Assembly (NCBI GenBank): GCA_046350905.1
Contig: JAXLZN010000001.1
Coordinates: 1,220-65,219 of the forward strand
Direction: 5' to 3'
Length of the DNA: 64,000 nucleotides
DNA from: Candidatus Anderseniibacteriota bacterium
Lineage (GTDB): Bacteria; Patescibacteriota; JAUYIX01
The position numbers and the translations under genes were made by a program. Numbering within the stretch: position 1 is the first letter of the stretch; every line of letters starts with the position of its first letter. The notes beneath the pieces are model-generated. The model was given only the letters and a program-made list of their open reading frames with translations. It did not search any database and was not told the DNA's origin. This document shows, piece by piece, positions 1 through 64,000 of this stretch.

Positions 1-85
1 GCTCCGCGCGGGCCGCGTAGAGGGCGGCGGTGAGGCCGGCGGGGCCTGACCCGACGATGACCACGTTGCGAACACCTGGCTTCAT
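1..85 (-). CDS. trxB: thioredoxin-disulfide reductase-like flavoprotein, first 28 codons only (runs off left edge)
   Basis: Minus-strand translation from ATG 85-83: MKPGVRNVVIVGSGPAGLTAALYAARAE. This is the FAD-binding GxGxxG start typical of TrxB. The fragment is too short to exclude a related disulfide oxidoreductase. Confidence 0.55.
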   Translation of the reverse strand, partial: MKPGVRNVVIVGSGPAGLTAALYAARAE

Positions 86-128
86 GCGAGGGCGAGCGTA
101 CCACACCGGACGTACGCAGCGAACGCGC

Positions 129-168
129 ACAAAAAGAAACGAGGCCACACGTGGTGGTCTCGTTTCTT
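129..168 (-). terminator. intrinsic terminator-like hairpin
   Basis: 15-bp stem (134-148 / 154-168, one G.U) with a 5-nt loop. On the minus strand it is followed by TTTGT. It lies 30 nt downstream of the stop of the 198..293 ORF. Confidence 0.45.
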
Positions 169-197
169 GAGAGGTCGGCGGTTAGCCGACGGACTCG

Positions 198-293
198 CTA
201 GCGCTTCTTACCGCGCTTGGCGCGCTTCTTGCCTTTGCGTGCCTTCTTCTTGCCACGCTTGGCAACCTTGCGTGCCTTCTTGCGCTTCGCCAT
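198..293 (-). CDS. 31-aa Lys/Arg-rich peptide (hypothetical)
   Basis: Below the ORF-track length cutoff. My translation: MAKRKKARKVAKRGKKKARKGKKRAKRGKKR*. It sits between a TGGTACACT -10-like motif and a hairpin terminator. No family recognised. Confidence 0.35.
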   Translation of the reverse strand: MAKRKKARKVAKRGKKKARKGKKRAKRGKKR

Positions 294-326
294 TCCTTTT
301 GGAAGTTATGCGAGTTAGACCTGCGT

Positions 327-335
327 AGTGTACCA
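327..335 (-). promoter_or_regulatory. extended -10 promoter motif TGGTACACT
   Basis: Minus strand reads TGGTACACT (TGnTAnnnT) about 33 nt upstream of ATG 293. The identical 9-mer recurs at 19630-19638 upstream of the giant surface gene. Confidence 0.35.
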
Positions 336-399
336 CGGATGCGCGCTCGTCAAGTTTCTGCGTAAAAGTTATTCACATGCGCTACAGGTGTTCGCGCAA

Positions 400-434
400 A
401 ACAAAAACCGCTCACGAGAACAGCGAGCGGCTTT
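400..434. terminator. short GC hairpin with flanking T/A runs
   Basis: CCGCTC (408-413) pairs with GAGCGG (425-430). On the minus strand it is followed by TTTTTGTT, and on the plus strand by CTTTT. It lies just downstream of the 447..626 gene. Confidence 0.4.
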
Positions 435-446
435 TGGTACACAGAT

Positions 447-626
447 CTACAGGTCGTTTGCCTTGACCGTCGTGCGACCGTTGCCCTTGCAACGCGCAAC
501 TGCTCGGTCGAGCAACATCGCGACGTTCTTGTTGAGCTCGTCGAGAAGCTCGCCGGAGGTCTTTGCGTCCTTGGACTTGATGTACGCTTTGACCTTGCTG
601 CCGACTACCATCATGTCGAGTGCCAT
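447..626 (-). CDS. DUF1931-type histone-fold-like small protein
   Basis: Sequence MALDMMVVGSKVKAYIKSKDAKTSGELLDELNKNVAMLLDRAVARCKGNGRTTVKANDL fits the DUF1931 pattern (SKVKxYxK...LLxxAxxRAKxNGRKTVxxxDL). The ORF track starts at GTG 635. ATG 626 is better placed behind the GGGGGTGAG SD-like run. Confidence 0.55.
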   Translation of the reverse strand: MALDMMVVGSKVKAYIKSKDAKTSGELLDELNKNVAMLLDRAVARCKGNGRTTVKANDL

Positions 627-672
627 ACTACTCACCCCCTTCCAATCCCTGGTTAAACGGATATCGCGGCGG

Positions 673-700
673 AGTATAGCACGGGCTCGCCAGGCGCCAA
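673..700 (-). promoter_or_regulatory. sigma70-type promoter candidate
   Basis: Minus strand: TTGGCG (700-695), 16-nt spacer, then TGcTATACT (681-673). It lies about 40 nt upstream of the DUF1931 gene start. Confidence 0.4.
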
Positions 701-709
701 CTCGAGGTT

Positions 710-1303
710 TTACGCAGGTTTCCCAGCGGGTTGCTCCGTCGACGTTTCACCAGATTTGCGGCCCCGTTGAGCGAACTGCTCAATCGCAGCACGCTGCTGC
801 GGGTTGAGTTTTGCCAACGCGTGCTGGTCGAGGTCGCTCAGGCGAACGTGCCCACCGGCCAGGGCGCGCCTGGTCACGTCGAGCAACGACGCACGCCCAA
901 CCGCAAAGCGGCCGTCGTAGTAGCCGAGTACGAGCACCGAGAGCTGCTCCTGCAACCCGTGGCGCTGCCGCGTGGACACGAGGTTGGCTGCGGCTTTCGG
1001 CGAGAGCTCGTGCACCACGCCGCTCCTGATCGTGGCATCAAAGTTTGGATCAGTGTCGTAGGTCGCCTCGAACAGCTCGCGGATGCTGCGCTTGTCGAAC
1101 TCGCGCGGCACGATGATCGGGGCGTGCTTGAGCAGCTCTTCGACGTAGCGGGTCTGCGCCTCGAGCGCGTCTTCGTTTTCTTCGCCGCCCTGGGCAGTTG
1201 CGTTACGCTCCGCCACCGCGCGCTGGAGCTCTGCGGCAAAATCGATTGCGGCGTTGAGCTGGTTCTTGAGCACCTCCCGTCGCTCGACCGCCAGCTCGCG
1301 CAC
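710..1303 (-). CDS. hypothetical protein (probable N-terminal extension to 1461 in another frame)
   Basis: 197-aa ORF with no recognised domain. The upstream ORF 874..1461 begins MATPPGETRSEQTGGHSGEHTGPPAREYWTQELSPDRYYRLPDAVA. It joins this frame near 1320 (..SVQDVAVRELAVERREV..) if one indel is allowed. Confidence 0.5.
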   Translation of the reverse strand: MRELAVERREVLKNQLNAAIDFAAELQRAVAERNATAQGGEENEDALEAQTRYVEELLKHAPIIVPREFDKRSIRELFEATYDTDPNFDATIRSGVVHELSPKAAANLVSTRQRHGLQEQLSVLVLGYYDGRFAVGRASLLDVTRRALAGGHVRLSDLDQHALAKLNPQQRAAIEQFAQRGRKSGETSTEQPAGKPA

Positions 1304-1491
1304 GGCGACGTCCTGGACTGATTCGCCACGGCGTCGGGCAACCTGTAGTATCGATCGGGCGAGAGCTCCTGCGTCCAGTACTCGCGGGCGGGCGGGCCAG
1401 TGTGCTCACCGCTGTGTCCGCCTGTTTGTTCGCTACGAGTCTCGCCGGGTGGGGTGGCCATAGTAGGTTGCTACGGGCTAGCGGGTTAGAG

Positions 1492-1520
1492 TTGACAGGA
1501 GGGCGTCGGGATTGCACAAT
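1492..1520 (+). promoter_or_regulatory. promoter candidate for typA (near-leaderless)
   Basis: TTGACA (1492-1497), 17-nt spacer, CACAAT (1515-1520). Only 8 nt separate the -10 from ATG 1529, and there is no SD. Confidence 0.35.
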
Positions 1521-1528
1521 CGCAATTC

Positions 1529-3364
1529 ATGTCGGACGACCAAAAAACGCAGCCGCAGCATAGCATCCGCAACGTCGCGATCATCGCGCACGTTGACCAC
1601 GGTAAAACGACCCTGGTCGACGCCATGCTGACGCAGACCAAGACGGTCGCCCGCGACGACGAGCAGGCCGGCTTGATCATGGACTCGATGGACCTCGAGC
1701 GCGAGCGCGGCATCACCATCCGCGCCAAGAACGCGAGCTTCCAGTACGGGGGCTGCAAGGTCAACATCGTCGACACGCCAGGCCACGCCGACTTTGGTGG
1801 CGAGGTGGAGCGCACCCTGCGCATGGTCGACGGGGTGCTCCTGCTGGTCGACGCCAAGGAAGGCCCCATGCCGCAGACCCGCTTTGTGCTCAAGAAGGCG
1901 CTCGCGCTCGGCCTGCGCGCGATCGTGGTGGTCAACAAGGTCGACCGCCCCGACGCCAACCCCGAGGACGCGGTCAACCGCACCTTCGATTTGTTCGGCG
2001 AGCTGGGCGCGACTGACCGGCAGCTCGACTTTCCCGTGATCTACGCCTCGGCCATCAAGGGTACGGCCACGACCGACCTGTCCACGCCAAACCCGGACCT
2101 CAAGCCGCTGCTCGACTTGATCATCAAGGAGATCCCCGCGCCAACGGTCGACCCACGCCCCGAGCCGGCCCTGCTCGTTCTGGCGCTCAAGGACGACGCC
2201 TACGTCGGGACGCTCGGCGTCGGCAAACTGCTGTCGGGTTCGCTCAGCAAGGGGCAGCCGGTGGTGGCCGTGGACGAACACGGCGCCGAAAAACCCGGTA
2301 AGGTCGTCGACATCAAGAGCTACCGCGGCCTCAACTTTGCCTCGGTCGAGTCAGCGCAGGCGGGTGACATCGTGGCGGTGGCTGGCATCAGCAACGTACG
2401 CATCGGCGACACGATCACGACACTCGGCAGCGGCATCAAGCTCGGCCCGGTCGACATCGATCCGCCCACGGTCCAGATGACCTTCGGGGTCAACACCAGC
2501 CCCTTTGCCGGCCGCGAGGGCAGCAAGGTTACCTCGCGCCAGATCAAGGAGCGGCTCGAACGCGAGCTAGTCACCAACGTCAGCCTGCGCGTCCAGCCGA
2601 CCGACTCCCCCGATCGCTTCTTGGTCTCGGGGCGTGGCGACCTGCACCTCGCAGTCCTGATCGAAACGATGCGCCGCGAAGGCTTTGAGCTGCAGGTGTC
2701 GTCGCCGCGCGTCATCACCAAGAAGGTCGATGGCGTGGAGCAGGAGCCCTACGAGTTTGTGACGGTGGATGTGCCGACCGACAAGCAGGGCGAGGTCATC
2801 TCCGAGCTCGGCGGTCGCGGGGGCGAACTCAGCAAGTCAGAACCGCAGCCCGACGGCACCGTGCACCTCGAGTACGCTGCCCCCACGCGCGGTTTGTTTG
2901 GCTTGAAGGCCGCGCTCGCGACCCGTACGCGCGGGACTGCGATCCTGGCGCACGTCTTTGACTCCTACCGCACCAAGACGTACGACGCGCCCGAGCGCTC
3001 GCGCGGTTCGCTCGTGGCGCACGAGACGGGTGCCTCCAACTCCTACGGCCTCGAGAACGCCGAGCAGCGCGGCACGCTCTACATCGGTCCGGTCGAGGAA
3101 GTCTACGCGGGCATGGTCGTGGGCCGGCACTCGCGCCCGGGCGACCTCGTCGTCAACGTCAACAAGACCAAGAAGCTCTCCAACATGCGCTCCAAGGGCG
3201 AAGGTGTCTCCAACGTGCTGACTCCGCCGACGCGCTTTTCACTCGAGGAGGCGATCGAAGAAATTGCGCCCGACGAGCTGGTCGAGGTCACGCCCAAGTC
3301 GATCCGGCTGCGCAAGGCTGAGCTCGATCCCAACAAGCGCAAGCGTACCGAACGCGCCGCGTAG
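1529..3364 (+). CDS. typA: translational GTPase TypA/BipA
   Basis: 611 aa. G1 motif AIIAHVDHGKTTLVD, G3 motif DTPGHADFGGEVER, NKVD, and the EF-G-like domain order typical of BipA. Confidence 0.95.
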   Translation: MSDDQKTQPQHSIRNVAIIAHVDHGKTTLVDAMLTQTKTVARDDEQAGLIMDSMDLERERGITIRAKNASFQYGGCKVNIVDTPGHADFGGEVERTLRMVDGVLLLVDAKEGPMPQTRFVLKKALALGLRAIVVVNKVDRPDANPEDAVNRTFDLFGELGATDRQLDFPVIYASAIKGTATTDLSTPNPDLKPLLDLIIKEIPAPTVDPRPEPALLVLALKDDAYVGTLGVGKLLSGSLSKGQPVVAVDEHGAEKPGKVVDIKSYRGLNFASVESAQAGDIVAVAGISNVRIGDTITTLGSGIKLGPVDIDPPTVQMTFGVNTSPFAGREGSKVTSRQIKERLERELVTNVSLRVQPTDSPDRFLVSGRGDLHLAVLIETMRREGFELQVSSPRVITKKVDGVEQEPYEFVTVDVPTDKQGEVISELGGRGGELSKSEPQPDGTVHLEYAAPTRGLFGLKAALATRTRGTAILAHVFDSYRTKTYDAPERSRGSLVAHETGASNSYGLENAEQRGTLYIGPVEEVYAGMVVGRHSRPGDLVVNVNKTKKLSNMRSKGEGVSNVLTPPTRFSLEEAIEEIAPDELVEVTPKSIRLRKAELDPNKRKRTERAA

Positions 3365-3365
3365 G

Positions 3366-4361
3366 CTACCGGATGAGCGGGGCGAGCGGCCGCAGCGCTC
3401 GAAACGCCTTAGAACGCTGAATACCGCGCAGCTGCTGCTCTAGCGCAGACAAGCGGCGCTGCTCAGCAGCGATGGCGGCCGCGTGCGGTACCTGCTGCGC
3501 ACGTCTGGACAAGATCGCCTGGGTGGTCGTCGCAATGTCCCGCCGCAGCGCCTCGACGCGCGCCGAGGCCTGAGCAACCTGCTTCATGATCTTGCCGTTG
3601 CTGGTCGTGTTCGCTACGTAGACCTCACCGAGGCGCGGTGCTGCGAGGTTGAGAAAAAACCAAAAGTGTCGCTGGAACATGCACCGCCGCAGCCAGGCCT
3701 CCATGCGGTTCATGCGGTCCAGCTCCGAACCAGCGTGCCGCCGGTACTCCACCCAGACGTGCGGATCTCGCACGCCACGTGCACCAACCTCGGCCGCGCA
3801 CACAACAAAGTCCCAATCTTCCATGCCACCCTTGCCCCGCAGGTACTCGCCCCACCCGGCCGTTTTCTTGAAGAGCGAACGTCGGTACACCGAGGCGCTC
3901 GGCTGGACGTAGTTGCCGATCAGCAGGTTCATGGGGTCCCAGGCCTCGTACTCGAGCACGCCCGACTGCGCTCCAAAGCGTTCGGCCCAGCCGTAGGCAA
4001 AGGCAGCGTCGGAGTGCTGCTCGAGGAGCTTGACCGCGCTCGCCACGGCCGTCGGCCGCAGCCGGTCGTCGGCGCCCAAGCAGAGCACGAGGTCGCTGGT
4101 GGTAGCCCGCACGCCGAGGTTGAGCGCACGTGCTTGCCCACCGTGGGCTGCCAAGATTGACCGGACGGTTGGAAAACGCTCCTTGATACGAGCGACGTAG
4201 CCGCGGGTCCAGTTGGTCGATCCGTCGTCGACGACCAGCACCTCGGCAGGTGGGTAGGTCTGCGCGAGAACGGACCGAACTGCCTCGTCCAGGTACTGAC
4301 CAAAGTTGTAGATGGCGATCACGACCGCGACGGTCGGGCGGCGCACGGTGGGTTCAGGCAT
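3366..4361 (-). CDS. family 2 glycosyltransferase with C-terminal coiled-coil tail
   Basis: VAVVIAIYNFGQYLDEAVRSVLAQTY, VVDDGSTN and GADD are GT2 motifs. The C-terminal ~80 aa are heptad-like and end in IQRSKAFRALRPLAPL. Start moved to MPEPTV (ATG 4361), which overlaps the upstream stop by 8 nt. Confidence 0.8.
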   Translation of the reverse strand: MPEPTVRRPTVAVVIAIYNFGQYLDEAVRSVLAQTYPPAEVLVVDDGSTNWTRGYVARIKERFPTVRSILAAHGGQARALNLGVRATTSDLVLCLGADDRLRPTAVASAVKLLEQHSDAAFAYGWAERFGAQSGVLEYEAWDPMNLLIGNYVQPSASVYRRSLFKKTAGWGEYLRGKGGMEDWDFVVCAAEVGARGVRDPHVWVEYRRHAGSELDRMNRMEAWLRRCMFQRHFWFFLNLAAPRLGEVYVANTTSNGKIMKQVAQASARVEALRRDIATTTQAILSRRAQQVPHAAAIAAEQRRLSALEQQLRGIQRSKAFRALRPLAPLIR

Positions 4362-5400
4362 GCTTGACGAGGCTAGAGAGCTTCCAGGCACGACGGGCGA
4401 TGCGGTACCGGCGCGAACGCTGCAGCGACGCAAGCTCCAGTGCTACGGCGTTCGTTTGCGCACGGAGCCGCGCTAGATCGTCGGTTGCGTCTAGCTCTCG
4501 GCGTAGACGATCACGTTCACGCTCGAGCTCTGGTACGTGGTTGAGCAAGGCCTGGAGCGCGAGCTGGCTGCTCGTCGCGTGCACCCGGTCGTAGTACAGC
4601 TTTTGCCAGGCTTCTCGGGTCGCCTCGAGCACCAGCGGCATGCCCGCCACGAGGCGGTCGGCAAAGTCAGCCGGGTGCGTAGTGCAGCCGTCGAGCACGC
4701 TGAGCGTCCCGCCCCGTCGAGCAACCCAGACCGCACGGTAGCTCGGCCCGTGCAGCTCAAACGGCAGAAAGCGCTCGAGGAAGTACCTGGTCGCGCGCTC
4801 CATCGCCGGTCCGGCCGTACCGGTCGCCGTTACCAAATCCAGGTACGCAATCAGGTCGAACAGCGCGATGGGCGACTGCTCGAGCAGGCGCGTTGCAGCG
4901 TACTGGTCCGGTGCGGTGAACTCGCGCGTGGACGGTAGGCCGAACCGTTCGTGCTCGTCCATCCAGTCTTCTTGCCGGCCGAGGAGCTGCAAAAAGAGCT
5001 GGCGGTAGCGTAGGTCGTACGCTTTTGAAAATCCCCCGTCACCCACCGGGCCGCTCACGATCACCAGGTCAGCTGCGACACGCGCGGCTTCGGCGAGTAC
5101 GCGCGGTCGATCTTGCCGGGGGACGTGCTCGAGCACGTCAGAAAAAATCACACAGTCGAACGACCGATCCGCAAACGGCAGGTTGCGCCCGTCGCCAACC
5201 ACGACACCTGTGCGACCTTCGGGGTTCGGGTTGAGCGAGGTGACCTGGGCAGCAGGCACCGCCCGCGCAAAGGCGCCCAAGCCGCCCACGTCGAGGACCC
5301 GGCCGGTCGTTGCGCCTCGCACGCGCCGCATGATCTCCAAAATGCCGCGGTAGCGGAGCGTGATGTCAATGTTTTCGATGAGCGGCGGCACGGCTGCCAT
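4354..5400 (-). CDS. class I SAM-dependent methyltransferase with C-terminal coiled-coil tail
   Basis: Motif I RVLDVGGLGAF and DCVIFSDVLEHV (Methyltransf_11-like). The tail ends in LQRSRRYRIARRAWKL. The Arg-rich 131 codons upstream in the ORF track look non-coding, so the start is set at MAAVPP (ATG 5400). Confidence 0.7.
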   Translation of the reverse strand: MAAVPPLIENIDITLRYRGILEIMRRVRGATTGRVLDVGGLGAFARAVPAAQVTSLNPNPEGRTGVVVGDGRNLPFADRSFDCVIFSDVLEHVPRQDRPRVLAEAARVAADLVIVSGPVGDGGFSKAYDLRYRQLFLQLLGRQEDWMDEHERFGLPSTREFTAPDQYAATRLLEQSPIALFDLIAYLDLVTATGTAGPAMERATRYFLERFLPFELHGPSYRAVWVARRGGTLSVLDGCTTHPADFADRLVAGMPLVLEATREAWQKLYYDRVHATSSQLALQALLNHVPELERERDRLRRELDATDDLARLRAQTNAVALELASLQRSRRYRIARRAWKLSSLVKHA

Positions 5401-5496
5401 GCTACGCCTCGGGTCGCCAGCACGTGAAGGTGCGGCGACGTTGACGTTCGCTCCGACGTGTGGCACTTTGCGTGTCACAACAATGCAGCAACCTTC

Positions 5497-6820
5497 ATGA
5501 GCGTTCGCCTGCAGGGGTTGACCCCGTACCCTCGCTCCCTCAAGTGGACGATCCAATCTAACTACTACCGCGCGCGCGGCACCGAGGCCTGGCGCTCTGG
5601 CGAAGTGCCGAGCGGCATCACGTCTAACTACCGCGCGGCGTACCAGCGCCGCGCGGCTCCTCCTCGCATCGCTCCAAGCACTACCCGCGCGGCGTACCGC
5701 GTCGCCGACCGATCTACGTGCTCGAGCTCGCGAGCGGCCAGGGCACGTACTGCTCAAACTTTTTCTAGCCTTTGAAGACCTCTGCCGCGGCACCCGGGTC
5801 TCCTACCACCGCCAGCTGCGCTACTACTTTACCGACGTGGTGCCCGTCGGCCTCAAGGCTGCCGCAGCCAACCCCCATCTCGCCGAGCTGCACCGTGAAG
5901 GTCGGCTCGAGTTCCGCTACCTCGATGCCCTCGAGCCGACCGGCTTTACGCGCGGCCAGCTCGACGCGATCGTCGCCAACTACGTCTTTACCGTGCTACC
6001 CGTCACCGTGCTCCACAAGCAGGATGACCAGTTCAGCGAAAAGTACATCGCCCTGACCTACGAGGGTTCGCGCCGGGTCACGCGCAAGCAGCTCGGCGAG
6101 CTCGTGCGCAACCCCGTCAAGACCGGGCTGATGTCGGCGCTGCGTGAGACGGTCAAGTACGTGCCGATCAAGCTCGAGCGGCGCTTCAAGAACGTCGACG
6201 CTCGAGCGGCGCTCCGCGAGACGACCAACCACCTCACGCGCGCCACCTTTACGTACCCCGAGGGTGGGCTGCAGTGCTTCGATGCGCTCCTGCCGCTCAT
6301 GGCCAAGGGCGGACTCTTTGTCGTATCCGACAAGGCCTACGCGCGCACGCTCGACTTTTTGCACCTGCACTTTGCGCTCGCCGCGACGCACGGCAACAGC
6401 CTGTCGCACGGCGTCAACACTCCCCTGCTGGAGGCCTACCTCCGCCGTCGCCACCACGGCGCGCTACGAACCGCCGACTACCACTACGGCACGCAGACCC
6501 TGGCCGTGCTGAACAAAGCTGCGGTGACGCCGAAGTTCGCGCAGGTGTTTGATCGGTACTACGTCACCACCAACTACAACGAGGAGGCCTCCTCAGCCAC
6601 GAGCGCCGCACGGGACTACATGCGCCTGCGCCGCTGGAGCGAGGCGGTCCCCTACCTGCGGCGTGCCCTACGCTGGCGTCCCGGCGACGCCAAGCTGCTC
6701 GGTCGCCTGGGGATCTGCGAGGTGCGCCTCGGCCACGAGCGGGCCGGCCGCACGCTCATCGCGCAAGCGCAGGCGCGCGACTACTTCGGCGGGTTTACCG
6801 ACGAGGTTCCGCGCCGCTAG
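5497..6820 (+). pseudogene. methyltransferase-like / TPR protein with frame breaks at 5640-5750
   Basis: Three frames must be spliced: MSVRLQGL..ITSNYRAAYQ, then ..PIYVLELASGQG (SAM motif I-like), then LLKLFLAFEDLCRG..YYFTDVVPVGLK running into ORF 5837..6820. The C-terminus is TPR-like (WSEAVPYLRRALRWRPGDAKLL). Confidence 0.5.
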
Positions 6821-7361
6821 GGCGCTTGCGGCGCTTGAGCTCGACCAAGCCGACGACGAGCACCACCAGCACGAGGCCACCCGCTACGAGCCAAACCATG
6901 GTGGATGAGATTGCGGCTGCCTGCGGCTGCACCGCGTTGATGTCGTAGTGGAGCAAAAACTCCTCAAAGGTGGCGTTGGGTTTGCGAGTGCCCGCAAGCT
7001 CGAGCACGTAGGCTCCTGCAGCCGGAAACACGTACGTGTAGCCGAGATTGAAGACCCCGTGCTCAACTTTTTCTGCGGTGGCCGGGCTCAGCTCGGCTAG
7101 CTGCAGGTCACCCTGCAGCACCCGGAGCGTGCAGGCGCAATCTTCCAAGGAAAAGTCATCGTCGTGGTTGGTGAGCACGAACGAGATCGTGCTCGTAGCT
7201 TCGGCGACAGGGCTGTCGTTCGGTTCGACGTGGAGTACCGCGCCGGCCGCACCAGACTCCTCTAGCTCGTGGGCGTGCGTTTGCTGTGGGAGGAAGCCGT
7301 AGAGGGCAGCGGCGGCGAGCAGCGCGACAAGTGCGCCGACACGTAAGCTCTTAGTGGCCAT
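6795..7361 (-). CDS. secreted protein with C-terminal membrane anchor (hypothetical)
   Basis: Start reset to MATKSLRVGALVALLAAAALYG (signal-like). It has a C-terminal TM segment VWLVAGGLVLVVLVVGLV followed by KRRKR. It overlaps the stop of the ferric-reductase-like gene. Confidence 0.55.
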   Translation of the reverse strand: MATKSLRVGALVALLAAAALYGFLPQQTHAHELEESGAAGAVLHVEPNDSPVAEATSTISFVLTNHDDDFSLEDCACTLRVLQGDLQLAELSPATAEKVEHGVFNLGYTYVFPAAGAYVLELAGTRKPNATFEEFLLHYDINAVQPQAAAISSTMVWLVAGGLVLVVLVVGLVELKRRKRPSGAEPRR

Positions 7362-8043
7362 GGACACGGAGAGAGTTAAGGATGAGCACGTAGACAAGGT
7401 AGACGTGGGCCCCGAGCAGCGCAATGCGGGTGGCGAGCAGCCAACCTGGTGCACGTACCCGTACCACAGCGTTGATACGCGCGGCCTGCAGCAGCGTGAG
7501 TGCAAAAACGGCGACAACAAACACCCAGCGCCACGCACCCGCGGCCACGGTGTCACCGAGCAGGAGCGTGTGGAACAACGTGGCGAGGCCGACCAGGTAC
7601 ACCAAGCGGTGGAGCTGCTTCCAGCGCGGCCCGAGCCGCCGGAGCGAACGATCGTTGGCGGTCAGCGCGAGGGGCAGCATGATCAGCACGCTCACCACTC
7701 CGAGCGCAACCGCAACGAGGTAACGCTGCGACAAGAATGCCAGGCCATCAAAGCCGCGGAGCTGCCCAAAGAACGTCAGCGCAGCGTGGGCGGCCCCAAA
7801 GCAGAAGGCCGCCACGCCGAGCGGACGGCGGGCAGCGTAGTACTGACCGCGCAGCGGTAGCTTTGGAAAGGCGCGGTAGAGCGGGGTGTGCAGCAGCGCC
7901 AGGTACAAGCACACCAGCGCGGTGAGCGCGTACCAGTGCGTCAGCTGCGCTATGGCCGGCTTGGTCGCGAGACCCGCACCGAGCGCAGCGGCCAGGCCGC
8001 CCCAGGCAGCGAGCGTTAGGGCGACGAGGCGGCGGGGTTGCAC
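7351..8043 (-). CDS. ferric reductase-like (MsrQ-like) heme-binding membrane protein
   Basis: Six predicted TM helices with spaced His residues (LLHTP, FGAAHAALTF, HRLVYLVGLATLFH), as in the ferric reductase transmembrane component family. Confidence 0.6.
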   Translation of the reverse strand: MQPRRLVALTLAAWGGLAAALGAGLATKPAIAQLTHWYALTALVCLYLALLHTPLYRAFPKLPLRGQYYAARRPLGVAAFCFGAAHAALTFFGQLRGFDGLAFLSQRYLVAVALGVVSVLIMLPLALTANDRSLRRLGPRWKQLHRLVYLVGLATLFHTLLLGDTVAAGAWRWVFVVAVFALTLLQAARINAVVRVRAPGWLLATRIALLGAHVYLVYVLILNSLRVHGH

Positions 8044-8067
8044 GCGGGTGGCGAGTGCGCCTGGGGG

Positions 8068-9276
8068 CTAGGCGATCTGCTTGTAGGCTTCGCGCTTGGC
8101 GAAGAACAGTGCGCCGTAGGTAGCCGGGATGAGCAGCAGGCTCGGGATCCAGCCGATGAACGGAATGAGGCCAACCAGCTGCAGCGCGGTCATGATGCCG
8201 ACGCTGACCCAGAAGAGCTTAGCCGTGCTCCAGTGCTGCTTGCTGCGGCGTTCGAGCCAGCGAGTCACCACGATGGCCGGGAGCGCCTTGGAGAGGAGCA
8301 GCGCCACCACGTACGCCACCATGAGCAGGCCGCCGAGCGGCAGGCCGACGACGGTCGCCATCAGCACGAGGGCGACGAGCGGCGTGCCGAAGAGGATCAG
8401 CAACCCGATGCCGAAGTCTTTCCAGAAGTTGGTCGCGAGGTGCTCAGCAGCACGCTGGAACGGACGGCGCAGCAGTAGTACCGCCGCCAAGATCACGAGC
8501 GCGTTCCAGATCAGGCTGAGCACAAAGGCACCGACGATGAACATGAGCAACCCGCGCGGGTTGGTTGCAGGACCGCTCGGCTGGAGTGATTGGTCAAAGG
8601 TGGCCTGGCCGGTGAGCCCGGGTCCAAAGTCGACGTGGCCACGCTGCGTAAAGTACCGGACCGCGCCCCCGAGCTTGAGGCCGGGGGTCACCCGCAGGTC
8701 GTCTGAGCCCAGCAAGGTAGCTGCGCCCTTGATGGTGCCGCCAACCACGAGCGTTCCAGCGTTGGCCAAGGCATCGCCGCTGATGGTCCCGGCGAACGTG
8801 ACGTCCCCGCTGTTGGCAAGCACCTTGCCGCGCACATCGCCGTCGAGCACGAGGACGCCGCTCGCAACCACGACGTCGCCGCTAATCGTAGTGCCCTCAG
8901 CAATGGTAATTGTTCCAGCAAGGGCCAGCACGTCGCCGTTGACGTTGCCGCTGATGGTAAGGTTGCCCGCCGTGGCACGAACATCGCCCGCCACCGCCGC
9001 GTTGATCGTGACGTTGCCGCCACCCACGAGCACATCGCCGCCCACGGGCGCATTGACGAGGATGGTACCGCCAGCAGCGACCAGGTCCTTATCGGTCGCA
9101 CCATCGACGATCACCTGGCCGCCGGCGACGTAGGCGTTGCCGGTCGTAGCCTGGACCGTGATGGTCTGGCCTGCCTGCAGGCGGGCGGCGTGGGCTGCTG
9201 GTGCCAGCAAGAGTGCTGGGAGCGCGAGGAGGCCGAGGAGGCCTGCACGCAGGTAGGGACGGGTGGTGTGTTGCAT
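8068..9276 (-). CDS. membrane protein with bactofilin-like beta-helical repeat ectodomain
   Basis: Signal peptide, then about 170 aa of GDV..G..V.I.G.V repeats (GGDVLVGGGNVTINAAVAGDVRATAGNLTISGNVNGDV..), then 4-5 TM helices. Confidence 0.6.
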   Translation of the reverse strand: MQHTTRPYLRAGLLGLLALPALLLAPAAHAARLQAGQTITVQATTGNAYVAGGQVIVDGATDKDLVAAGGTILVNAPVGGDVLVGGGNVTINAAVAGDVRATAGNLTISGNVNGDVLALAGTITIAEGTTISGDVVVASGVLVLDGDVRGKVLANSGDVTFAGTISGDALANAGTLVVGGTIKGAATLLGSDDLRVTPGLKLGGAVRYFTQRGHVDFGPGLTGQATFDQSLQPSGPATNPRGLLMFIVGAFVLSLIWNALVILAAVLLLRRPFQRAAEHLATNFWKDFGIGLLILFGTPLVALVLMATVVGLPLGGLLMVAYVVALLLSKALPAIVVTRWLERRSKQHWSTAKLFWVSVGIMTALQLVGLIPFIGWIPSLLLIPATYGALFFAKREAYKQIA

Positions 9277-9296
9277 GTCCCCAGCCTAGCCGAGCG

Positions 9297-10061
9297 CTAG
9301 CGGCCGAGCAACGTTCGTGCCTCGGGGCTGAGGAGGTCGTCGAGCGTGCCGTACGGGATGGTCACGCGCTGCGGCCCAGCCGCGTAGGGCCCAACCTGGT
9401 ACGGGTCAAAAAAGACCGTGAGGCCGTCGTTGTCGAGGAGCCATCGCTGAAAGATCTCGGCGGTGGGAGCAGCGCCCGTTGCAACATCAGGCAGGTCAGT
9501 GTTGCTCGAGAGCCGCGCGATCGCCTGCTCTGAGAGCCGCGCGAGGTAGGCGCTCCCCGGCTTGAACACGTCTGAGAGCGCGAGCAGTGAACCGTCCGCC
9601 ACCCGAAAGCTGTAGGCTAGCGTGGTGCTGTTGGGGTGCGCGGCACCCTGCTGGAATTCGTCGACGGTGAGCGCAATCGAGAGAACGCCGCCGACCGTGG
9701 TGGCGACGTACGTGGTGCTGAGGTCGCTGCCGAGGGTGGTCGACGGTTCGGCTTGCCGGGCATCCACGACAAAGTTGTCGACCAGTGCGTTGATGTCGAC
9801 CTGCAGCAGGGCGTTGATCTGGGTAGCTGCCGTCGCACTGCCGCCCGAGATCTTTGGGTAGCGAACATCAACGCTGAACATTGGAGCGTCGTTCGATCGT
9901 TGGATGCGCGCCTCTGCAACTGTGAACGCGGTAGGGTGCGTGCTCGGCTGACGGCTGATCGCCACAACGAGCGCTACCCCCGCGATGAGTACGCCGACCG
10001 AAGCGACGCTCAGCGCGAGCGGCAAGCAGAGCTTGGTGTGGCGGTTGCGGGTGGCTGGCAC
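9297..10061 (-). CDS. DUF3298/DUF4163 (RsiV/PdaC-like) membrane-anchored protein
   Basis: TM anchor LCLPLALSVASVGVLIAGVALVV. Also YPKISGG..AATQINALL, GAAHPNSTTLAYSF and VFFDPYQVGPYAAGPQRVTIPY. Start reset to GTG 10061, 10 nt after the upstream stop. Confidence 0.6.
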   Translation of the reverse strand: MPATRNRHTKLCLPLALSVASVGVLIAGVALVVAISRQPSTHPTAFTVAEARIQRSNDAPMFSVDVRYPKISGGSATAATQINALLQVDINALVDNFVVDARQAEPSTTLGSDLSTTYVATTVGGVLSIALTVDEFQQGAAHPNSTTLAYSFRVADGSLLALSDVFKPGSAYLARLSEQAIARLSSNTDLPDVATGAAPTAEIFQRWLLDNDGLTVFFDPYQVGPYAAGPQRVTIPYGTLDDLLSPEARTLLGR

Positions 10062-10071
10062 AGCCGACGCG

Positions 10072-12606
10072 CTAGATCGCGCCCAAGATTTGGTTAGCAA
10101 CCGCTGCGCTGATGGCGCTGCCGTCGCCGATGATCGTGGCGCTGCTGATGGTGGCAGCGTGCGCCTTGAGGTAGTTGAGGATCGGCGTGGGCAGCTTGTC
10201 GGGCATGGTGAGCAGGACCGGCACGCTCTGGTCAGCTGCAAGCGTGTTAGCGATCAGGGCGGAGTAGAGCTGGCCGACGGCGAGTGAGGCCGTGCTGTAG
10301 GAGGTGGCGCCGATAACGACCGAACCGGGGAGCCCCTGGTCGGTCCCGAGCGCCACGATTACCCCGGTTGGGTTGGGGAAAAAGGCTTGCGCCAGCAGCG
10401 CGTTGGTGCTGTAGCGGTCGGTACCGGCGTACCGTGTGGTGATGCGACCCGCGCTCGATCCAGCGATCTCTACTTCGATACCCAGCGGCAGCGCATCGAG
10501 TCCGCCAACGATTACAATGTGCGTAATAGCGGGGTTTCTGTTCAAGAAGTCGCGCACGTAGGGATCGAGCGCAGAGGAGGAGCGGTGGTTGAGCAGGATC
10601 GGCTCAACCTTGCCGTCGGCGTGCTGGCCAGCTACGGCACCGACGGCGAGGTCGTCTGCAAAGCGTAGATCTTCGGTCATGTAGACCGTGTCGGTGGGCG
10701 AACCGTTCTTCTTAATGATCTCGTCTCCGATCAACGACGCAGTCTGCCGGCGGTTAACACCAGCAAAGCGCGCTAGGTTGGTGAATCCGTGCTTCTTGAG
10801 CGTTTGTTCGACCGTGGAGCTGACCGCGCGGGTGCCGCCAATGATGTAGACCTGGGCGGTCGGGCTGGCGATGACGCGCTGCAGCTCCGTGAGCGTCGCT
10901 GCATCGAGCGTCGCGGTGTCAGTCAAGAGCAGCGAGGCGCTGGTGAGGTTGACGAGCGGACCGCTGGCGAGCGAGTCGACGAGGTTGTTCTTGCGGGCGA
11001 TCGCCACAGCCTGAGCAGTGCCGGGCGTCGGGAAGCGCTGCTTGCTGATCTCAATGGCTTGGCGCTCTGGCGTGATGCCGGGGATGCGCGTAACCGTCGG
11101 TGTCGCTCCGTCATCGTTGATGATGGTGTAGGTAAAGTCTGACTGCGTCACGCTGTCGCTGTTAGCGTCCCCGAGACCGAGCAGGCTCGAGGGGTTCTGC
11201 AGGGCGAGGTGGATCGTCTCATCAGGCTCGCTGGTGGCATCGTCGAGGATCGTGACGCCGCTGAAGGAGATGGCCGTACCCGCGGCACCGTTGTACGAAC
11301 CGGCTGGTACGGTTACCGCGATGGGCGAGCTCATGGTGTAGTCCTGGTTGGCGCCTGGCGTGGCGGTAGCTGCGTCGACATCAACCACGTTGATGGTCTG
11401 CGCGCTCGGCAGGTTGCCCTTGATCAGCAGCGTCGGGAGGGTGATCGGGCTGCTCTCGGGACCAGCAGCGGTGCCTGTAGAAAACTCAACCAGGGCATTG
11501 AACCAGCCGGTGGTGTTGCCGCTGTTGATCGAGTTTGCGGGGTTGATCGGCAGGGTGATACCGGACGAGCTGTCGGTCACGGCACCGTCGCGAATATCGA
11601 GGAAGTCACCGGTAAAAGTCGAGGCGCCCTGGAACGCAACCGTTGCGGCCGTGCCGGGCGTGCTCGAGACAATGTTGAGGCGGTCGTCGTCGTCGAGACC
11701 GTCGAGCGTCAGCGCGGTCGTGATCGTACTGGTCGTGCCAGCACCAAAGGTCAGCGTGCAGTCCGTACTGTTGTCGCTCGACTCAATTTTGGTGAGCGTG
11801 GCAAACGTGGCCGAACCCAGGATGCTCTGGTTGCAGCCGTCGAGCGTGACCGTGGAGGTTCCCGCCGTAAACGTACCGTCTACTGCATCGAAGTCGCCCG
11901 CCACCGAGATCGCGTTGGCTGCAGCGGTCAAGGTGCCGTTGATGTCGAGCGTGCCGTTCGCGTCGATGGGGTTGCCGGGAGCGTAGGTGCTGCTGGTGTT
12001 GACGAGCAGCTCGATGCCCGAGGCGGTGGTGAGGGTGCCGCCCGGCACGGTGTAGATGCTGGTGATGTCGTCGGCCGAGCCGCCTGGGTCGACGCCATTG
12101 GCGGTCGCCAGGTTGGCGTTGGTGGTTGGACCAGCATCCTCGTGGCGCACGATGAGGTGGTTCTGGTAGAGGTCGATGCCGGCCAACCCGCTGGCCGCGT
12201 TGTGGCGGGTTACCGTCACGCCGTTCTCCGTCTCGTCGTCGAGGTAGAGCGTGAGTACGGCACCCGAGGCCGGGGGCGCGGTGTTGGCGTAGATTGAGTA
12301 CGCGCCGCTCCCGTTGGTGTCGTTGGTGGCGCCTGAGTCAGCTCCGTTGATCAAGAGACGAACCGTCTTGCCCGACCCGATGTTAGTGGTGCCCTCGTCG
12401 GTGTAGACCGTCCCGTCGACCCGGATACCAAACCAGTTGAACGTATTGGTGCCCTGGATTGAGTTTCCCGGGTTGATTGGTACGGTCAGCGCGCTCGAGT
12501 TGTCGGTGACGTGGCTGTCGGTGATGTCGAGGAAGTCGCCGGTAAAGGTCGAGGCACCCGTAAAGTTGAAGGTCGATTCGGTGCCCGGTGTGCTCGCCAC
12601 GAGCAC
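10072..12606 (-). CDS. C-terminal part of giant surface protein: repeat module, Calx-beta-like domain, 3x CWB2
   Basis: 844-aa ORF. Calx-beta-like stretch: QTINVVDVDAATATPGANQDY..ISFSGVTILDDATSEPDETIHLAL..FTYTIINDDG. Three CWB2 repeats follow (AVAIARKNNLVDSLASGPLV.., FAGVNRRQTASLI.., YAGTDRYSTNALLA..). Confidence 0.8.
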   Translation of the reverse strand: MLVASTPGTESTFNFTGASTFTGDFLDITDSHVTDNSSALTVPINPGNSIQGTNTFNWFGIRVDGTVYTDEGTTNIGSGKTVRLLINGADSGATNDTNGSGAYSIYANTAPPASGAVLTLYLDDETENGVTVTRHNAASGLAGIDLYQNHLIVRHEDAGPTTNANLATANGVDPGGSADDITSIYTVPGGTLTTASGIELLVNTSSTYAPGNPIDANGTLDINGTLTAAANAISVAGDFDAVDGTFTAGTSTVTLDGCNQSILGSATFATLTKIESSDNSTDCTLTFGAGTTSTITTALTLDGLDDDDRLNIVSSTPGTAATVAFQGASTFTGDFLDIRDGAVTDSSSGITLPINPANSINSGNTTGWFNALVEFSTGTAAGPESSPITLPTLLIKGNLPSAQTINVVDVDAATATPGANQDYTMSSPIAVTVPAGSYNGAAGTAISFSGVTILDDATSEPDETIHLALQNPSSLLGLGDANSDSVTQSDFTYTIINDDGATPTVTRIPGITPERQAIEISKQRFPTPGTAQAVAIARKNNLVDSLASGPLVNLTSASLLLTDTATLDAATLTELQRVIASPTAQVYIIGGTRAVSSTVEQTLKKHGFTNLARFAGVNRRQTASLIGDEIIKKNGSPTDTVYMTEDLRFADDLAVGAVAGQHADGKVEPILLNHRSSSALDPYVRDFLNRNPAITHIVIVGGLDALPLGIEVEIAGSSAGRITTRYAGTDRYSTNALLAQAFFPNPTGVIVALGTDQGLPGSVVIGATSYSTASLAVGQLYSALIANTLAADQSVPVLLTMPDKLPTPILNYLKAHAATISSATIIGDGSAISAAVANQILGAI

Positions 12607-15600
12607 GGCGGTCGTTGGCGTCGAGGCCGTCGAGGTTCAGCGAGTTGCCAATCGTGATGGTGGTGCTCGACGGAAAAGGCGTGCGGCTAGTCGCGTTGTT
12701 GGTAGTGTCTTGCTTGACCAGGTTGTAGAACGTTTGCACGCCGGCGGTCGTGAGAGCCTGGTTCGTCCCGTCCAGCGTTACCGTTGATGTTCCGGCGTTG
12801 AACGAGCCGTTGATGGTAAGGTTACCGCCCACAAAGACGTTCAAGGCTCCTGCATCGAGCGAATCGACCACGTCGAGGTTCTGATCAACGTCTAACACAT
12901 TGGAGTTGGTGCTGAGCAGTCCGTTGGTGATCATGAGGTTTGCGACGTGGAGCCCGCTACCAAGGTTGTAGGTGTCTTGCGTGGGGGCCGTATCGTCAAT
13001 CGTCAACGTGACGTAGTCGGTTCCGCCAAAGTCCTGGATGGTGATCAGGTCGGACGAACCATCGTTGTTACCGACGTATTGCCAGACCCCGCTGCTGGTG
13101 TCTTGGGTCAGTGCGACGGTTTCGAGGCCGGTGCGGCGCAGGGTGCCGTTGTTAGTGAAGGTGCCGTTGGCGGTGAGGTTTTGACCGTCGAGCGAGAGCA
13201 CTGCATTGGCAGCGAGGGTTAGGTCGTTGGCGCCGATGTTGAGGTTGGTGTTGGTGAGCGTGACCGGGTTGGTGGTGTTGGTAATAGAGACGTCCGAGCC
13301 AATCGCCGCGTTGCCGGCGTCGCAGCTCTGCGCAACCGTGCCATCAAAGGTGAGCGTGCCGGTGTGCGTCAGGGTGCCGTCGTTGTCGAGGTTGCCGGCA
13401 ACGTTGATGGCGTTGGCGCCGGCCGAAAGTGTGCCGCTGCTTGCAATGTGTAGGCTGCCGTTGATGTCGACAGCGTTCGTGGAAGAGTTGAGCTACCGTT
13501 GACCCGCAAGGTTGCACTGCTCGTCGTGCTAAGTGTTCCCGCGGCTACGTCGTAGATGCTCGTAATATCGTTAGCGCTACCACCGGGTCAGCGTTGTTAG
13601 CGGTGTCGAGGTTGGCCGTTGTGATTGGTCCAGCAGCTCCTCGTTGCGTACGACTAAGAAGTTCTGGTAGATGTCGAGGCCGGCGAGGTTGATGCTGCCG
13701 TCGTGGCGTGTAACCACCACACCGTTCTGTCGTCGTCAAGGTAGAGGGTGCGATCGAACCGGGTACGGGCACGCCGTACGTCATCGAGTACGCGCCGCTC
13801 CCGTCTGTATGGTAACCCCGGTATCGGCTCCGTTGACCAGCAGCCGGACCGTCTTACCGGCGCCGATGTTCAGTTCCTCGACCGGTGTGAACCGTGCCGC
13901 TGAACATTGGCGTCACCCCAAACCAGCCAGTTGTGTTGCCGCCATCGGTCGAGTTGGCCGGGTTGATCGGCAGGGTGATGCCGGTTTCGTCGTCACCGTG
14001 CTGTCGGTGATATCGAGGTGGTCACCGGTAAAGGTGGACGAGCCCGTAAACGTGATGGTGTTAGCGCTGGTGGGCGTGCTCGAGACGATGTTGAGCCCGG
14101 TCGTTGGCGTCGAGTCCATCGAGCGTGAGCGCGGTGTTGATCGTGATCACCGTTGCGGCGGGCATGGTGAGCGTACGGTCAGTCGCGTCGTTGGTGGTGT
14201 CTTGCTTGATGAGCGTGTGGAACGTCTGCGGCCCGCTCACGATCGCCTGATCGAGGCCGTCGAGCGTGACCGACGAGGTGCCTGCCGTAAACGTGCCAGC
14301 AAGCTGAGGTCGCCACCGACGGCCACCGTCGAGGCGCCCAGGTTGAGCGAACCAGCCGCCGCTACCAGAGCCTTGGTCAACGTCGAGGCCCTGGCTGGTG
14401 GTAGCGAAGTCCGCTCGTAACCGTGAGCGTGGTGGCGTGCAGCGGGTTGCCCAAGCTGTAGGTGTCCTGGGTGCCGGCCGTGTCGTTGATGACGAGCGTG
14501 GCGTAGTCTGGGTCACCAGGCTCGCAGATGGTCGGGTCAGAGGAGCCGTCGTTGTTACCGATGTACTCCCCGGAGTCCCGCTGCTCGTGTCTTGGGTTAG
14601 GCTGATCGTCTCGAGACCAGTGCGGCGCAGGGTGCCGTTGTTGGCAAAGGTGCCGTTGGCAGTTACGTTGCGGCCGCCGGTGGCGAGGATCCAGCGCTGG
14701 CATTGATGGTCAGGTCGTTGGCGCCGATGTCGAGTGCGTTGTCGACGAGCGTCACCGGGTTGATGGTGTTGGCGATGACAGGTCTGAGCCGATCGCGCTA
14801 CCTCCCGCGTTGCAGGTTTGGGCAATCGTGCCATCGAGGGTCAGCGTGCCGGTGTGCGTCAGGGTGCCGTCGTTGTCGAGGTTACCGGCAACGTTGATGG
14901 CGTTGGCGCCGCTGCTGAGGATACCCAGAATGTGGAGGCTGCCGTTGACATCGACGGCACCGGTTGAGAGGGTCTTACCTGAGTTGACGCGCAGGGTCGA
15001 GGTCGCGGTGGAGGTGAGTGTGCCAGCCGCCACATCGTAGATGCTCGTGATGTCGTTGCCCGAACCACCTGGGTCAGCGTTGTTGGCGGTGTCGAGGTTG
15101 GCGGTGGTGAGCGGCCCGGCATCTTCGTGCTGTGCGACCAAGAAGTCTTGGTAGATGTCGAGGCTCGGCACCGCTACGCTGCCGTCGAAGCGCGTAACCG
15201 TTACGCCGTTCTCTGCTTCATCGTCGAGGTAGAGGGTCAGCACGGCACCGCTCGCAACGATGTCGTTGTAGGTGATGCTGTACTGGCCGCTGCCGTTGGT
15301 GTCGTTGGTGGAGCCTGAGTTCGCGCCGTTGATAAGCAAACGAACGGTTTTGCCCACGCCGATGTTGGTCACACCCTCGTCGGTGTAGACCGTACCGCTG
15401 ATAGTAAAGCCAAACCAGTTGCTCGTGTTGCCGCCGTTGATGGAGTTGGCGGGGTTGAGCGGAACGGTTACCCCCGATGAGTTGTCTGTCACAGCGCTGT
15501 CGGTGACGTCGAGGAACCCGGCAGTCGTAAACGTCGAGCTCCCGGTAAAGTTGAGCGTGCTCTGCGTGGTGGGCGTACTCGAGACGATGTTGACCCGGTC

Positions 15601-17250
15601 GTTGGCGTCGAGTCCGTCGAGCGTGAGCGAGTTGCCGATGTCGATCGTGACGCTGGCCGGCATCGTGAGTGTGCGGTCGGTGCTGTCGTTACTGGCGTCC
15701 GACTTGGCCAGGTCGTAGAAGGTGATCGGTCCGCTCGCCGCAATGGTTTGGTTGACCCCGTCGAGCGTCACCGACGACGTGTTGGCTGCGAACGTGCCGT
15801 TGAGCGTGAGGCCTCCGCCGACCGTCACCGTCGAGGCTCCCAGGGTGAGCGAACCTGCCGCCGCATCACTCAACGCGCCATCCACGTCGAGGGTCTGGCC
15901 GGTGGTATCGAGCGGCCCGCTCGTGATAGTCAAGGTCGTGACGTGGAGCGGGCTACCCAGGCTGTAAGCGTCTTGCGTGCCCGCGGTATCGTTGATGGCG
16001 AGCGTAAAGTAGTCGGTCCCGCCAAAGTCCTGAATCGTGATCGGGTCAGACGAGCCATCGTTGTTGCCGACGTACTGCCAGACACCACTGTTGGTATCCT
16101 GGCTGATGCTGATCGTCTCGAGACCAGTGCGGCGCAGGGTGCCGTCGTTGCTAAAAGTACCGTTAGCGGTAACGTTTTTGCCGCTCGTGACCAACGTGGC
16201 ATTGGTGCCGATGGTCAAGTCGTTGGCGCCGATGTTGAGGTCGTTGTCGATCAAGCTAACCGTGCTGGCGCTGTTGGTGACGGACACGTCAGAACCGATC
16301 GCGACCGTACCTTGGTTGACCGTTTGAGCACCGCTGCCGTCAAAGGTCAGGGTGCCGGTGTGCGTGAGCGTGCCGTCGTTGTCGAGGTTGCCCGCTACGC
16401 TGATCGCGTTGGCAGCGGCGTTGAGCGTACCGAGGATGTGGAGGCTGCCGTTGTCGTCGATGGCGTTGGTCGAGAGGGTCTTGCCAGCATTGATACGCAG
16501 TGTGCTGCCGCCCACAACGCTCAACGTACCGCCCGACACATCGTAGATGCTCGTGATGTCGTTGCCCGAACCACCTGGGTCAGCGTTGTTGGCGGTGTCG
16601 AGGTTGGCGGTGGTGAGCGGCCCGGCATCTTCGTGCTGTGCGACCAAGAAGTCTTGGTAGATGTCGGCAGCTACGGTCCCGACTCCGTTGTAGCGCGTGA
16701 CCGTTACGCCGTTTTCGGTCTGGTCGTCCAGGTAGACTGTTAGAACCGCGCCGTTGGCGATTGCCGTGCCGTAGTCGATGCTGAAAGCCCCACCACCGCT
16801 CGTACTACCAGTTGCTCCCGTATCCACCCCATCGACAAGCAAACGTACCGTGCGACCAGCCCCCATGGTCGTAACACCCTCGTCGGTGTAGGCAGTTCCG
16901 CTAACGGCTGCACCAAACCAACCGACGTTGTTGCCACTGTCGATAGAGTTAGCTGGGACGAGCGGGAGCGCAACCCCGGAGGAATTGTCCGTTACGGTAC
17001 TATCCGAGACATCGAGGTAGTCACCCGTAAAGGTCGAGGAGCCCTTAAAATCGATCGAACTCGTGGCACCGGGAGTGCCCGAGACGATGTTGATGCGATC
17101 ATCGTTGTCTAAGCCATCCAGGGTCAGGGAGCTTGCGATCGTAACGGTCGCACTTGCCGTCATGCTTATTGTGGTATCCGTCGCGTCGTTGGTTGTTTCG
17201 GTCTTACTAAGGTTGTAGAACGTAACATCGCTCAAAATAATTTGAGTCAC
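11500..17250 (-). repeat. tandem coding repeat, period ~1.5 kb, about 4 copies
   Basis: The YTDEG-encoding landmark recurs near 16880, 15376, 13876 and 12394. Positions 15031-15160 are identical to 16537-16666 (130 nt, offset 1506). Confidence 0.7.
12383..14834 (-). pseudogene. central repeat copies of the giant gene, multiply frameshifted
   Basis: ORF fragments 12383..13201, 13545..13784, 13913..14119, 14061..14834 and 14377..14703 each encode pieces of the same module (NVTANGTF.NNGTLRRTGLET.., TLDGLDANDR.., DIYQ..) in different frames. Confidence 0.5.
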
Positions 17251-19119
17251 TCCGGATCCATCCAGAACAACCGTTCCATTGTTGTGGGTAAAGGTTGTGC
17301 CGCTGTTGTTGTTAAAGTTGAGGGCAACCGTCATGGTGCCGCTGGGGGCAGTAAAAGAGGCGGCTGTGTTGAGGCCAAACGAGTTGTTGACGTCAAAGGT
17401 GCTGTAGGCGCCAAAATTTTGCGTACCGCCGCTCTGGGTGTAGTTACCGTTGGTAATCAAGCCGCCAAACCCAGAAAGCACGCCAGTGCTGTCAAGCGCA
17501 AAGTGGGCAACGTTTCCTGAAGCGCCCACGGTGAGCGTGCCTGTACCGGACAAGGTGCCGTCCAGCGTGATTTGACCGCCCGTACCAGAGCCGATAGTCG
17601 GGTTGTTGCCGAGTGGGAAGGTGCAGGCGCTGCCGATAGTCTTGTTGCCGCTGGTGTGAGTGAACGTAACCAGGTTAAAGGTCGCGCTGTTGCAGCTGAG
17701 GCTGGCACCGCTCGCACCGTTAAAATTCAGCGTGCCCCCGTTGTGTACAAAGGTGCCACTAAAATTGATGGTGAAGGCACCTGCCACAGACATAGTCCCC
17801 GAAGGTGCGGTGAAGGTCCCTGCGGAGAGGGTAAAGAGGCTCGCTACCGTCATGGGGCTGTAGGCACCGAAGTTAGCAGTCGCCCCTGCCACAATTAACG
17901 AGTTCGCCGCCAGACCACCAAAACCTGAGAGGCTCGAGCCTGTGTTCATGGTAAACGTGCCGCCCGAGAAGGTCAGCGTGCCCGTACCAGAGAGCGTACC
18001 GTTAAGCGTTAAGCTGCCGCCACCACTGGAGCCAACAGTTGGGTTACTGCCCAACGGTAGGCTGCAGTCGCTGTTGACGGTCGCAGTGTTGGCAGTATGC
18101 GTAAACGTAACGAGGTTGAAGGTCGCACTGTTACACGCCAGTGCTGACGAAGTCGTCATCGTGAAGGTAAGCGTGCCCCCGTTGGCCGTAAAAGTGCCGC
18201 CGCTGATCGTCATAGCCTTGGCGATCGTCATAGTCCCCGAGGGAGCGGTAAAGGTTCCCGAGGAGAGTGTAAAGTTGTTGTTAATCGTCACCGGGCTGTA
18301 GGTGCCAAAGTTTGCGGTAGCCCCCGCAACAGTTAGTGTGCCGAAGTCCGTAAAACCACTAAAACCAGACAGGCTTGAGCCGGCGTTGAGCGTGAGGGTG
18401 TTGGCGGTACCGGACGAACCGAGCGAGAGGGTCCCGCTGCCAGAGAGCGTCCCGTTGAGGGTGATCAATCCACCGGTGGCTGTGGTCGGATTGCTACCTA
18501 AAGGAAAGCTACAGTCGCTGTTGATCGTCCGTGTACCACTCGAATGGTTAATCGTCACGGCATTAAAGCTCACGTTGTTGCAAGCGAGAGTTGCGCTACC
18601 TGTGCTTGCAATGTTGACCGTGCCGCTGTTGTGCGTAAACGTCCCACCGGTGATGGTGATGGTGCTGTTGAGGCTCATGGTGCCGGAGGGCGCCGTGAAA
18701 GTCCCCGAGGCCAAGGTGAAGGTGCCACTCACCGTCATGGGGCTGTAGCTGCCAAAGTTTGCGGTAGCACCTTGAATGTTGAGACCACTTCCACTAAACC
18801 CGCTGAACCCGGACAAGCTGGAGCCGGCGTTGAGACGCAACGTGCCGCCAGATGCAGTGAGCGTCCCACTACCTGAGAGCGTGCCGTTGAGGGTGATGCT
18901 TCCGCCGCCGCCAGACCCGATCGTGGGGGTGCTGCCAAGTGGGAAGCTACAGTCGCTCGAGACTGTTTTGGTACCACCCGTGTGGGTAAAAGTTACCAAG
19001 TTGAACGTCTTGCTATTGCAGGTTAAGGTTGGGCTAGCAAGACCGTTAAAGGTGACCGTTCCGCTGTTATGTGTAAACGTGACACCTGCGCCGAGCGTAA
19101 AGGTGCTCGAGACGGTCAA
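14752..19119 (-). CDS. N-terminal/central part of giant surface protein (1455-aa intact ORF)
   Basis: The first ~640 aa are ~146-aa Gly/Thr/Ser-rich repeats (LNAGSSLSGF..ATANFG.YSP..GTFTAPSGTM..GGTFTHNSGT..CN..FN.VTF.HT). Two full ~500-aa modules follow (..LTLDGLD.NDR.NIVS.TPG..STFTGD.LD..DS.VTDNSSG.., SGT.YTDEGVT..G.G.TVRLL..). Confidence 0.8.
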   Translation of the reverse strand: MTVSSTFTLGAGVTFTHNSGTVTFNGLASPTLTCNSKTFNLVTFTHTGGTKTVSSDCSFPLGSTPTIGSGGGGSITLNGTLSGSGTLTASGGTLRLNAGSSLSGFSGFSGSGLNIQGATANFGSYSPMTVSGTFTLASGTFTAPSGTMSLNSTITITGGTFTHNSGTVNIASTGSATLACNNVSFNAVTINHSSGTRTINSDCSFPLGSNPTTATGGLITLNGTLSGSGTLSLGSSGTANTLTLNAGSSLSGFSGFTDFGTLTVAGATANFGTYSPVTINNNFTLSSGTFTAPSGTMTIAKAMTISGGTFTANGGTLTFTMTTSSALACNSATFNLVTFTHTANTATVNSDCSLPLGSNPTVGSSGGGSLTLNGTLSGTGTLTFSGGTFTMNTGSSLSGFGGLAANSLIVAGATANFGAYSPMTVASLFTLSAGTFTAPSGTMSVAGAFTINFSGTFVHNGGTLNFNGASGASLSCNSATFNLVTFTHTSGNKTIGSACTFPLGNNPTIGSGTGGQITLDGTLSGTGTLTVGASGNVAHFALDSTGVLSGFGGLITNGNYTQSGGTQNFGAYSTFDVNNSFGLNTAASFTAPSGTMTVALNFNNNSGTTFTHNNGTVVLDGSGVTQIILSDVTFYNLSKTETTNDATDTTISMTASATVTIASSLTLDGLDNDDRINIVSGTPGATSSIDFKGSSTFTGDYLDVSDSTVTDNSSGVALPLVPANSIDSGNNVGWFGAAVSGTAYTDEGVTTMGAGRTVRLLVDGVDTGATGSTSGGGAFSIDYGTAIANGAVLTVYLDDQTENGVTVTRYNGVGTVAADIYQDFLVAQHEDAGPLTTANLDTANNADPGGSGNDITSIYDVSGGTLSVVGGSTLRINAGKTLSTNAIDDNGSLHILGTLNAAANAISVAGNLDNDGTLTHTGTLTFDGSGAQTVNQGTVAIGSDVSVTNSASTVSLIDNDLNIGANDLTIGTNATLVTSGKNVTANGTFSNDGTLRRTGLETISISQDTNSGVWQYVGNNDGSSDPITIQDFGGTDYFTLAINDTAGTQDAYSLGSPLHVTTLTITSGPLDTTGQTLDVDGALSDAAAGSLTLGASTVTVGGGLTLNGTFAANTSSVTLDGVNQTIAASGPITFYDLAKSDASNDSTDRTLTMPASVTIDIGNSLTLDGLDANDRVNIVSSTPTTQSTLNFTGSSTFTTAGFLDVTDSAVTDNSSGVTVPLNPANSINGGNTSNWFGFTISGTVYTDEGVTNIGVGKTVRLLINGANSGSTNDTNGSGQYSITYNDIVASGAVLTLYLDDEAENGVTVTRFDGSVAVPSLDIYQDFLVAQHEDAGPLTTANLDTANNADPGGSGNDITSIYDVAAGTLTSTATSTLRVNSGKTLSTGAVDVNGSLHILGILSSGANAINVAGNLDNDGTLTHTGTLTLDGTIAQTCNAGGSAIGSDLSSPTPSTR

Positions 19120-19120
19120 G
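17250..19120 (-). repeat. tandem coding repeat, period ~0.44 kb, 4-5 copies
   Basis: The landmark gccaaagtttgcggtagc and its variants recur near 18743, 18304, 17866 and 17410. The protein shows the matching ~146-aa repeat. Confidence 0.6.
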
Positions 19121-19629
19121 GTTGCAGGGGCCTTAAACGTGCCGCCTGTGTCAGCAGGAGAAGGTCCCCACTGTCGTTGAAGGTTTGGGCGTTGCCGTCA
19201 AACGTACCACCTGCTTGGCTGAAAGATGTCGTCGTCCCTACAGTTGCTTGCTGTGTGATCGTGCCGGTATAGCCGCTGCCGCCAGTGATGGAAAGAGTTG
19301 CTAAGCTGACAGCCACGTCGATGTTAGCGTTAGCAGTCGAGGTAGAATCGAAGGTGGCGGTATCTCCCACACCAGCGCCTCCTGGAATGTGGCCGGAGCA
19401 GCCCGACCGGTTACCGGCGGTGTTCCGGCTTGTTGTTGGCGCTACCGTTGGTCCAGGTGCAGCTCGCAGCAGGCAACCTGCAGCAGAGTTACGACTACGC
19501 CGACGATTACGAAGGCGGCAGCAAAGCCAGCGACAACCGGCACCAGCCGGCAGCAAGGCAGTCCTGTAGGCCTGCTACCTTTGTGGGAAGTCTCTCCGGA
19601 CATGCAATAAAAAGTGGGAGGTGCGCGCT

Positions 19630-19638
19630 AGTGTACCA
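19630..19638 (-). promoter_or_regulatory. extended -10 motif TGGTACACT upstream of giant gene
   Basis: Minus strand reads TGGTACACT about 27 nt upstream of ATG 19603. The inverted repeat TTGAC-N8-GTCAA lies just upstream at about 19646-19663. Confidence 0.3.
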
Positions 19639-19832
19639 CGTCAAATTGACGAGGACTTGTCAACACGCTACCAGTTACACGTAGGCTACAGCCAGTGCGT
19701 AAAGAAGAGGTCAAAGCGAACGCCCGGTGCGTAGCGCCGGATCCAGGTCAGCATCGGTAGGCCTTTGGCATCGAGGGCGAGCGTCGGCCAGCCGTCGTCG
19801 GTCGTTGGGAATTTTTGGCATATGGGTAGTAC

Positions 19833-20099
19833 CTACGGTATGCCCGACCGCATCAAGGTAAGCTTTTCTTGGCGAGAGAGCGCTTTTATTTGGCGTTCAC
19901 GATGCAGCGCAGCTTTTTTTGACGGACACGGCTGGACGTACACCAACGTAACCGGCAAACGCGAGCGCGTGTACTTGGCACCCGTACCAGCATTGTGCTG
20001 CGCGACGCGCTTGGGCACATCAACCGTCCAGCCGGTGTAGAGCGAACCATCGCTGCAGCGGACTACGTAGACAAAGTGTACGGGCATTAGGTCGATCAA
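19833..20099 (-). CDS. GIY-YIG nuclease superfamily protein (small YhbQ/UPF0213-like)
   Basis: 88 aa. HFVYVVRCSDGSLYTGWTVDVPKRVAQHN..R.LP..LVY........A...E.QIK is the GIY-YIG core. The ORF starts 4 nt after the tRNA-Asn 3' end. Confidence 0.8.
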   Translation of the reverse strand: MIDLMPVHFVYVVRCSDGSLYTGWTVDVPKRVAQHNAGTGAKYTRSRLPVTLVYVQPCPSKKAALHRERQIKALSRQEKLTLMRSGIP

Positions 20100-20102
20100 T
20101 TC

Positions 20103-20384
20103 CTGGCTCCGGGGGTGGGGGTCGAACCCACGACCTTCTCCTTACACGTATCCCAGGGTTTCCCGTGGGCGTGGACTATATCTTTGCCGTAACCCGTTGA
20201 GGTTGTAGGCACCTTGGTATCTAGTCTCTACGGAGCTCCCTCGCGAGAGGGTTCCCACGGTGTCGCCATTGCTGCCGTTGCCGGCTGCGGAAGGGTTCAC
20301 CGTTATCCCAAGATTGTTCATCGCACGGTTTCCCGCACGAGCTGCCAAGTGACAGGGAGCTGCTCTACCGCTGAGCTACCCCGG
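20103..20384 (-). tRNA. tRNA-Asn(GUU), interrupted by a group I intron; CCA encoded
   Basis: 5' exon 20384->20351: TCCGGGGTAGCTCAGCGGTAGAGCAGCTCCCTGT. 3' exon 20143->20103: TAAGGAGAAGGTCGTGGGTTCGACCCCCACCCCCGGAGCCA. Joined they give a 75-nt cloverleaf with anticodon loop CUGUUAA and G73. Confidence 0.8.
20144..20350 (-). ncRNA. group I intron (207 nt, ORF-less) in tRNA anticodon loop
   Basis: Core elements on the minus strand: GTGCGGGAAACC (P-like, 20337-20326), TCCGCAGCC (Q-like, 20290-20282), GTAGAGACTAGA (R-like, 20230-20219), AAGATATAGTCC (S, exact consensus, within 20184-20171). P1 pairs CUGU|C with GGCAG and has a U.G at the splice site. The terminal nucleotide is G. Confidence 0.85.
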
Positions 20385-20395
20385 AACGCCACGGC

Positions 20396-20423
20396 GATCC
20401 TACACGGATTAACGCGATTTTCA
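20396..20423 (-). promoter_or_regulatory. promoter candidate for the tRNA-Asn gene
   Basis: Minus strand: TTGAAA (20423-20418), 16-nt spacer, TAGGAT (20401-20396). It lies 11 nt upstream of the mature tRNA 5' end. Confidence 0.45.
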
Positions 20424-20430
20424 ATAGCGC

Positions 20431-21478
20431 CTAGCGCTGCGCAGCCATGCGGGCAAGGGCGCGAACCACATCGTAGGCGACCTGCCGTGGCTGACCCGAG
20501 ACCGGGTAGTGGTGCGGGAGGATTGTGGGCGGGCTGTTGACCTCGACCACGACCGGTCGCGCGGCACGCTGCGTGCGGCCGGCGATGTTTTCGGTGAGGA
20601 TGTCGACGCCCGCGATGGCCAAGCCGGCCGCACGCGCCGTTCGCTCCACCAGCTTTTTGATGTAGGGCGAGGTCTGGTCGGTCACGTCCTCACTCCAGGC
20701 GCCCATCGAGCCGTTGGCGTTGGACCGGACCTGCACGGCACGCCCGGCGGCGGGCACCGAGTCGAGCGTCAGCTTGGCCCGGTTGAGCATGCGCTGGAAC
20801 TCGCGGTCGACCTCGAACGGACCGAGCAGCCTGGTCTGGCGCCGCGCCCGGCGGTTGTGGTCCTCGATCAGGTCGCCGACGGTGGAGTGGCCGTCACCGA
20901 CGATGCGCGGGTGGTAGCGGCGTGCCACGGCCAGACATTTGCCGTTGAGCACAAAGCAGCGGTGGTCCAGCCCGGGGTGGTGCCGCTGCACGACAAAGCG
21001 CTTGTTGCGCGCCTTGCGACGGATGAACTCAAAGGCGTGCTCGTAGGCAGCGCGCAGCTCTTCGTCGGTCTGGATGTCAGCCGCTACGCCGCTCCCTGCG
21101 AACCCCGGTCGGGCTTGACGACCACCGCGCGCTTTGGAAAGCCGAGCTTGCGCGCCGCCACCCGAATCTCCTCCCAGCTGCGCGCCAGGTCTCCGGCACC
21201 GGGGCGCCCAAGTCCGAGAGCAGGATGTGCGCCAGCCACTTGTGCTCAAAGATCCAGTCGGTGGCGCGGTCGTTGAGCGGCAGGATCTCCTTGTGCACGT
21301 AGACCCGGTGCTGTCCCCGCCCAAAGGCCATCAGGCTCTCGTTGTAGTCGAGCACCTCGACCGGTACCCCCAGTCGCTTAGCCGCGAACAGCAGCACCTG
21401 GTTGGCGATGTAGAGCCGGGCGTTGGGACCCGTACGGTAGGGCGGCATCGGGATGGGGACCATGCTGCGGCGAGCCAT
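20431..21478 (-). pseudogene. ATP-grasp ligase (cyanophycin-synthetase N-domain / RimK-like), two frame breaks at 21085-21190
   Basis: ORFs 21077..21478 and 20431..21324 plus a third-frame bridge SWEEIRVAARKLGFPKRAVVVKPDRGSQGA. ATP-grasp motifs: VVKPDRGSQGAGV and SNANGSMGAWSEDVTDQTSP (CphA-like NxSxGG..DVTD..HP). Confidence 0.7.
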
Positions 21479-21479
21479 G

Positions 21480-23236
21480 CTAGGTCGCGCTACGTTCGCT
21501 ACGGAGCGCCAACAGAAAGGGCGGCGGCTCGCGGTGGCCGTGGCGGCGGAGGGTTGCAGCGAACGCCGGCGTGACCTTGCCGACCATCAGCTCGTTGAGG
21601 ACATCCAGAATCGTCTGGGCCACGGTGAGTTGCGGGATCGTAGCACGGCGCCGGGAGCGCACAAGCTGCCGGACGAGACGGCGGGCCACCTCGCGCGCTA
21701 GCCAGGCTTCGAGCCGCTTGATGCCGCGGTAGTAGGCAGCGTCCCGCAGGTTGACGTTGCGCGGCCGGCGGCGGCCGTCGGTCATGCGCACCAGCCGGCG
21801 GATCGTTTCGTAGAGTTCGTCGGCGGGCGGGCCGAACTGCGCGCACAGGTCGTAGATCTCCTGCCAGGAGTAGCGCGGCACGCGGCGCGCCCCGCCGCGT
21901 GCCGCGCGAGTCTGCATCGCCAGGTTGGCGGCGTAGTAGCCGAGGGCGTGGCTCTCGCGCCGGTGGTGCGACGCTCGGTCACGGCGAGGCGTTCGAGCAG
22001 CGAGGCGAGCCCCTCCTCGTAGTCGAGGCTGCCGCGCACACCCGTCGCCAGGATGGCAAAGGGTCCCCGCCGGCCGGCCTCGGCACGCAGGATGTGCGAG
22101 AGCTCGTGGAGGCCGAGGTCGAGGTAGCGGTCCTGCATCGAGAGCAGGGGCGGGTCGCCGGGGAGCTCGAGCAGGAGGACGCGGCGCTGCTCAGGCTGCA
22201 CGACGATCGAGGCGCTGGCGTAGGGCGACACGTCGACGCTCCACCCCACGCTGGCAGGCTGGTCGGGACGACGGAGGGGCAACCCCAGACGCTTGAGGTT
22301 GGCGCGAACGACGCGCGCGGCTTGGCTGGCGCGCAGGGTTTTGTGGAGCGGCCGCTGGGCGAGGTAGGGCACGTGCGCACCATCTGCAGCCCGAAAGACC
22401 GCCGCCAGCAGCCGCGCGCGGAGCCGCTCGGCCGCACCAGCAGGTGCTCGTGCGCTGAGTTCGTCGACGAGGTGGAGCGCGGCCGTCCCGTGCGTCGTGT
22501 GCGGCAGCCTGCGGAGGCGTTGCGCCGCTACGGCGTATACGCGCGCCGGCAGCAGCCGGCGCCAGCGGGCGAGGAGCTGGCGGCGCACCGCTGGTGTCAG
22601 TGGGAGGCTCGCCAGGACGCGACGCTGAAACGCCACGAGTTCGTCTTGGGCAGCGGCGGCAAACTCGAGCTCACCCTCGCCGGGGCCGTGGTAGAGCGCC
22701 CAGAGCTCGCGTCCAGCCGCGGGCGTGCCGCGGGCGAGGGCGACCCGCAGCTCGTGAGCGCCGGTCAGGTACTCCGCGAGTACGTACGGCGGGATGGTGC
22801 GGAGCTGCCCGCGGTGCTGGTCGCGATGGAGCTCCCTCGTACGCCGCTCGAGCATGGCGAGGCTGGTCCGCAAGGCGCGTCGGTCCAGCTGCAGGAGGTA
22901 GCGCGGTCGGCTGCGCCGGAGCAGCGCATCCGCCGTACCAGCCTCGAGCGCACGGCGCAGCCGACGCCCGTAGGGCACAGTAAAGTTGCTCGCCGGGAGC
23001 CAGGAGCTCGGGGTGGGCTGGTGCAGGTAGCCGTTGAGCCAGCGGTCGGGTTGCTCGGTTCGCCGCAGCGTCGCACGCGGGCTGCGCACAAAGGTGATGC
23101 GGCCGTGCAGGTACGCAAGACCTGCGCTCAGTACGCCTGCCACGTCAGGTGCTGCCACTGTTGACAGTAGCGTAGCACCCCGCGCGGGTGGGTGTGGTAG
23201 GATTTGGGCACTTACCCGGTAACCAAAGGGAATCAC
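21480..23236 (-). pseudogene. DUF1704 / MATCAP-like zinc metallopeptidase (QEGLA-motif family), one frame break near 21950
   Basis: HExxH in DLGLHELSHILRAE and EGLA in SLDYEEGLASLLERL. The C-terminal part continues in ORF 21480..21917 (..RVPRYSWQEIYDLCAQFG..). Its stop is 1 nt from the ATP-grasp start. Confidence 0.65.
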
Positions 23237-23239
23237 TAT

Positions 23240-24865
23240 ATGAGGCGTCTACGCCCTCTTTCGTTCCTGCTCGCCCTAGCGACTACGCTGTGGACGGGAG
23301 GTTTTTCGTACCTACAGTTCGCGCCTGTCGCGAACGCTGCCGCACCGGCAGATAGCAGCCTGCAGGTCCTCGGCTCGCCCGAGTCGCTGCTGCAAGCTGG
23401 TCCAGCTTTGACTGGCTCAGACCTGAAGAGCAACGGCCAGGCCTTCAAGGACGCGGTTGCTGCAGACCGCGCCAAGCTGCAGACCAAGAGCGTGCAGGGC
23501 TCATCGGTCAACGGCAAGGACGTGACCATGGCCCCGAGCATCAGCGAGAACACCATCGCGGTGCTCCCCGCAACTATGTCGGCTCTCGACAGCTGGGACG
23601 GCGTCACGGTCGAACGTAACGACGCGAGCGGTCGACGCTACGTGGCCTGGATTGATGGTCGCGATGCGGCTTCGGCTGGTCTGTCATCGATCTACTTCAG
23701 CCGCTCGACCGATAACGGCGCGACCTGGAGCAGCCCGGTCCGCGCGGACAACCCCGCCGGTGGTCCGGCCTACGTCTGGCTCGGCCTCAACCTGGTAGCT
23801 GACCAGCAGGGCCACCTCGTGTTGGTGTGGGATGACTACCGCACCCTCGGTACAGGCGGTGGCGTCGCGCAAGTCTTCTACAGCCGTTCGAGTGACGCGG
23901 GGCAAACCTGGACGACACCGACGGCCCTGACGACGGATAGCCGCGTCTCGGTCTTCGCGCCGTACATCAACGGTACGATGGACAGCGACGGCAACACCAA
24001 CATTTTCTGGAGCGACGTGCGCACAGGCACTGCATTTGGTCCGGTCCGCGTCTACAGCATCCACTCGGGCAACCGTGGGACGAGCTGGGACCTCAACCAG
24101 ATCATCGACGATTCGGCTGGTACCGGGGCCGACTTTGCGCAGCGTGCAGCCCTCGGTAAAAACGGTGAGGTCATGGTGGGCTGGGACAGCAACCGTGCGG
24201 GCGGCTCGGGTGAGGACTTCATCCTGGCACGTTCGACCAACGGTGGTACCTCGTTTGCCGCAGACGTCATGATCAACCAGTACGCTGCCGGAACGATCAA
24301 CCTCGACCGGCTGCACCTCTGCTCAGACAGCCACGGCCAGGTGCTGGCAGCCTGGATGGGCGACGACCCGTCAACCTCTGACCCCGGCACGATCTACACA
24401 CGCACCTCGGCAGATTTTGGTGCCACCTGGTCAGCAACCAGCCCTGTGCTTACGACGAACGCTGACTTGGTCGACCCGACGCCGGCCGCCTGTGCGTTTG
24501 GCAGCACCCACATGGCAGTGGGCTGGCAGGACAAGACCAACAACGCCCTCAACGTAGCCTCGAGCAACGACGGTGGCGCCAACTGGTCTATCCAGGGTGT
24601 CGAACGCGACGTTCCTCTTGGATGCTGCGACGCTGACGAATTCTTGCTCGGCGTCGACAACGCCGGTCGCGTGCTTGCTGTCTGGACCGACAGCCGCAAC
24701 GGCACCAACGACGTGTTCGTCAACTACTCACTGGATGGCGGTACGACCTGGCAGACGGCCGACTTTAAGGCCACCAACCAAGTTCCGTCTGGCTCGAGCA
24801 CGGTCGTCCTCGGCAACGCCAGTTTCTCTCTGGCCCAGGGCAACCCCGACGCTACCGGCGCCTGA
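23240..24865 (+). CDS. secreted BNR/Asp-box repeat beta-propeller protein
   Basis: Signal peptide MRRLRPLSFLLALATTLWTGG. Six or more Asp-boxes: SRSTDNGATWS, SRSSDAGQTWT, RSTNGGTSF, TSADFGATWS, SSNDGGANWS, YSLDGGTTWQ. An SD-like AAAGGGA precedes ATG 23240. Confidence 0.8.
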   Translation: MRRLRPLSFLLALATTLWTGGFSYLQFAPVANAAAPADSSLQVLGSPESLLQAGPALTGSDLKSNGQAFKDAVAADRAKLQTKSVQGSSVNGKDVTMAPSISENTIAVLPATMSALDSWDGVTVERNDASGRRYVAWIDGRDAASAGLSSIYFSRSTDNGATWSSPVRADNPAGGPAYVWLGLNLVADQQGHLVLVWDDYRTLGTGGGVAQVFYSRSSDAGQTWTTPTALTTDSRVSVFAPYINGTMDSDGNTNIFWSDVRTGTAFGPVRVYSIHSGNRGTSWDLNQIIDDSAGTGADFAQRAALGKNGEVMVGWDSNRAGGSGEDFILARSTNGGTSFAADVMINQYAAGTINLDRLHLCSDSHGQVLAAWMGDDPSTSDPGTIYTRTSADFGATWSATSPVLTTNADLVDPTPAACAFGSTHMAVGWQDKTNNALNVASSNDGGANWSIQGVERDVPLGCCDADEFLLGVDNAGRVLAVWTDSRNGTNDVFVNYSLDGGTTWQTADFKATNQVPSGSSTVVLGNASFSLAQGNPDATGA

Positions 24866-24986
24866 CGTTCAACATGAACTACTACGACCTGCGCGCAGGC
24901 GCGTGGCCTGTACTCCGGCCGCGTGACCTTCACCGGCAGCAAGAGCAACCTGCAGCGCCTCCTCGAGCGATCGCTACAAGACCGGC

Positions 24987-25916
24987 GTGGCAGTCGCGCA
25001 GAACCAGTTCCCGACCGCAGGAACGGTCTCGGGGGCGGTCTTTGCCACCGGTGAGAACTTCCCAGACGGCCTCTCCTCGACCTCGCTCGCCGCGATGGTC
25101 AACGGACCGGTCTTCTTGGTTAAGCACAACTCGCTGCCCTCAGAGGTTGCAGCGGAGTTCCTGCGTGAGTACGACAAGAAGACGGACGCCGGCACCGACG
25201 CCTACGTGGTCGGTGGTACCTCCGCGGTCAGTACGAGCGTCGAGAACGCCATTAAGGCGCTCGACCCCTCGATCAACCTCAAGCGTCTCTCTGGCAGCAA
25301 CCGCAAGAAGACCGCAGTGGCGGTTGCCAAGGAAGAGGACGTGCTGCGCGGCTCGACCCCCAAGCAGGCCATCATGGCCAACGCGGGTGGCTTTGCGGAC
25401 GCCCTGACCGGTGGTGCCATTGCCGGCAACACCGGCATCCAGAACGACCTGATGCCGGTCCTCTTGACCGACACGGGCTCGCTCGACCCTGACACCAAGG
25501 CCTACCTGTCCTCGATCGCCAGTACGCTGACCCAGCTCCACATCATCGGTGGTACCTCAGCAGTCTCGTCTGCGACGGCGACTGCCGCTGACGCAGTGGT
25601 TGCAACGGTGGTCCGCCACGCTGGTGGCAACCGCTACAGCACGGCGACGCAGGCAGCTTCGGACTTCTTCAAGGGCAGCTTGGCGCCGCAGAAGTTCGGC
25701 CTAGCGAGCGGGACCAACTTCCCCGACTCGCTGACCGGTGGCCTGTGGGCAGCCCTGCACCTCTCGCCGCTGCTCCTCAGCGACCCGAGCACCTTGAGCA
25801 GCGAGACCTCGACGTACCTCACCGCTAACGCCGGCACGATTGATAGCGGCGCAGCCTTCGGTGGGACGTCAGCGCTCAAGCAAGCAGTCCTCGACGCAGC
25901 CTCTGCGCTCTACTAG
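24987..25916 (+). CDS. triple CWB2 (cell wall binding repeat 2) domain protein; probably the C-terminus of the BNR protein
   Basis: Three repeats with GENFPDGLSSTSLAAMVNGPVFLV, GGFADALTGGAIAG..MPVLLT and GTNFPDSLTGGLWAALHLSPLLLS. There is no signal peptide of its own. See the finding on the 24860-24975 frame breaks. Confidence 0.75.
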   Translation: MAVAQNQFPTAGTVSGAVFATGENFPDGLSSTSLAAMVNGPVFLVKHNSLPSEVAAEFLREYDKKTDAGTDAYVVGGTSAVSTSVENAIKALDPSINLKRLSGSNRKKTAVAVAKEEDVLRGSTPKQAIMANAGGFADALTGGAIAGNTGIQNDLMPVLLTDTGSLDPDTKAYLSSIASTLTQLHIIGGTSAVSSATATAADAVVATVVRHAGGNRYSTATQAASDFFKGSLAPQKFGLASGTNFPDSLTGGLWAALHLSPLLLSDPSTLSSETSTYLTANAGTIDSGAAFGGTSALKQAVLDAASALY

Positions 25917-25951
25917 CGCGGCGTCGAGCTCCGGCTCCAACCGGAACGAAC

Positions 25952-25982
25952 AGAGGGCTCCCATCCGGGAGCCCTCTTTGTT
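25952..25982. terminator. bidirectional intrinsic terminator
   Basis: Perfect 11-bp stem AGAGGGCTCCC / GGGAGCCCTCT with a 4-nt loop, followed by TTGTT. It lies between the convergent CWB2 gene and rpoD. Confidence 0.65.
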
Positions 25983-26001
25983 CGCGGAAGCAAAGCCGAA
26001 G

Positions 26002-27222
<1,221 letters not shown>

Positions 27223-27237
27223 GACCCGCGAATGCTA

Positions 27238-29049
27238 CTACGAAGCGGCTTGCGCTTCCACTGTGGCTTCGAGCGCGGTCAGCGCGGCCGTCTTGGCGAC
27301 GAACTGCTGCTGCAGCACGTGAGCCGCGTCACCGGTCGCGTAGGCAGCCTTGCGGTGCAGGTCGGTGAGTTCGCGCCGGAGGACCTCGCGGGCCACGAGC
27401 GTCACGAGCGAACGCAGCTCCGTCGCACCCACGAGCTCGTCGCCCACCTCGCGCTCACGGTCGAGGGTAAAGAGCTCGCGGTCAACCAGCGCACGCATGT
27501 CGTCGTCGAGCCCGCTGAGCACCGTCGCGGCTTCGGTGGCGGGGCCGGCTGCGCACCGCTCGAGCACCGCCCGGACTGAGGCCACGCTCGGCGACTCGAT
27601 TGCGCGCAGCGGTGCAACGTCCTCCTCCGTGACCGTGGAGCGAACCCCCACCGCCACCAGCCGCGCCAGCCGCTTCTTGAACGGGTCGACCGGTGCGGTT
27701 GCCGACGCGGGCGTTTCAGCCGGTGCGGCTGGCGCGCCCGTCGAGGCTGCGCGTGGCCGGGCGCGGTCGAGCGCGCGGCGCAGCACCACCTCGTCGACGC
27801 CGAGCAGGTGGCCGAGCTTCTGTAGGTAGTGCGCCTGCTCGACGGGGTCCTGCAGCCGCGCTACCTCGGGCAAGACCGCGCGCGCCACGGCTTTCTTGTG
27901 CTCCACCTGGGTCAGGTCGCGGTTCGCGGAAGATTGCCGTAGGTAGTAGGCCACGATGGCCTCGCTCTCGTTGATGGCACGGCCCCACTCCTTGGGACGC
28001 TCGCGGCAGAGGTCGTCTGGGTCGACGCCCGGCGGCAGCTTGGCGACCTTGACGTTGAAGCCGCTCGCGATGGCGAGGTCGATGCCGCGCTTGGTGGCGT
28101 TGGCGCCAGCCATGTCGACGTCAAAGGCCAGGACGAGGTTGCTCGTGTAGCGGTGCAGCAAGCTGAGGTGCTCAGGCGTGAGGGCCGTTCCACTCGTCGC
28201 GACCACGTTGGTCACGCCCACGCGGTGCGAACTGACCGCGTCCATCTGCCCCTCGACCAAGATCGCAAACCCGCGCTTGCGGATTTCACCCTTGGCGTGG
28301 TTGAGGGCAAAGAGGAACCGTCCTTTGCGGTACACCTCGGTCTCGGGCGAGTTGATGTACTTGCCCATGGTTTCGTTGGGGTCGAGCGCGCGAGCGGAAA
28401 AGCCCACCACGCGGCCGACCACGTCGACGAGCGGAAAGGTGAGCCGGTTGCGGAAGCGGTCGTAGACCCCGTGCTTGGGCGGCGGCCGGCGTACGGCCAG
28501 GCCGGCCGCCGCCAGTTCGTTCTCGGTAAAGCCCTGCTTGGTCAGCGCCACGGTCAGCGCGTCCCAGGCTGCGGGCGCAAACCCGACGTGGAACAAGTCG
28601 CGCGTCAGGTCGTCCAGCTTGCGACGGGCAAGCTCCGCGCGAGCGTGGGCCGCCTCCGGCGTCGCCGCCCGCAGCTGCTCCTCAAAAAACTTCACCGCAG
28701 CTTCGTTGGCAGCAAACAGCCGTGCGCTCCGGCTGGCACGCTCCTTGTCGCGCGGCTCAAACTTGGGCAGCTCGACCCCCGCTTTCTTGGCGAGCAGCTC
28801 GAGGGCCTCCCGAAAGTCGAGCCCCTCCATCTCCATCACAAAGCTAAAGATGTCGCCGCCCTTGGCGCAGCCAAAGCAGTGCCAGGTTCGCCGCTCGGGG
28901 CTGACCATGAAGGAGGGCGTTTTTTCGTTGTGGAAGGGGCAGAGCGCCTTAAAGTTGACACCTGCTCGCCGCAGGGTCAGGTAGTTGCCGAGGAGCTGCT
29001 CGACCGGCAGGCGATCTTTAATGTCCGCAACGGGATCGAGGCTCGGCAT
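27238..29049 (-). CDS. dnaG: DNA primase
   Basis: CHC2 zinc finger CPFHNEKTPSFMVSPERRTWHCFGCAKGGD. TOPRIM region AILVEGQMDAVS and LAFDVDMAG. Confidence 0.9.
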   Translation of the reverse strand: MPSLDPVADIKDRLPVEQLLGNYLTLRRAGVNFKALCPFHNEKTPSFMVSPERRTWHCFGCAKGGDIFSFVMEMEGLDFREALELLAKKAGVELPKFEPRDKERASRSARLFAANEAAVKFFEEQLRAATPEAAHARAELARRKLDDLTRDLFHVGFAPAAWDALTVALTKQGFTENELAAAGLAVRRPPPKHGVYDRFRNRLTFPLVDVVGRVVGFSARALDPNETMGKYINSPETEVYRKGRFLFALNHAKGEIRKRGFAILVEGQMDAVSSHRVGVTNVVATSGTALTPEHLSLLHRYTSNLVLAFDVDMAGANATKRGIDLAIASGFNVKVAKLPPGVDPDDLCRERPKEWGRAINESEAIVAYYLRQSSANRDLTQVEHKKAVARAVLPEVARLQDPVEQAHYLQKLGHLLGVDEVVLRRALDRARPRAASTGAPAAPAETPASATAPVDPFKKRLARLVAVGVRSTVTEEDVAPLRAIESPSVASVRAVLERCAAGPATEAATVLSGLDDDMRALVDRELFTLDREREVGDELVGATELRSLVTLVAREVLRRELTDLHRKAAYATGDAAHVLQQQFVAKTAALTALEATVEAQAAS

Positions 29050-29139
29050 GGCCAGCCACCATACTACGCGCTCGGCAGTGTGGAAAATTTCACTAGATCT
29101 TCTCGGGCGGTGTGCTAGGCTGGTTCGTACCGTTAGTTT

Positions 29140-29541
29140 TTGAACCCCGTGGCAGCAGTACGAGGTGCGCTATTTATTGTGATCTTTGCCCTGCTGGTGG
29201 TCCTGCTCTGGACCAAGCTCCCGCAGGTGCTGGGGACCGTCAACAGAGACGGTGTACTCCCGGCGTCGATCGTGACCGGCTACACTTCCACCAACCAGGG
29301 GCGAACCATCACCTACCGCGGCAAGGACGGTGCCACGGCCCTGAACCTGCTGGCCATGTCTGCCAAGGTGCAGACCGTGCACCACTCGCCCACGCAGGTC
29401 GTCAGCATCGACGGCCACGCCGCCGGCAACGGGCAGCACTGGATCTACACCGTGGACGGCTTTGCCCAGGCTGCCGCGCCCGATACGTTTGTCACGCACG
29501 ACGGCCAGACCATCGTCTGGCAGCTCCAGCCCGAGCGCTAG
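29140..29541 (+). CDS. membrane-anchored DUF4430-like protein
   Basis: N-terminal TM segment, then GATALNLLA..VVSIDG..G.HWIYTVDG......THDGQTIVWQL, which fits the DUF4430 pattern. Alternative start codon; the exact start is uncertain. Confidence 0.5.
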   Translation: MNPVAAVRGALFIVIFALLVVLLWTKLPQVLGTVNRDGVLPASIVTGYTSTNQGRTITYRGKDGATALNLLAMSAKVQTVHHSPTQVVSIDGHAAGNGQHWIYTVDGFAQAAAPDTFVTHDGQTIVWQLQPER

Positions 29542-29547
29542 CGGGCG

Positions 29548-30063
29548 CTAGGCCGACTGCAGCAGCAACCCGATCGCCACACCGAGGCCGGTCGCGATCC
29601 CGCCCACCAGCACCATCTTGAGGACGTGCCGCAGCGGCTTGGTGTGCGAGAACCGGGCCCCAAGCAGGCCGAGGCCGGCTAGGGCGACGAGCGAGACGAC
29701 GATCGAGACGTAGAGGGCGGTCTGCGCCGGGAGGAGCAGGTAGGGCACCACGGGGATCAGGCCAGTTCCGAGGTACGAGACAAACATGATCAGCCCGTCG
29801 AGCAGCGGCCGGCGGGTGGGGCTGACTGCACCGCGTTCGTAGGCCTCCGCCTCGGACTCCGACAGAAAGCTGCCGGCGGCCATGGAGAAGGCCTCGACGA
29901 CCGTGTAGATCAGTCCGGTCACGAGGATTTGGTTGCGGTCGGGTGCTGCAGCAGCGACCCCGGCGAGCAGCCCGACGGTCGAGACCAGGCTGTCTTCGAC
30001 GCCAAAGATAAAGCTGCGGAGGTACGAGGCGCGGGCGTGGCGTTGGTCGGATGGTGCGGGCAT
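29548..30063 (-). CDS. VIT1/CCC1-family iron/manganese transporter (short form)
   Basis: FGVEDSLVSTVGLLAGVAAA and EAFSMAAGSFLSE, with five TM segments. Confidence 0.7.
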   Translation of the reverse strand: MPAPSDQRHARASYLRSFIFGVEDSLVSTVGLLAGVAAAAPDRNQILVTGLIYTVVEAFSMAAGSFLSESEAEAYERGAVSPTRRPLLDGLIMFVSYLGTGLIPVVPYLLLPAQTALYVSIVVSLVALAGLGLLGARFSHTKPLRHVLKMVLVGGIATGLGVAIGLLLQSA

Positions 30064-30818
30064 CAGGGTTGCTCGTGCTTGCTGACGGCGGCGTGGTAGC
30101 GGCAGTAGTCGCAGCTGGCGCCCGCCTCGGGGAGGCTGTCGGCGGCGAGCGTGTCGCGCAGCGCGGTGAGGGTTCGCTCGATCCAGTCGTCCGTGCCGGT
30201 GTAGGGAATCACGTGCACCTCAAACTCGAGCCGGGCGTCAAAGGCCTCGCGGTCGGTCTTGCCGTTGCAGTAGACAAAGTAGCCGGTCGGCGACACGGCG
30301 AACTTATTGCGGCGCAGCAGCCACTGGTAGACCTCCATCTGCCGCTTGTAGCCATCCTGCCAGGGCGCGTCGAGGCTGATGGGCGAAGTCTTGCTGGTGG
30401 CCTTGTAGTCGACCACGATCAGCTCGCCAGCGGGGTTCTTCCAGACGTCGTCGATCGCACCCGTCACGAGCAGGTTGGTGGGCGCGTGGAGGTACTGCAC
30501 GCCGACAAAGTTCTCGCGCCAGTCGTTGAGCTTTTCGTGGTAGTAGGGCACCGCGTCGATGCCGTAGCGCTCCATGAGCGGGTGCTTGGTCTGGGCAGTG
30601 CGGTGGATGTCGAACTCCTTCTTGAGCAGCTTGTCGACTGCGCTGTTGAGGTTGAACGGAAAACCCGGCGGCCGCGAGGTACCGAGCCGCATGTCGAGGT
30701 AGGCGCAGCGCGGGCACTCCACAAAGAGGTCGATCTTGCTGCGGCTGACCTTGAAGGGCTCGCGGCTCTGCGGGTCAAAGCGCCGGACAGCGCGGTTGGG
30801 CTTGTAGTAATCAGACAT
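30063..30818 (-). CDS. PD-(D/E)XK nuclease-fold protein with CxxC...CxxC cysteines (Cas4/AddB-like)
   Basis: ECPRCAYL, GAIDDVW, LIVVDYKAT, QMEVYQWL and a C-terminal CDYCRY. Start reset to MSDYYK (ATG 30818). Confidence 0.65.
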   Translation of the reverse strand: MSDYYKPNRAVRRFDPQSREPFKVSRSKIDLFVECPRCAYLDMRLGTSRPPGFPFNLNSAVDKLLKKEFDIHRTAQTKHPLMERYGIDAVPYYHEKLNDWRENFVGVQYLHAPTNLLVTGAIDDVWKNPAGELIVVDYKATSKTSPISLDAPWQDGYKRQMEVYQWLLRRNKFAVSPTGYFVYCNGKTDREAFDARLEFEVHVIPYTGTDDWIERTLTALRDTLAADSLPEAGASCDYCRYHAAVSKHEQP

Positions 30819-30829
30819 GCTCGCGCATC

Positions 30830-31483
30830 CTAGCCCGCGCGGCGAACCTCCGCCACGATCGAACGCGACGTGCCGAGGCGGCTGAGGGTGGGGACCGGTA
30901 GGTGTGCTGCGGCAAGGCCTGGCGCACCTGCTCGGACGTAAAGCAGCCGGGCGTGCCACCACCGGCCGACGAGCCAGGCCGTCAACGGGGTCTGCTGCGT
31001 CACAGAAACGACCAGCCGGCCATGGGGGGCGAGCCGGGCGTAGAGGTTAGCCAGGGCGGTCGGGACCTGCTCAGGAGCAACGTGCTCGAGCGCGTAGCCA
31101 CACACGATCAGGTCAAAGTTGCGCCAGTCGGCCGGGAGCGCGGTGGCCACAGGTGCACTGGCGGCAACCAGGTCGCCCCGCCGGACCTGCACTGTGGTGA
31201 GGTGCTGCGTGTCAACCCAGGTCTGCAGCTTGTCGACCTGCCGCTGCGAGATGTCAAAAGCGTGCAGGGTGATCTCAACGTTTTGCTCACGAGCGAGTTC
31301 AACGAGCGCCTTGGTAAACGTACCGGGGCCGCAGGCCGCGTCCAGCACCCGCAGGCCAGCTCGGAGCTGGACGTGCTGCGCGCACCAGCGGCGAACCCGC
31401 GCACCAAACCCGAGCAGCCGAACAAAAAAACCTTCGTAGAGGTTGGCGCGCCTGTCGTAGAGCTCGGCGGCAGCCTGGCTCAC
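30830..31483 (-). CDS. class I SAM-dependent methyltransferase
   Basis: Motif I RVLDAACGPGTF and FDLIVCGYALEHV. It overlaps the msrB stop by 4 nt. Confidence 0.7.
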   Translation of the reverse strand: MSQAAAELYDRRANLYEGFFVRLLGFGARVRRWCAQHVQLRAGLRVLDAACGPGTFTKALVELAREQNVEITLHAFDISQRQVDKLQTWVDTQHLTTVQVRRGDLVAASAPVATALPADWRNFDLIVCGYALEHVAPEQVPTALANLYARLAPHGRLVVSVTQQTPLTAWLVGRWWHARLLYVRAGAPGLAAAHLPVPTLSRLGTSRSIVAEVRRAG

Positions 31484-31851
31484 TTTTTCTTGAGCAGGAG
31501 GCAGACTGAGTTGATGCAGTAGCGCTGGCCGCCCTTGTCGCTCGGCCCGTCGTCAAAGACGTGGCCGAGGTGCGCGCCGCAGTTCTTGCAGATCACCTCG
31601 GTGCGGCGCACACCGCCGCTCGTGTCCTCCTTGAGGAGGATGTTCTTGCGGTTGGCGGGTTCGGTAAAGCTCGGCCAGCCGGTGCCTGAGTCAAACTTAG
31701 TGTCGGAAGAGAACAGCTCGTTGCCGCAGACCGCGCAGACGTACATGCCCTTTTCTGTGGTGTGCACGTACTTGCCCGAAAATGGCGCTTCGGTCCCCTT
31801 TTGGCGGGCGACCTGGTACAGCTCAGGTGAGAGTTCTCGATCTTTTTTCAT
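31480..31851 (-). CDS. msrB: peptide-methionine (R)-S-oxide reductase
   Basis: CAVCGNELFSSDTKFDSGTGWPSF and RTEVICKNCGAHLGHVFDDGP. Confidence 0.9.
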   Translation of the reverse strand: MKKDRELSPELYQVARQKGTEAPFSGKYVHTTEKGMYVCAVCGNELFSSDTKFDSGTGWPSFTEPANRKNILLKEDTSGGVRRTEVICKNCGAHLGHVFDDGPSDKGGQRYCINSVCLLLKKK

Positions 31852-32357
31852 GGGCGTTTGTGAGGGTGGACTGCCGCCTCGAGCTGACGAACACGCTCTT
31901 TGAGCTCAACCATCTTGAGCTCGCGGCCGACGGTCAGCCGGTTAAACTTTTCGAGCTCCTGCGTGCGCTCGCGGGCCGCCTGCTCAGCATTCTTTCGTGT
32001 GGTGATGTTATCAAAGACAGCCACAAAGTAGCCACGCTGCGGACTGTAGACCGAGAGGTCGAACCACATCGCGAACGGCTTAAAGAAGAGCTCCGTTCGC
32101 TCAGGTCTACCGGTGCTGGCCACGCGTCCGTAGAGCGTAAAGAGGTCGGGCTGCTCGGCGCGAATGCTGGGGATCACCGTCGTGACAGCTTTACCCACAA
32201 CGTCGTGCAGACCCGTCAGCCTCCCAAAGGCTGGGTTAACCGCGAGGTACGTAAAGTCAACCGGGGCCCCGTCCGGCCCGTACTCCATCTTGCAGTACGC
32301 AAAGCCGTTGAGCATGTGCTCAAAGAGTAGCTTGTAATCGAGCGTGAGCGACGCCAT
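31848..32357 (-). CDS. PAS domain protein with C-terminal coiled coil
   Basis: LFEHMLNGFAYCKMEYGPDGAPVDFTYLAVNPAFGRLTGL is PAS-fold. The tail is heptad-like. It overlaps the msrB start by 4 nt. Confidence 0.65.
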   Translation of the reverse strand: MASLTLDYKLLFEHMLNGFAYCKMEYGPDGAPVDFTYLAVNPAFGRLTGLHDVVGKAVTTVIPSIRAEQPDLFTLYGRVASTGRPERTELFFKPFAMWFDLSVYSPQRGYFVAVFDNITTRKNAEQAARERTQELEKFNRLTVGRELKMVELKERVRQLEAAVHPHKRP

Positions 32358-32390
32358 CGGGGCGACCTAAGCGTACCACGGGGCGTGCCG

Positions 32391-32480
32391 TGGCGGAGGG
32401 AGTGGGATTCGAACCCACGGTACTATTTCTAGTACACGGTCTTTCCAGGACCGCCGTTTCAACCACTCACGCATCCCTCC
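32391..32480 (-). tRNA. tRNA-Ser(GGA), CCA encoded
   Basis: Minus strand: GGAGGGA TG ... CGGTC CTGGAAA GACCG, a long variable arm TGTACTAGAAATAGTACC, T arm GTGGG TTCGAAT CCCAC, then TCCCTCC G CCA. Confidence 0.9.
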
Positions 32481-32562
32481 ACAGCTAACGACTGGCGCGG
32501 CGAATCTAGCACGGCTACATTCGCCCCTGCCACTACAGAGTCGATGCCCTCCGCAGCTGGGG

Positions 32563-32571
32563 TGCTAGACT
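32563..32571 (+). promoter_or_regulatory. extended -10 TGCTAGACT; predicts a leaderless mRNA
   Basis: TGCTAGACT ends 7 nt before ATG 32579, and there is no SD. Confidence 0.35.
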
Positions 32572-32578
32572 GGGCGGC

Positions 32579-33505
32579 ATGCCAGCTTCCCCGCACAAGA
32601 CCCTCTGGGTCATCCTCGTCGCCAGCTTTTTGCTCTTCTTGGCCGTAGCTGCGTTCGTGTTCCGAGCGGACATCGCCTCGTTCATCTTTGGGCGCCAACC
32701 GGTGCAGCGGTCCTCCACTGCGGCCGACACGGCGCAAACCACGCTGATTGCTGCCGGCGACCCCGCGGCACGCTGCACCTACGTGGTCGATGCGCGGGGG
32801 TTCAACGTCACGCGCGTCTCAAACGGACAAACGCAGACCCAGCGCTACACGTACCTCAAAACCTACGGCAGCGTTCCGCTGCGCGACGTGCCGCTGCCGC
32901 AGCAGGATCGGATGTTCGTCAACGGGGACCACATCGACGTGTACGATTGCCAGGTGGGCGAGTACAACCCGCGCCGCACATCGGTCGGGTTTACCGTCAA
33001 CGGCACGTCCGGCGATTCGGTCAAGGACCTGGTGGTCAGCAACGACGGCACCAACAGCTACGTGACCGTGCTCAACAAAACCACCGCCGGCGGCACCGAC
33101 CGCCTGTGCTGGTACGACGCGGCGCGGTTCTTGTGGAACCCTGGCCTGTCCGCCTGCGACTTTGTGACCGGCAAGATCGGGGATGCAACCACGCTCGTCA
33201 CCGGTCAGGGTCAGTCGCACTTCTTCTTGACCAAAGACGTGCAAGGTCGTGCCGCAGCGCTCGGCACGTTCAACTTTCGCCCCGGGCACACCTCGCTCAA
33301 CGAATTCAACACGCAGCGACAGCTGCATACCCCCAACGGGAACTTTAGCCAGCAGCCCGCGTTTGTGAGCGCATCAAAAATCCAGTGGCGTGAGAGCAAC
33401 GAACGTGGGTACGTCTTTTCCTTTGACTTTGCTTGCAACCCCAGGTCGACCAAGCCAGGGGGCGCTGACACCTGCGACATCAAGCGAACCCGGCAGCCTA
33501 GCTGA
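32579..33505 (+). CDS. membrane-anchored secreted hypothetical protein
   Basis: 308 aa with N-terminal TM LWVILVASFLLFLAVAAFVF and six Cys in the ectodomain. No family recognised. Confidence 0.55.
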   Translation: MPASPHKTLWVILVASFLLFLAVAAFVFRADIASFIFGRQPVQRSSTAADTAQTTLIAAGDPAARCTYVVDARGFNVTRVSNGQTQTQRYTYLKTYGSVPLRDVPLPQQDRMFVNGDHIDVYDCQVGEYNPRRTSVGFTVNGTSGDSVKDLVVSNDGTNSYVTVLNKTTAGGTDRLCWYDAARFLWNPGLSACDFVTGKIGDATTLVTGQGQSHFFLTKDVQGRAAALGTFNFRPGHTSLNEFNTQRQLHTPNGNFSQQPAFVSASKIQWRESNERGYVFSFDFACNPRSTKPGGADTCDIKRTRQPS

Positions 33506-33514
33506 GCGAAGCAT

Positions 33515-33545
33515 GAACAGGGCGCTCCCCGTGAGCGCCCTGTTC
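33515..33545. terminator. bidirectional intrinsic terminator
   Basis: Perfect 13-bp stem GAACAGGGCGCTC / GAGCGCCCTGTTC with a 5-nt loop. It lies between convergent 32579..33505 and groEL. Confidence 0.7.
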
Positions 33546-33577
33546 CCGTCTGCCGGTTCTGTCGAAGTGGCGACGGG

Positions 33578-35538
<1,961 letters not shown>

Positions 35539-35756
35539 GTGGTTTGTAGTTACTGCTAAATCGAGGCGAACCTCAACGGTTTTCCTCCCTCTCGAGAAGA
35601 GCAGCAGCGAGCGGGTTGCGAGTCGCAGGCGGGCACCCCTGGTGCTGCCTGCTCAGAGCCATGTTCGCGCCTGGTGTAGCTCGGTTGGTCCCCGAACCCC
35701 GCCAGGCGGGCGCAACGCACGTCCAGCTACAGCCGAAAGAACGCCTCGCGCGGAGG

Positions 35757-35783
35757 CTAGCACTCCCCCGGTGAGAGTGACAA
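35757..35783. promoter_or_regulatory. CIRCE (HrcA operator) element
   Basis: cTAGCACTC-ccccggtga-GAGTGacAA against the consensus TTAGCACTC-N9-GAGTGCTAA. It lies about 220 nt upstream of the groES start. Confidence 0.6.
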
Positions 35784-35802
35784 GTCCGGGGCAAACGGCG
35801 GC

Positions 35803-36555
35803 CTAGCTCGTGGGCAGGTCGTAGCGGTGCGTCCAACGGACGCTACCGTCCTCGCCGTAGACCGTCAGGTCCGCGTAGCGTGTGTAGAGTTCGAGCTTAC
35901 CAAAGTGGTAGTCCGAGAACGCGTGCAAGGACTGCGCGCTAGCAGCGATGGGTCGCAGCTGCGAGGCCCCTCCGCTGATGATGTAGTTGATCCCGCTGGC
36001 TTGCGGCACGATGGCCTCAAAGTCGTGGTCGTGCCCCGAGAGGTAGAAGTTGACACCGAGCTGCTCGAGCGCAGGTCGCACCTGAGCATCCATCCAGGGT
36101 TCGTCGTTGTTGAGCCCGTGCGTGCCTGACGAGTAGACCGGGTGGTGGCCAAAGGCGACGCGGTGCAGCAGGGTGACGTCGTTAGCGCAGCCAGAGCTGA
36201 CGGCGGCGAGCTGCGTCGCATCCACGTCAGCTTGGTTGGTGTCGAGGCCGAGGAGGCAGGTTCGCTCCAGGTGACGTTCGTAGTAACGCGCGGGCTGGAC
36301 CCAGTACGGGTGGGTCGTCGCGTAGTCGAGCTCGGGCTGGCCGTTGCTGGTCAGGACGTCGTGGTTGCCCAGCACCACGTAGAAGCTGTGGGTTGCGGTG
36401 AGAGCGGCAAAGGGCTGCTCGTAGAGCGTGGCAAAGGCCGGGTCGTTGGCCGAGGCGGCGCCCGTGGGGTAGACGTTGTCACCGAGCACGAGCAGGCCGT
36501 CGACGTCCTCAGCCTGCGCGCGGGCCACGATCTGCGCAGCGGCGTCGTGGTGCAC
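35803..36555 (-). CDS. calcineurin-like metallophosphoesterase domain (probably the C-terminal half of a CWB2 fusion)
   Basis: GDNVYP, VLGNHD, GHHPVYSSG and LSGHDHDFE. Motif 1 (FGDAGESN) lies just upstream in the same frame, immediately after an in-frame stop. Confidence 0.75.
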   Translation of the reverse strand: MHHDAAAQIVARAQAEDVDGLLVLGDNVYPTGAASANDPAFATLYEQPFAALTATHSFYVVLGNHDVLTSNGQPELDYATTHPYWVQPARYYERHLERTCLLGLDTNQADVDATQLAAVSSGCANDVTLLHRVAFGHHPVYSSGTHGLNNDEPWMDAQVRPALEQLGVNFYLSGHDHDFEAIVPQASGINYIISGGASQLRPIAASAQSLHAFSDYHFGKLELYTRYADLTVYGEDGSVRWTHRYDLPTS

Positions 36556-36571
36556 GTTAGATTCGCCTGCA

Positions 36572-37642
36572 TCACCAAAAAGACCAGCGTGTCGGGCTCA
36601 AAGGATCCGTTGACCTCGGCCGCGCTGCGGCACTGACCGCAGCCGTGCCGCCGTACAAAAACCCGTCGTTGATCGGGCCCGGATTGGCTTCTAGGTAGGC
36701 ACGAACGCTGTCCGGCACGCGCGCGTCGAGCAGGAGCAGCGGAGCGTCGTGGGCAGCCGCGTGCGCGCTCCCGGCCAGGGCGTCGGCAAAGGTGCGCCCA
36801 CTCGCAAACGTTACGGTGCAGGGCGTCGCTCCGACCAGTCCGTTGGCGATGGCTACGCTGGTTGCGTAGCGGTCAGCACCCGCCCAGCGTTTGAGGTTGC
36901 CGGTGGGTACAAATCCCGCCAGCTGGCTCGCCACGCGGCTGCTCACCGCTGCGGTACCACCCGCCAGGTTGATGCGCTGCACCGATCGGTGCTGCTCGAG
37001 GTAGGTCTGGGGTGGCGTGGTGAGGGCGGCGTGCTGCACGAGCAGCAGCGGGTAGCGGTCGTGGGCAGCCGGGGCCGAGAGCGCCAGTGCATCAGCAAAC
37101 ACCTCGCCGCTCGCAATGCCGACGGTGGTGGGCTGCCCAAAGCGTGCTGCCACGGCTGCAGCCGTCATGTAGCGATCGTCGCCGCTGAGCCGCACCACGC
37201 TGTACCCATCGCTGCCGACGGTAGCTGCCACCGCCGCGGAGAGCGCCTGCTCACCGCCGAGCAGGTACACCTTTTTGCCGCTCGGCAGCACCCGCTGCAC
37301 CTCGCTGCGCGTCACCGAATTGAGCGAACCCGTCTCGGTCAGCAGCAGCGGTCCCGCGACCAAGCGGCTGAGCGGCCCGCCGACCAGCCCGTCGGCAAAG
37401 CCGTTGCGGCGCGCGATGACCACAGCGCCGGCGCTGCCATCAGCAAACGCAGCCGCACTGATGGCCACCGCGGTAGCCACACGGTCATTGCCGGCGAGCC
37501 GCACGAGCTGCCCCGGGTTGGTCGAGGTACCGGTGCACGCAGCGGATGCGGCCGAGGTTGGCAGTACTGCTGCGCAGACACCGCCGAGCACCGCAACGGC
37601 GAGGGCGCCGTGCAGTACCGAGCTACGTGCTACGCGGACCAC
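36572..37642 (-). CDS. secreted triple CWB2 domain protein (probable N-terminal half of the phosphoesterase)
   Basis: Signal peptide, then AGNDRVATAVAIS..NGFADGLVGGPLSRLVAGPLLLT, SGDDRYMTAAAVA..VFADALALSAPAA..PLLLV and AGADRYATSVAIA..TFADALAGSAHAAAHDAPLLLL. Confidence 0.75.
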   Translation of the reverse strand: MVRVARSSVLHGALAVAVLGGVCAAVLPTSAASAACTGTSTNPGQLVRLAGNDRVATAVAISAAAFADGSAGAVVIARRNGFADGLVGGPLSRLVAGPLLLTETGSLNSVTRSEVQRVLPSGKKVYLLGGEQALSAAVAATVGSDGYSVVRLSGDDRYMTAAAVAARFGQPTTVGIASGEVFADALALSAPAAHDRYPLLLVQHAALTTPPQTYLEQHRSVQRINLAGGTAAVSSRVASQLAGFVPTGNLKRWAGADRYATSVAIANGLVGATPCTVTFASGRTFADALAGSAHAAAHDAPLLLLDARVPDSVRAYLEANPGPINDGFLYGGTAAVSAAARPRSTDPLSPTRWSFW

Positions 37643-39120
37643 TACTCTGTCCAGCCCAGGACGCTCTGCCCGAGCAAGTCCTTGCTCGAGAGCTCTGTCG
37701 TGTCGTTGGCGTTCGCTTCGGTCGAGTCGAACGGCAACGAGAACACCTTGCTGGCCGTGTCGCTCACCAAGCTAAAAACTACGTTGCTGAGGTCGGGTTG
37801 CACCAGCAGCGGGGTAAGGTCAGCTGACGGCACGAGGCTGTCGAGCTGGTCCACGTCGATGAGCTGGTTGCGATCGCCAGAGTCCTTGATCGTGATCGAC
37901 CAGAGGCCTGACGCCGCAGCGTAGAGTACGTTCTTACCGTTGGGCGTAAAGGTGGGAGACGTGTAGCGCTCGGTCGGGCTGCTGCGCAGCTGCGTGGTGT
38001 CGTTGGTCTCACGGTCAAACAGCTCGAGCATAAAGGGCCCGGTTGCCGCGGAGTCGATGCGGCTGCCGGTGCCACGAGCCAGCACCACCATCGTGCCGTC
38101 GGGGGCAACGTCCATGCCGCGCAACCCAGGCGGCAGGTCCAGCAGCTTTTCAAAGTCACCGTCGAGAGCACCGCTCTTGCCGAGCTTGAGCACGCCGAGC
38201 GTACCTACGTCATCCGTACCAACTTTTTGACGAACCACGAACAGCTCACCATCGCGAACCGCCACCACCAGCAACCCGTTGCGGTCGACCGACTCGCCAG
38301 GTCGATCAAAACGCTGGCTCTCACCGGTTGGTACGTCGTACGCCACGAGCGTCGTGGCTACGTCAGCCTTTTTGGAGGTAGTGTCACCGTTAGTCTCAAA
38401 CTCGCCCCAGATTAACGTCTTGGAGTCCGGAGACCAGACGAGCTGTCCGACCAGCTGCGGGTTGTCGGCAATCTGTTCGAGCGTGCCCCCGTCGGTCAGG
38501 TCCACCAGCCAGACGTGCGCCTTGCCCTCGTCGCCTTTCTTGGGGCTCGATCCCGGCTGCTCAACCACCGCAGCGAACTGCCCGTTGGGCGAGACTACGC
38601 CGGTGATCGCAGTGCTCGGCTCTCTACGGTCGAGCGTGGCGAGCGTCTGCTCACGCGGGTTGGCACTCGCGAGGTCGGAGGTCACGAGCGTGAGCGGGCC
38701 GGTAAAGCGTAGATCGCCCGAGTCACCGAGCGGGTCATCGTAGCGTGCAAAGACGAGCTTGGTCAGGTTCTCAGTCGTCGGCGTGGGATTGACGGTGTGG
38801 CCCTTGGAGGACGGCGAGGTTTGGTTGGTAGCGTTGTTGGCACCCGCGTTGCTCGCTTGCGGCGCGGTCGGCTGCATGCGCTGGCTGAACATGACGTACG
38901 CCACCACGCCGACGCCGAGCAGGACGACCGCACCAAGGCTTATCCCCACCACCCACGGCCACCGTGGGGCTTTTTTAGCCACCTCGACCGGACGGACCAC
39001 GTCGGGCGAACGCTTGATTTCCATGCCGGCATGGTACCACGCAGCTCGATGCAGGACCGCCTGGAGACGTGAAAGAAGGGTGGCCGGATGGCTACCCCTC
39101 TTTCTGATAGTGACGCGCAC
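37642..39120 (-). CDS. membrane-anchored TolB/PD40-like beta-propeller protein
   Basis: TM anchor WVVGISLGAVVLLGVGVVAYVMF. Repeated SP(D/N)G-type blades (VSPNGQFAAVV, WSPDSKTLIW, VAPDGTMVV, FTPNGKNVLY). Confidence 0.6.
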   Translation of the reverse strand: MRVTIRKRGSHPATLLSRLQAVLHRAAWYHAGMEIKRSPDVVRPVEVAKKAPRWPWVVGISLGAVVLLGVGVVAYVMFSQRMQPTAPQASNAGANNATNQTSPSSKGHTVNPTPTTENLTKLVFARYDDPLGDSGDLRFTGPLTLVTSDLASANPREQTLATLDRREPSTAITGVVSPNGQFAAVVEQPGSSPKKGDEGKAHVWLVDLTDGGTLEQIADNPQLVGQLVWSPDSKTLIWGEFETNGDTTSKKADVATTLVAYDVPTGESQRFDRPGESVDRNGLLVVAVRDGELFVVRQKVGTDDVGTLGVLKLGKSGALDGDFEKLLDLPPGLRGMDVAPDGTMVVLARGTGSRIDSAATGPFMLELFDRETNDTTQLRSSPTERYTSPTFTPNGKNVLYAAASGLWSITIKDSGDRNQLIDVDQLDSLVPSADLTPLLVQPDLSNVVFSLVSDTASKVFSLPFDSTEANANDTTELSSKDLLGQSVLGWTE

Positions 39121-39143
39121 GGGCGTCGGTTGCTGTCAGTTGC

Positions 39144-39344
39144 TTACGTTTCGTAGTCGAGCTCGTCGCTCGCCGGGTGTGACCGGTTGATGCGGTTGAG
39201 CTGCGCCTGCGAAAACTGTAGGTCCTCAAGCCGTGGCCCCCTCCAGAGCAGCCGGTAGCCGAGGTAGAGAATCGACACCCCCGCCAGGCTGACCAAGATC
39301 AGCGACAGGGCGCCGGTAAAGCTCAGTAGTTCGAGGAGCCTCAT
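39144..39344 (-). CDS. small membrane protein (66 aa)
   Basis: MRLLELLSFTGALSLILVSLAGVSILYLGY.. The start is reset to ATG 39344, which overlaps the upstream stop (ATGA). Confidence 0.4.
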   Translation of the reverse strand: MRLLELLSFTGALSLILVSLAGVSILYLGYRLLWRGPRLEDLQFSQAQLNRINRSHPASDELDYET

Positions 39345-39505
39345 GGGCTCTCCTTTCTCTGGCGTTCGTCCTCGCACTGCACGCAGCGCGGGTCAAAGAC
39401 GACGTTCTCAGTGTGGCGCTGGTGCCGGGTTGCGTAGAAGCACAGCACGGCTATGCCGAGCGTGACCCCACTAAGGATGACGGCGGCAAGCGTCAGGGCC
39501 GTCAC
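39341..39505 (-). CDS. small membrane protein (54 aa, below ORF-track cutoff)
   Basis: My translation: (GTG)TALTLAAVILSGVTLGIAVLCFYATRHQRHTENVVFDPRCVQCEDERQRKESP*. AAAGGAG lies 7 nt upstream. GTGA overlaps the upstream gene and ATGA overlaps the downstream gene. Confidence 0.35.
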   Translation of the reverse strand: MTALTLAAVILSGVTLGIAVLCFYATRHQRHTENVVFDPRCVQCEDERQRKESP

Positions 39506-39726
39506 GGCGTAGTCTCCTTTTGTCCGCTACGGGTGGCGTACCAAACCACGGGCACGCCGGCGGAGCAGACCAGCCCCAGCAAGAGCCACTCTCCAAACCT
39601 GGCTCGAACGTCGTCTGGGCTCCAGACGAAGAAGACGTTGCGGAACAAGGCGGCAATGGTGCCGAGTACCAGCACACCCAGGAAAACCGCTGCGGCACGT
39701 GTGAAGTATCTCTTGAGCACTTTCAC
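39502..39726 (-). CDS. small two-TM membrane protein (74 aa)
   Basis: AAVFLGVLVLGTIAALF and WLLLGLVCSAGVPVVWY are hydrophobic helices. It is first in a coupled trio. Confidence 0.45.
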   Translation of the reverse strand: MKVLKRYFTRAAAVFLGVLVLGTIAALFRNVFFVWSPDDVRARFGEWLLLGLVCSAGVPVVWYATRSGQKETTP

Positions 39727-39796
39727 CTCTCAGTTAACAAGGAATCACGAACGCGGCGCGATCGTTTGCGGCCGCTGGTTCTATAGCATACGGGGG

Positions 39797-41106
39797 TCAG
39801 TTTTTCAAGCCCAGGGCGTTGAGCACCTGCAGCAGGCGCACTGGTTCGCTGCGGGGAGTACGGCCGAGGCGGTAGAGCTGCATGAGCCCCAGGTTGGCGA
39901 GCACGAGGAGCGCGCAGAGCACGACGAGCACCCAGCGCTGCCAGCGGCGGCGGGCTGCCACGAGCAGCAGCGCTAGCCCGAGAGCGAGCACGCTGGCCAC
40001 GTCGGTGAACCGCCGCGCTCCAAAGGCGTCGCCGCCCCACCACTCGAGCGCGGCCCCGTTGATGTAGGTCTGGGTGAGGAGGATGGCCAGGGCGTAGAGC
40101 GCGGCGGTCCAGCGCGACTTGGTTGCGCGCGCGGCGGCGACGAGCAACCCGACCAGCGCGATGAGCGCGAGGGGCGTCCAGGTCAGGAGGCCGTGGCGGT
40201 TGGACCCGAGCACCTCAAAAAAGTGCGGGCTGCGCCAGTCCAAAAACCCCGTCCCCTGCGGCACGATCAGCCAGCTGCCGTAGAGCAGCTTCCAGCCGAT
40301 CAGCTGCGGGGCCACCCCGACGAGGGTGCCGAGCGCGACCAGCCCCACGTTGCGCCAGGCCAGGAGCGAACGTTGCTGTACCAGCGCCGCGAGCACGTCG
40401 ATGCCCGGCACGATCAGTCCGACGGCGAGCAGCTGCCAGCGCACGCAGGCGGCGAGGCCCACGATCAGGCCGAGGACGAGCCAGTGCCACCAGTGCTCGC
40501 GGGCAGCTGCGAGCAGCGGGGTTCGCCAGCGCCACCAGAGGTAGAGCAGCAGCGCGACCGCAAAAAAACCCAGGCCGTGCGCCAGGCTCGACTCGATCGC
40601 GAGGTAGTAGACCAGGTTGGTGCCGAGCAGCGTGAGGACACCAGCTCCGGCAGCAACCCAGTCGGCATGAGCTGTGTTGGCGTCGCCACCCTGCTGGACC
40701 GCGGCGGGCGAACCCACGCCGTCGGCCAGCAGCCCGCGGGGACGCGCAGTCGGTCGCGAGGCTAGGAGCAGAAGCAGTTCGGCGTACGAAAAACCGGCGC
40801 CGACGCCGGGCCAGCCCGCGACCCAGTGCACCCAGGCAGCCAGACCGGCGCCCAGAGCAAGGCCGGGCCGACAGAAAATAGGTTCGGCGTCAGACCAGCC
40901 GGCGTCGTGACACCTGAGTCGAGCTGCTGGGCGACGTAGGGGTTGCGCGCGGAAGTGTTCGAGAGCTGGTAGCGAGCCAGGACCTCGGGTTCGCCACTGT
41001 AGCCGAGCTGCTCGTTGAGCCGGGCGACCAGCTCGGTGTGCTCGTGCGAACCCTCGAGCGCGGGGTCGGGTTTGTAAACGACGGGGACACGTTCCAGCAG
41101 CCTCAT
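39797..41106 (-). pseudogene. polytopic membrane protein, GT-C/PMT_2 (ArnT-like) glycosyltransferase candidate, frame break near 40840
   Basis: ORF 40762..41106 (MRLLERVPVVYKPD..NLFSVGPALLWAPVWL) joins ORF 39797..41161 at ..AAWVHWVAGWPG.. Ten or more TM helices follow. The assignment rests on architecture only. Confidence 0.4.
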
Positions 41107-41161
41107 GGCAACCTCCTTGGACGGTCGCCGAGATGCTAGCCGTGGTGCGCCCCGAGGGCAA

Positions 41162-42250
41162 CTAGCTGACCGTCGCGCCGACGGGCTGGATCACGAGGCC
41201 GGCGGTGGAGAGCTCGGGCTGCTCGTTGGAGAGCTGCGGGAGTTCGCCGGCGAGGAGGCGCCGGTACGTGGCGATGGTGCGCTCGCGGAACCAGGTGCGG
41301 CGGTCCTGCTCGTGGAACTTGAGCACGCTGTCGCTGATCACGATGTGCTGGGTCGGGGTGCGCAGCTCGGTCGGAGCAGTTTTTTGCATGCGGTGGAGCT
41401 GGCGGGTGCGGAGGCGAACCTCGAGTCGGTCGCCACGCGGGCCGCCGAGGATTTTTTCTGCGAGCAGGCGGAGCGGCTGGGTCGTGCTGTCGACTGCGGC
41501 GGGAACACGTCGACGGTCAGATGGACGCTGCGGCGCTAGGTTGGGCATGAGCGCCTGGGTCCAGGGGTTGGCGAGCGCCAGCGCGTGGCCGAGCGACCAG
41601 CCGCGCCGCTCCCAGACCGGGCCGAGGCTGGCAATCCAGTGGGCCAGGTACGGATCGTCGCCTGCGAGTGCCAGCGGCTGCAGGTTGAGTGCGTCGTCAG
41701 CCAGGTAGAAGGAGAGGCACATGCGGTTGGCGACGTGGCTCTTGCGCCGAAACCGCCCGAACCCAAACACCACGCCGGTCACGAGCATTCGCGCGGTCCA
41801 CATGCGGCCGGGCTGCACGGTGATGAGTAGGTCGACGTCGGAGGTCGGCTTGGCTACGCCCATCGAGACCGTATTGGCGACCGAGATCGAGGTGACAAAG
41901 GGCACCAGCGAGAGCAGCGCCGCGGTGCTACGCGCGCGACGCCACTTGAACTCGCTCACCTTGCCGCGCTGGATGCGCTGCTCGATGTGCTCGAGGTTGC
42001 GCAGCGAGAGGTGACCGCGGTCGCGGTGCGTGACGGTCTTGAGCAGCGGATCGGTTTGCAGCAGCCGGTAGACCTCGCCGTAGCTGGCCTGCCACTTGGG
42101 GAGGCAGCGCCAGACTTCGTAGGCGGTCGGGGCGATGCCCAGCGCGTCGAGGTACGAGAGCGACAGGAGGATGGCCTGCTGCAGGCAGACAGGGCGCGGG
42201 AGCAGGCTGAGCTCAGCCTCGGAGGGGAAGTTCTGGACGTCCTGGTTCAC
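41162..42250 (-). CDS. nucleotidyltransferase-fold (Pol-beta-like) protein
   Basis: GVAKPTSDVDLLITV matches the G[SG]..SD[IV]DL NTase motif. GTG start at 42250. Confidence 0.5.
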   Translation of the reverse strand: MNQDVQNFPSEAELSLLPRPVCLQQAILLSLSYLDALGIAPTAYEVWRCLPKWQASYGEVYRLLQTDPLLKTVTHRDRGHLSLRNLEHIEQRIQRGKVSEFKWRRARSTAALLSLVPFVTSISVANTVSMGVAKPTSDVDLLITVQPGRMWTARMLVTGVVFGFGRFRRKSHVANRMCLSFYLADDALNLQPLALAGDDPYLAHWIASLGPVWERRGWSLGHALALANPWTQALMPNLAPQRPSDRRRVPAAVDSTTQPLRLLAEKILGGPRGDRLEVRLRTRQLHRMQKTAPTELRTPTQHIVISDSVLKFHEQDRRTWFRERTIATYRRLLAGELPQLSNEQPELSTAGLVIQPVGATVS

Positions 42251-42259
42251 CCAGACAGT

Positions 42260-42790
42260 CTAGCGCAGAAGCTCGGCCACGAGCCGCCGATCAACGGCTG
42301 TCCCCGGCAAGAGCCGCTGAATCCCCCGCGCGAGGTCCGGAAAGCTACCGGCGCCAATAAAGCGCCCAGCGATGTTGCCAGCCGCATCGATCAAGATGGT
42401 CGTGGGCCAAAAGCGAACCTCAAAGCGGTGGTAGTTCTCGTAGTCGTTGTCGACCGCGACCGGCGGTGATGCGAGTCCGTACCGCTCGAGCTACGTTGGC
42501 AACGTCTGACAAACAGAACTCGGGCGTGTGCACCCCAATGAGCTGAAAGGCTGCGCTTTTGTAGGCGCGCTGGAGCACGGAGGTGCGCTCAGGAGGGACT
42601 GGCTGTGGTGGTCGGCAAAGGACCAGGTTGATGACGCGACCTTGCCCGAGGAGGTCGCCGTCCGATCGTGCGCGTTCGATCCACTCGGAGGCTTCGAGGT
42701 TGGGCGCCCTGACGATGGGATCGTCCTGGCTCGCAGCTCCGGTCGGAGCAGGCTCAGTTGGCTGCGCAAACGTGCTCAAACAGGAAATTA
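42260..42790 (-). pseudogene. thioredoxin-fold redoxin (TlpA/DipZ C-terminal-like) remnant
   Basis: FQLIGVHTPEF..DVANVARAVR, then (shifted near 42470) PVAVDNDYENYHRFEVRFWPTTILIDAAGNIAGRFIGA. The CxxC region is degenerate (LVLCRPPQP). The lipobox-like LISC has no hydrophobic signal upstream. Confidence 0.5.
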
Positions 42791-42942
42791 GGCGACTGCC
42801 ATCCTTTGTATTCCGCGCCTTTGTTTCCTTTTTGACGGACGTTATTCGAACCTTTGCCCCTAGTCTAGCGGATTCGGCGCGCTGGCGCTCATCTAACATC
42901 AGCAGATGATTTGCAGGAGAACAGCCACATAAGTCTGACCAA

Positions 42943-43276
42943 ATGATGGTTTTAGCGGTAATTGGTGTTAGTCTGCTCAGCTTACTGGGCGACTTTGCCT
43001 AATAAGGCCGGGGAAAGTCAGAAATTTATGGATGCCCGCTGGTTCGCAGGTGGAGTTACTTTCTACCTTCTCACTGCAGTGGCGTGGTTTGTGGTCATGA
43101 AGTTCGTAAAGCTGAGCACTATCGGATTAGTGTATTCGACCTCAACTATTCTCTTTCTGACCCTCATCGGCTTCGTTTTCTTCAAAGAACGTCTCAACAC
43201 AGTTGAGGTCATGGGGTTCATTCTCGGCGTAATCGCGATATTTCTCCTAGGCCGTTTTGCGCACGCCTGGCAGTAG
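42943..43276 (+). CDS. SMR/ArnE-like 4-TM small membrane protein (1-nt frame break near 43000)
   Basis: MMVLAVIGVSLLSLLGDFA stops at TAATAA. The next frame continues NKAGESQKF..VKLSTIGLVYSTSTILFLTLIGFVFFKERL..GFILGVIAIFLLG (ORF 42962..43276). Confidence 0.5.
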
Positions 43277-43321
43277 TTACTGATCGCACCCACGTTTGGT
43301 CGACCAATCAGTCTGCCTTTG

Positions 43322-43699
43322 TTAGCTTATTAACTCTATACATTTCGAGACCAATTCTTTCGGCATGTTCTTTGTCTTCTCGAAAAAAGCAATGGCGCCG
43401 AGCTTCCTGGACTCTTCTAACTTGGCCGCTGAAGAAATGTTTGTGAGCATGACTACGGGAATGTCCTTTGTAGATTCATTTTGCTTAAGTTTTTTTAGAA
43501 CTTGTAAGCCGTCCATACCTTCCATCAGAACATCAAGTAAAATCAGGTCGGGATGCCACCTCACCGCACTTGACAGTCCATCCAAGCCGTTAGTTTCAGT
43601 CATTACCTCAAAGCCCTCAAGCTCAAATGGCAGTTTGTACAACAAGGCTTGGTCGTCATCATCTTCAACTAGTAAGATCTTTTTTTCAGTGTTGTTCAT
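43322..43699 (-). CDS. receiver-only response regulator (CheY-like)
   Basis: ILLVEDDDD, phospho-acceptor LILLDVLM, VVMLTN, and a conserved Lys. There is no output domain. Confidence 0.85.
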   Translation of the reverse strand: MNNTEKKILLVEDDDDQALLYKLPFELEGFEVMTETNGLDGLSSAVRWHPDLILLDVLMEGMDGLQVLKKLKQNESTKDIPVVMLTNISSAAKLEESRKLGAIAFFEKTKNMPKELVSKCIELIS

Positions 43700-45249
43700 T
43701 TTCTTTCTGCCTTTGAAAATTCCAACGTAAATGTTGTCCCTTTGTTCTCACCTTCTGATACAAAGCGAATAGAGCCCCCCGGATGCGATTCAATAATTTT
43801 CTTCACTATAAACAGGCCAAGTCCGGAGCCATCTGCGTAAGCCTTAATTGCATTTGATGCGCGTTTGAACTTCTCAAATATTCTTGGCTGTTCAGCAATT
43901 GGAATTCCAATGCCGGTGTCTGAAACTGTCAGTACTGCTTTATCGTTCGTCTCGCGCAGACCTATTCGTACAAACCCCTCATTGGTGTATTTTATTGCGT
44001 TGTCGATGACGTTAGAAATCGCGTGCTCCAGATAATGCGACGAAGCAAGGATGGTAATGGGGGCACCAATATCGATGCCCTGGTATTCCAGTTTTATTTT
44101 CTTTGCTGCAGCCTTCTCTTGTAGATCGTCGCAGATACTTTTTGTTATGGCCCTCAAGTTAATTGGCAGAAGGTCACCTTGAGCCAGTTTGAATGCCACA
44201 ATATCCATTTCTGAAGCTGTAAGGATGTCGTTAACTATGTTGGTCAGTTTTTTCGATTTGTGGAAAAGTCCAGACATCATCATTTTCTTCTTCTCTGCCG
44301 GGATTTTGTCTAAGTCCCCTTCCTCAAGCATTGAGAGCGTACCCGTAATCAACGAAACAGGTGTGCGAAGTTGGTGCGACGCCACGTACAAAAACTCAGA
44401 GCGAGCTTTGATGAGCTCTTCAATTTCTTGACTCTGCGCAATCTCCTTTCTCAGAGCACGAACTATGAAAACAATTAGGAGTGTTATTAGGGCTAAAATA
44501 ACTAGGACCAAAAATCCGATAAACGCGAGAAACGGGTATAGAGTTTGACGCGTAATACTAAAAAAATCGTTTGCTTTTACATCTGTGCCTAGAATTGCAA
44601 CGGTGTTCCCGTTCTCATCTATTATTGGAGCGTATCCAGTCAGAACCGTTCCGTAGTCATCGGTATACAGGTCCTTATTTGTTAGCGGACCGCTGTAAGC
44701 ACTAAACGCCTCTGGAATGTCAGAGGCTTCTGGATAGCCCTGCCCTGGCCACTGAAGTTTATCAGGGCCATCTGGTTCCACCTTGCCGTCGCGATTCACA
44801 TCAACGTATCTGGATGGGTCGTCGCTGGTATTGGCAAACGGGTCAATGGAATCGGCATCCGCCACAAACTCCATTTGAGTTGGGTCGATGCTCGTCTTCC
44901 TAAAGATATACATAAAGACAACGTCTTGGTTGGAATACTTGGCGCGATGCAAGCTATTGACTACCCGTGCCCATTCCGGCTTTTGCCAGTCCTCTTGTAC
45001 GTTAAGCGCGCTCAGGTCTTTCGGATCAATATTTGCTGCTTCGGTAATTGAGATACTGAGCAAGCGCTCTCGAAGGTTATCCTGCAGCAGGACAACGGTT
45101 CGTTGATAAAGGATCCCCGAAGCAAGAATGGCGACAGCAATACTAGTCAGTGCGATAGAGGCACCAATAAATACCAGCTGCCTAGTTTTCCTAGTTTTTA
45201 TTTTTTTGTCCATGTTGCGAGACATCAAGTAAACGATAGACTCTTTCAC
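43696..45249 (-). CDS. sensor histidine kinase with extracytoplasmic Cache-like domain
   Basis: Two TM helices flank a PDC/Cache-like domain (DDYGTVLTGYAPIIDENGNTVAILGTDV). H-box ASHQLRTPV, N-box IDNAIKYT, G1 SDTGIGI, G2 GSGLGL. Confidence 0.85.
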   Translation of the reverse strand: MKESIVYLMSRNMDKKIKTRKTRQLVFIGASIALTSIAVAILASGILYQRTVVLLQDNLRERLLSISITEAANIDPKDLSALNVQEDWQKPEWARVVNSLHRAKYSNQDVVFMYIFRKTSIDPTQMEFVADADSIDPFANTSDDPSRYVDVNRDGKVEPDGPDKLQWPGQGYPEASDIPEAFSAYSGPLTNKDLYTDDYGTVLTGYAPIIDENGNTVAILGTDVKANDFFSITRQTLYPFLAFIGFLVLVILALITLLIVFIVRALRKEIAQSQEIEELIKARSEFLYVASHQLRTPVSLITGTLSMLEEGDLDKIPAEKKKMMMSGLFHKSKKLTNIVNDILTASEMDIVAFKLAQGDLLPINLRAITKSICDDLQEKAAAKKIKLEYQGIDIGAPITILASSHYLEHAISNVIDNAIKYTNEGFVRIGLRETNDKAVLTVSDTGIGIPIAEQPRIFEKFKRASNAIKAYADGSGLGLFIVKKIIESHPGGSIRFVSEGENKGTTFTLEFSKAERK

Positions 45250-47047
45250 CTTCTATATCCATCAGAAATGGTGCGAGTGGAGGTCCTGACTCTCTACCCA
45301 ACAACAACTGATACACATTCTTAAAAAAGCGAGCCTGGCGCGCGCTATTTTGCGTTTTTGTCGCATTTGGCAACTTAGGAATTTGATAAAGCAATGAACG
45401 GAACCGGTCGGCAGATAACGAAGACCTGCGGTGAATCATGTTTCTTAGCAATCTAAGATGCTGAATATCATCAGGCTGCAGTAAGGGAAACAATTCCACA
45501 TTAGGACGATCAAGAACGAAGTAAAGCTTGTTTTTTCTTACCTCGAGATACCTAGCGTTGTCTGTGTTACTAATAGAATGAAGATCGAGATATGCGACGT
45601 CATCAGGGCGTGCAACTTGTGTTCCTATAGATTTCTGTGATCTTATCTTAAGCAATCTTGACACGTCTTTAACTCTGATTTTTCCCGATACCCTCGGCGG
45701 TACCGATCCCTGATGTCTTTTGCGGTGAGCAAGAAATGGTTTCACAATCCATTCGAAGATATCGCGCTGTGGCAATGTGGGCTCCGCTTTTGTTTTCCCG
45801 TTGATGCTGATACTAGAAGCTCCGTAGCCACTACCTCCATAGGGCTTTGTGCCTCGCTCCACACCAGGCGCATGTAAATGCGTATTGTGAAGTAGGGATG
45901 ATCTTGGGTGAAGCACCCGCCCCTTTATTTTTTTTCCAATCATTTTTTGAACGTAGATACTTGTTCCATAGAGTGTTACGTACATGGCATGCTGGGCGTA
46001 TCGGCTATCTTCAAAATAATGATCGAGATCACTATCTCTTCCATACTCTTGAACAAAAACAATCGGTGCAAAAATTTCATTGTAATTGCCCCCCTTGAGT
46101 AGGGGTTTGCAGACAATCGTCGGTTCGACAACGGCATCACTTGCCCTGATTATTCCTGGCGTAGACAGGTCAAGCCATTTTCGATTCTCTACCAGAAAAT
46201 TCTGAATCCTAACGAGATCTTTTGGATCGCCAATGGGGCCGACTCTGCTTTGCTTAGAGGAGTAACTGCCGACATCGAGGCTTGCAACATGGCTCCGAAG
46301 GATGGACAAGAATTTTCTCATGACGCTTTTGTGAACGAGGATTGCATTTGGCGCGGCACAATCTTGCCCTTGATTGTAGAACTGCAATGTGACGACCGCC
46401 TCAACAGCCTTGAGAAGGTCAGCATCTCGCGCTACAACCAGGGGATTATGACCAGCTCCGTTTGCGATGAAAAGTGTATGCTTATCAAATACTGCTCTTA
46501 GCTGGTCAGCATGAGTGGGTGTGCCTGTGAAAATCACTACGTCCGTTACGGGGCTTTTTTCGTCTGTTTGGGAGTTGATCAGAAGCGCTGATCTTTCCTC
46601 GAGAAACTCAACTCTGGAGGACTTAGAGACGATTACGTTTGGAAAAAATTTAGGTACGTCAAGGAGAGCAAGCATGTCATCAAAGAAATGTCTCATGGTA
46701 TGAGGTATACGAAAATACACCTTACTCGCCATCAGAGAAGGCACGAGCACAAAACAAGTTAGTGCATACAAGGGTTGGTTTCTGGGAAGGAACGAGGCGA
46801 TAGTTCCAACCCTTAACTGAAAGAAGTTTCCGTTCTCCTTTAGGTTTCTCAACAGATCGAGAGTCCGAGCCGTTTCATCCTTGATCACCTCGTAACTTTC
46901 GTAACTAGACAGAATTGGAGCTAATTTGCCAAAACGAGACTCGATGATGTCGGCAAAGGATCGTGCAAGTCGTTCAATCGCTGCGAAGTCAAGCGGGGTA
47001 TATGGAACAGGGTTCTTTTTCACAATTATCTTTTTTGTCTTCTTCAT
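45191..47047 (-). CDS. atypical aldehyde-dehydrogenase-superfamily protein fused to a ~170-aa C-terminal extension
   Basis: The ALDH Cys motif FYNQGQDCAAPNAILV and NEIFAPIVFV are present. The ELGG general-base motif is replaced by IANGAGHNP. The C-terminal tail contains FFKNVYQLLLGRESGPPLAPFL. Confidence 0.7.
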   Translation of the reverse strand: MKKTKKIIVKKNPVPYTPLDFAAIERLARSFADIIESRFGKLAPILSSYESYEVIKDETARTLDLLRNLKENGNFFQLRVGTIASFLPRNQPLYALTCFVLVPSLMASKVYFRIPHTMRHFFDDMLALLDVPKFFPNVIVSKSSRVEFLEERSALLINSQTDEKSPVTDVVIFTGTPTHADQLRAVFDKHTLFIANGAGHNPLVVARDADLLKAVEAVVTLQFYNQGQDCAAPNAILVHKSVMRKFLSILRSHVASLDVGSYSSKQSRVGPIGDPKDLVRIQNFLVENRKWLDLSTPGIIRASDAVVEPTIVCKPLLKGGNYNEIFAPIVFVQEYGRDSDLDHYFEDSRYAQHAMYVTLYGTSIYVQKMIGKKIKGRVLHPRSSLLHNTHLHAPGVERGTKPYGGSGYGASSISINGKTKAEPTLPQRDIFEWIVKPFLAHRKRHQGSVPPRVSGKIRVKDVSRLLKIRSQKSIGTQVARPDDVAYLDLHSISNTDNARYLEVRKNKLYFVLDRPNVELFPLLQPDDIQHLRLLRNMIHRRSSLSADRFRSLLYQIPKLPNATKTQNSARQARFFKNVYQLLLGRESGPPLAPFLMDIEGERVYRLLDVSQHGQKNKN

Positions 47048-47385
47048 TTACGTATTTGCATGAAAACAATACCTGCAAGAGCCAAACCCATGCCAAAAAG
47101 TTGGTACATGGAAAAGTTGCCCCATTCATGAAAGAAAAAAAGGCCAACCAGGATAGTGGTTGATGTTAGTAGAACGTCGACGGTAGCTGAGGCTGCGGAC
47201 AACCCCAATTTCTCAGCAACTAAGCCGAAAGAAATAAACACCAGGGGGGAAACGACTACGATGACAAGAAGCCAAGGGGAAACAAACTTGTTTACTTTGC
47301 TGGCCCAAACGGCACTTACTGAATTCGCGATCAGCGCCGTAAGAACGGCTACCGCAATGTAGAACAAGGTAGGTAAGCGGGGCAC
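47044..47385 (-). CDS. SMR/DMT-like 4-TM small membrane protein
   Basis: 113 aa with four hydrophobic helices. ATGA overlaps the ALDH-like gene start. No EmrE-type TM1 Glu. Confidence 0.5.
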   Translation of the reverse strand: MPRLPTLFYIAVAVLTALIANSVSAVWASKVNKFVSPWLLVIVVVSPLVFISFGLVAEKLGLSAASATVDVLLTSTTILVGLFFFHEWGNFSMYQLFGMGLALAGIVFMQIRK

Positions 47386-47391
47386 GAAGCT

Positions 47392-47400
47392 ACTGTATCA
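47392..47400 (-). promoter_or_regulatory. extended -10 TGATACAGT; predicts a leaderless operon transcript
   Basis: The minus strand TGATACAGT ends 6 nt before GTG 47385. Confidence 0.3.
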
Positions 47401-47552
47401 CGACGTTTGATCGCTTTAGTTGCCCTTGGGAAAGTTACTTCCTTGCTCTTTCGCTTTGGACTGCTGTAATAAGTGTTGCTCGAATAGGACCTCGATGGCG
47501 AGGTACTTGCGCCACATTTTCTTAAGGTTTAGGGTTGTAGACTTTAAGCGAT

Positions 47553-48365
47553 GTGAATACCTTGATCCCAGTTGGCGTAGAAACCCCAGGGCAGGCTGCT
47601 GCTGGGGTCGTCCTTTGCTTTGCCTTTCTTCTTGTCGGGGCCTGGCTCTTGGTGCGAAACAGGAAGGCTCCTCGCTATCCCCTAGTAGCTGCAGCCCTAC
47701 TTTGTCTTTCGGTTTCCTTCTGGGTGGCCTCTTCGGTTGCAGCGGGCAGACTCGAGGCACCATTTCAACTCTACGTATCCCTCCTCTTGTCGTACATTTT
47801 GGTCTATCCCGCCCTAATGTCTTTTTTGTGGTTTTGCGAACGTTTTCCGTCATCGCCCTCTGGTAGGGACAGTATTTCTAGTACATTGGCCACTACGGCG
47901 ACTGTCGTTGCGGTAGTGGGCTCCGCCCTCGTCTTGCTACCAGCTACGTCTCCAGACAGGTTTGACGTGACAAGACAGATGGTCTTTACAGTCGGAGCTG
48001 GATACACGTACTGGTTACAGATCATTCTGACGAGCATTGTTTTTGTGAGCGGGGTGCTTATTTGCATACGCAAAATGCAAGCCGTGCGTCCGCACGATAG
48101 AGCTGCTTTACGCACTATACTGATCGGAATCAGTTCAAGTTTTTTCCTTGGAGCTATTTTTTCAATCCTCGCGAACCTCAACCCGCAAGTTTCTGCATTC
48201 AGCAGCGTAGAAACTCCCTCAATTCTTTTCTTGTCAGCGCTGGTGTACGCGCTCGTGCACCACGGGATTGCGGGACAGTCGCGTTCTATTTCAACCCGAG
48301 TCGTTGTTGTTTCTGTAGTGGTGTTAGTCGCAACATCGATCATTTTGCTGACGGTACAGGTATGA
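47553..48365 (+). CDS. stand-alone multi-TM sensor-like membrane protein
   Basis: About 8 TM helices. IRKMQAVRPHDRAALRTILIGISSSF parallels LGKMRHGNPNDRRAVVLIVTSFAAV in the N-terminal domain of the next kinase. Confidence 0.5.
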   Translation: MNTLIPVGVETPGQAAAGVVLCFAFLLVGAWLLVRNRKAPRYPLVAAALLCLSVSFWVASSVAAGRLEAPFQLYVSLLLSYILVYPALMSFLWFCERFPSSPSGRDSISSTLATTATVVAVVGSALVLLPATSPDRFDVTRQMVFTVGAGYTYWLQIILTSIVFVSGVLICIRKMQAVRPHDRAALRTILIGISSSFFLGAIFSILANLNPQVSAFSSVETPSILFLSALVYALVHHGIAGQSRSISTRVVVVSVVVLVATSIILLTVQV

Positions 48366-48378
48366 ACTCGAGCGCCCA

Positions 48379-50409
48379 ATGGTAGCGGTTTTATCAACCA
48401 TTACGCCGCTGCAGGCATTGCTTTCCACGCTGGTGGCAGTTGGTTGCGCAGTAATCGGTTTTTCACTGCTACGTACCAAGCGCGCAACCCTGTACCCGGT
48501 TCGGGCTGCAGCATCGGTGAGCTTTGGTCTCGCCGTCTGGATATTACTCAACGTGTTAGATGACACCTCAACGTCTGTACCCGTTTACTACCACCTTTCA
48601 CAGACAATTTACGCCTACTCCGGGTTTATCCTGCTCAACTTTCTGTACCTTGCACTCCGATTTCCGCCGCTGACACGTCGACCTGCACGGCTCGCAATAC
48701 TTACAGGTGGATTCTTACTGACGTGTGCGGTAGCCGTACTGGTTTTTCACCCCGCTGGTCTGGTTGTCCGCTTCAGCGACGCAATCGGCGACATTGTAAT
48801 CCAGGACCGACTACCCTATTTCTGGATCGTGCTCGGCATTTTCTGCTCGCTGCTGGCGACCTCATGTGCGGTGCTGTTGGGGAAAATGCGACACGGCAAC
48901 CCTAACGATCGACGTGCCGTAGTGCTGATTGTGACAAGTTTTGCAGCTGTTGCACTCACAACGATGGCGATGGTTACGGTCGATGCACTCAACAACGGAC
49001 AGCCCTACCTGCTGCCGTACGCCTACTACGGAATGGGTTTGTTTGTTGCCGCAATGGGGTACGCAATCACAAAGTACGGAGCTCTAGCATCATCCCTGAA
49101 TATTCAGCGGCGTGTGGTTAGCGCCATGGTTTTGGCTTTTTTTGTCGCCCTGATCGGTGTGTTAGCGCCCAGCCTCAGACGAATTGACATTTCCGTGCTC
49201 GTGCTAGCCTGGGTAAGTGTCACACTCGCCGTTGTCGCCTTCTTTATCATTGAGCAGACGCGCTCGTACCCGGACTTACACGCGGCAACAGATGGTCCAC
49301 TCCGGCCAAGCGCGGAGTTTTCCGCGTGGATCGCTAAGCGCCTGGGCTTGACTCGGGCGCACTGGAAACCCGGTACCGACATACGGGGTACGGCAGCACC
49401 AGCCGGCAGCTGGAACAACGCGGACGTATCCAGCACCCTCCGCAAACGAGTCGGCGGCACCCGTTTTGACGAGGCTGGGCCGGAGCGAACCGCCGGGCGG
49501 ATCGCCACATCACGAGGCACGCTCGTGGTCGGACGCAAGCGCTACAACATTGCCCTATCGGAAGAGGAAGTTCGCTCATTGCTCAACTGGGCGAGCCTGC
49601 ACGCAGCAGCACTTGAGTTGCGGGCCCTGCGCGATAAACGGAGCAACCACCTATCCGAAATAACTGCGCTAGCAGATGCGCGCTCAAGAGAGCTTGAACG
49701 AGCAAATCGCAAGCTCTACGAAAAACTGCGCAAGCGCTCAAAGTTTTTTAAGTCCGTTGCTGCTGAGCTTCGTACCCCGCTCACTGTGGTTGTCACGAGC
49801 ATCGATAGCGGCGCGGTCAATGTACCGCAAGAGCAGGCTTCCGCTATCCTTGACGCAGCGCGCAAGCTCAAGACCTTAACCCAAGAGTTCACCCAGGGAA
49901 CTGGCGCTGCTGCTGAGCAGGTTGCTGCAGGCGTGACCTCTCTTGCGGATGTGTGCGAAAACATGGAACGGCAGTACCTAGCCTGGGCCTCCTCAAAACA
50001 GATCGAGCTGCATACCTCGGTCACTCCGCTCGGCGCAAAAACGTCTATTTCACGCATACATATTGAACGTGCGCTCGATAACCTGGTCAGCAACGCACTC
50101 AAGTACAGTCCTGCGGGTACACATGTCTGGATCAATGCAGGTGCGTTGGATGGCAGCGTTCAGCTCGCAGTCGAAGATGAAGGTCCGGGTATCAAGCAAG
50201 AGGATCGTGAGCTGATCTTTGAACCGTTCTTCCGTACGCGTGAGGCTGGAGCAGTGGCCGGCACGGGACTCGGTCTTGCCGCCGTTAAGCACGTTGCGGA
50301 AGCTCACGGAGGTGACGTACGGGTCGAACCGCGAGTGCCGCGAGGTTCGCGATTTGTAGTCACGCTACGAGAGCCTGCACTGGTAGTTAGCAACCACTAT
50401 GCAGCGTGA
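48379..50409 (+). CDS. membrane histidine-kinase-like protein lacking the H-box histidine
   Basis: About 8 TM helices. The DHp H-box reads FFKSVAAELRTPLT (Ala codon 49762-49764 where His is expected). N (DNLVSNALKYS), G1 (EDEGPGI), F (FEPFF) and G2 (GTGLGL) boxes are intact. Confidence 0.8.
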   Translation: MVAVLSTITPLQALLSTLVAVGCAVIGFSLLRTKRATLYPVRAAASVSFGLAVWILLNVLDDTSTSVPVYYHLSQTIYAYSGFILLNFLYLALRFPPLTRRPARLAILTGGFLLTCAVAVLVFHPAGLVVRFSDAIGDIVIQDRLPYFWIVLGIFCSLLATSCAVLLGKMRHGNPNDRRAVVLIVTSFAAVALTTMAMVTVDALNNGQPYLLPYAYYGMGLFVAAMGYAITKYGALASSLNIQRRVVSAMVLAFFVALIGVLAPSLRRIDISVLVLAWVSVTLAVVAFFIIEQTRSYPDLHAATDGPLRPSAEFSAWIAKRLGLTRAHWKPGTDIRGTAAPAGSWNNADVSSTLRKRVGGTRFDEAGPERTAGRIATSRGTLVVGRKRYNIALSEEEVRSLLNWASLHAAALELRALRDKRSNHLSEITALADARSRELERANRKLYEKLRKRSKFFKSVAAELRTPLTVVVTSIDSGAVNVPQEQASAILDAARKLKTLTQEFTQGTGAAAEQVAAGVTSLADVCENMERQYLAWASSKQIELHTSVTPLGAKTSISRIHIERALDNLVSNALKYSPAGTHVWINAGALDGSVQLAVEDEGPGIKQEDRELIFEPFFRTREAGAVAGTGLGLAAVKHVAEAHGGDVRVEPRVPRGSRFVVTLREPALVVSNHYAA

Positions 50410-51772
50410 TGCCTTTGTCGGGTCTACCAGGAACGTAGCAGCTGGTGTGGCCGCTGCTCTGCTGCTCTTTGCCATCGGCATTGGGGCTTTTCAGCTGGCG
50501 GCGGTATTGCGACCGGTACCTACCGTGCTGCTCCTGACGCAAGCCGGGATTGTCGGACTGCTAGCATGGGGTGCTTCATTGGTTGTGCCGCGGGCACGAC
50601 AGATCGCCACGCGGTACCTCTTTCCCGGTTCGTACAATTACGAAGAGCGCGTGCGTCAGTTGGCATTGCGCGCCTCGTACGACGTTTCGCTGTGGGACGC
50701 GAACGTACTACTTAAACAGCTCGGCAACTTGGTTGGAGCACACGTTGCCCTCGTGGATCGAGAGGGTGACGCTGCTCTGATCGTCGAGCTGCCGGCGCGT
50801 ACCATGCATCAGTTTCTGCTCTTTGGGGAAAAAGAAAATGGCGACCCCTGGACCTCACACGATCGACAGCTACTCGAGTGGTTTGCACGTTGCGTTGCCG
50901 TCTCGCTCAGCCTGGCTCGTGAACGCCAGCTCGAGGTGCGACGACTACGTCAGACCGAGGAGCAGCTCACGCGCATGACCAAAGAGGCAACAGAGCTGCG
51001 ATCACAACTCGAGACCCGTGACCATGAACACACAGCTCGCCTCGATGAGCTTGCCCACGACCTAAAGAACCCGATCGTGCATATCGCCAACGCGCTGGAG
51101 CTATCTGGCCTAGAGGACCCAAGTGTGAGCGCAGAATCCTCGTTTCGTAAGGTTCGAGCAGAGGTTGATTGGATGATCAAGTTTGTCGACCACATGCTCG
51201 AACTTGCTCGGGCCGAAGCCGGACGAACCACGCTGCAAAAACAACTGGTATACCTAGACGAGGTGGTCGATGACGCGATCGAGGCCCTTGCGGAGTTTGC
51301 GTCTCGACAGGACCGGCGTGTGGAGCGCCAGTCCAGCGGTCAACTAGTGGATGTTGCGACCATGGCAGACGACGGACTAGTTTACAAGCTGTTTGAACTC
51401 CTTATCAGCCGCGCAATTCGCCTCTCGCCCACAACGGTGCAGTGCCGTATTTCTACCTCACTAGATGGAAAACTGGCCTACGTGGACATTCTTGTTGATC
51501 GCGTACCCGAGCTGGCCGGGATTGAGCCACACGAGCTACTCGGTCGCCTGAGCCGACAATGGATGCACCGCGATGATCGTCAGTTTGGGATTACTGGCCT
51601 AGAACTGTCGATTGCACAGTGGATCATGCAGGCACACAACGGATCACTCACGGTGGCAGAGTCAGATGAGCAGAGAACTGTTATCCGAACAGCATTCCCA
51701 CTCTCGGCAAGTTTTCAACAGGATGATGCTAAGAAAATTTCCGGACAGTCTGTTGCACCTGTCCTCAACTAA
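50399..51772 (+). CDS. histidine kinase with intact H-box but degenerate ATP-binding domain
   Basis: H-box LDELAHDLKNPI is present. The N-box reads ELLISRAIRLS (Asn replaced by Arg). G1 reads VDRVPELAG (no DxGxG). G2-like GITGLEL. It overlaps the upstream gene by 11 nt. Confidence 0.75.
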   Translation: MQRDAFVGSTRNVAAGVAAALLLFAIGIGAFQLAAVLRPVPTVLLLTQAGIVGLLAWGASLVVPRARQIATRYLFPGSYNYEERVRQLALRASYDVSLWDANVLLKQLGNLVGAHVALVDREGDAALIVELPARTMHQFLLFGEKENGDPWTSHDRQLLEWFARCVAVSLSLARERQLEVRRLRQTEEQLTRMTKEATELRSQLETRDHEHTARLDELAHDLKNPIVHIANALELSGLEDPSVSAESSFRKVRAEVDWMIKFVDHMLELARAEAGRTTLQKQLVYLDEVVDDAIEALAEFASRQDRRVERQSSGQLVDVATMADDGLVYKLFELLISRAIRLSPTTVQCRISTSLDGKLAYVDILVDRVPELAGIEPHELLGRLSRQWMHRDDRQFGITGLELSIAQWIMQAHNGSLTVAESDEQRTVIRTAFPLSASFQQDDAKKISGQSVAPVLN

Positions 51773-51783
51773 CACCCGCTGAC

Positions 51784-52611
51784 ATGTGGCGCACTATCCA
51801 AGGAACCTTCAAAAAAAGCCGCGTTGCGCAATTGACGCTCATACTGTTTGTGGCATTGACGCTGTGGTGGATCACGATTTTTATGCGTGGTGTCCGAGAC
51901 GTATTTGAGAGTAACTTATTTTCAGCCATCTACTTTGTCATTGCTCTCATCGGAGGGCTTGCCGGAATTGGCGCAGCGAGACGTTGGGATGGCCGTTCAA
52001 GTGTGCTCGGGCGTGCTGTCTTTGCGCTAGCTGCTGGCATGCTAGCGCAAGTATTTGGCCAGCTTTCGTACGCCGTGGGCATCAACGTCTACCACTTTAC
52101 AATCCCGTACCCCTCCGTCGGGGATATTGGCTACTTCGGCAGCGTTTTCTTCTACATCTACGGTGTTGTCTTACTTGCACGAGCAACTGGAATTCGATTT
52201 TCGCTCAAAAAATACAGAGGGCAGCTGCAGGTAATACTGATTCCAGCTCTACTGTTGACCCTCTCGTATATAGTCTTCTTGAGAGGCTACGTGTTCGATT
52301 GGTCGCATCCACTGCGTATTTTGCTCGACTTTGGATATCCCCTTGGCGAAGCCACGTACGTCTCCATTGCACTACTTGCACTCCTGCTTTCAAGAAACAT
52401 TTTGGGGGGAACGCTGCGGTCACCGCTCGTACTGCTACTGGTGGCACTCATTGCGCAGTACCTCTCTGATTACGTGTTTCTCTACCAGGCCTACCACGGG
52501 ACGTGGCTCAGTGGGGGCATTAACGACTACATGTACCTCATCTCGTACTTTCTGATGACAATCGGGTTAATTCAGATTGGGGTCACCGCTCGTCGTCTTA
52601 CCCAAAACTAG
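51784..52611 (+). CDS. stand-alone 7-8 TM membrane protein
   Basis: 275 aa and hydrophobic throughout. It starts 12 nt after the kinase stop. No soluble domain. Confidence 0.55.
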   Translation: MWRTIQGTFKKSRVAQLTLILFVALTLWWITIFMRGVRDVFESNLFSAIYFVIALIGGLAGIGAARRWDGRSSVLGRAVFALAAGMLAQVFGQLSYAVGINVYHFTIPYPSVGDIGYFGSVFFYIYGVVLLARATGIRFSLKKYRGQLQVILIPALLLTLSYIVFLRGYVFDWSHPLRILLDFGYPLGEATYVSIALLALLLSRNILGGTLRSPLVLLLVALIAQYLSDYVFLYQAYHGTWLSGGINDYMYLISYFLMTIGLIQIGVTARRLTQN

Positions 52612-52619
52612 CAGCGGCC

Positions 52620-52898
52620 ATGACTCCCGCCGATACCGTTGCCACCGCAATCATCCGAGCTCAGGCAGCGATCATCGGCTCAATCGCGTGGAGACAAGCC
52701 GCCAAAGTTGCGGGCGTCTCGATCAACCAGGAGTTTCAAATTGCTCATGTTAGCAGTGATACAAAAACCGTCCTAACAAACTTGATCAATAGGTACGAAC
52801 ATTTGTTTGGTCACGCCGCAACGAGTGTAAGCCGCGAGGGCGCCGGGCCTCACGTAGCCAGTCTCTTGGAGGAAGAGATCCCTAGCGGACTAAAATGA
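52620..52898 (+). CDS. hypothetical protein (92 aa)
   Basis: The ORF starts 9 nt after the previous stop. No motif recognised. Confidence 0.4.
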   Translation: MTPADTVATAIIRAQAAIIGSIAWRQAAKVAGVSINQEFQIAHVSSDTKTVLTNLINRYEHLFGHAATSVSREGAGPHVASLLEEEIPSGLK

Positions 52899-52911
52899 AT
52901 AACACAGCAAC

Positions 52912-53940
52912 TTACTTTGGGTACTTGGTGTACCCAGTACTGACAACAAGGATTTTAGCGTCTTCGGTAACTTTTTTCTTACCGAGCTGCAACAATAGTG
53001 CCAAACCAGCCAGGCCAGAAGGCTCGGCCCGTACATTGTTCCGCTCTGCGACCTGCATAGCCTGCTCAAGGTAGCGTTCCTGAATTGCATGCACGCCAGA
53101 CTGTGCGCCACAGAAACCAGAGTACTGATAGAGCTTGATCGACTGTTCGTTAAAGTGCACAAAGGGAAGGTGCGGCGAGTAGAGTTTGGTCGCGGACGAA
53201 CTCGGATCATTGGTTGTTGCCCCGAGAAAATGACAGCGACGGAGGATGGCATTGCGACCCTTGTACCGTGGGTCGTGGAGAGACGTGCTTACTTCACGTT
53301 TATTGATCCCAAGAATATTTTCGTAGAGAGTGCCTGTGCCAAAAGGAATAAAGCAGTACTCGGGCGACTGGTTGATCACCTCGTAGCTCAACCAATCATA
53401 AAAGCGAGTCGCGGGGTCGAGTGCTTCAGATGACGTGATGTCGAACCCGTCTGGGTTGTGGGTCAGTGCGAGGATATCGCTCCAGGAAAGCGGGGCGCGC
53501 GACAGATCAGTTTGAAAAATCTCGCAACCGAGTTTTTCTAATACGTTTACAATATTGGCGTCCAATTCTGTGTCGACAAGCACTTTGAGATTCGGCAGAC
53601 CGTATTTGTTGAGCTGCGTTTGGATGGCAACTGCTGCCGAACCAGACGAAATGATAGACATCTGTGGAAGCGTCGCCGAAGAAAGATTGTTTTTCTTTGC
53701 GAGCAGAAAGTGACGGTACGTGACCACAATCTCCCAGGCCATTCTGTCCTTATGCGTGCCTGTAGGGTTGTAGCTTTCATCTTTCAACCACACGTTGGTA
53801 AAGCCATGCACCTTGATCTTGTACGTAGGTGTCGCAGGAAACTTAGGATCGTCAGCGGGGAACTCCGGCCGCCGTGGATCATTTTCTGATCGCACGTGAA
53901 TTCGGCTCAGAATCTTTTTCTCAGCCGAGGAAAGAGACAT
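52912..53940 (-). CDS. PLP-dependent enzyme, tryptophan-synthase-beta fold (PALP family)
   Basis: WLKDESYNPTGTHKDRMAWE contains the PLP-lysine motif (NPTG[ST]xKDR). Start reset to MSLSSAEKK (ATG 53940). The upstream 130 codons of the ORF track overlap the M20 gene. Confidence 0.75.
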   Translation of the reverse strand: MSLSSAEKKILSRIHVRSENDPRRPEFPADDPKFPATPTYKIKVHGFTNVWLKDESYNPTGTHKDRMAWEIVVTYRHFLLAKKNNLSSATLPQMSIISSGSAAVAIQTQLNKYGLPNLKVLVDTELDANIVNVLEKLGCEIFQTDLSRAPLSWSDILALTHNPDGFDITSSEALDPATRFYDWLSYEVINQSPEYCFIPFGTGTLYENILGINKREVSTSLHDPRYKGRNAILRRCHFLGATTNDPSSSATKLYSPHLPFVHFNEQSIKLYQYSGFCGAQSGVHAIQERYLEQAMQVAERNNVRAEPSGLAGLALLLQLGKKKVTEDAKILVVSTGYTKYPK

Positions 53941-53953
53941 GCTACGCCGGAGG

Positions 53954-55096
53954 CTAGAGGCGGGCGGTGGCGTTGTCAACAACCTCACACAGAATCGCAG
54001 AGAGATCCGCAATGCTTTGCAGGGTGACGAACTCGTCGAGCCCGTGCATCCCTGCTCCGGTGGGTCCAAGCAAGACCGCTGGCACACGCCAACGCTCGGC
54101 CAGCAGCTGGATGTCGGAGTAACCACCCTTGCCTGCAGGCGCGTATGAAACGCGGCCGAGGACGCTGCGCTGCGCCTGCTCGACCAAGCGCAGCTTGCTG
54201 CGAGGCGTTGTGAACGACCCGAGGCTATTCTTAGTCGTTGTAGCGGGGTTCGCGCCGTACGCACGTACCGCGCGCTCAAACGTGCGAATGATCCGCTGAG
54301 GTGTAAGCCCCGTGACCGTCCTGACTTCAATGGTCGCGCTACAAGTATCGGGAATCACGTTGGCCGGCGCGGTACTTCCATCGCCGATCCCGCAGCGAAC
54401 ACCAGTCACGTTGAGGGTTGGTTTACCAAGCACGCGATCGTTTGTCATCCGAACAAGTCGCTTGAGCGCATCAACGCCCGCGAGCAGGCCCTCAAATGCA
54501 CTGACGCCAGACCATGGACGCGCAGCGTGACCAGACTTGCCACGCACTGCTACGTCGAGCTCAAGTACACCCCGACAGCCTGCCCGCAGCGCTAGGTTAG
54601 TCGGTTCAGGGCAGATGACGAGCCGTGGTCGTGGAAGCCCTGCTGTCCTTACAAACTGCTTCATGCCGACAAAGTCGTACTCTTCGTCGGCGTAGAAGAG
54701 CGCCGCAACGTTACTGCAACCGTGGACCGCGGCATGTTCGAGCACTACGAGGATGGCCACGAGACCGGCTTTCATGTCGGCTGATCCACGCCCGTACAGA
54801 CGACTACCTACGCGCTGACCAAGCGAACGGTAACGCCAACCAGTGCCGAGCGGCACGGTATCCATGTGGCCGATCAACAGCACGCCAGCTTGTACTCGTT
54901 TCCGTGGAGTAACCACAAGGTTAACGCGACCCGGCGTGACGACTTGCCGCCGCACGCGGTAGGTCGGTAGATGGCGCTCAATGTACGTCTCGAGGTAGTC
55001 AGCAACACCTCGCTCGACAGAGCCGCGACGTGGCTGTGCCTCGCGGTCGCTCCTGATTGCGATGAGCCGCTTGAGCAACTCCAGGTCAACGTTCAT
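53954..55096 (-). CDS. M20 family metallopeptidase (ArgE/DapE-like deacylase)
   Basis: LLIGHMDTVP, GRGSADMKAG, ADEEYDF and the dimerisation-domain layout. It lies 13 nt upstream of the PLP enzyme gene. Confidence 0.8.
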   Translation of the reverse strand: MNVDLELLKRLIAIRSDREAQPRRGSVERGVADYLETYIERHLPTYRVRRQVVTPGRVNLVVTPRKRVQAGVLLIGHMDTVPLGTGWRYRSLGQRVGSRLYGRGSADMKAGLVAILVVLEHAAVHGCSNVAALFYADEEYDFVGMKQFVRTAGLPRPRLVICPEPTNLALRAGCRGVLELDVAVRGKSGHAARPWSGVSAFEGLLAGVDALKRLVRMTNDRVLGKPTLNVTGVRCGIGDGSTAPANVIPDTCSATIEVRTVTGLTPQRIIRTFERAVRAYGANPATTTKNSLGSFTTPRSKLRLVEQAQRSVLGRVSYAPAGKGGYSDIQLLAERWRVPAVLLGPTGAGMHGLDEFVTLQSIADLSAILCEVVDNATARL

Positions 55097-55154
55097 GGTA
55101 GTCGCCAGCCTACCACCATAAAGCCAGAGGTGGCGCGTTTAGGCAGCAACTTTC

Positions 55155-58128
<2,974 letters not shown>

Positions 58129-58255
58129 GAGTACTCGGGTTTGGTGGCTAGATCAAGGGTAGGTCGGCACAGAAAATGCCCGGCTGTGCGGGCAAACGGA
58201 GCAGCGTACACGGGATCGGCGGCCGTGGCAAGGGGGTCGCGTGGAAAAGGTAGAA

Positions 58256-58288
58256 GCCCCGCCCAAACCAACGTGGCTAGGACGGGGC
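58256..58288 (-). terminator. GC-rich hairpin downstream of the 83-aa ORF
   Basis: GCCCCGCCC (58256-58264) pairs with GGACGGGGC (58280-58288) with one mismatch. The minus-strand trailing sequence is TTCTACCTTTTCC. Confidence 0.3.
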
Positions 58289-58317
58289 GAGGACGACGAG
58301 GTGAGGGCTGAAGATCC

Positions 58318-58569
58318 CTACGAGGCGTGCACGAGGCGGAGGGTGGTGCGCTGCACCTGCTGCGCCTTGCTCTGCGCCTTGCTCGCCCGTTGCTCGAAGT
58401 GCGCGTAGATCACGCCCAGGTCGAGCAGGTACTGCTCCGTCTTCTTGCCGCAGCCCTTGGGGCGGCGGCACACGAACTGGGCGTAGTAGCGTCCGCCCTT
58501 GGTCCTGAATCTCACACGCATCTTACGTCCGCACCTGCATCGACGGTTGACCGGCTGTGAGTTCGGCAT
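58318..58569 (-). CDS. small basic protein with four Cys (zinc-ribbon-like), hypothetical
   Basis: RRCRCGRKMRVRFRTKGGRYYAQFVCRRPKGCGKK. No family recognised. Confidence 0.45.
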   Translation of the reverse strand: MPNSQPVNRRCRCGRKMRVRFRTKGGRYYAQFVCRRPKGCGKKTEQYLLDLGVIYAHFEQRASKAQSKAQQVQRTTLRLVHAS

Positions 58570-58709
58570 TTCGCTCCCCCTTGTATTCTAGTATCCGAAG
58601 AAACGACCGGCGCAGCCTACGCCACCACGTGCGGCACGTAAAGCAAAACCCCGAGGTGAACGTACCCCGGGGTCGAACGAGCGTCGAACGAGAACGACGG
58701 TACTACGTG

Positions 58710-59954
58710 CTAGCCGGCCACCTCACCAAACATGAGCGAGCTGCAGGCAGCCTCGAGCGCGCCCTTGAGCTCCCTGAGGGCCGCGCCGTGATCGCTCACG
58801 CCACGGGCCAGCTCGTCGCAGGCGTTGCGGGCTGCCCGCACGCGTCCGGCGGTGAGCTCCTGGAACGGGTGGTCCAGCTTGAGCTGCTCGTTGCTCGGCA
58901 CGAGCTGGACCCAGGAGTGCACCACGTCGCAGGCCGCCTGGACGCTGTGCACCGCTGAGGGCGGCAGACGACCCAGCGCGAGTCCGACGGCGACGAGCTT
59001 GCGTTCGCGGCAGAGCTCATCGTGAACCGTGACTGCCCGGGCCGCGGCGTACAGGGCCAGCCCCAGACGTCGCGCGGCCACGTGCACCGCGTCGGTGAGG
59101 AGCCAGCTGCGCATGCTACGGATCAGCGTGCAGAGCTCTGCGATGTCGCGTGCGCAGAGACGTGCAACTTCCGCAAACGGCTGCGCGACCACGTTGCCTA
59201 GCTTGACCGCGATCGGGGCCAGCGCGGCGACGAGCTCGTGCAACCTAACCTCGTCTGGCTGGAGCGGGGCTCCGACCGGCGGCCGCTGGTGAAGAGCGCC
59301 TGACCGAGCAGCGTACGAAGCGTGTCAAAGAGCTCGGTGTGACGCGCGATCTCGCCCCAGACATCCTGCGAGCGCGTCAGCGTCACGTAGCGGATGCGCT
59401 CGAGCTCGACCATGCGAGCCCGTGCGTCACCGGCGGCGGCCTGCAGCCGGGCCGCAGCCGCCCCCAGGTTCCGTCGACCGCGTCGATCCACGCCTGAGGC
59501 AGCCATGCTGAGCTGCAGCGATAGCTCCCGCATAAAGTGGTTGCGGAAGGTGCCGCGTTCGCTCTTGAGGTGCTTGAGCTTGTTGAGCAGGGGCGCCGTC
59601 AAAAACCGCCACTCGTCCGTTGTGAGCCGCGAGTTCTGGTACAGCTTGAGCTGCTGGTCAAACACCAGCTTAGGGATGTAGCCGAGCTGCCCACGCTGCG
59701 TCAGCATCTTGACCGCCGCGCAGGTAGACCCCTCATCGGCCGAGTAGAGTCCCCGGTTGAAGATGTCGTAGCCCTCCACGTGGAGGGTCCCCGGAAAAGC
59801 GCGCCCGGATCAGGACCGCGCCGCGCTTGAAGCGCGCGCCGCTCTGCCGATGATCCTGACGTGCCACGTAGACCTTGCCGTGCTTGATGGTGTCCGCGTC
59901 GCAGAGGAACGGCCAGTCCTCCTGCTTGGTGCGGACCGGGATTGTTTCTCGCAT
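58710..59954 (-). pseudogene. hypothetical ~410-aa protein split over three ORFs (breaks near 59790 and 59260)
   Basis: ORFs 59733..59954, 59198..59779 and 58710..59243 read on from one another (..AVLIRARF / PGTLHVEGYDIF.. and ..LFTSGRR / PVGAPLQPDEVRLHELVAALAP..). No domain recognised. Confidence 0.4.
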
Positions 59955-60128
59955 GCTGGTGCTCCTTGTCGAAGAACGTTGCGTCGAGTTTTTCGACGCA
60001 AACCAGAGAACTACCAGGTCAGCGCAACCGTGGCAAGGCTCAAATAGACGGGGCGAGGGCGCGTCTCGGAGAGACGCGCCCAGGGAAGTGCCATACGGTG
60101 GATGGAGCGAGAGCCGTTGCGCGAGAGC

Positions 60129-60407
60129 CTAGCTGGCTGCGGCGAGGGTCAGGTGGTGGTCGTAGCTGGTGCTGCGAACAAACCACTGCGGATCGTACGC
60201 TGTCCCGGGGTGGCACTCTTGGCGGATGACAACGGTCAGCGGCAAGAGGGCGGTGGGCATCACGATCGTACGTTCGCACCCGTGCAGCCAGCAGACGTAC
60301 TCAACCTCGATCAGGTTGCGCATGGCATCGATGCGCGCATCGCCGGTGGGTTGCTCGGTGGCCGCGACTGCTCCATCCGTAGATGCCAGGTGGTCGAACC
60401 GAATCAT
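60129..60407 (-). CDS. hypothetical protein (92 aa)
   Basis: ORF with Cys/His pairs (CWLHGC, ECH). No family recognised. Confidence 0.4.
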   Translation of the reverse strand: MIRFDHLASTDGAVAATEQPTGDARIDAMRNLIEVEYVCWLHGCERTIVMPTALLPLTVVIRQECHPGTAYDPQWFVRSTSYDHHLTLAAAS

Positions 60408-60447
60408 GGAGCACCTCCGTTACGGTGTTGATGGTACACCCACAGCG

Positions 60448-60476
60448 TTGACCAGGCCACACTTTTTGGCTAGGCT
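60448..60476 (+). promoter_or_regulatory. sigma70-type promoter candidate for uvrC
   Basis: TTGACC (60448-60453), 17-nt spacer, TAGGCT (60471-60476). It lies 15 nt upstream of ATG 60492. Confidence 0.45.
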
Positions 60477-60491
60477 ACTCCAGTTTACCCT

Positions 60492-62370
60492 ATGGCGAAC
60501 ATGGCCAACCCACCGCGCCTGCGGCCAAGCTGGCGGCTGCCCTCGCCGCGCTCCCCAAGAAACCCGGCTGCTACCTCTTTAAGGACGAGGCCGGCGAAGT
60601 CTTGTACGTGGGCAAGGCCAAGCTGCTGCGCAGCCGCGTTCGCTCGTACTTTCAGGCGGGGCGCACGGCAGCAACCCGGCCAAGCTCTCCATGGTGCGCA
60701 AGATCGCCGACCTCGAGACCATCTTCGTCGGGAGCGAACTCGAGGCGCTGATCCTCGAGTCGACCCTGATCAAGAAGTACTCGCCGCGCTACAACGTCCT
60801 GCTCAAGGACGACAAGAACTACCTGTTTATTAAGGTGACGGTGCGCGAAGATTTTCCGCAGGTGCTGACGGTGCGGCGCGTGACCAAAGATGGCGCGCGC
60901 TACTTTGGGCCGTTCACGAGTGCCTTTGCGGTGCGGCAGACCCTCAAGCTGATGCAGCGCATCTTTCCGTACCGCACCTGCGACCTGCCGCTCGTCGAGG
61001 GGCAGATCCTCGGCCACGGCTTTAAGCCCTGCCTGCGCTACCACCTCGGGCGCTGCGACGCACCGTGCGTCGAGGGCATCGGCAAGGTCGGCTACCGCGC
61101 CGCGATCGATCGGGTCATTCTCTTTTTGGAAGGCAAGCTCGACGTGGTGCGCGCAGGGCTGGTGGCGGAGATGCAGGCCGCGGCTAACGCGCAGGACTAC
61201 GAGCGGGCCGCGCAGCTGCGTGACCAGGTGGCGCAGCTCAGGCGCGAAGCGTCGGGTGGTCTTGTCGCCGCGCTTTACCAACCAAGACGTGGTGGGCTTT
61301 GTGACCGATCGGCGGCGCACGCGGGCGTTTACCTCGCTGATCATGGTGCGCAACGGGCGCGTGCTCGGCGGAGCACTTTGTCTTGTCGATCGACCCGTGC
61401 AACGGATAGAGGAGGTCGTGCGGGCGCTCGTGCTGCAGCACTACGACGAGGCCACCTTTGTCCCGCACGAGCTGCTGCTGCCGACGCACCTGTCCGACGA
61501 CGCGGCAGTTGAGCAGCTGCTGGCGCAGCGGGCCGCCTCGCTCGGGCTGGAGCACGGGTTGCAGTGCGCGCTCCGCGCGCAGGGGCCGCGCGGCGGCTAG
61601 TAGCCATGGCCGAGGAGAACGCGCTGGAGTTCGGGCACGCAAGACCGTCGAGCAGCGGAGTGGATGAAGCCGGGACGCGGGTCGCCCTGAAACTATCGGC
61701 TCGGCAAGGCGCTCGACCTGCCGCGCGGCCCCGCGGCGCTCAGAGTCCCGAACGCGTCGAGATCTACGACATCTCCAGCATCAGGGGCGTCGGCCGTGGG
61801 TTCGATGAAGTGGTGTTGCAGGGCAAGCCGAGCAAGGCGGACTACCGGCGCTTTAAGATCGCGACGCGAAGAGCCAACGACGTTGGCATGATGAAGGAGG
61901 TCTTGCGCCGCCGCCTCGCGTCTGGTCGCGAACGATCCGCGCTGGCCGCGGCCAGACCTGATCATCGTGGACGGTGGCAAGCCGCAGCTCGGCGCGGCCC
62001 TCGCAATTCTCAAGGAGCTCGACCTCGACCTGCCGGTCGCAGGCCTGCAGCCAAACGTGAGGAAGAGCTCTTTGTGCCCGGCCGGAAGGCTGCGTCGATT
62101 CGCCTGCCCCGCGGGACGGCCGCCCTGCACCTGGTCCAGCGCATGCGCGACGAGGCCCACCGTTTTGCGATTACCTTCCACCGCCAGCTGCGCGGTGCGC
62201 GAACCCGCCGCTCCGTCCTCGACGAAGTCGTCGGCATCAGTCCCAAGCGCAAGAAGCTCCTGCTGGAGCGCTACGGTTCGATCGAGGCGCTGGCAGACGC
62301 AGGCGAAACCGAGCTCGGCAAGCTGATTGGTGCACGCACGGCGGCGGCGCTGCTCCAGCAGCTGCGGTAG
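60492..62370 (+). pseudogene. uvrC: excinuclease ABC subunit C, multiply frameshifted
   Basis: The GIY-YIG part ([56 protein letters not shown]), the UVR domain (YERAAQLRDQVAQLR), the endonuclease domain (IEIYDIS.., PDLIIVDGGKPQL, DEAHRFAI) and the C-terminal HhH are spread over at least 6 frame segments. Confidence 0.85.
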
Positions 62371-62403
62371 CTTCACTTGTACTCCACGCGCGGCCACCTA
62401 GGA

Positions 62404-64000
62404 TGGTGAACGTGCGACGAACCACGAGCCCAGCCTAACCGTACTTACGCTCGTGCTCGCAGCAGCGCTGCGCTGAGCGGCGGCCGCGCTGCTGGCGATC
62501 GAGCACCGAGCAACTTTGTCAGCCACCAGGCGCAGCAAGACGCGCTGCATCACCAGCAGGCCGGTCACGTTCGCGCCGGCAGCAAGCGTGGGGGCGGCGG
62601 CAACCTCGACGGCGAGCGGCGTCACCGCCAAGCTCACCGGGCCGATTTGTGATGGGCTGGGCGCCCTACTGGCTCGGGTCGTCTGGCGGAGCTACCGCTG
62701 GTCGACCCTCTCGCAGGTCGCGTACTTTAGGAGCGAGGTCAACTACGACGGCCACCTCGTGGGCGGCGGCGTTAACGAACCCCCCACCGACCTGCTCACC
62801 ACCGCGCACGCTAACGGCGTGACGGTCGCGCTCACGTTTATTCCGGTAGGAGTTCAGCAAGAACGCCCTCAACAAAGAGCTGCTCAACTCCCCTGCCGCC
62901 GCGCTGCGCAGGAGATGGTCGACAAGGTGGTCGCCGTGGGTGCGGACAGCATCAACATCGATTTTGAGGGTGTGACGCAGGGCGGTAGCTGCAGACCAAC
63001 CGCGATCGGTTTACGGATTTTGTTCGCGAGGTCAGCACGCGCATGCACGCGGCGCGACCGGGGTCGACGGTCACCGTCGACCTGCCGGCCGTGGACTGGG
63101 ACGGCGCCTACGACGATGCGGGCCTGGCCGCCGTCTCCGACTACCTCATCCTGATGGCGTACGACTACTGGTGGTCCGGCATGACGACGCCGGCAATCGC
63201 GCCGCTCTACACGACACGAGCTGGCGCGCACGGCTACTCTGTCAGCCGCTCCGTCGACGCTCCTCAGCCTGGTCGACCGTAGCAAGGTCATCCTCGGCGT
63301 GCCGTGGTACGGCATCAGTACAAGACGCAGTCGACCAGCGTGCCGTCAACGTGCAGTCGTTCGTGGCCCCAACCCCGACTACCCGGCTGCCGCCGACGAG
63401 GCCGCCCAGTACGGCCGAACCTGGTACCCGCCCTCGCTGGTTCCCTACACGACGGGGGTCAGCAACGGCGCGTTCCAAACCTGGTACGACGACTTTGATT
63501 CGCTAACCGCCAAGTACTCCTACGCAGCCAACAACGCGCTGCACGGCGTGGCCGTCTTTGCGCTGGGGTACGACGGTGGGCGGCCGGAGGAGCTGTGGGA
63601 TGCACTGCAGAACTACGGCATGCCCGTGCCGGACACCCTCGTGCGGCTCGCCGGCAACGACCGCTACGCGACCGCCGCCGTGATCAGCCGCGACAGCTTT
63701 CCGGTCGACGACGGGGCGCAGTGCGTCGTACTCGCCACGGGTACCAACTGGCCGGACGCGCTGGGCGGTGCGGTGCTGGCACGCGCCTGCAACGGGCCAC
63801 TGCTCTTAACCACGCCGAACGACCTGCTCGGTACCACCGCCGACGAGATTGCGCGGGTCTTGCCGCCAGGCGGGATGGTGCACCTGCTCGGTGGGACAGC
63901 GGCGCTCTCGACCGAGGTAGAGAACGACCTGCACGGCCTCGGCTTTGCGACCAACCGGCTGGCCGGCAGCGACCGGGTCACGACCGCCTCGGTCGTGGCT
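62404..64000 (+). pseudogene. GH18 glycoside hydrolase fused to CWB2 repeats, frameshifted; 3' end beyond window
   Basis: VMGWAPYW, LSQVAYF.SEVNYDGHL, catalytic GADSINIDFEG, LILMAYDYWW and VILGVPWYG lie in shifting frames. From about 63640 come the CWB2 repeats LAGNDRYATAAVIS..GTNWPDALGGAVLARACNGPLLLT and LAGSDRVTTASVVA. Confidence 0.7.

Follow-up and report, generated by a model that had tools for sequence, protein, structure and literature searches.

A CWB2-anchored, repeat-built giant surface-protein gene, probably intact, in a contig with probable patches of small indel errors

The region 10072-19603 on the minus strand of our window—the whole 64,000-nucleotide stretch of DNA analysed here—is, as judged from its sequence, one gene-sized unit of about 3,180 codons (~3,176) for a repetitive, cell-wall-anchored surface protein. 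As deposited, the gene is interrupted by about 19 frame shifts, 15 of which fall inside 13484-14780. Very probably the gene is intact, adhesin-like, and located in a contig whose consensus carries patches of small indel errors—an artefact that we infer rather than see. The breaks would then be small insertion or deletion errors of the deposited consensus and no property of the gene, scattered over the contig in patches roughly 0.1-1.6 kb long that affect unrelated genes too; their cause may be unpolished stretches of an error-prone long-read consensus, or very low coverage.

Several lines of evidence lead us to read the locus as a single gene. Two large minus-strand ORFs, of 1455 aa (14752-19119) and 844 aa (10072-12606), which a preliminary description of this DNA had reported for the outer parts of the gene, share a common frame. 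The 2.2 kb between them, once frame-corrected, yields full-length modules with 66-71% identity to module A and without a stop codon. The ORF pieces open in mid-module and lack signal peptides, and the module alignment crosses each boundary; a putative signal sequence is present in the first piece only, and a wall anchor in the last piece only. In other assemblies, homologous genes run without a break as ORFs of >7,879 and >7,433 aa that contain many copies of the same ~500-aa module. The earlier proposal of a ~9.5-kb CWB2-anchored giant surface gene with nested repeats agrees with our findings, which include two repeat families, a Calx-beta domain, and CWB2 repeats (Table 1).

Table 1. Features of the surface-protein gene, from its start to its stop codon, in window coordinates.
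Feature	Position	Strand	Evidence
Start codon ATG 19603 and putative hydrophobic N-terminal signal anchor (LVPVVAGFAAAFVIVGVVVTLL)	19475..19603	-	three-frame translation
N-terminal lead-in (…NTAGN.SGCSGHIPGGAGVGDTATFDSTS…)	19151..19474	-	motif continuity across frames
Four tandem ~146-aa Gly/Thr/Ser-rich units, frame intact	17377..19143	-	phmmer self-hits E 1e-37 to 1e-85
Clear ~146-aa units 1-4	19143-18715, 18705-18268, 18258-17830, 17820-17377	-	
Degenerate fifth ~146-aa unit, running into first copy of module tail (TFYNLSK…LDGLDNDDRINIVS…)	16993..17358	-	phmmer E 3e-5
Module A, 500 aa, intact	15526..17025	-	AlphaFold2 model and alignment
130-nt tract of module B identical to its module A partner	15031..15160 = 16537..16666		exact identity
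Module B, 71% aa identity to A	14027..15525	-	frameshift-aware alignment; codon-usage Viterbi
Module B shifts (n=7)	14780, 14691, 14572, 14406, 14375, 14298, 14096	-	frameshift-aware alignment to module A
Module C, 66% aa identity to A	12541..14026	-	frameshift-aware alignment; codon-usage Viterbi
Module C shifts (n=9)	13989, 13871, 13809, 13750, 13730, 13635, 13582, 13484, 12607	-	frameshift-aware alignment to module A
Module D, intact frame, truncated	about 11500..12540	-	repeat families D4, D8-D10; alignment
Calx-beta domain, 141 aa	11077..11499	-	profile and predicted fold
Three tandem CWB2 repeats, predicted cell-wall anchor	10087..11016	-	PF04122; stop codon 10072-10074

The start codon is followed by a 22-residue hydrophobic segment; this putative signal anchor occupies a frame to itself, closed by a stop at 19445 in the three-frame translation, and two to three frame shifts separate it from the protein body. 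The lead-in lies in a second, possibly a third, frame, and the two to three shifts, placed by motif continuity only, fall around 19430-19480 and around 19150-19165. A codon-usage model scores the lead-in (19151-19474) as non-coding, which weakens the support for shifts there. The repeat array that follows had been credited with 4-5 copies of the ~146-aa unit, and phmmer accounts for both figures with four clear units and one degenerate. Each of the four clear units contains a Cys pair 23 residues apart; their composition is 19% T, 15% G and 14% S, and they appear in the DNA as direct repeats (D5, D13, D18) spaced by 432-453 nt. The module tail in the degenerate fifth unit matches HMM positions 377-500.

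The ~500-aa modules make up the larger repeat family, with spacings of 1486, 1499 and 1500 nt in the self-repeat search—the ~1.5-kb period described before. The AlphaFold2 model of module A (pLDDT 89, pTM 0.85) has three parts: a linker that is disordered, a beta-sandwich of ~90 aa, and a beta-solenoid of ~340 aa. About four copies had been counted; three are full length, and the fourth, module D, is truncated by an internal deletion of ~190 aa, which shortens the repeat spacing to 930 nt versus 1500. Between copies the DNA identity is 70-80%, so the modules are not near-identical as had been supposed. Tandem Repeats Finder missed both families because of a period above 500 nt or too much divergence between copies, and we used a repeat search and MAFFT instead.

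The 130-nt identity between modules A and B noted earlier is exact, extends 0 nt beyond either end, and lies in surroundings that are about 70-85% identical. It spans the module's most conserved part (DIYQDFLVAQHEDAGPLTTANLDTANNADPGGSGNDITSIYDV). We interpret it as a gene-conversion-like patch, a trace of modules A and B having exchanged sequence, whether by true gene conversion in the organism or through mis-polishing.

At the C-terminus, both predicted domains of the preliminary description are borne out. The direct Pfam match to Calx-beta is below threshold (PF03160, 13.8 bits, E 0.059, against a cut-off of 27); however, a profile of the region matches NCX1 CBD1 with E 1.4e-8 over 118 positions. 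The region also shows 36% identity to the tandem Calx-beta repeats of P0015, and the top 29 Foldseek matches of its AF2 model (pLDDT 78) are all Calx-beta/CBD domains, with E down to 1e-6 and TM 0.6-0.8. The triple CWB2 anchor is recognized by PF04122 in 3 stretches (E 5.8e-26, 91 bits versus a cut-off of 24.9) and matches the structures of SlpA (PDB 7acx/7acy) and Cwp8 (5j6q) at residues 499-817, with E 1e-16 to 1e-18. Two more CWB2 genes lie within the window (24987-25916 and 36572-37642), suggesting that CWB2 anchoring is in use in this organism.

The frame breaks were located by frameshift-aware alignment to module A and, free of homology, by a codon-usage Viterbi model, which replaced a simple GC3 frame plot that was too noisy. 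The model switches frame at 14778, 14691, 14578, 14413, 14100 and 13993, a few nucleotides from six aligned shifts, and again at 12611; most of 13491-13878 is scored as non-coding, and the shifts there are not resolved by the model. It also gives false positives in intact ORFs (39797-41161, for example), and we therefore counted only switches backed by homology. Module B is intact in its first half and carries its shifts in the second (14096-14780), while module C has eight shifts within 13484-13989, a clean stretch at 12608-13483, and one more shift at the C/D junction. Damage had been assigned to copies 3-4 and the N-terminus; this stands for the N-terminus and for the first third of copy 3, to which we add the second half of copy 2 and the C/D junction, whereas copy 4 is truncated with its frame intact. 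The clustering of shifts is far above chance (P<1e-4), and 4.4 kb and 2.5 kb of the gene are untouched. Long homopolymers are the classic context of nanopore errors; at the shift sites we saw no homopolymer context and no short repeat, which counts against consensus errors. Some apparent gaps against the paralogous copies are 4 nt long, another point against such errors. Typing the indels in DNA in this way is unreliable at 70% identity—comparisons of clean with clean copies as controls show 11-16 gaps.

The same kind of damage is found elsewhere on the contig. Searching overlapping ORF pairs with Pfam gave no split genes; three-frame Pfam scans revealed them. In uvrC there are at least five shifts, and Pfam pieces alternate between two frames while their profile coordinates remain continuous (PF22920 positions 2-84 then 83-111; PF08459 positions 8-74 then 75-114). 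The N- and C-terminal ORFs of uvrA lie in different frames, and an ATP-grasp domain becomes contiguous only when three frames are stitched together. The CWB2 ORF at 24987 has no signal peptide, and its upstream continuation lies in the frame of a BNR ORF; from sequence, the two appear to be one split gene. Outside the surface-protein gene, the suspect patches are at 20431-22000, about 24860-24970, about 56060-56180 and 60560-62060. TypA (1529-3364), DnaG, RpoD and GroEL (33578-35215) are intact. It is the breakage of unrelated housekeeping genes, uvrC and uvrA, in the same manner that makes indel errors of the assembly the most likely explanation for the surface-protein gene. An independent assembly of the organism was absent from the collections searched, where an exact-protein look-up gave no hit and scans of genome and metagenome contigs gave only relatives at 34-43% identity, and the neighbouring proteins are all singleton clusters. 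The practical lesson is that a biological reading of frame breaks in a repetitive gene should wait until conserved single-copy genes of that contig have been inspected for the same lesions.

Real decay, an explanation offered earlier, would mean that the adhesin gene, uvrA, uvrC and others are truly inactivated by biological indels. Several genes of the window are damaged, and the damage to both uvrA and uvrC could be the coherent loss of one pathway, nucleotide excision repair; surface-protein genes are frequently lost, and the shifts lie outside homopolymers. However, the damaged branches show no relaxed constraint and are not longer than those of intact copies. After frame correction, pN/pS is 0.34-0.41 in shifted segments versus 0.36-0.44 in clean ones; own-branch pN is 0.097 for shifted B versus 0.100 for A and 0.143 for clean C, and 0.112-0.118 for shifted C versus 0.12 for A and 0.149 for D. 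The 405 corrected codons contain 0 stops, although this is a weak test, with P(0 stops) at 0.05-0.3 under 75-150 random substitutions. The lesions are small, leave Pfam profile coordinates continuous, and are tightly clustered in a gene that is otherwise spared over kilobases; 15 real indels in 1.3 kb with no surplus of substitutions would also be a poor fit to bacterial mutation spectra. We consider pseudogenisation unlikely. Less probable again is a special form of it, in which the indel patches are real and a very recent indel-only burst of mutation in the Andersenbacteria-labelled population killed the adhesin, uvrA and uvrC genes before substitutions could accumulate; if true, this would be an unusual way for a symbiont with a reduced genome to lose genes rapidly.

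The preliminary description had also proposed consensus errors caused by reads mis-aligned among near-identical repeats, which would leave the copy number perhaps wrong as well. Errors are the best-supported explanation, but not with the repeats as their cause. The densest patch does lie within the tandem modules and starts beside the A/B tract of high identity, and an exact repeat of 130 nt could confuse graph assemblers. Against this, the modules share just 70-80% of their DNA sequence, and A, D and half of B are clean; unique sequence is damaged likewise, with two to three shifts in the N-terminus and others in the non-repetitive uvrC, uvrA and ATP-grasp genes. Misassembly driven by the repeats alone is thus very unlikely. 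Lower still do we rate phase or size variation of a surface antigen, also suggested earlier, in which reversible frame switching or cassette exchange would set expression. Tandem modules with a conversion-like tract make intragenic recombination possible, and the protein is surface-exposed by its CWB2 domain evidence; yet TRF detects no simple-sequence tract (its sole find is a 21-nt repeat of 2.1 copies), some 19 lesions are more than a switch needs or could consist of, and cytoplasmic repair genes carry identical damage.

Other mechanisms were considered and set aside. TAG ends 14 of the 20 genes checked, and several broken pieces end in TGA; recoding of UGA was nonetheless rejected because the Pfam profile pieces truly alternate between frames. 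A diversity-generating retroelement was dropped, as A-to-N substitutions rather than indels would be expected, and programmed frameshifting was dropped because 19 sites are too many. Finally, we give practically no credence to several independent genes with their own starts, even though the NCBI record lists at least six separate hypothetical proteins here, with consecutive protein accessions for the five CDS between 8068-9276 and 14752-19119: the pieces begin mid-module under an unbroken module alignment, signal and anchor occur at opposite ends only, and the homologues are single giant ORFs. The public record thus presents the locus as at least six unrelated "hypothetical proteins", alongside a broken uvrA and a broken uvrC, and counts of pseudogenes, repair capacity or surface proteins for this MAG would be misled by it.

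Taken as one intact gene, the locus would encode a Sec-exported, fibre-like surface protein, to judge by its domains and predicted fold. An N-terminal anchor or signal would come first, then the beta-strand units of ~146 aa, four to five in number, and three and a half of the ~500-aa modules—all predicted to fold as an Ig-like beta-sandwich and then a long beta-solenoid—followed by a Calx-beta domain and the triple CWB2 block, which would hold the protein non-covalently on cell-wall polysaccharide, as in the SlpA and Cwp proteins of Clostridioides difficile. Most likely it serves adhesion or the architecture of the surface in a cell of the Patescibacteria type that bears a wall and is probably episymbiotic. 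As a candidate for attaching such a cell to a host or substrate it is a reasonable one; mechanistically, nothing about it is new.

Among known systems, the C. difficile SlpA/Cwp proteins have the same C-terminal block of three CWB2 repeats (about 290 residues aligned with the SlpA HMW and Cwp8/Cwp6 structures) and the same design of a variable 'functional' region joined to an invariant wall anchor. In contrast, an array of beta-solenoid modules, ~2,650 aa in all and absent from Cwp proteins, forms the functional region here, and the gene belongs to no Firmicute but to a MAG of 65% G+C that is labelled Candidatus Andersenbacteria. The NCBIfam SlpA model scores 77 bits versus a cut-off of 650, so the protein is no SlpA orthologue. 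Beta-helical fibre adhesins (autotransporter passengers, TpsA/FHA, and PATR-repeat proteins) are similar to its predicted long solenoid of short beta-strands and in Gly/Thr/Ser/Asn-rich composition, and one homologue, P0017, carries PF12951; unlike them, the present protein is CWB2-anchored and has neither a beta-barrel translocator nor a TPS domain. With Foldseek, the solenoid matched no solved beta-helix significantly (best E 0.02, to Ig-like domains only).

By description, the protein can also be likened to the giants of Omnitrophota—repetitive, extracellular, adhesion-implicated proteins of 30,000-85,000 aa with different domain sets, such as HEAT, TPR and dockerin (10.1101/2023.11.21.568195)—which are likewise very long, repetitive, and from uncultured bacteria, although the present gene is ten times smaller. 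West-Roberts et al. 2023 (10.1101/2023.11.21.568195) document the fragmentation of such giant genes through indels in long-read data and local errors of assembly. The present protein also resembles an unnamed family of giant multi-module proteins with beta-solenoids, known from Patescibacteria, Omnitrophota and further uncultured phyla, which have the same tandem module and a similar size. The ~500-aa module is full-length and in tandem in P0003, P0005, P0002 and P0008 and in loci L001, L003 and L004. This module family is widespread, with 6,922 cluster representatives (1,426 at E<=1e-30), and has no Pfam or NCBIfam model. For the best 142 of the 6,922 representatives the median length is 3,171 aa, and all 142 lack a CWB2 anchor, which makes the anchor here unusual. 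With only about 3.5 modules and a CWB2 anchor of its own, the present gene is a wall-anchored addition to this very large family of tandem-module beta-solenoid surface proteins.

The architecture of the giant gene (10072-19603, minus strand) is real. Its nested tandem repeats, read by eye in the preliminary description, were recovered by direct-repeat analysis as two families. The larger repeats every 1.5 kb: successive starts lie 1486, 1499, and 1500 nt apart, and one shortened copy is spaced at 930 nt; of the roughly four ~500-aa modules first counted, A, B, and C hold to the 1486-1500-nt spacing and the fourth copy is the shortened one. The smaller has a ~440-nt period (spacings 432-453 nt), and the expected four to five Gly/Thr/Ser-rich units prove to be four plus one degenerate fifth, each with a Cys pair 23 residues apart, in a region of 19% T, 15% G, and 14% S. 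The 130-nt stretch reported as identical (15031-15160 and 16537-16666) is exactly so, with identity stopping at both tract ends; outside it the module DNA is about 70-80% identical, and the copies are not "near-identical" as had been said. Such a tract lies far above chance at a background identity of about 75% and indicates that modules A and B have exchanged sequence, whether by real gene conversion or through homogenisation during short-read polishing. The two large outer ORFs are intact, as described, and have a common reading frame; the 2.2 kb between them holds short ORFs only, in all three frames. Directly downstream, 9297-10241 (minus strand) encodes a membrane-anchored DUF3298/PdaC-like protein, whose longest ORF runs 170 nt into the 3' end of the giant gene and which therefore probably starts further downstream than that ORF.

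Repeats, open reading frames, and frame shifts located in the window
Feature	Position	Strand	Details
1455-aa ORF	14752-19119	-	
844-aa ORF	10072-12606	-	
Module A	15526-17025	-	
Module B	14027-15525	-	
Module C	12541-14026	-	
Module D	about 11500-12540	-	
Small unit 1	19143-18715	-	
Small unit 2	18705-18268	-	
Small unit 3	18258-17830	-	
Small unit 4	17820-17377	-	
Small unit 5, degenerate	17358-16993	-	
Shifts, module B, second half (n=7)	14780, 14691, 14572, 14406, 14375, 14298, 14096	-	frameshift-aware alignment
Shifts, module C (n=9)	13989, 13871, 13809, 13750, 13730, 13635, 13582, 13484, 12607	-	frameshift-aware alignment
uvrA N-terminal ORF	56059-58128	-	689 aa; UvrA_inter + UvrA_DNA-bind
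uvrA C-terminal ORF	55155-56183	-	342 aa; ABC signature

Domain searches bear out both the triple CWB2 anchor at the C-terminus (PF04122, E 5.8e-26) and the Calx-beta-like domain that had been proposed. For the latter, the 141-aa segment at 11077-11499 falls below the Pfam Calx-beta threshold (13.8 vs 27 bits); it is 36% identical to the tandem Calx-beta repeats of another protein, a profile combining segment and repeats matches NCX1 CBD1 (E 1.4e-8), and the best 29 Foldseek matches of its AlphaFold2 model (pLDDT 78) are Calx-beta/CBD structures. An SlpA orthologue was ruled out by the NCBIfam SlpA model, which requires 650 bits and gave only 77. No Pfam or NCBIfam family was found for the modules or small units. 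Module A is predicted, by an AlphaFold2 model from an alignment of 21 module instances (pLDDT 89, pTM 0.85), to form a beta-sandwich of ~90 residues (39-130) and, after it, a ~340-residue solenoid built of short strands; against the PDB, Foldseek gave only weak similarity (E at least 0.02), of the sandwich to Ig-like, X-module, and CnaB domains from adhesins and scaffoldins.

The frame shifts noted earlier in the internal copies and the N-terminus are also present. Those in modules B and C were placed by frameshift-aware protein-to-DNA alignment against module A; once frame-corrected, B and C share 71% and 66% protein identity with A and contain no stop codons. A homology-free codon-usage Viterbi path changes frame at 14778, 14691, 14578, 14413, 14100, 13993, and 12611, and calls most of 13491-13878 non-coding, where it neither confirms nor contradicts the shifts. 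At the N-terminus, the signal anchor (ATG 19603), a "GDTATFD…" lead-in, and the first unit lie in different frames, as judged from motif continuity only. The shifts are clustered (P<1e-4 for either statistic): 15 of about 19 fall within 1.3 kb, and 4.4 kb and 2.5 kb of the gene are clean. The lead-in at 19380-19440 (minus strand) reads S-R-N-T-A-G-N-R-S-G, with CGG (Arg) at two positions typically occupied by Trp (TGG) in related beta-helix proteins, a discrepancy that may come from substitution errors or be genuine.

No split genes emerged when overlapping ORF pairs were first screened with Pfam; closer inspection revealed the same frame-break pattern in four other places of the window. In uvrC (60560-62370, plus strand), a single-copy housekeeping gene, successive Pfam pieces switch back and forth between two frames while their profile coordinates run on unbroken: one frame carries GIY-YIG positions 2-40, the other the UVR motif; PF22920 passes from one frame (positions 2-84) to the other (83-111); and PF08459 falls into positions 8-74, 75-114, and the remainder. 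At least five shifts result, with same-frame stops at 60580-60582 and 61510-61512. The gene uvrA (55155-58128, minus strand) is split into two ORFs of different frame, with some 125 nt in common. Adjoining the giant gene upstream is an ATP-grasp gene (20431-21480, minus strand), whose ATP-grasp_5 profile positions 15-107 are contiguous only after stitching pieces from three frames; the HExxH…EEGLA protein preceding it, which lacks a family match, changes frame, as judged by eye, at about 21960 and about 21480. The two, possibly a single ~930-aa gene (20431-23236, minus strand), occupy three frames between them, and at least 4 shifts fall near 21960, 21480, 21190, and 21090. Finally, a BNR/sialidase-like repeat ORF with a signal peptide (23204-24865, plus strand) precedes a triple-CWB2 ORF without one (24987-25916), whose sole start codon truncates the first CWB2 repeat and whose coding signal can be followed upstream in the frame of the BNR ORF. 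The two ORFs (23204-25916) are probably a single CWB2-anchored gene, interrupted by TGA codons at about 24863 and 24875 and by a shift near 24966. TypA, DnaG, RpoD, GroEL, and a third CWB2 protein (36572-37642, minus strand; 356 aa, own signal peptide, three CWB2 repeats) are intact. The window thus comprises patches of roughly 0.1-1.6 kb with about 3-12 frame-shifting indels per kb and clean sequence between.

Some further features of the window deserve mention. Three consecutive ~190-aa ORFs at 58710-60128 (minus strand) step from one frame to the next, overlap by about 46 nt, and match no family; a further frame-shifted gene may lie here. Most genes checked (14 of 20) end in TAG, which is unusual for a genome of 65% G+C; TGA ends five apparently complete genes and most broken pieces, and UGA recoding was considered and not supported. 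A ~13-kb stretch (42400-55200) of 45-56% G+C, inside a contig of 63-69%, carries a partial aldehyde-dehydrogenase-like ORF along with genes for several histidine kinases (HisKA_7TM in two of them), a PALP enzyme, and an M20 peptidase; either horizontal acquisition of an island or a chimeric join could account for it.

We consider it likely that the locus is a single ~3,176-codon surface-protein gene and that the breaks in its frame are consensus indel errors of the deposited sequence, belonging to the contig rather than to the gene; the "collapsing frames" are then most likely not a biological feature. The main rival, real pseudogenisation, draws on shift sites that lie outside homopolymers; it is improbable given selection on the damaged stretches. 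Nei-Gojobori counts on frame-corrected codons give pN/pS of 0.41 for the shifted half of B and 0.34 for the shifted part of C, against 0.36, 0.42, and 0.44 in intact comparisons. Three-taxon branch decomposition gives own-branch pN of 0.097 for shifted B against 0.100 for A and 0.143 for clean C at matched module positions, and 0.112-0.118 for shifted C against about 0.12 for A and 0.149 for D; the damaged stretches thus carry no excess amino-acid changes, which speaks against the decay first offered as an explanation. In bacterial mutation spectra substitutions are several-fold commoner than indels, so 15 genuine indels in 1.3 kb would be expected with tens to more than 100 random substitutions. 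The absence of stop codons agrees with indel-only damage, but is a weak test (P of zero stops 0.05-0.3 for 75-150 substitutions). Consensus errors were among the causes originally suggested, there tied to misaligned repeats; repeat-driven misassembly as the sole cause is very unlikely, as it leaves the damage in uvrC, uvrA, and the unique N-terminus unexplained. We give scarcely any credence to the suggested repeat-mediated phase or size variation, for which no switch tract was found, and practically none to several independent genes, since modules run on across every piece boundary. The patchiness of consensus errors would reflect unpolished long-read stretches or local low coverage; such errors do interrupt giant genes in long-read assemblies (West-Roberts et al., bioRxiv 10.1101/2023.11.21.568195).

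In the public record, NCBI protein MFO0702273.1 (140,528-bp contig) matches the 1455-aa ORF exactly, and accession and locus-tag numbering places five more separate CDS between it and 8068-9276; the giant gene is therefore split there into six or more hypothetical proteins. The searched collections hold no close relative, neighbouring proteins are all singleton clusters, and genome- and metagenome-contig scans returned relatives of 34-43% identity only. At two homologous loci in other assemblies the gene is an uninterrupted ORF filling the whole fetched locus (>7,879 and >7,433 aa) with many module copies. A profile search of 1.84 billion representatives found the module in 6,922 proteins (1,426 at E<=1e-30), the best 142 having a median length of 3,171 aa and a maximum of 7,732 aa; intact giant ORFs are thus the normal state of this family. 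None of these 142 has a CWB2 anchor, and the giant gene adds to a large uncharacterised module family a new member whose anchor is unusual.

The product would be a Sec-exported, fibre-like surface protein, its solenoid modules and Ig-like sandwiches making up a long stalk and its Calx-beta domain sitting close to the wall. With two more CWB2 genes in the window, the organism appears to employ this anchor system generally. The most plausible predicted role of the protein is adhesion to a host or substrate, in view of its architecture and of the episymbiotic life commonly attributed to Patescibacteria. By analogy with the Cwp and SlpA proteins of C. difficile, the three CWB2 repeats would tether the protein to a wall polysaccharide; they align over about 290 residues with the solved SlpA HMW subunits and Cwp8/Cwp6.

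What the first reader, a model, noticed from the sequence alone, without database searches (positions are those of the whole stretch)
20103..20384. Group I intron splits a tRNA-Asn(GUU) gene inside the anticodon
On the minus strand two tRNA halves are separated by 207 nt.
- Half 1 (20384->20351): acceptor, D arm, anticodon stem and CUGU.
- Half 2 (20143->20103): UAA, stem, variable loop, T arm GTGGG/TTCGACC/CCCAC, acceptor, G73 and CCA.
- Joined, they form a regular 75-nt cloverleaf with loop CUGUUAA (anticodon GUU).

The insert carries the classical group I core:
- P-like GTGCGGGAAACC.
- Q-like TCCGCAGCC.
- R-like GTAGAGACTAGA.
- An exact S consensus AAGATATAGTCC.

Splice-site features:
- The exon end CUGU plus the first intron C can pair with intron nt 6-10 (GGCAG). 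This forms P1 with the canonical U.G at the 5' splice site.
- The intron ends in G.

Bacterial tRNA group I introns are classically described in tRNA-Leu(UAA), tRNA-fMet, tRNA-Ile(CAU) and tRNA-Arg(CCU). I do not recall one in tRNA-Asn between positions 35 and 36, so both host tRNA and insertion site may be unusual.
Basis: partly seen in the sequence, partly recalled or inferred. Interest (0 to 1): 0.75.

Follow-up and report, generated by a model that had tools for sequence, protein, structure and literature searches.

The report
Self-splicing intron inside a tRNA-Asn gene
A 207-base group I intron interrupts the anticodon of the asparagine tRNA gene of a candidate-phylum (Patescibacteria) bacterium; it is real, but this type of intron at this site has already been described.

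Summary
The finding is real. On the minus strand a tRNA-Asn(GUU) gene (20385..20104, CCA encoded) is split between anticodon positions 35 and 36 by a 207-nt group I intron (20351..20145).

Main evidence:
- A covariance model built from 25 homologous introns, with the window left out, hits this spot at 166 bits (E about 6e-52).
- My P1-P9 fold is 95% paired across 26 sequences, against 35-44% in slid controls. 27 pairs show compensatory changes.
- Four close relatives carry an intron-less tRNA-Asn(GUU) at the matching place, 71-72 of 75 bases identical to the spliced product. This fixes the splice junction and rules out ARAGORN's tRNA-Thr(UGU) 33/34 call.

Two details were wrong.

It is not new. 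The window comes from a Candidatus Andersenbacteria (Patescibacteria) genome. Group I introns at 35/36 of tRNA-Asn, Asp and Tyr in this phylum were catalogued in 2020 and shown to self-splice in 2025-26. More than 119 species genomes carry this same intron core. Interest is low. The one mildly interesting point is presence/absence variation among close relatives.

The parts
20104..20385 (-). Whole interrupted tRNA-Asn(GUU) gene (282 nt, CCA encoded)
   Evidence: Read directly from the sequence. ARAGORN in intron mode finds a split tRNA here. The spliced form is called tRNA-Asn(gtt), 75 nt.
20352..20385 (-). 5' exon: tRNA positions 1-35 (34 nt; short D loop), ending C32-U33-G34-U35
   Evidence: 97% identical (33/34) to the 5' half of the intron-less tRNA-Asn in L193 and L194.
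20145..20351 (-). Group I intron, 207 nt. Intron nt i corresponds to window position 20352-i.
   Evidence: CM R1, built without the window, gives 166.4 bits, E = 6.3e-52, full-length match at 20357..20139. RF00028 gives 20.6 bits. Covariation supports the fold.
20104..20144 (-). 3' exon: U36 to A76 (UAAGGAG...GCCA), with G73 and encoded CCA
   Evidence: 92.7% identical (38/41) to the 3' half of the intron-less tRNA-Asn in L193 and L194, contiguous with the 5' half in those loci.
20342..20355 (-). P1: exon CUGU plus intron C1 paired with the internal guide G6-G10 (GGCAG). U35.G7 is the wobble pair at the 5' splice site.
   Evidence: CUGU and GCAG are invariant in 26/26 homologues and 100% paired.
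20321..20340 (-). P2 hairpin (nt 12-19 with 24-31) with a GAAA tetraloop.
   Evidence: All 8 pairs show compensatory changes. The MFE fold reproduces it.
20308..20313 (-). P3, 5' strand (nt 39-44)
   Evidence: 100% paired; 4 of 6 pairs have compensatory changes.
20212..20217 (-). P3, 3' strand (nt 135-140). It crosses P7 to form the P3/P7 pseudoknot.
20298..20303 (-). P4, 5' strand (nt 49-54, AACGGUG region). This is the true 'P' element.
   Evidence: 100% paired; A49-U95 switches to U-A in 7 sequences.
20257..20262 (-). P4, 3' strand (nt 90-95, CACCGU). This is the true 'Q' element.
20264..20295 (-). P5 plus its extension, ending in a GCAA-capped hairpin (nt 57-88).
   Evidence: P5 pair 58/86 is C-G in 13 sequences, G-C in 11, G-U in 1 and U-A in 1. 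The extension is variable in length. The MFE fold reproduces it.
20232..20256 (-). P6 / P6a (nt 96-120)
   Evidence: The two P6 G-C pairs are invariant. The outer P6a pairs covary.
20220..20231 (-). J6/7 and P7 5' strand: GUAGAGACUAGA (the 'R' element, nt 121-132)
   Evidence: Invariant in 26/26 sequences. Pairs with 20173-20178.
20185..20211 (-). P8 (nt 141-167), with a CCUAC...UACGG motif resembling an 11-nt GAAA-tetraloop receptor
   Evidence: 100% paired; 3 of 4 pairs are compensatory. The receptor resemblance is my inference from the sequence.
20173..20184 (-). J8/7 and P7 3' strand: AAGAUAUAGUCC (the 'S' element, nt 168-179)
   Evidence: Invariant in 26/26 sequences.
20152..20169 (-). 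P9 hairpin with a GAAA tetraloop (nt 183-200). It has one C.C mismatch (187/196).
   Evidence: 87% paired; 5 of 7 pairs are compensatory.
20145..20145 (-). Terminal guanosine of the intron (omega G)
   Evidence: Invariant G in the alignment.

Best explanation
The gene at 20385..20104 (minus strand) encodes the tRNA-Asn(GUU) of a Candidatus Andersenbacteria (Patescibacteria) bacterium. A compact 207-nt group I ribozyme with no protein gene interrupts it between anticodon nucleotides U35 and U36.

Proposed mechanism:
1. After transcription the intron folds into the group I core (P1-P9 with the P3/P7 pseudoknot).
2. Its guide sequence GGCAG pairs with the exon end CUGU and places U35.G at the 5' splice site.
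3. A free guanosine cleaves there.
4. The terminal G207 takes its place, and the freed U35 3'-OH attacks the 3' splice site.
5. The exons join to give a normal 75-nt tRNA with anticodon loop CUGUUAA.

The fold, the homology and the exact junction are shown here. Splicing itself is inferred, from the intact core and from published in vitro splicing of related introns at the same site.

The intron belongs to a large family that sits after CUGU in tRNA-Asn, tRNA-Asp and tRNA-Tyr genes, mainly in Patescibacteria. In this lineage it is probably a fairly recent arrival, because four close relatives lack it.
For: The intron:
- Independent CM R1 (25 Asn-hosted homologues, window excluded): 166.4 bits, E = 6.3e-52, full length, and the only hit in 64 kb.
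- My P1-P9 structure on alignment A1: 95.1% of cells paired against 35-44% in slid controls. 27 of 50 pairs have compensatory changes. 0 of 500 shuffles reach any of the measures.
- The single-sequence MFE fold reproduces P2, P3, P4, P5, P6 and P8.
- RF00028 aligns end to end at 20.6 bits.

The tRNA and the junction:
- The spliced product is called tRNA-Asn(gtt).
- It is 71-72/75 identical to uninterrupted tRNA-Asn(GTT) genes downstream of dnaG-rpoD in L193 and L194 (compared base by base).
- L195 and L196 also carry an uninterrupted tRNA-Asn(GTT) there. All four have RpoD 88-91% identical to the window's.
- The unusual G27.A43 is shared with L193 and L194, alongside compensatory changes in the anticodon stem.

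The family:
- The same intron core occurs in 119 or more species genomes, almost all Patescibacteria, after CUGU in Asn, Asp and Tyr tRNA genes.
- It also occurs in 9 metagenome contigs, all Asn-hosted.

Organism: RpoD is 100% identical to a Candidatus Andersenbacteria MAG protein.

Literature:
- 35/36 introns in Patescibacteria tRNA-Asn and tRNA-Asp self-splice accurately in vitro.
- A close homologue of this intron (GCA_030583765.1) is listed in the paper's tables (PMC13011429).
Against: - Rfam's curated threshold for RF00028 is not reached (20.6 against 50 bits).
- The introns tested in vitro by Nakagawa et al. have a different core sequence from this one. Their Asn intron has GGUUCAGAGACUA...GAUGAGAUAGUCC. 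No member of exactly this sequence type has been shown to splice, as far as I found.
- P9 carries one C.C mismatch.
- The fold energy z-score is only -1.39.
- Only 64 kb of the genome is visible, so I cannot show that this is the only tRNA-Asn gene. No expression data exist.
Confidence: 0.9

Rival explanations
1. The gene is a tRNA-Thr(UGU) with the intron two bases further upstream, between positions 33 and 34. ARAGORN calls it this way in intron mode.
For: - ARAGORN -i reports tRNA-Thr(tgt) i(33,207).
- That alternative also has a U before the 5' site and a G at the intron end, and it gives a 7-nt loop CUUGUAA.
Against: - The intron-less genes in four close relatives read CUGUUAA and are called tRNA-Asn(gtt). 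In L193 and L194 the two window exons align to them as contiguous blocks 1-34 and 242-282.
- The body has U1-A72 and G73, which are typical of bacterial tRNA-Asn and not tRNA-Thr (established knowledge).
- Only the Asn register puts a U.G wobble at the splice site. The Thr register would put a U-A pair there (sequence).
- This exact two-base mis-call by ARAGORN and tFind is documented in PMC13011429.
Confidence: 0.02
2. The intron is a decayed, splicing-dead relic. The locus would then be a tRNA pseudogene, with a functional tRNA-Asn elsewhere in the genome.
For: - Only 64 kb of the genome is visible.
- P9 has a C.C mismatch.
- RF00028 scores low.
- The neighbouring ATP-grasp gene looks frameshifted, so some decay or assembly error exists nearby.
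Against: - Every column that is invariant across the 25 homologues is also kept in the window sequence: 75 invariant columns, including CUGU, GCAG, R, S and the terminal G.
- All core helices are intact. The window scores as high against R1 (166 bits) as bona fide family members do (143-167 bits).
- The exons are 95-96% identical to the functional-looking genes of L193 and L194.
- Nakagawa et al. note that an intron-containing and an intron-less copy of the same anticodon rarely coexist in one genome.
Confidence: 0.07
3. The resemblance is chance, or an assembly chimera that joins two tRNA fragments across unrelated sequence.
For: The sequence comes from a metagenome-assembled genome.
Against: - The same architecture, with the same junctions, recurs in well over 100 independent assemblies.
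- The CM E-value is about 6e-52.
Confidence: 0.01

Closest known systems
Group I introns at position 35/36 of tRNA-Asn(GUU), tRNA-Asp(GUC) and tRNA-Tyr(GUA) in Patescibacteria (Nakagawa et al. 2026, mSystems, PMC13011429; setting 'Asn.4Ug' of Williams 2020, bioRxiv 10.1101/2020.01.27.920355)
   Same: - Same host tRNA, same insertion site after CUGU, same phylum and no endonuclease gene.
- Same ARAGORN mis-call as Thr(UGU) 33/34.
- The tRNA-Asn intron of GCA_030583765.1 (Paceibacteria, 205 nt) listed in their tables shares whole blocks with the window. These are GGGAUAACGGUGAA, AUACCGUGGGAACCC, CCGUAGAGACUAGAUACC and AAGAUAUAGUCCACGCC.
   Different: - This copy is from a high-G+C (about 64%) Andersenbacteria MAG that was not in their set of complete genomes.
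- The two introns they spliced in vitro have different core sequences from this one.
- Their CM-based typing placed Patescibacteria tRNA introns in subgroup IA. I did not test the subgroup.
Azoarcus pre-tRNA-Ile(CAU) intron and other classical bacterial tRNA introns (tRNA-Leu UAA, tRNA-fMet, tRNA-Arg CCU), subgroup IC3
   Same: - Compact ribozyme of about 200 nt in the anticodon loop of a bacterial tRNA, with no ORF.
- P2 and P9 are capped by GAAA tetraloops, and P8 carries a receptor-like motif.
- The R element GUAGAGACUAGA is the same. This last comparison is from my memory of the Azoarcus sequence and was not tested here.
   Different: - Different host tRNA and insertion position: 36/37, 34/35 or 33/34 against 35/36 here.
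- The guide sequence is different.
- I made no sequence-level comparison here, so the subgroup is unresolved.
Rfam family RF00028 (Intron_gpI)
   Same: The model aligns end to end (positions 1-253), and the R and S regions match strongly.
   Different: The score is 20.6 bits, below the gathering score of 50. By Rfam's own criterion this is not a called member. Williams 2020 states that none of the 12 Rfam seed sequences was bacterial.

Membership tests
Group I intron | P1 helix formed by the 5' exon end and an internal guide sequence, with a U.G wobble at the 5' splice site | tested here: met
   CUGU pairs with GCAG, with U35.G7 at the splice site. This is invariant and 100% paired in 26 sequences.
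Group I intron | Guanosine as the last intron nucleotide (omega G) | tested here: met
   G207 (window position 20145) is an invariant column in A1.
Group I intron | Conserved core helices P3-P9, including the P3/P7 pseudoknot, supported by covariation | tested here: met
   95.1% paired against 35-44% in slid controls. P2, P3, P4, P5, P6a, P8 and P9 show compensatory changes. P6 and P7 are invariant.
Group I intron | Conserved J6/7-P7 and J8/7-P7' sequence elements (R and S), which hold the guanosine-binding site | tested here: met
   GUAGAGACUAGA and AAGAUAUAGUCC are present and invariant. They align to the RF00028 consensus. Guanosine binding itself was not tested.
Group I intron | Score at or above the curated Rfam RF00028 gathering threshold | tested here: not met
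   20.6 bits against 50. A family-specific CM built without the window gives 166.4 bits, E = 6e-52.
Group I intron | Guanosine-dependent self-splicing | not testable with these tools
   Shown in vitro for other 35/36 introns of Patescibacteria tRNA-Asn and tRNA-Asp (PMC13011429), but not for this sequence.
Bacterial tRNA-Asn(GUU) | Canonical cloverleaf with anticodon GUU after removal of the insert | tested here: met
   ARAGORN calls tRNA-Asn(gtt), 75 nt, on the spliced sequence.
Bacterial tRNA-Asn(GUU) | Orthology with uninterrupted tRNA-Asn genes | tested here: met
   71-72/75 identical to intron-less tRNA-Asn(GTT) in L193 and L194, in conserved dnaG-rpoD neighbourhoods. L195 and L196 carry an intron-less tRNA-Asn(GTT) at the same place.
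Patescibacteria 35/36 tRNA intron family (Nakagawa et al.; Williams Asn.4Ug) | Insertion between nucleotides 35 and 36 of a GUN-anticodon tRNA, U at -1, G at omega, in a Patescibacteria genome | tested here: met
   The junction is fixed by the intron-less alleles. The host is Candidatus Andersenbacteria. Block-level homology exists with the published GCA_030583765.1 intron.
Structural subgroup (IA as published for Patescibacteria tRNA introns, or IC3 as for classical tRNA introns) | Best match to a subgroup-specific covariance model; presence or absence of peripheral helices such as P7.1/P7.2 | not tested
   Subgroup models are not available here. I see no room for P7.1/P7.2, because P3' runs directly into P8 at nt 140/141. 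That looks IC3-like to me, but it is an inference. The published typing says IA.

The most novel reading that the evidence does not exclude
This intron has no endonuclease gene and may still be mobile today. It is present in this Andersenbacteria genome but absent from the orthologous tRNA-Asn gene of four close relatives (RpoD 88-91% identical).

Introns of the same family sit after the same CUGU in tRNA-Asn, tRNA-Asp and tRNA-Tyr genes, and they interleave in a rough tree. This would fit spread by reverse splicing, guided by GCAG pairing with CUGU, among the G34-U35 tRNAs. It would go against the published view that horizontal transfer of these introns is limited.
Probability: 0.3. Interest if true: 0.4.

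Novelty: new member of a known kind. Interest (0 to 1): 0.15.

Why it matters
The practical value is for annotation. Default ARAGORN misses this gene. The whole-window Rfam scan at gathering thresholds reported nothing. Intron-aware ARAGORN gives it the wrong identity (Thr instead of Asn). An automated annotation would therefore score this genome as lacking tRNA-Asn, which affects completeness estimates for candidate-phylum genomes. The literature has already made this point.

Scientifically it adds one more instance, in a high-G+C Andersenbacteria lineage, to a family already catalogued and validated. The contrast with four intron-less close relatives is a small but clean data point on how recently these introns move or are lost.

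Tried and rejected
I tested GUGCGGGAAACC pairing with UCCGCAGCC as a helix on the alignment. It was 40.8% paired, the same as slid controls, so I rejected it.
- **tRNA-Thr(UGU) 33/34 register.** Rejected by comparison with intron-less relatives and by P1 geometry.
- **Adjacent GIY-YIG gene as a free-standing homing endonuclease that arrived with the intron.**
  - The 84-88 aa ORF at 20099..19833 starts 5 nt after the tRNA.
  - It is a bare GIY-YIG catalytic domain (PF01541).
  - A 64%-identical homologue lies about 0.9 kb downstream of the intron-less tRNA-Asn in relative L195.
  - It is therefore an ancestral neighbour and was not co-acquired.
- **P10 pairing.** UAAG pairing with CUUG is possible in the window, but it is not conserved among homologues on inspection. 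I do not claim it.
- **Looking up the source contig by exact protein.** This failed three times. The organism was identified through a 100%-identical RpoD cluster instead.
- **Near-identical copies of the intron.** The metagenome scan found none. The best match was 74% identical over the pre-tRNA, so no donor was identified.
- **Subgroup label from Table S5 of PMC13011429.** The stored file is cut off and, from where its rows end, appears to stop before the Patescibacteria entries.
- **My first splice attempt.** One search was off by one base and gave a 6-nt anticodon loop. This was corrected.

Full report
**What is in the sequence**

On the minus strand, 20385->20352 reads UCCGGGGUAGCUCAGCGGUAGAGCAGCUCCCUGU. 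This is the acceptor strand, D arm, 5' anticodon stem and the loop start CUGU. Further on, 20144->20104 reads UAAGGAGAAGGUCGUGGGUUCGACCCCCACCCCCGGAGCCA. The 207 nt between them (20351->20145) begin CACUUGGCAG and end ACGUG.

Joined at these boundaries, the sequence is called a 75-nt tRNA-Asn(gtt) by ARAGORN. Default ARAGORN does not see the gene. In intron mode it reports tRNA-Thr(tgt) with the intron two bases upstream.

**Is the insert a group I intron?**

- Rfam's RF00028 aligns over its full length, but at only 20.6 bits. The gathering score is 50, and E = 0.006 in a 601-base search.
- The whole-window scan at gathering thresholds reported nothing. That scan also failed to report the tRNA-Ser at 32394..32480, which scores 54 bits in a local scan. 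Its silence therefore carries little weight.
- I collected homologues instead. The R..S pattern AGAGACTAGA-N(20-50)-AAGATATAGTC is unique in the window, with 0 matches in 100 shuffles. It occurs on 73 viral contigs, at least 18 of them inside tRNA genes by ARAGORN's intron mode.
Nearly all are Patescibacteria.
- In those loci the intron always follows CUGU in a tRNA gene. ARAGORN called 40 Asp(GUC). It called 11 Asn, plus 17 more that were mis-called Thr(UGU). The rest were Tyr(GUA), some of them mis-called Ser(UGA).

**Structure**

I aligned the window with 25 Asn-hosted homologues (A1) and counted my hand-drawn structure on it. The helices, in intron numbering, are:

| Helix | Positions |
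|---|---|
| P1 | exon CUGU with GCAG |
| P2 | 12-19 / 24-31 |
| P3 | 39-44 / 135-140 |
| P4 | 49-54 / 90-95 |
| P5 | 58-59 / 85-86 |
| P6 | 96-97 / 119-120 |
| P6a | 101-105 / 110-114 |
| P7 | 124, 126-130 / 174-179 |
| P8 | 141-144 / 164-167 |
| P9 | 183-189 / 194-200 |

- 95.1% of cells are standard pairs, against 35-44% when the partners are slid by 1-3 columns.
- 27 of 50 pairs show changes on both sides.
- None of 500 shuffles reaches any of the measures.
- The single-sequence MFE fold finds P2, P3, P4, P5, P6 and P8 on its own.
- A covariance model built from the 25 homologues without the window (A2, R1) hits the window once. The match is 20357..20139 minus, 166.4 bits, E = 6.3e-52, full length.
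- This score lies within the 143-167 bit range of nine further family members from metagenomes.

The 'P-like' GUGCGGGAAACC is the P2 hairpin with its GAAA loop. The 'Q-like' UCCGCAGCC lies in the length-variable P5 extension. Tested as a helix, these two pair in 40.8% of cells, the same as slid controls. The true P4 strands are AACGGUG and CACCGU. The R and S elements, the P1 with U.G and the terminal G were identified correctly.

**Asn or Thr?**

Two registers both give a U before the intron and a G at its end.
- CUGU|...G|UAA gives Asn(GUU) with the intron at 35/36.
- CU|...G|UGUAA gives Thr(UGU) with the intron at 33/34.

I searched with the window's RpoD (26002..27222 minus) and found a 100%-identical NCBI protein from a Candidatus Andersenbacteria MAG. 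NCBI files this group under Patescibacteria / Parcubacteria. The same search found relatives at 88-91% identity.

Four of their contigs (L193-L196) have dnaG-rpoD followed, 6-9.5 kb downstream, by an uninterrupted tRNA-Asn(GTT). None has a match to R1.

In L193 and L194 the window's exons align as two abutting blocks, 1-34 and 242-282 of the pre-tRNA. The spliced window tRNA is 71/75 identical to L193 and 72/75 to L194. Both share the odd G27.A43 pair, and both have compensatory changes in the anticodon stem. The body also has U1-A72 and G73, as bacterial tRNA-Asn does (established knowledge). Only the Asn register puts the U.G wobble at the splice site. The Thr reading is rejected.

**How it most likely works**

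The mechanism is standard group I splicing. GGCAG aligns CUGU, free guanosine attacks after U35, G207 replaces it in the P7 site, and the exons are ligated into tRNA-Asn(GUU).

- Shown here: fold, homology, junction and integrity of all conserved positions.
- Inferred: catalysis.
- The intron is too short for an endonuclease gene. The 68-codon ORF at 20142..20348 is only a mechanical ORF listing, which is not evidence of a gene.
- GAAA loops on P2 and P9 and a CCUAC/UACGG motif in P8 suggest tetraloop-receptor clamps like those of the Azoarcus ribozyme. This is my inference.

**Comparison with what is known**

- Williams (2020, bioRxiv 10.1101/2020.01.27.920355) expanded the four classical tRNA-intron settings to 21.
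- Nakagawa et al. (2026, PMC13011429) cite that work for 'Asn.4Ug'. They report that 15 of 22 tRNA introns in 95 complete Patescibacteria genomes sit at 35/36 of tRNA-Asn.
- They show that ARAGORN and tFind often mis-call these as Thr(UGU) 33/34.
- They show accurate in vitro self-splicing of one tRNA-Asn and one tRNA-Asp intron, with G-to-C controls.
- Their tables list a Paceibacteria tRNA-Asn intron (GCA_030583765.1, 205 nt) that shares long identical blocks with the window's intron.
- The two introns they spliced have different core sequences from this one.
- They assign Patescibacteria tRNA introns to subgroup IA. The window's intron looks IC3-like to me because there is no room for P7.1/P7.2. 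I could not run subgroup models, so this stays open.

**Novelty and verdict**

The host tRNA, the insertion site, the phylum, the mis-annotation problem and the intron sequence family are all published. This copy is a new member of a known kind, and interest is low.

The one observation that goes slightly beyond the literature is the presence/absence contrast with four close relatives. Alongside it, a rough identity-based neighbour-joining tree (no support values) shows Asn-, Asp- and Tyr-hosted introns interleaved. This leaves open that these endonuclease-free introns still move, perhaps by reverse splicing into CUGU-bearing anticodon loops.

I looked for a helper endonuclease. The GIY-YIG gene that starts 5 nt after the tRNA has a homologue near the intron-less allele in L195, so it is not part of the element.

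Noticed in passing
window 19833-20099 (-): A small GIY-YIG catalytic-domain ORF (PF01541, 64 bits) starts 5 nt after the tRNA's CCA end. It has 84 aa from the ATG or 88 aa from the TTG. A 64%-identical homologue lies about 0.9 kb downstream of the intron-less tRNA-Asn in relative L195, so it looks like an ancestral neighbour rather than an intron-associated homing endonuclease. Weaker homologues also lie near intron-bearing tRNA-Asn genes in L080 and L111.
   Followed up: partly
window 20431-21478 (-): An ATP-grasp gene resembling the cyanophycin-synthetase middle domain, just upstream of the tRNA, appears split by a frameshift near 21100-21300. The N-terminal part reads in ORF 21077..21478 and the C-terminal part in ORF 20431..21324. 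It is either a pseudogene or an assembly error.
   Followed up: partly
window 32391-32480 (-): tRNA-Ser(GGA) scores 54 bits against RF00005 in a local Rfam scan. The whole-window scan at gathering thresholds reported no match at all. A negative result from that scan mode should not be trusted on its own.
   Followed up: yes
window 44001-48000: A stretch with much lower G+C (46.5%, against about 64% for the rest of the window). It holds an aldehyde-dehydrogenase-like ORF (45191..47047) and a histidine kinase (43696..45249). It may have been acquired horizontally.
   Followed up: no
whole window compared with L193 and L194: The window has about 64% G+C. L193 and L194, whose RpoD is 88-91% and (L193) GroEL 87% identical to the window's, have about 50% G+C. 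This is a large compositional shift between close relatives in a Patescibacteria lineage.
   Followed up: no
window 14752-19119 (-): A 1455-aa ORF rich in Thr, Gly and Ser, with long internal repeats and no Pfam match. It is probably a large surface protein. Nearby ORFs carry BNR and CWB2 cell-wall-binding domains (23204..24865 and 24987..25916).
   Followed up: no
L001-L073 (viral contigs): 73 viral contigs carry the same R..S core. On at least 18 of them ARAGORN's intron mode places it inside a tRNA gene. It calls these Leu(UAA), Ile, Gln, Cys and 'SeC(tca)', but the identities are uncertain because of splice-register ambiguity. [quoted passage not shown]
   Followed up: partly
L074-L192 (genome loci): All hosts of this intron family are G34-U35 tRNAs (Asn, Asp, Tyr), that is, the queuosine family. 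The intron always follows CUGU. No convincing tRNA-His(GUG) host was seen among the 119 loci.
   Followed up: partly
L080, L103, L125, L130, L143, L146: Several MAGs labelled 'uncultured Gammaproteobacteria' or 'Bdellovibrionales' carry this Patescibacteria-type intron. Where checked (for example L125), the neighbouring primary sigma factor is short, about 370 aa. The taxonomic labels of these assemblies may be wrong.
   Followed up: no

Follow-up and report, generated by a model that had tools for sequence, protein, structure and literature searches.

To our knowledge, MATCAP-family enzymes are understood solely as eukaryotic tubulin-tail carboxypeptidases, and we know of no demonstrated function for their bacterial and archaeal DUF1704/TIGR02421 relatives. 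The MATCAP/TMCP carboxypeptidases, TMCP1-2 (KIAA0895L, KIAA0895; PF08014), act on tubulin tails, and bacterial homologs go unmentioned in the TMCP paper (PMC10499314). Biologically, MATCAP pairs with an ATP-grasp ligase, TTL, which re-adds the residue that has been removed. RimK-RimB is likewise a ligase/protease pair working on C-terminal tails, hybrid fusions included (PMC7343187, PMC11957791); in S6 polyglutamylation, RimK and RimB (with RimA) are a co-transcribed ATP-grasp ligase and protease that add and remove C-terminal residues. The same two-component logic is seen in bacteria, where TIGR02421 "QEGLA motif" proteins occur with RimK-related ATP-grasp enzymes (TIGR02291/PF14397).

Here we set these systems beside a gene pair found in a window of 64 kb, the whole stretch of DNA that was analyzed, from a high-GC Candidatus Andersenbacteria (Patescibacteria) MAG. 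In our best explanation, to which we give an even chance, the pair is a bicistronic, translationally coupled operon for a C-terminal writer and eraser, and the frame breaks that interrupt it are artefactual. The peptidase shares with MATCAP a gluzincin core, with HExxH and a downstream Glu, as well as a strongly basic character, and it adjoins an ATP-grasp gene. It differs from MATCAP in that 270-350 aa of additional helical sequence precede the catalytic domain, its host has no tubulin and its partner ligase is outside the TTL family. Unlike the bacterial QEGLA module, the window genes are unfused, their ligase is of the CphA-G/GshB type and not PF14397, and there is no retropepsin-like domain. 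The closest matches of the ligase are the CphA1 G domain and the GshB half of GshAB, both of which carry out ATP-dependent extension at a C-terminal carboxylate; in contrast to those enzymes, the window ligase is a protein of 350 aa without the CphA N and Mur-like M domains and without the GshA half.

Arrangement and motifs of the gene pair

ORF analysis of the window places the two genes in a minus-strand operon, with the peptidase gene upstream, the ligase gene downstream and 1 nt between them. The features of the pair are as follows.

21480..23158, minus strand: peptidase gene, MATCAP/DUF1704-superfamily gluzincin, ~560 aa after repair of a 1-nt deletion
20431..21478, minus strand: stand-alone ATP-grasp ligase gene, 350 aa after repair of two 1-nt deletions
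21479..21482, minus strand: gene junction, TAG 21482-21480 (peptidase) and C 21479, followed by ATG 21478-21476 (ligase)
22094..22108, minus strand: HELSH (HExxH), zinc-binding and catalytic, with H377, E378 and H381 numbered from 23236
22004..22018, minus strand: EEGLA motif, within the region aligned to TIGR02421 (QEGLA) and PF08014
21732..21800, minus strand: Arg R481/R482 and Asp-x-x-Tyr (D500, Y503) of the catalytic domain, 3' of frame break 1

The peptidase probably starts at GTG 23158, judging by homology to P0127 and to the NCBI protein P0001; the mechanical ORF reaches GTG 23236. Its reading frame comes in two pieces, 23236..21782 (frame A) and 21917..21480 (frame B), and that of the ligase in three, spread over three frames (21478..~21185, ~21185..~21093 and ~21093..20431); the stop-to-stop ORFs match the first-pass description exactly. 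The short N terminus of the window peptidase was considered as a sign of decay and rejected, as the intact 552-aa P0127 is equally short. The first-pass annotation had described the genes as separated by 1 nt and very probably co-translated. That junction is confirmed, and the spacing in orthologous loci stays within 0 to 14 nt, being 1 nt in L015, 0 nt in L005 and 14 nt in L001 and L002.

An alignment of 84 relatives shows the H, E and H of HExxH to be invariant or near-invariant. The Glu of EEGLA, ~30 residues past HExxH, is presumed to be the third zinc ligand of a gluzincin, and alignment A4 shows conservation of E484, E485 and G486 of this motif (P0004 numbering). Toward the C terminus, R555 and Y576 (P0004 numbering) are invariant among the 84 relatives, and R558 and D573 are nearly so. 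The window peptidase keeps all of these conserved Arg, Asp and Tyr residues, in its second frame, and its gluzincin active site is present, with HExxH, the downstream Glu and the conserved R482 and Y503. Catalytic residues are retained in both the peptidase and the ligase on both sides of the breaks.

Neither protein carries a signal peptide. Net charge is +32 to +47 for the peptidase, with a pI of ~11, and +10 to +23 for the ligase, against -15 for GroEL of the same window; two enzymes so unusually basic would fit an acidic substrate. Within the best explanation, the peptidase is a cytoplasmic zinc metallopeptidase with a long helical N-terminal region and a C-terminal MATCAP/DUF1704 catalytic domain. 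Rfam models gave no matches in the window at gathering thresholds.

Family placement of the peptidase and the ligase

The peptidase lies at the edge of what curated families detect. Searched as raw ORFs against Pfam and NCBIfam, it had no match. Once repaired, it scored 13.1 bits against PF08014 (E=0.045), below the gathering threshold of 27, and 11.8 bits against TIGR02421 (E=0.1, motif region only), where the cut-off is 338.65, which makes it far more divergent than the peptidases of the bacterial QEGLA module. Orthologs P0002-P0005 score 16-21 bits against PF08014, and P0006, at 35.7 bits, is the sole ortholog above threshold. Searching the PDB with a profile built from the family alignment A1 returned nothing at E<=1; the link to MATCAP needed a larger profile search and a comparison of folds. 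An hmmsearch with alignment A3 against 1.84 billion representatives yielded 113 matches at E<1e-3; nine of ten sampled matches are PF08014 proteins at 47-199 bits, and the tenth is an N-terminal fragment from the same clade. For the fold, an AF2 model was made of ortholog P0004 and not of the frame-broken window protein, with pLDDT ~90 in the catalytic half. When this model was compared with the PDB by Foldseek, only the human MATCAP structures 7z5g and 7z6s passed E<0.01 (probability 1.0, E 2e-4, 19-20% identity), with a target-normalised TM-score of 0.40-0.46, or ~0.45.

Since the family profile finds PF08014, P0006 passes Pfam and the P0004 fold matches MATCAP, placement in the superfamily is supported, and the peptidase can be described as a rare, very divergent branch of the MATCAP/DUF1704 superfamily that is itself below curated thresholds. 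The earlier label of MATCAP-like DUF1704 peptidase therefore stands at the level of the superfamily, by profile and by the fold of an ortholog, and does not stand as a Pfam or NCBIfam assignment of the window protein, which falls under those thresholds. The branch is represented by 6 clusters among 5.8 billion, and alignment A1 recovered no relative from the GTDB species representatives.

Assignment of the ligase is more direct. Against the cyanophycin synthetase models NF010623/TIGR02068 it scores 227-231 bits (2.6e-68), over the G domain only: the alignment runs from residue 27 to residue 345 of the ligase and from position 162 (164 in NF010623) to position 472 of the 871-position model, and no part of the 350-aa protein aligns to positions 1-160 or 473-871, which hold the N and M domains. 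The ligase stays far under the equivalog cut-offs of 877 and 425 bits for the CphA1 and GshAB comparison, and under the full-length cut-off for cyanophycin synthetase (850 or 877 bits). Matches to GshAB (2e-49) and to NAGGN synthetase (3.7e-38) follow, and the ortholog ligase from L001 finds CphA1 7wac in the PDB at 3e-34, with CphA1 chains at 3e-34 to 3e-29 and GshAB 3ln7 at 2e-26. Similarity to RimK is present at the level of the domain, with 23.9 bits against PF08443 (gathering score 21); the RimK family model TIGR00768 gives 50.2 bits, below its cut-off of 143.4. The tubulin-tyrosine ligase family PF03133 gives 11.7 bits (E=0.15), under a gathering threshold of 20.1. The original description of a CphA/RimK-like ATP-grasp ligase is borne out by the NF010623 and PF08443 matches, and on sequence grounds classification as a CphA-G/GshB/RimK-type ATP-grasp enzyme is solid. 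In the backbone-elongating CphA G domain, the GshB half and NAGGN synthetase, a free alpha-carboxylate is converted to an acyl-phosphate and joined to an amino-acid amine.

Frame breaks and their origin

Both genes had been noticed to carry frame breaks, and the deposited record has three, at the places where they were first seen, each with a net loss of one base. They are listed here with the divergent neighboring gene.

21961..21963, minus strand: frame break 1, peptidase; CCC->CC, net 1-nt deletion, ACC ACC CGG read as ACCACCGG
21178..21218, minus strand: frame break 2, ligase; net 1-nt deletion between PVPETW and SWEEI
21092..21093, minus strand: frame break 3, ligase; GGAAGC->GGAGC, GGA AGC GGC read as GGAGCGGC
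23204..25916, plus strand: BNR-repeat/CW_binding_2 (BNR/CWB2) surface-protein gene, divergent, a conserved neighbor in all six loci

Break 1 was judged against the intact P0002/P0127 sequence "RRTTRRESHALGYY" and is part of the public record, as NCBI MFO0702278.1 (P0001) has the same out-of-frame tail. Break 3 falls inside the phosphate-binding loop KPDRGSQG-x-GV, where orthologs have GSQGSGV. The BNR/CWB2 gene has three further breaks in ~130 nt (~24857, ~24897 and ~24961), which brings the total to six in 20431-25916 (5.5 kb). A stretch of ~40 nt in uvrA (~56.2 kb) has two similar breaks, and three surface-protein genes have comparable ones. DnaG and RpoD, checked against orthologs, have no frame breaks, and GroEL and BipA are full-length ORFs with complete Pfam domains. 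A codon-usage HMM gives no exact count of frameshifts, as noise affects it at 13.9-14.8 kb and 60.5-64 kb, and the low-GC region at 42-55 kb is invisible to it.

These breaks could be genuine, in which case both genes of the pair and the BNR/CWB2 gene beside them would have been inactivated together recently in this lineage, perhaps because they are redundant with a second copy. Such a copy exists: the same MAG holds a second, divergent pair (U0514_03615/03620), whose ligase, P0010, is intact, 350 aa long and 70% identical, and which could make the window copy dispensable. This second pair could, however, come from another organism whose DNA was binned with this MAG. The concentration of six breaks in 20431-25916, next to intact orthologs of DnaG, RpoD, PDDEXK, VIT1 and DUF4430, and their presence in the deposited record would also fit inactivation. 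Elsewhere in the window, most broken genes encode accessory surface proteins, yet the housekeeping repair gene uvrA is broken too.

The nature of the breaks argues the other way. The located ones are exclusively net deletions of 1-2 nt, several in short homopolymers, and comparison with orthologs revealed neither nonsense substitutions nor larger indels, and conservation does not drop past the breaks; the ligase remains 68-72% identical to intact orthologs in all three of its frame segments. Clustering of the kind seen in the BNR/CWB2 gene (3 in 130 nt) and in uvrA (2 in 40 nt) is typical of poor consensus. We consider pseudogenes possible, though on the unlikely side. Since uvrA and surface-protein genes are broken as well, errors in the assembly consensus are favored as the likelier cause, with reasonable though far from complete confidence, and on this account the organism itself probably carries intact genes. 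Programmed frameshifting was rejected, because orthologs read through in one frame and like breaks are found in unrelated genes.

Pairing with ATP-grasp ligases and possible function

In close relatives the pair is constant. It is present in all five close lineages, namely the window, P0002+P0010, P0004+P0130, P0003+P0008 and P0005+P0009, with orthologs that are 56-79% identical and a spacing kept at 0-14 nt. Because these five genomes are related (sigma-70 86-93% identical), their shared gene order is weak evidence by itself. The most distant relative, P0006 (34% identity, locus L003), keeps the synteny and has no ATP-grasp neighbor. A 395-aa gene upstream of P0006 was considered as a hidden ATP-grasp and rejected, as it has no family match and no alignable similarity. 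The expected co-occurrence thus held among close relatives and failed beside P0006.

Independent support comes from outside this group. ATP-grasp+DUF1704 fusions are abundant and number in the hundreds, with Patescibacteria as their main source. In these proteins of ~790 aa a PF14397 ATP-grasp is joined in one chain to PF08014, in some cases together with a PF05618 retropepsin-like domain, and they occur in Saccharibacteria, Gracilibacteria and other Patescibacteria as well as in Nitrospirota and others. Both domains are found in all of the best 120 of 2822 database matches to one such fusion. An ATP-grasp flanks DUF1704 or is fused to it in 5 of 6 CPR loci sampled; adjacent or fused modules were also seen at L007, L011, L078, L079, L087, L089, L090 and L092, and in L090 and L092 a second ATP-grasp of the window type lies directly downstream of the fusion. 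At this wider scale co-occurrence is partial, as it holds for the CPR loci and the fusions and not for archaea, where 2 of 62 DUF1704 loci have an ATP-grasp nearby and most copies sit among housekeeping genes; the peptidase family therefore does not need a ligase in general.

The first-pass annotation had described the pairing as a conserved neighborhood in some proteobacteria. VV2_1203 (COG3930) adjoins VV2_1204 (COG0189) in Vibrio vulnificus (PMC3091676), and in Photobacterium damselae, where a "GshB" and a QEGLA gene lie side by side, low salinity induces the former 38-fold and the latter 27.5-fold (PMC10308900). Our literature search found no paper treating DUF1704 together with ATP-grasp and no characterized member of the module. 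The fusions and the Vibrio and Photobacterium adjacency lend independent support to a functional link between DUF1704 and ATP-grasp proteins. The window pair fits the module, with a DUF1704-superfamily gene directly beside an ATP-grasp gene on the same strand, and its ligase subfamily is unlike the one fused to DUF1704 elsewhere. It is an unfused, divergent version of a bacterial module already visible in public annotation.

Adjacency might instead be inherited synteny with no coupling, the peptidase acting alone, for example on surface or cell-wall proteins, and the ligase being unrelated to it. The close relatedness of the five pair-bearing genomes would allow this, as would the archaeal DUF1704 genes among housekeeping neighbors and P0006, which keeps the order sigma-70, BNR-CWB2, peptidase in the absence of a ligase. 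Simple inheritance accounts poorly, however, for a spacing of 0-14 nt kept across orthologs that are 56-79% identical, for repeated independent fusion or adjacency involving different ligase subfamilies in unrelated lineages, and for the co-induction of the Photobacterium pair. Moreover, as signal peptides are absent, neither enzyme is likely to act directly on CWB2 proteins once these have left the cell. We regard uncoupled genes as very improbable.

Under the writer/eraser explanation, the ligase would add at least one amino acid, probably acidic, to the C-terminal carboxylate of a peptide, a protein tail or a growing homopolymer, and the peptidase would take residues off that C terminus. 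Whether a C-terminal extension is present, or how long it is, would then depend on the pair, as it does on RimK-RimB for ribosomal protein S6 and on TTL-MATCAP for tubulin. That such a reversible cycle of addition and trimming operates here is suggested by domain chemistry, the fusions and the RimK-RimB and TTL-MATCAP precedents.

The product need not be a modified protein. What the pair builds and breaks down may be some small peptide or a poly-amino acid in free form, such as poly-Asp or poly-Glu, a cyanophycin-like reserve or an NAGGN-like osmolyte, which would parallel CphA with cyanophycinase and would give the peptidase a catabolic or primer-generating role. The nearest characterized relatives of the ligase do build cyanophycin, glutathione and NAGGN, but cyanophycin synthesis requires N and M domains, which the window ligase lacks. 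RimK with RimB also yields free poly-alpha-glutamate (PMC11957791), although characterized MATCAP-family enzymes all act on protein C-terminal tails (PMC10499314). The salinity response of the Photobacterium pair would fit osmolyte metabolism (PMC10308900); around the window pair, however, there are no transporter, acetyltransferase or amidotransferase genes for an osmolyte pathway. A free polymer or small peptide as the product seems to us rather unlikely.

A bolder version of the writer/eraser explanation, which we think doubtful, is that the pair is a prokaryotic counterpart of tubulin tyrosination and detyrosination. In this version the CphA-G-like ligase would post-translationally extend the C terminus of a specific protein in these Patescibacteria with their reduced genomes, and the MATCAP-like enzyme would erase the extension, a reversible, regulatory "C-terminal code" for which a ribosomal, cytoskeletal or envelope-assembly protein would be a candidate target. 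If true, each ATP-grasp-DUF1704 fusion would unite writer and eraser in a single chain, and a system of this kind would be ancestral to eukaryotic MATCAP.

The window copy is in itself of lower value, since the general pairing is publicly annotated and this copy is broken in the assembly. In bacteria, however, links between the peptidase and amino-acid ligases recur, which makes reversible C-terminal tailing a concrete hypothesis for what these members of the MATCAP superfamily may do.

The peptidase and ligase genes

Re-deriving the ORFs recovered the open frames that the first-pass annotation had placed at 23236-20431 of the minus strand, together with the 1-nt gap between the two genes, the single frame break of the peptidase, and the two of the ligase.

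Features of the peptidase-ligase locus
23236..21782, minus: first peptidase ORF, 484 aa, an open frame with both motifs
22108-22094, minus: HELSH motif, in the 484-aa ORF
22018-22004, minus: EEGLA motif, in the 484-aa ORF
21482-21480, minus: peptidase stop codon, TAG
21478, minus: ligase ATG, one base past the peptidase stop
20433-20431, minus: ligase stop codon

Past 'LERLAVTERRTTGA' the 484-aa ORF is plainly out-of-frame sequence, and the peptidase reading resumes in another frame as 'RESHALGYYAANLA...' and runs to the TAG. The ligase is an ATP-grasp-like protein spread over three successive frames, with switches near 21185 and 21093. One-base repair of each switch yields a ligase of 350 aa and a peptidase of ~560 aa, the latter counted from GTG 23158, the start used by NCBI and shared by the intact relative P0127. 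NCBI lists the window peptidase product, frameshifted tail included, under a Candidatus Andersenbacteria MAG as MFO0702278.1 ('hypothetical protein U0514_00110'), so the peptidase break exists in the public record.

The DUF1704/MATCAP label of the first pass gained only partial support from direct testing, but stands at the level of the superfamily. The raw peptidase ORFs matched no family model in a profile search, the repaired peptidase reached only 13.1 bits against PF08014 (DUF1704; cut-off 27) and 11.8 bits against TIGR02421 (cut-off 338), each over the motif region only, and PDB sequences searched with the peptidase-family profile returned nothing. PF08014 is nonetheless the sole substantial match of every ortholog, and the most distant, P0006, lies above threshold (35.7 bits) and adds a sub-threshold TRIP13_N match. 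Against 1.84 billion representative proteins the family profile gave 113 hits, just 6 of them closer than 1e-30, and all sampled hits outside the clade were bona fide PF08014 proteins (47-199 bits). An AlphaFold model of the ortholog P0004, with pLDDT of ~90 over the catalytic half, matched nothing in the PDB significantly except human MATCAP (7z5g, 7z6s), with probability 1.0, E-values from 2e-4 to 1e-3, TM-scores of 0.40-0.46, and 19-20% identity. Ortholog scores, profile hits, and fold match therefore place the peptidase in the MATCAP/DUF1704 superfamily. Across 84 aligned relatives both His of HExxH, the Gly of EGLA, one Arg, and one Tyr are invariant and the catalytic Glu and the EE pair nearly so; the window peptidase keeps all of these, on either side of its frame break. 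The family is rare, with six 90%-identity clusters among 5.8 billion.

The repaired ligase matches cyanophycin synthetase NF010623 (E 2.6e-68, covering only model positions 164-472 of 871), the GshB half of GshAB (E 2e-49), and N-acetylglutaminylglutamine synthetase (E 3.7e-38), and its ortholog at L001 matches solved CphA1 structures (E 3e-34). The Lys of VVVKP and the metal ligands D...E-x-N are conserved with the orthologs. These matches make it a stand-alone homolog of the CphA G domain and, because the N and M domains of CphA are absent, not a cyanophycin synthetase.

Conservation and recurrence of the pair

The window locus belongs to a rare clade of high-GC Patescibacteria. The pair has intact orthologs on a JGI contig of 520 kb (L001), in the Logan assemblies L002, L005/L006, and L015, and on another contig of the same MAG, 19,467 nt long and outside the window, which carries a second copy (U0514_03615/03620). 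This second copy has an intact ligase, P0010, which shares 70% identity with the repaired window ligase. The peptidase of this copy shares 79% identity with that of the window; the annotated product of 370 aa is N-terminally short, and an intact 552-aa version is present in L015. The second copy is either a true paralog or bin contamination by a related organism.

Conservation of the pair in relatives, as the first-pass reading implied, was found in all five close lineages: peptidase precedes ligase with a gap of 0-14 nt, downstream of dnaG and rpoD, and a BNR/CW_binding_2 surface-protein gene lies divergent from the pair. At L003, the locus of P0006 (34% identity), which is the sixth relative and the remotest one, the rpoD/BNR-CWB2/peptidase synteny is kept, and in place of the ligase the peptidase is flanked by a B12-radical-SAM enzyme and an unrelated protein of 395 aa. 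Sigma-70 is 86-93% identical among the genomes of the five close loci; as these genomes are related, conserved order in them is weak evidence, and the adjacency might be mere synteny.

Stronger evidence for the pairing comes from unrelated lineages. In two sampled contexts of distant DUF1704 proteins (L007 and L011), a RimK-related ATP-grasp gene (TIGR02291) lies directly upstream. The first-pass annotation had proposed counting co-occurrence across genomes; GTDB representatives were scanned with classical DUF1704 sequences, giving 227 relatives at 80 loci.

ATP-grasp adjacent to or fused with DUF1704
All loci: 8/80
Patescibacteria (CPR): 5/6
Bacteria: 6/18
Archaea: 2/62

Four GTDB loci encode both domains in a single polypeptide of ~790 aa, composed of a PF14397 ATP-grasp, at times a PF05618 retropepsin-like (RimB-like) domain, and PF08014. 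The patescibacterial loci noted for fusions are L079, L087, L089, L090, and L092, often with one or two more ATP-grasp genes behind; in L090 and L092 the fusion is immediately followed by another ATP-grasp, for which the window-type ligase is the best-matching query. A database search with one fusion gave 2822 hits at E<1e-20, both domains being present in all of the best 120 of these. Some fusion records are named 'alpha-L-glutamate ligase-like protein/TIGR02421 family', and the association is already visible in public annotation. PF14402 7TM-transglutaminase proteins also adjoin DUF1704 in three loci.

The first pass had mentioned such a neighborhood in some proteobacteria. In V. vulnificus VV2_1203 (COG3930) adjoins VV2_1204 (COG0189) (PMC3091676), and in P. 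damselae at 1% NaCl adjacent 'GshB' and QEGLA genes are upregulated 38-fold and 27.5-fold (PMC10308900). The loci in unrelated lineages, the fusions, and the Vibrio and Photobacterium pairs together show that the association is real and recurrent, though lineage-specific. No functional study of it was found in the literature searched. In the window locus this widespread, functionally uncharacterized module takes a divergent, unfused form, and its ligase comes from a different ATP-grasp subfamily.

Frame breaks in the window

Programmed frameshifting was ruled out, since orthologs run straight through the break positions. At least 10 breaks of this kind lie in the window.

Genes with frame breaks
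21480-23158, minus: peptidase; one break
20431-21478, minus: ligase; two breaks
23204-25916, plus: BNR-repeat/CW_binding_2 surface-protein gene (ortholog of 891 aa in L001); three breaks within ~130 nt, at ~24857, ~24897, and ~24961
14752-19556, minus: giant repeat surface protein; 1455-aa ORF and an N-terminal piece in another frame, at least one break at ~19150-19190
10075-13479, minus: second CWB2 protein; probable frame switch near 12610
55155-58128, minus: uvrA, split into 689-aa and 342-aa ORFs; two breaks ~40 nt apart, 56195-56235

The giant repeat protein matches an L002 protein no shorter than 1735 aa, which Pfam annotates with CW_binding_2.

Every resolvable break removes a net 1-2 bases, in several cases from short homopolymers (CCC->CC, GGGG->GGG, AA->A), and similarity to intact orthologs is equal on both sides of each. 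The broken genes carry no nonsense substitutions or larger lesions. The same type of break affects uvrA, a housekeeping gene, through single-base deletions, one GGGG->GGG and one in a CGN AAG codon pair. This deletion signature and the involvement of uvrA lead us to favor consensus error in the assembly as the probable cause. Recent pseudogenization of the locus, against which the same features count, is the less likely reading. In its favor, break density around the locus is high (6 in 5.5 kb), DnaG and RpoD show no breaks relative to orthologs, GroEL and BipA are full-length ORFs, and the same MAG has a second copy of the pair.

The codon-usage HMM changes frame several times in 13984-14778 and alternates repeatedly between two plus-strand frames in 60520-63996, where upstream-frame stops lie 67-450 nt past most switches and one switch falls at a stop; the pattern points to additional frameshifts or an atypical composition, and the end of the region encodes CW_binding_2 repeats. 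The stretch ~42250-55270 is far poorer in G+C (45-56% versus ~65%), and the window's codon-usage model fails to identify it as coding. Its genes include an aldehyde-dehydrogenase-like gene (45191-47047) and one for a 7TM histidine kinase (48379-50409), and the stretch may represent an acquired island or a misjoined piece of the MAG. A tRNA-Asn(GTT) gene (20104-20385, minus), with a promoter-like site just upstream (20424-20397), carries a ~207-nt insert (20351-20145) in the anticodon loop between nt 36 and 37; ARAGORN missed the gene in the window and recognized a canonical tRNA once the insert was spliced out (75-mer). The full Rfam Group I intron model aligns to the insert, including the AAGAUAUAGUCC core, below threshold (20.6 bits, cut-off 50; E=0.006 for a search of 601 nt).

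A possible role for the pair

The ATP-grasp relatives of the ligase (CphA-G, GshB, and NAGGN-type enzymes) join an amino acid to a free alpha-carboxylate, and MATCAP/TMCP enzymes are metallocarboxypeptidases whose substrates are acidic protein tails (PMC10499314). RimK-RimB offers a bacterial precedent, a co-transcribed ligase and protease acting on a C-terminus, natural fusions included (PMC7343187, PMC11957791). Peptidases of the window clade have a net charge of +32 to +47 and the ligases +10 to +23, whereas GroEL and BipA of the same window are acidic; strong basicity is common to classical DUF1704 proteins as well. From this chemistry, precedent, and charge we infer that ligase and peptidase may form a writer/eraser pair whose target would be an acidic extension at the C-terminus of a protein, peptide, or homopolymer; alternatively, the pair might serve a free polymer or osmolyte. 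The locus is of moderate interest for what it may reveal about MATCAP-family function in prokaryotes, a question better pursued with the intact orthologs or the fusion proteins than with the window copy.

Follow-up and report, generated by a model that had tools for sequence, protein, structure and literature searches.

A mosaic locus of deviant composition between redoxin and uvrA genes in a high-GC Candidatus Andersenbacteria genome

The flexible genomic islands of streamlined aquatic prokaryotes occupy a fixed position between conserved flanks and carry differing gene sets; their GC content lies below that of the backbone, they are devoid of integrase genes, tRNAs and repeats, and their exchange is presumed to proceed by recombination (Lopez-Perez et al. 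2014, PMC4033161). The region described here resembles them in all of these respects. However, those islands were compared among strains of one species, whereas our comparison involves genus- or family-level relatives, with flank-protein identities from about 50% (orf492) to 95% (GroEL), and the cargo here consists of signalling and membrane genes instead of genes for cell-surface glycosylation. Hundreds of islands have also been described in 125 genomes of groundwater Patescibacteria, most individual transfers being between Patescibacteria, and a text search returned no mention there of two-component or histidine-kinase cargo (mSystems 2025, PMC12455944). The leftmost segment of our region matches the pattern of inter-Patescibacteria transfer given there, but the islands of that study were predicted by composition tools on MAGs, while here the empty site and a resident core are defined by synteny.

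ICEs, and genomic or pathogenicity islands of the classical kind that depends on an integrase, likewise combine deviant composition and accessory cargo with absence from close relatives. The present region differs from them in having no integrase, recombinase, tRNA or tmRNA neighbour, direct repeats, conjugation genes or phage genes, and in holding resident genes inside it.

Extent and composition of the deviant region

The host, an ultra-small bacterium, is represented by a Candidatus Andersenbacteria MAG of 65% GC, and the window, that is, the whole stretch of DNA analysed, is 64,000 nucleotides long. From about 42,832 to 55,155, a distance of 12.3 kb between a decayed redoxin gene and uvrA, GC, GC3, tetranucleotide signature and RSCU all depart from the host chromosome, which bears out the compositional shift proposed in a sequence-only reading of this DNA. 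The GC content of the region is 0.44-0.61, compared to 0.653 +/- 0.026 for the backbone; in 1-kb windows the stretch at 42.9-53 kb has a mean of 0.505 (range 0.427-0.589), and the backbone minimum is 0.589. Island genes have a GC3 of 0.44-0.60 and the M20 gene 0.646, compared to 0.71-0.89 for backbone genes of at least 250 aa. Tetranucleotide z-scores correlate with the backbone at 0.22 (42.9-47.4 kb), 0.33 (47.4-51.8 kb), 0.29 (51.8-53.95 kb) and 0.29 (M20), and size-matched backbone chunks correlate better, at 0.64-0.80 for 4.4 kb (n=20), with minima of 0.46 at 2.2 kb and 0.32 at 1.15 kb. The region is also internally mosaic, as had been proposed, its GC stepping from 0.45 to 0.55, 0.51 and 0.61 in successive segments.

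The left flank is a TlpA/AhpC-type redoxin gene (42,263-42,899, minus strand) in which at least three frame breaks became apparent when all three frames were translated and aligned with its counterparts in four relatives (L085, L086, L088 and L089). Its N-terminal part is more diverged, with a GC3 of 0.63 compared to 0.76 in the C-terminal part, and the N-termini are less conserved among the relatives too. Backbone DNA homology with L085 (blastn) stops at 42,832 and restarts at 55,261 within uvrA, the right flank (55,155-58,128, minus strand; Pfam, translations, tblastn and blastn), which has frame breaks near 56,195-56,218 and a product 88-91% identical to L085 UvrA. The originally proposed span was 42,790-53,950; the right end is at about 55,100-55,155 rather than 53,950, because the M20 gene is absent from both L085 and L086 and forms a two-gene operon with the PALP gene in which M20 is promoter-proximal. 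This M20/ArgE/DapE-family hydrolase gene (53,954-55,096, minus strand; Pfam and NCBIfam), whose possible membership of the island had been raised, is thus the actual right-hand limit of the deviant stretch, a placement to which its GC3 and tetranucleotide correlation also point. It is preceded by an extended -10-like element found by motif scan, TGGTAGGCT (55,107-55,115, minus strand), 10 nt before its ATG, and is followed by PALP342 (52,912-53,940, minus strand; Pfam PALP, E 2.8e-16), a PLP-dependent enzyme with a tryptophan-synthase-beta-like fold, whose start agrees with the NCBI protein MFO0702308.1.

Pfam and NCBIfam searches returned the gene content that had been read from the sequence, namely two small SMR/EamA-like proteins (weak matches), an ALDH-domain fusion, three histidine kinase-type proteins, one receiver-only protein, a HisKA_7TM-like membrane protein, a 275-aa membrane protein, a 92-aa ORF, and the PALP and M20 genes. 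The stated lack of mobility features was upheld: neither Pfam nor NCBIfam assigns an integrase, recombinase or transposase domain to any of the 12 island proteins, and the intergenic space is too small for a hidden integrase. The only tRNA lies away from the region at 32,391-32,480, Rfam gave no match in 41-57 kb, the only direct repeats are short and imperfect ones at chance level, and no phage or plasmid similarity was found for the region. An integrase-mediated island or integrative element was considered and rejected: the deviant composition agrees with one, but there is neither a recombinase gene nor a tRNA with direct repeats.

A kinase pair and its neighbours at a variable locus

L085 and L086 define the empty site. 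In L085, GroEL is 95%, UvrA 88-91% and orf362 73% identical to the proteins of the window, and L086 is similar; these were the closest genomes found, at about 73-95% protein identity, and all island proteins are singleton 90% clusters. Both relatives have the order uvrA, HK457-like core, HK676-like core, redoxin and orf362, onward to GroES/EL, and their uvrA-to-redoxin gap measures 1.6 kb, with a GC content like that of the host; nothing but two short kinase genes lies in it, and no other island gene is present. The redoxin/orf362 flank is conserved in all four relatives on which this comparison rests, L085, L086, L088 and L089, with uvrA as the other flank in L085, and the content beyond redoxin differs in each. 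The same position between conserved flanks is thus filled differently in related genomes. In L089, a distant relative, it is occupied by a different low-GC patch (GC3 0.34-0.55, compared to 0.60-0.71 in its backbone) with homologues of TM275 and orf92 alongside genes for a kinase, a PALP-type enzyme and an EamA protein.

The kinase genes of the window, HK676 (48,379-50,409, plus strand; Pfam, tblastn and motif alignment) and HK457 (50,399-51,772, plus strand; tblastn, alignments and a family census), overlap by 11 nt. HK676 consists of a 7TM sensor and a kinase core in which the phospho-acceptor His is replaced by Ala (AAELRTPL for SHELRTPL); its N, G1, F and G2 boxes are kept, and by these motifs the ATP-binding domain is intact. 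HK457 joins a 2-TM N-domain to a core that keeps the H-box and has a degenerate ATP-binding domain, without the N-box Asn and the F-box segment (Pfam HATPase_c 25.5 bits, cut-off 26.4). The acceptor His and a complete ATP-binding domain never occur in one protein, so neither qualifies as a canonical autophosphorylating kinase. Histidine kinases that are degenerate or split and function together with a partner are known, for example His-less or ATP-binding-deficient kinase-like proteins, and the present pair resembles them in that one member is His-less and the other ATP-binding-deficient, their genes overlap and their pairing is conserved in three genomes; a difference is that no cognate receiver adjoins the pair. 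We infer that HK676 and HK457 may act as one trans-phosphorylating unit.

HK676 is the positional homologue of the 241- and 244-aa genes of L085 and L086 (46% identity, tblastn), and HK457 that of their 276- and 269-aa genes (54%, tblastn), with the same flanking genes, order and orientation; the genes of the relatives have a host-like GC3 of 0.79-0.81. All three genomes share, as derived states, the replacement of His by Ala and the degeneration of the CA domain. Beyond these positional homologues no close homologue of HK676 was found; the nearest relative of HK457 among 1.84 billion representatives is an L086-type core at 54% identity, in a family of only 11 representatives at E <= 1e-30. 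HK457 differs from its L085 counterpart (54%) as vertical descent would predict from orf492-like rates, but its GC3 of 0.58 does not follow that expectation, and the HK676 core (46%) is diverged far beyond the prediction from flanking genes. Since L085 and L086 carry positional homologues of both kinases, the middle of the supposed island is resident, with extra DNA on both sides, and the pair is best read as the lineage's own despite its non-host GC3.

Around the pair lie genes that the closest relatives lack at this position. Upstream is 7TM270 (47,553-48,365, plus strand), a stand-alone HisKA_7TM-like membrane module (Pfam HisKA_7TM 27.8 bits, just below the cut-off) that is distantly paralogous to the N-terminal part of HK676 (24% identity, blastp). 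Downstream are TM275 (51,784-52,611, plus strand), a multi-pass membrane protein with no Pfam or NCBIfam match, and, directly 3' of it, orf92 (52,620-52,898, plus strand). These two had been taken for orphans, a description that no longer applies: the corresponding locus of L089 has a full-length homologue of TM275 (54% identity), and adjoining it there is a 90-aa gene related to orf92 (35% identity, E 9e-15). In L085 and L086, tblastn found no counterpart of TM275-orf92, PALP or M20. The RSCU of this part of the region (segments B to D) correlates at 0.62-0.72 with the host, at 0.60-0.75 with the mid-GC relatives L088 and L089, and at about 0 with L081 and L083, two genomes from other Patescibacteria lineages; the amino-acid composition of HK676, HK457 and M20 is host-like. 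No donor was identified for segments B to D. On this evidence, 7TM270, TM275-orf92 and M20-PALP are to be regarded as Andersenbacteria-type accessory genes whose codon usage lies nearer to mid-GC relatives than to the host.

An imported cassette with an aldehyde dehydrogenase-like fusion

The leftmost segment (segment A, 42.9-47.4 kb) holds a cassette, transcribed from the minus strand, of an SMR-like gene, an ALDH/LysRS-C fusion, a sensor kinase and a receiver, and the same order recurs in L081 and L083, the only two distinct relatives from which this context is known. The 113-aa homologues of its first gene, SMR113 (47,044-47,385; weak NCBIfam EbrB match), stand immediately upstream of the ALDH gene in both, at 65% (L081) and 53% (L083) identity. 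ALDH618 (45,191-47,047; Pfam Aldedh, AlphaFold2 and Foldseek) is 61% identical to its L081 counterpart. The third gene, HK517 (43,696-45,249; Pfam HisKA and HATPase_c), encodes a membrane-bound sensor kinase of the canonical histidine kinase type, in which the H, N, G1, F and G2 boxes are all present and which is 65% and 50% identical to the kinases of L081 and L083. The last, RR125 (43,322-43,699; Pfam Response_reg, E 2.7e-19), is a stand-alone receiver with the acidic pocket and acceptor Asp (EDDDD, LLDVLM, T, K), 75% identical to the L081 receiver in the equal operon position. HK517 and RR125, whose genes overlap by 4 nt, have the hallmarks of a two-component system. EamA104, a small EamA/SMR-like 4-TM protein (42,944-43,276, plus strand; Pfam EamA 28 bits, just below the cut-off, with weak NCBIfam EbrA/ArnF matches), lies outside the conserved cassette; its listed ORF is 42,962-43,276, and the sequence reads as a probable frameshift near 42,995.

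SMR113, also a 4-TM protein, and EamA104 were considered as members of the SMR (small multidrug resistance) transporter family, but membership could not be demonstrated: their size and hydrophobicity fit, whereas their HMM scores fall far below the cut-offs (EbrB 26.7 vs 160; Multi_Drug_Res 19.3 vs 23.7). TM1 of SMR113, where SMR transporters carry a membrane-embedded Glu, has neither Glu nor Asp, and both proteins appear SMR-like in form only.

Residues 1-440 of ALDH618 form a full ALDH fold, whose AlphaFold2 model (pLDDT 85.5) has Foldseek ALDH matches at E ~1e-19 across ~450 columns, and the catalytic Cys motif YNQGQDC is invariant across 32 homologues; fold and Cys together place the protein in the ALDH superfamily. 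The general-base Glu of the hydrolytic ALDH ELGG motif is missing, with Asn in its place in an invariant NGAGHNP, which suggests a non-hydrolytic chemistry of reductase or acyl-transfer type. The C-terminal domain matches residues 448-517 of PDB 1irx, the class I LysRS C-terminus, in a profile comparison (E 7e-9). A class I lysyl-tRNA synthetase was nevertheless rejected because the catalytic domain is absent: there is no Rossmann-fold synthetase domain and no Pfam tRNA-synt_1f match. Homologues of ALDH618 number more than 470 in Patescibacteria, and the JGI name "lysyl-tRNA synthetase class 1" given to such proteins is an over-annotation, since only the last ~70 residues match LysRS.

The RSCU of segment A correlates with that of the host backbone at -0.17 and with those of L081 and L083, genomes of 35-41% GC, at +0.50 and +0.54, and its proteins have an amino-acid composition typical of low GC. 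Because its codon usage is like that of such genomes, the segment has clearly been imported horizontally from a low-GC (Paceibacteria-type) Patescibacteria gene pool. Its GC1/GC2/GC3 of 0.52/0.36/0.46, compared to 0.46/0.32/0.30 in L081 and 0.67/0.43/0.88 in the host, with a GC3 above the 0.28-0.30 of its relatives, fits partial amelioration, and an old acquisition is plausible. Domestication had also been argued from a TGnTAnnnT promoter shared with the backbone. A motif scan places TGATACAGT, an extended -10-like element in a leaderless arrangement, at 47,392-47,400 (minus strand), 6 nt before the GTG start of SMR113; however, the homologous L081 operon is arranged likewise, with a TGnTAnnnT element 9 nt before its start codon, and the argument fails because a donor-type operon has the same promoter.

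Origin and significance of the mosaic

We consider it probable that this is a variable redoxin-uvrA locus of high-GC Candidatus Andersenbacteria, a recombination hot spot with mosaic content. Segment A would have been acquired from low-GC Patescibacteria as a conserved leaderless operon, and 7TM270, TM275-orf92 and M20-PALP would have been brought in, probably along with the kinase alleles now seen, when DNA of a lower-GC relative recombined with the locus; alternatively, these genes may be older residents deleted in the closest relatives. The short kinase genes of L085 and L086 look like truncations, because the full-length HK457-type architecture is the common one in that family, and part of the difference may thus reflect deletion there rather than insertion here. 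Integration would have occurred by recombination of taken-up DNA beside the redoxin gene, without element-encoded mobility. The idea of a foreign single 11-kb island survives as regards foreign composition but not as one acquired block, given the resident kinase pair and the different codon usage and origin of the leftmost 4.5 kb. Acquisition in one event, or, in a softer form, one allelic replacement of redoxin-to-uvrA from a lower-GC, already mosaic relative, is consistent with the non-host GC3 of every gene at 42.9-55.1 kb, the kinase pair included, with the excess divergence of the HK676 core and with the decayed left-border redoxin and its lower N-terminal GC3. It is unlikely, the softer form less decidedly so, since segment A and segments B to D fall into two distinct codon-usage classes, GC changes stepwise, integrase, tRNA and repeats are lacking, and the positionally conserved kinase pair excludes a simple 11-kb foreign insertion.

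Vertical inheritance of a native region, or at least of its part at 47.5-55.1 kb, is similarly doubtful. Under this reading the lower GC would reflect a local evolutionary regime, for example that of an accessory locus outside the recombination-linked GC enrichment that raised the lineage to 65% GC. Such a history would agree with the residence of the kinase pair, the vertical-like divergence of HK457, the host-like amino-acid composition of HK676, HK457 and M20, codon preferences in segments B to D that run in the host direction but more weakly, and the AT-richer state of the equivalent L089 locus relative to its own backbone; moreover, named Andersenbacteria genomes bear 45-54 in their names, which we take to be GC% by naming convention and which would make the 65% backbone derived. 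However, in L085 and L086 the kinase orthologues have a GC3 entirely of the host type, which indicates that the locus is not shielded from GC enrichment, the tetranucleotide signature is deviant too, and segment A, which the nearest relatives lack, has proteins and codon usage of the low-GC type and its closest homologues in 35-41% GC genomes. An assembly or binning artefact, in which a piece of another, lower-GC Patescibacteria was joined into the contig, is highly improbable, in line with the original judgement that a chimera is not likely. The sequence is a MAG with a sharp composition step at 42.8 kb and many backbone frame breaks, so that its quality may be imperfect. Yet the same backbone resumes beyond the region, the lineage-specific complementary kinase pair sits inside it in the place, order and orientation seen in relatives, segment A alone would require two false joins, and its GC3 is well above that of its known relatives. 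Furthermore, run SRR26348421 provides two Logan contigs, assembled independently, with 100% identity to 48,307-50,571 and to 50,606-54,826, the latter across the PALP/M20 step, a support that stops short of the A|B junction (47.4-48.4 kb) and of the left junction (~42.83 kb).

A more far-reaching and rather improbable reading is that of a lineage-wide "sensor-swapping" site, in which a fixed HK676 -> HK457 trans-phosphorylating core is served by swapped membrane inputs and cassettes. The inputs would be the 7TM domain, the 2-TM N-domain, 7TM270 and TM275-orf92, recombined from a lower-GC Patescibacteria pool; the paired core, of an ATP-binding but His-less HK676 and a His-bearing but ATP-dead HK457, would be obligatory and would provide a common signalling output, with the Patescibacteria-wide SMR-like/ALDH-LysRS-C/HK/RR operon as an example of a cassette, one whose enzyme might use an activated acyl compound, tRNA-linked or other, as its substrate.

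Returning to the variable redoxin-uvrA locus that we favour, the region is a flexible genomic island of a known kind and represents well-documented but ordinary gene exchange among these bacteria. It probably serves as an accessory region for membrane sensing and small-molecule handling. For composition-based island calls it carries a caution, since the kinase pair proved resident and the true right border lies 1.2 kb past the visible GC step; here the empty site could be defined by synteny, beyond composition. The locus also draws attention to two uncharacterised conserved units, the ALDH-LysRS-C operon shared with two other Patescibacteria lineages and the complementary degenerate kinase pair. 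It provides a worked example of how streamlined Patescibacteria may gain accessory sensing genes at a hot spot, integrase-free, from relatives of very different composition.

Composition and extent of the deviant region

The backbone of the window carries ordinary chromosomal genes (bipA, dnaG, rpoD, groEL, uvrA) and has a GC content of 0.653 +/- 0.026 in 1-kb windows, with a minimum of 0.589; between 42.9 and 53 kb the mean was 0.505 and the maximum 0.589. GC3 was 0.44-0.60 in the island genes and 0.646 in the M20 gene at their right-hand end, against 0.71-0.89 in the backbone, flanks included, for genes no shorter than 250 aa. Tetranucleotide z-score profiles were correlated with the whole backbone, using size-matched backbone chunks as the control: r was 0.64-0.80 for twenty 4.4-kb backbone chunks, 0.22 for 42.9-47.4 kb, 0.33 for 47.4-51.8 kb, 0.29 for 51.8-53.95 kb and 0.29 for M20, every island value lying below the minimum among the size-matched chunks. 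GC, GC3 and the tetranucleotide profile thus bear out the shift in composition claimed by the sequence-only reading, and the mosaic that it described within the island was also found, with GC steps of 0.45, 0.55, 0.51 and 0.61. Its gene inventory agrees with the Pfam and NCBIfam results, the two proteins called SMR/ArnE-like having only sub-threshold family matches in these collections. In a set of about 15 billion proteins, each island protein was a singleton at the 90% identity level.

DNA homology with L085, one of the two closest relatives, extends on the left side up to 42,832 and picks up again at 55,261, inside uvrA, and similarity within these limits is confined to two kinase cores; the deviant region is about 42,832-55,155, or 12.3 kb. 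M20 (53,954-55,096) had been suspected of belonging to the island, and its absence from L085 and from the other close relative, L086, together with its deviant tetranucleotide signature, makes it part of the region. The same absence and deviation were found for PALP342, which follows M20 after 13 nt; this protein keeps the PLP-lysine motif TGTHKDR and has no close relative among solved structures.

A second, milder GC dip (0.56-0.59) was seen at 16.5-20.4 kb, partly inside a 1,455-aa ORF (14,752-19,119, minus strand) with Thr/Ser/Gly-rich repeats (TFTHNSGTVTF, SDCSFPLGS), which probably encodes a giant surface protein. Since the ORF's own GC3 is 0.62-0.85, the dip within it (up to 19.1 kb) comes from the amino-acid repeats and not from foreign origin. 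The names of Andersenbacteria genomes at NCBI contain numbers from 45 to 54, which by the naming convention are GC percentages. On that scale the window MAG, L085 and L086, with 65% GC, would represent a sub-lineage of high GC within the class, and the 65% backbone would be the derived state.

The resident kinase pair and its locus in relatives

Homologues of orf362, a gene of the left flank, are few, and their contigs yielded four informative relatives. L085 (JGI, a 520-kb contig, GC 0.656) and L086 are close to the window (GroEL 95%, UvrA 88-91%, orf362 73% identical), and both have the order uvrA, a kinase-core gene of 276/269 aa, a second of 241/244 aa, the redoxin gene and orf362, on to GroES/GroEL. 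The gap between uvrA and redoxin is 1.6 kb, with a host-like GC3 of 0.79-0.81. Its two short genes match residues 199-438 of the island kinase HK457 (54%) and residues 434-665 of the kinase HK676 (46%), in the order and orientation seen in the window; the remaining island genes, M20 and PALP342 included, were not found in L085 or L086. This synteny and the limits of DNA homology indicate that the region consists of additions on either side of a resident kinase pair. The single inserted block of the earlier interpretation therefore gives way to extra DNA that flanks the pair on both sides.

The pair occupies 48,379-51,772 in the window, 7,804-9,356 in L085 and 199-1,739 in L086, and its genes overlap by 11 nt in the window and by 4 nt in L085. 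HK676 and its homologues in the two relatives carry (S/A)AELRTPL in place of the kinase motif SHELRTPL, the His being replaced by Ala, and have an intact ATP-binding domain, with the N, G1, F and G2 boxes all retained. HK457 and its homologues keep the His, in AHDLKNP, and their ATP-binding domain is degenerate: the Asn of the N-box is missing, as is the F-box segment. The conservation of this complementary degeneration in all three genomes argues that the two proteins act as one unit, in which HK676 may phosphorylate HK457 in trans. Only 11 HK457-type proteins were found at E <= 1e-30 in an HMMER scan of 1.84 billion representatives, the nearest being an L086-type core with 54% identity. Six of these 11 are full length and share the 2-TM/FPGSYxYE/NGDPW N-domain of HK457, so that full length is the usual state in this family and the copies in L085 and L086 seem to be truncated. 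The closest relative in a protein homology search with HK676 had 33% identity over 39% coverage; the L085 core, although 46% identical, was not recovered. A kinase fragment in the more distant relative L089 was rejected as an HK676 orthologue because it retains the His.

L089 (GroEL 88%, orf362 44%, backbone GC3 0.60-0.71) has a different AT-richer patch just past its redoxin gene (1,500-8,600, GC3 0.34-0.55), with the gene order TrmB, PALP, LPG-synthase-C, TM275 homologue, orf92 homologue, kinase, AdoMet decarboxylase and EamA. The homologue of the island protein TM275 is 54% identical over the full length and is directly followed by the orf92 homologue (35%); TM275-orf92 is a conserved two-gene module travelling with kinases. 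An in-frame stop was noted in the kinase gene at the far end of the patch. L088, a mid-GC relative, has unrelated genes at the position past redoxin, and the differing contents of L089 and L088 indicate that the redoxin-adjacent site is variable across the clade. A genome-collection scan with the C-terminal part of UvrA gave best matches of about 72% identity in unrelated phyla and no synteny information, because UvrA is too conserved. When metagenomes were scanned with the orf362 alignment, the matches were limited to short or distant contigs and a duplicate of L089.

Segment A and its cassette

Segment A, from 42.9 to 47.4 kb, was imported. SMR113, ALDH618, HK517 and RR125 form its core, as overlapping or abutting genes of the minus strand, and the order of 113-aa protein, ALDH and kinase is also seen in two further Patescibacteria lineages, L081 and L083, with genomes of 35-41% GC. 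L081 (GCA_030698975.1) has all four cassette genes in the same order, with a methyltransferase gene lying between ALDH and kinase, at identities of 65% (SMR), 61% (ALDH), 65% (HK) and 75% (RR); L083 (JGI) has the genes for the 113-aa protein, ALDH and kinase. ALDH618 has more than 470 homologues, and those with taxon names belong nearly all to Patescibacteria groups; none besides the query is from Andersenbacteria, and none is more than 61% identical. The RSCU of segment A correlates with the host backbone at -0.17 and with L081 and L083 at +0.50 and +0.54, and its GARP/FYMINK amino-acid ratio is 0.49-0.92, compared to 1.3-4.4 in backbone proteins. GC1/GC2/GC3 are 0.52/0.36/0.46 in segment A, 0.46/0.32/0.30 in L081 and 0.67/0.43/0.88 in the host, the shift being greatest at third positions. 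Such a pattern is expected under partial amelioration, but the same numbers would also result if the donor had a GC of about 45%. The small EamA-like gene (42,944-43,276), with an apparent frameshift, lies outside the conserved cassette.

HK517 is a sensor kinase of the canonical type, whose extracytoplasmic domain of ~190 aa lies between two TM segments, and RR125 consists of a receiver alone, with no output domain. Residues 1-440 of ALDH618 form a complete ALDH fold (AlphaFold2 pLDDT 85.5; Foldseek E about 1e-19). The catalytic Cys is kept, within a YNQGQDC motif that is invariant among homologues, and Asn replaces the general-base Glu in an equally invariant NGAGHNP motif; Cys kept and Glu lost point to a thioester-forming, non-hydrolytic enzyme, either a reductase or an acyl-transferring one. 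Among solved proteins, the profile of the C-terminal domain matches only class I LysRS, at its C-terminus (residues 448-517 of PDB entry 1irx, E 7e-9), and this match accounts for the lysyl-tRNA synthetase labels on JGI homologues. The annotation of these homologues as lysyl-tRNA synthetase class 1 is unjustified, since the synthetase catalytic domain is absent from ALDH618. SMR113 has four TM segments but lacks the Glu that true SMR pumps have in TM1. In both other lineages examined, the gene for the ALDH-fold protein likewise has those for the sensor kinase and the 113-aa membrane protein as neighbours. Our best guess from these features is that the cassette would be a sensor-controlled unit for small-molecule modification and export, for which a tRNA-linked substrate is conceivable.

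The arrangement TGnTAnnnT, 6-12 nt and start codon was found at SMR113, M20 (where TGGTAGGCT stands 10 nt upstream of the ATG) and several backbone genes, the elements and start codons spanning 23,158-23,177, 32,563-32,579, 39,024-39,039, 47,385-47,400 and 55,096-55,115. Leaderless transcripts are thus likely to be frequent in this genome, and to judge from the element at 39,039 the true start of orf492, a left-flank gene, would be the ATG at 39,024. Scans for sigma-70 promoters and terminators were not above shuffled expectation. The promoter had been read as a sign of domestication, but the low-GC operon of L081 carries the same arrangement, with TGCTAGGAT 9 nt upstream of the ATG, and an extended -10 element of similar kind is present in L083. 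The arrangement is thus a shared Patescibacteria habit that is uninformative on domestication.

Alternative origins and comparison with known islands

Segments B to D (47.5-55.1 kb) have codon preferences in the same direction as the host, though weaker: their RSCU correlates at 0.62-0.72 with the host and equally well, at 0.60-0.75, with the mid-GC genomes L088 and L089, while for L081 and L083 the value is about 0. The amino-acid composition of HK676, HK457 and M20 is host-like. Long-term residence alone fails to explain the GC3 of 0.58 found for HK457, since the kinase orthologues in L085 and L086 have host-like GC3. The locus may have been replaced by an allele from a lower-GC relative, or it may locally have escaped the force raising GC in this lineage. 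The divergence rates of the locus genes are ambiguous. L085 and L086 are 88% identical in orf362, 69% in orf492, 69.5% in the HK457 core and 88.5% in the HK676 core, and the window and L085 are 73%, 50%, 54% and 46% identical, respectively; the HK457 value is as vertical descent predicts, whereas the HK676 divergence is far above expectation.

That the region is an assembly chimera is very unlikely. The same backbone continues past its far side, and the resident pair sits inside it; the degeneration that these kinases share with those of the relatives is strong evidence for homology with the relatives' locus, and a chimeric origin of the kinase part is thereby ruled out. In addition, two Logan contigs from an independent assembly (run SRR26348421) are 100% identical to 48,307-50,571 and 50,606-54,826, the latter crossing the composition step at 53,950. 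The left and A|B junctions lie outside both contigs. Exact-protein look-ups with ALDH618, orf362, the redoxin ORF and M20 returned no independently assembled contigs.

Many GC-rich backbone genes change frame relative to their L085 orthologues (the CWB2/metallophosphatase gene, orf454, redoxin, uvrA, a 415-aa gene and uvrC), at 36,575-36,582, 40,810-40,831, 42,263-42,899, 56,195-56,218, 58,719-59,797 and 60,560-62,337, in contrast to the island, where 11 of 12 genes are intact. These breaks reflect either an indel-prone assembly in GC-rich DNA or many pseudogenes, uvrA and uvrC included. With so many backbone genes broken, pseudogenes were rejected as markers of the island borders.

As the sequence-only reading had stated, there is no integrase, nearby tRNA or meaningful flanking repeat. 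Rfam gave no element, blastn against plasmids and phages and a scan of viral contigs with the ALDH profile gave no match, and a PADLOC defence search gave a generic HATPase match only. The region therefore has none of the three defining features of an integrase-type island (recombinase, tRNA, repeats), but it shares the hot-spot pattern described for flexible genomic islands in aquatic prokaryotes with streamlined genomes (PMC4033161), and it agrees with the exchange among Patescibacteria reported from groundwater genomes (PMC12455944). Regions of this type are already known; what sets this one apart is chiefly two of its contents, the ALDH/LysRS-C operon and the kinase pair with its complementary defects.
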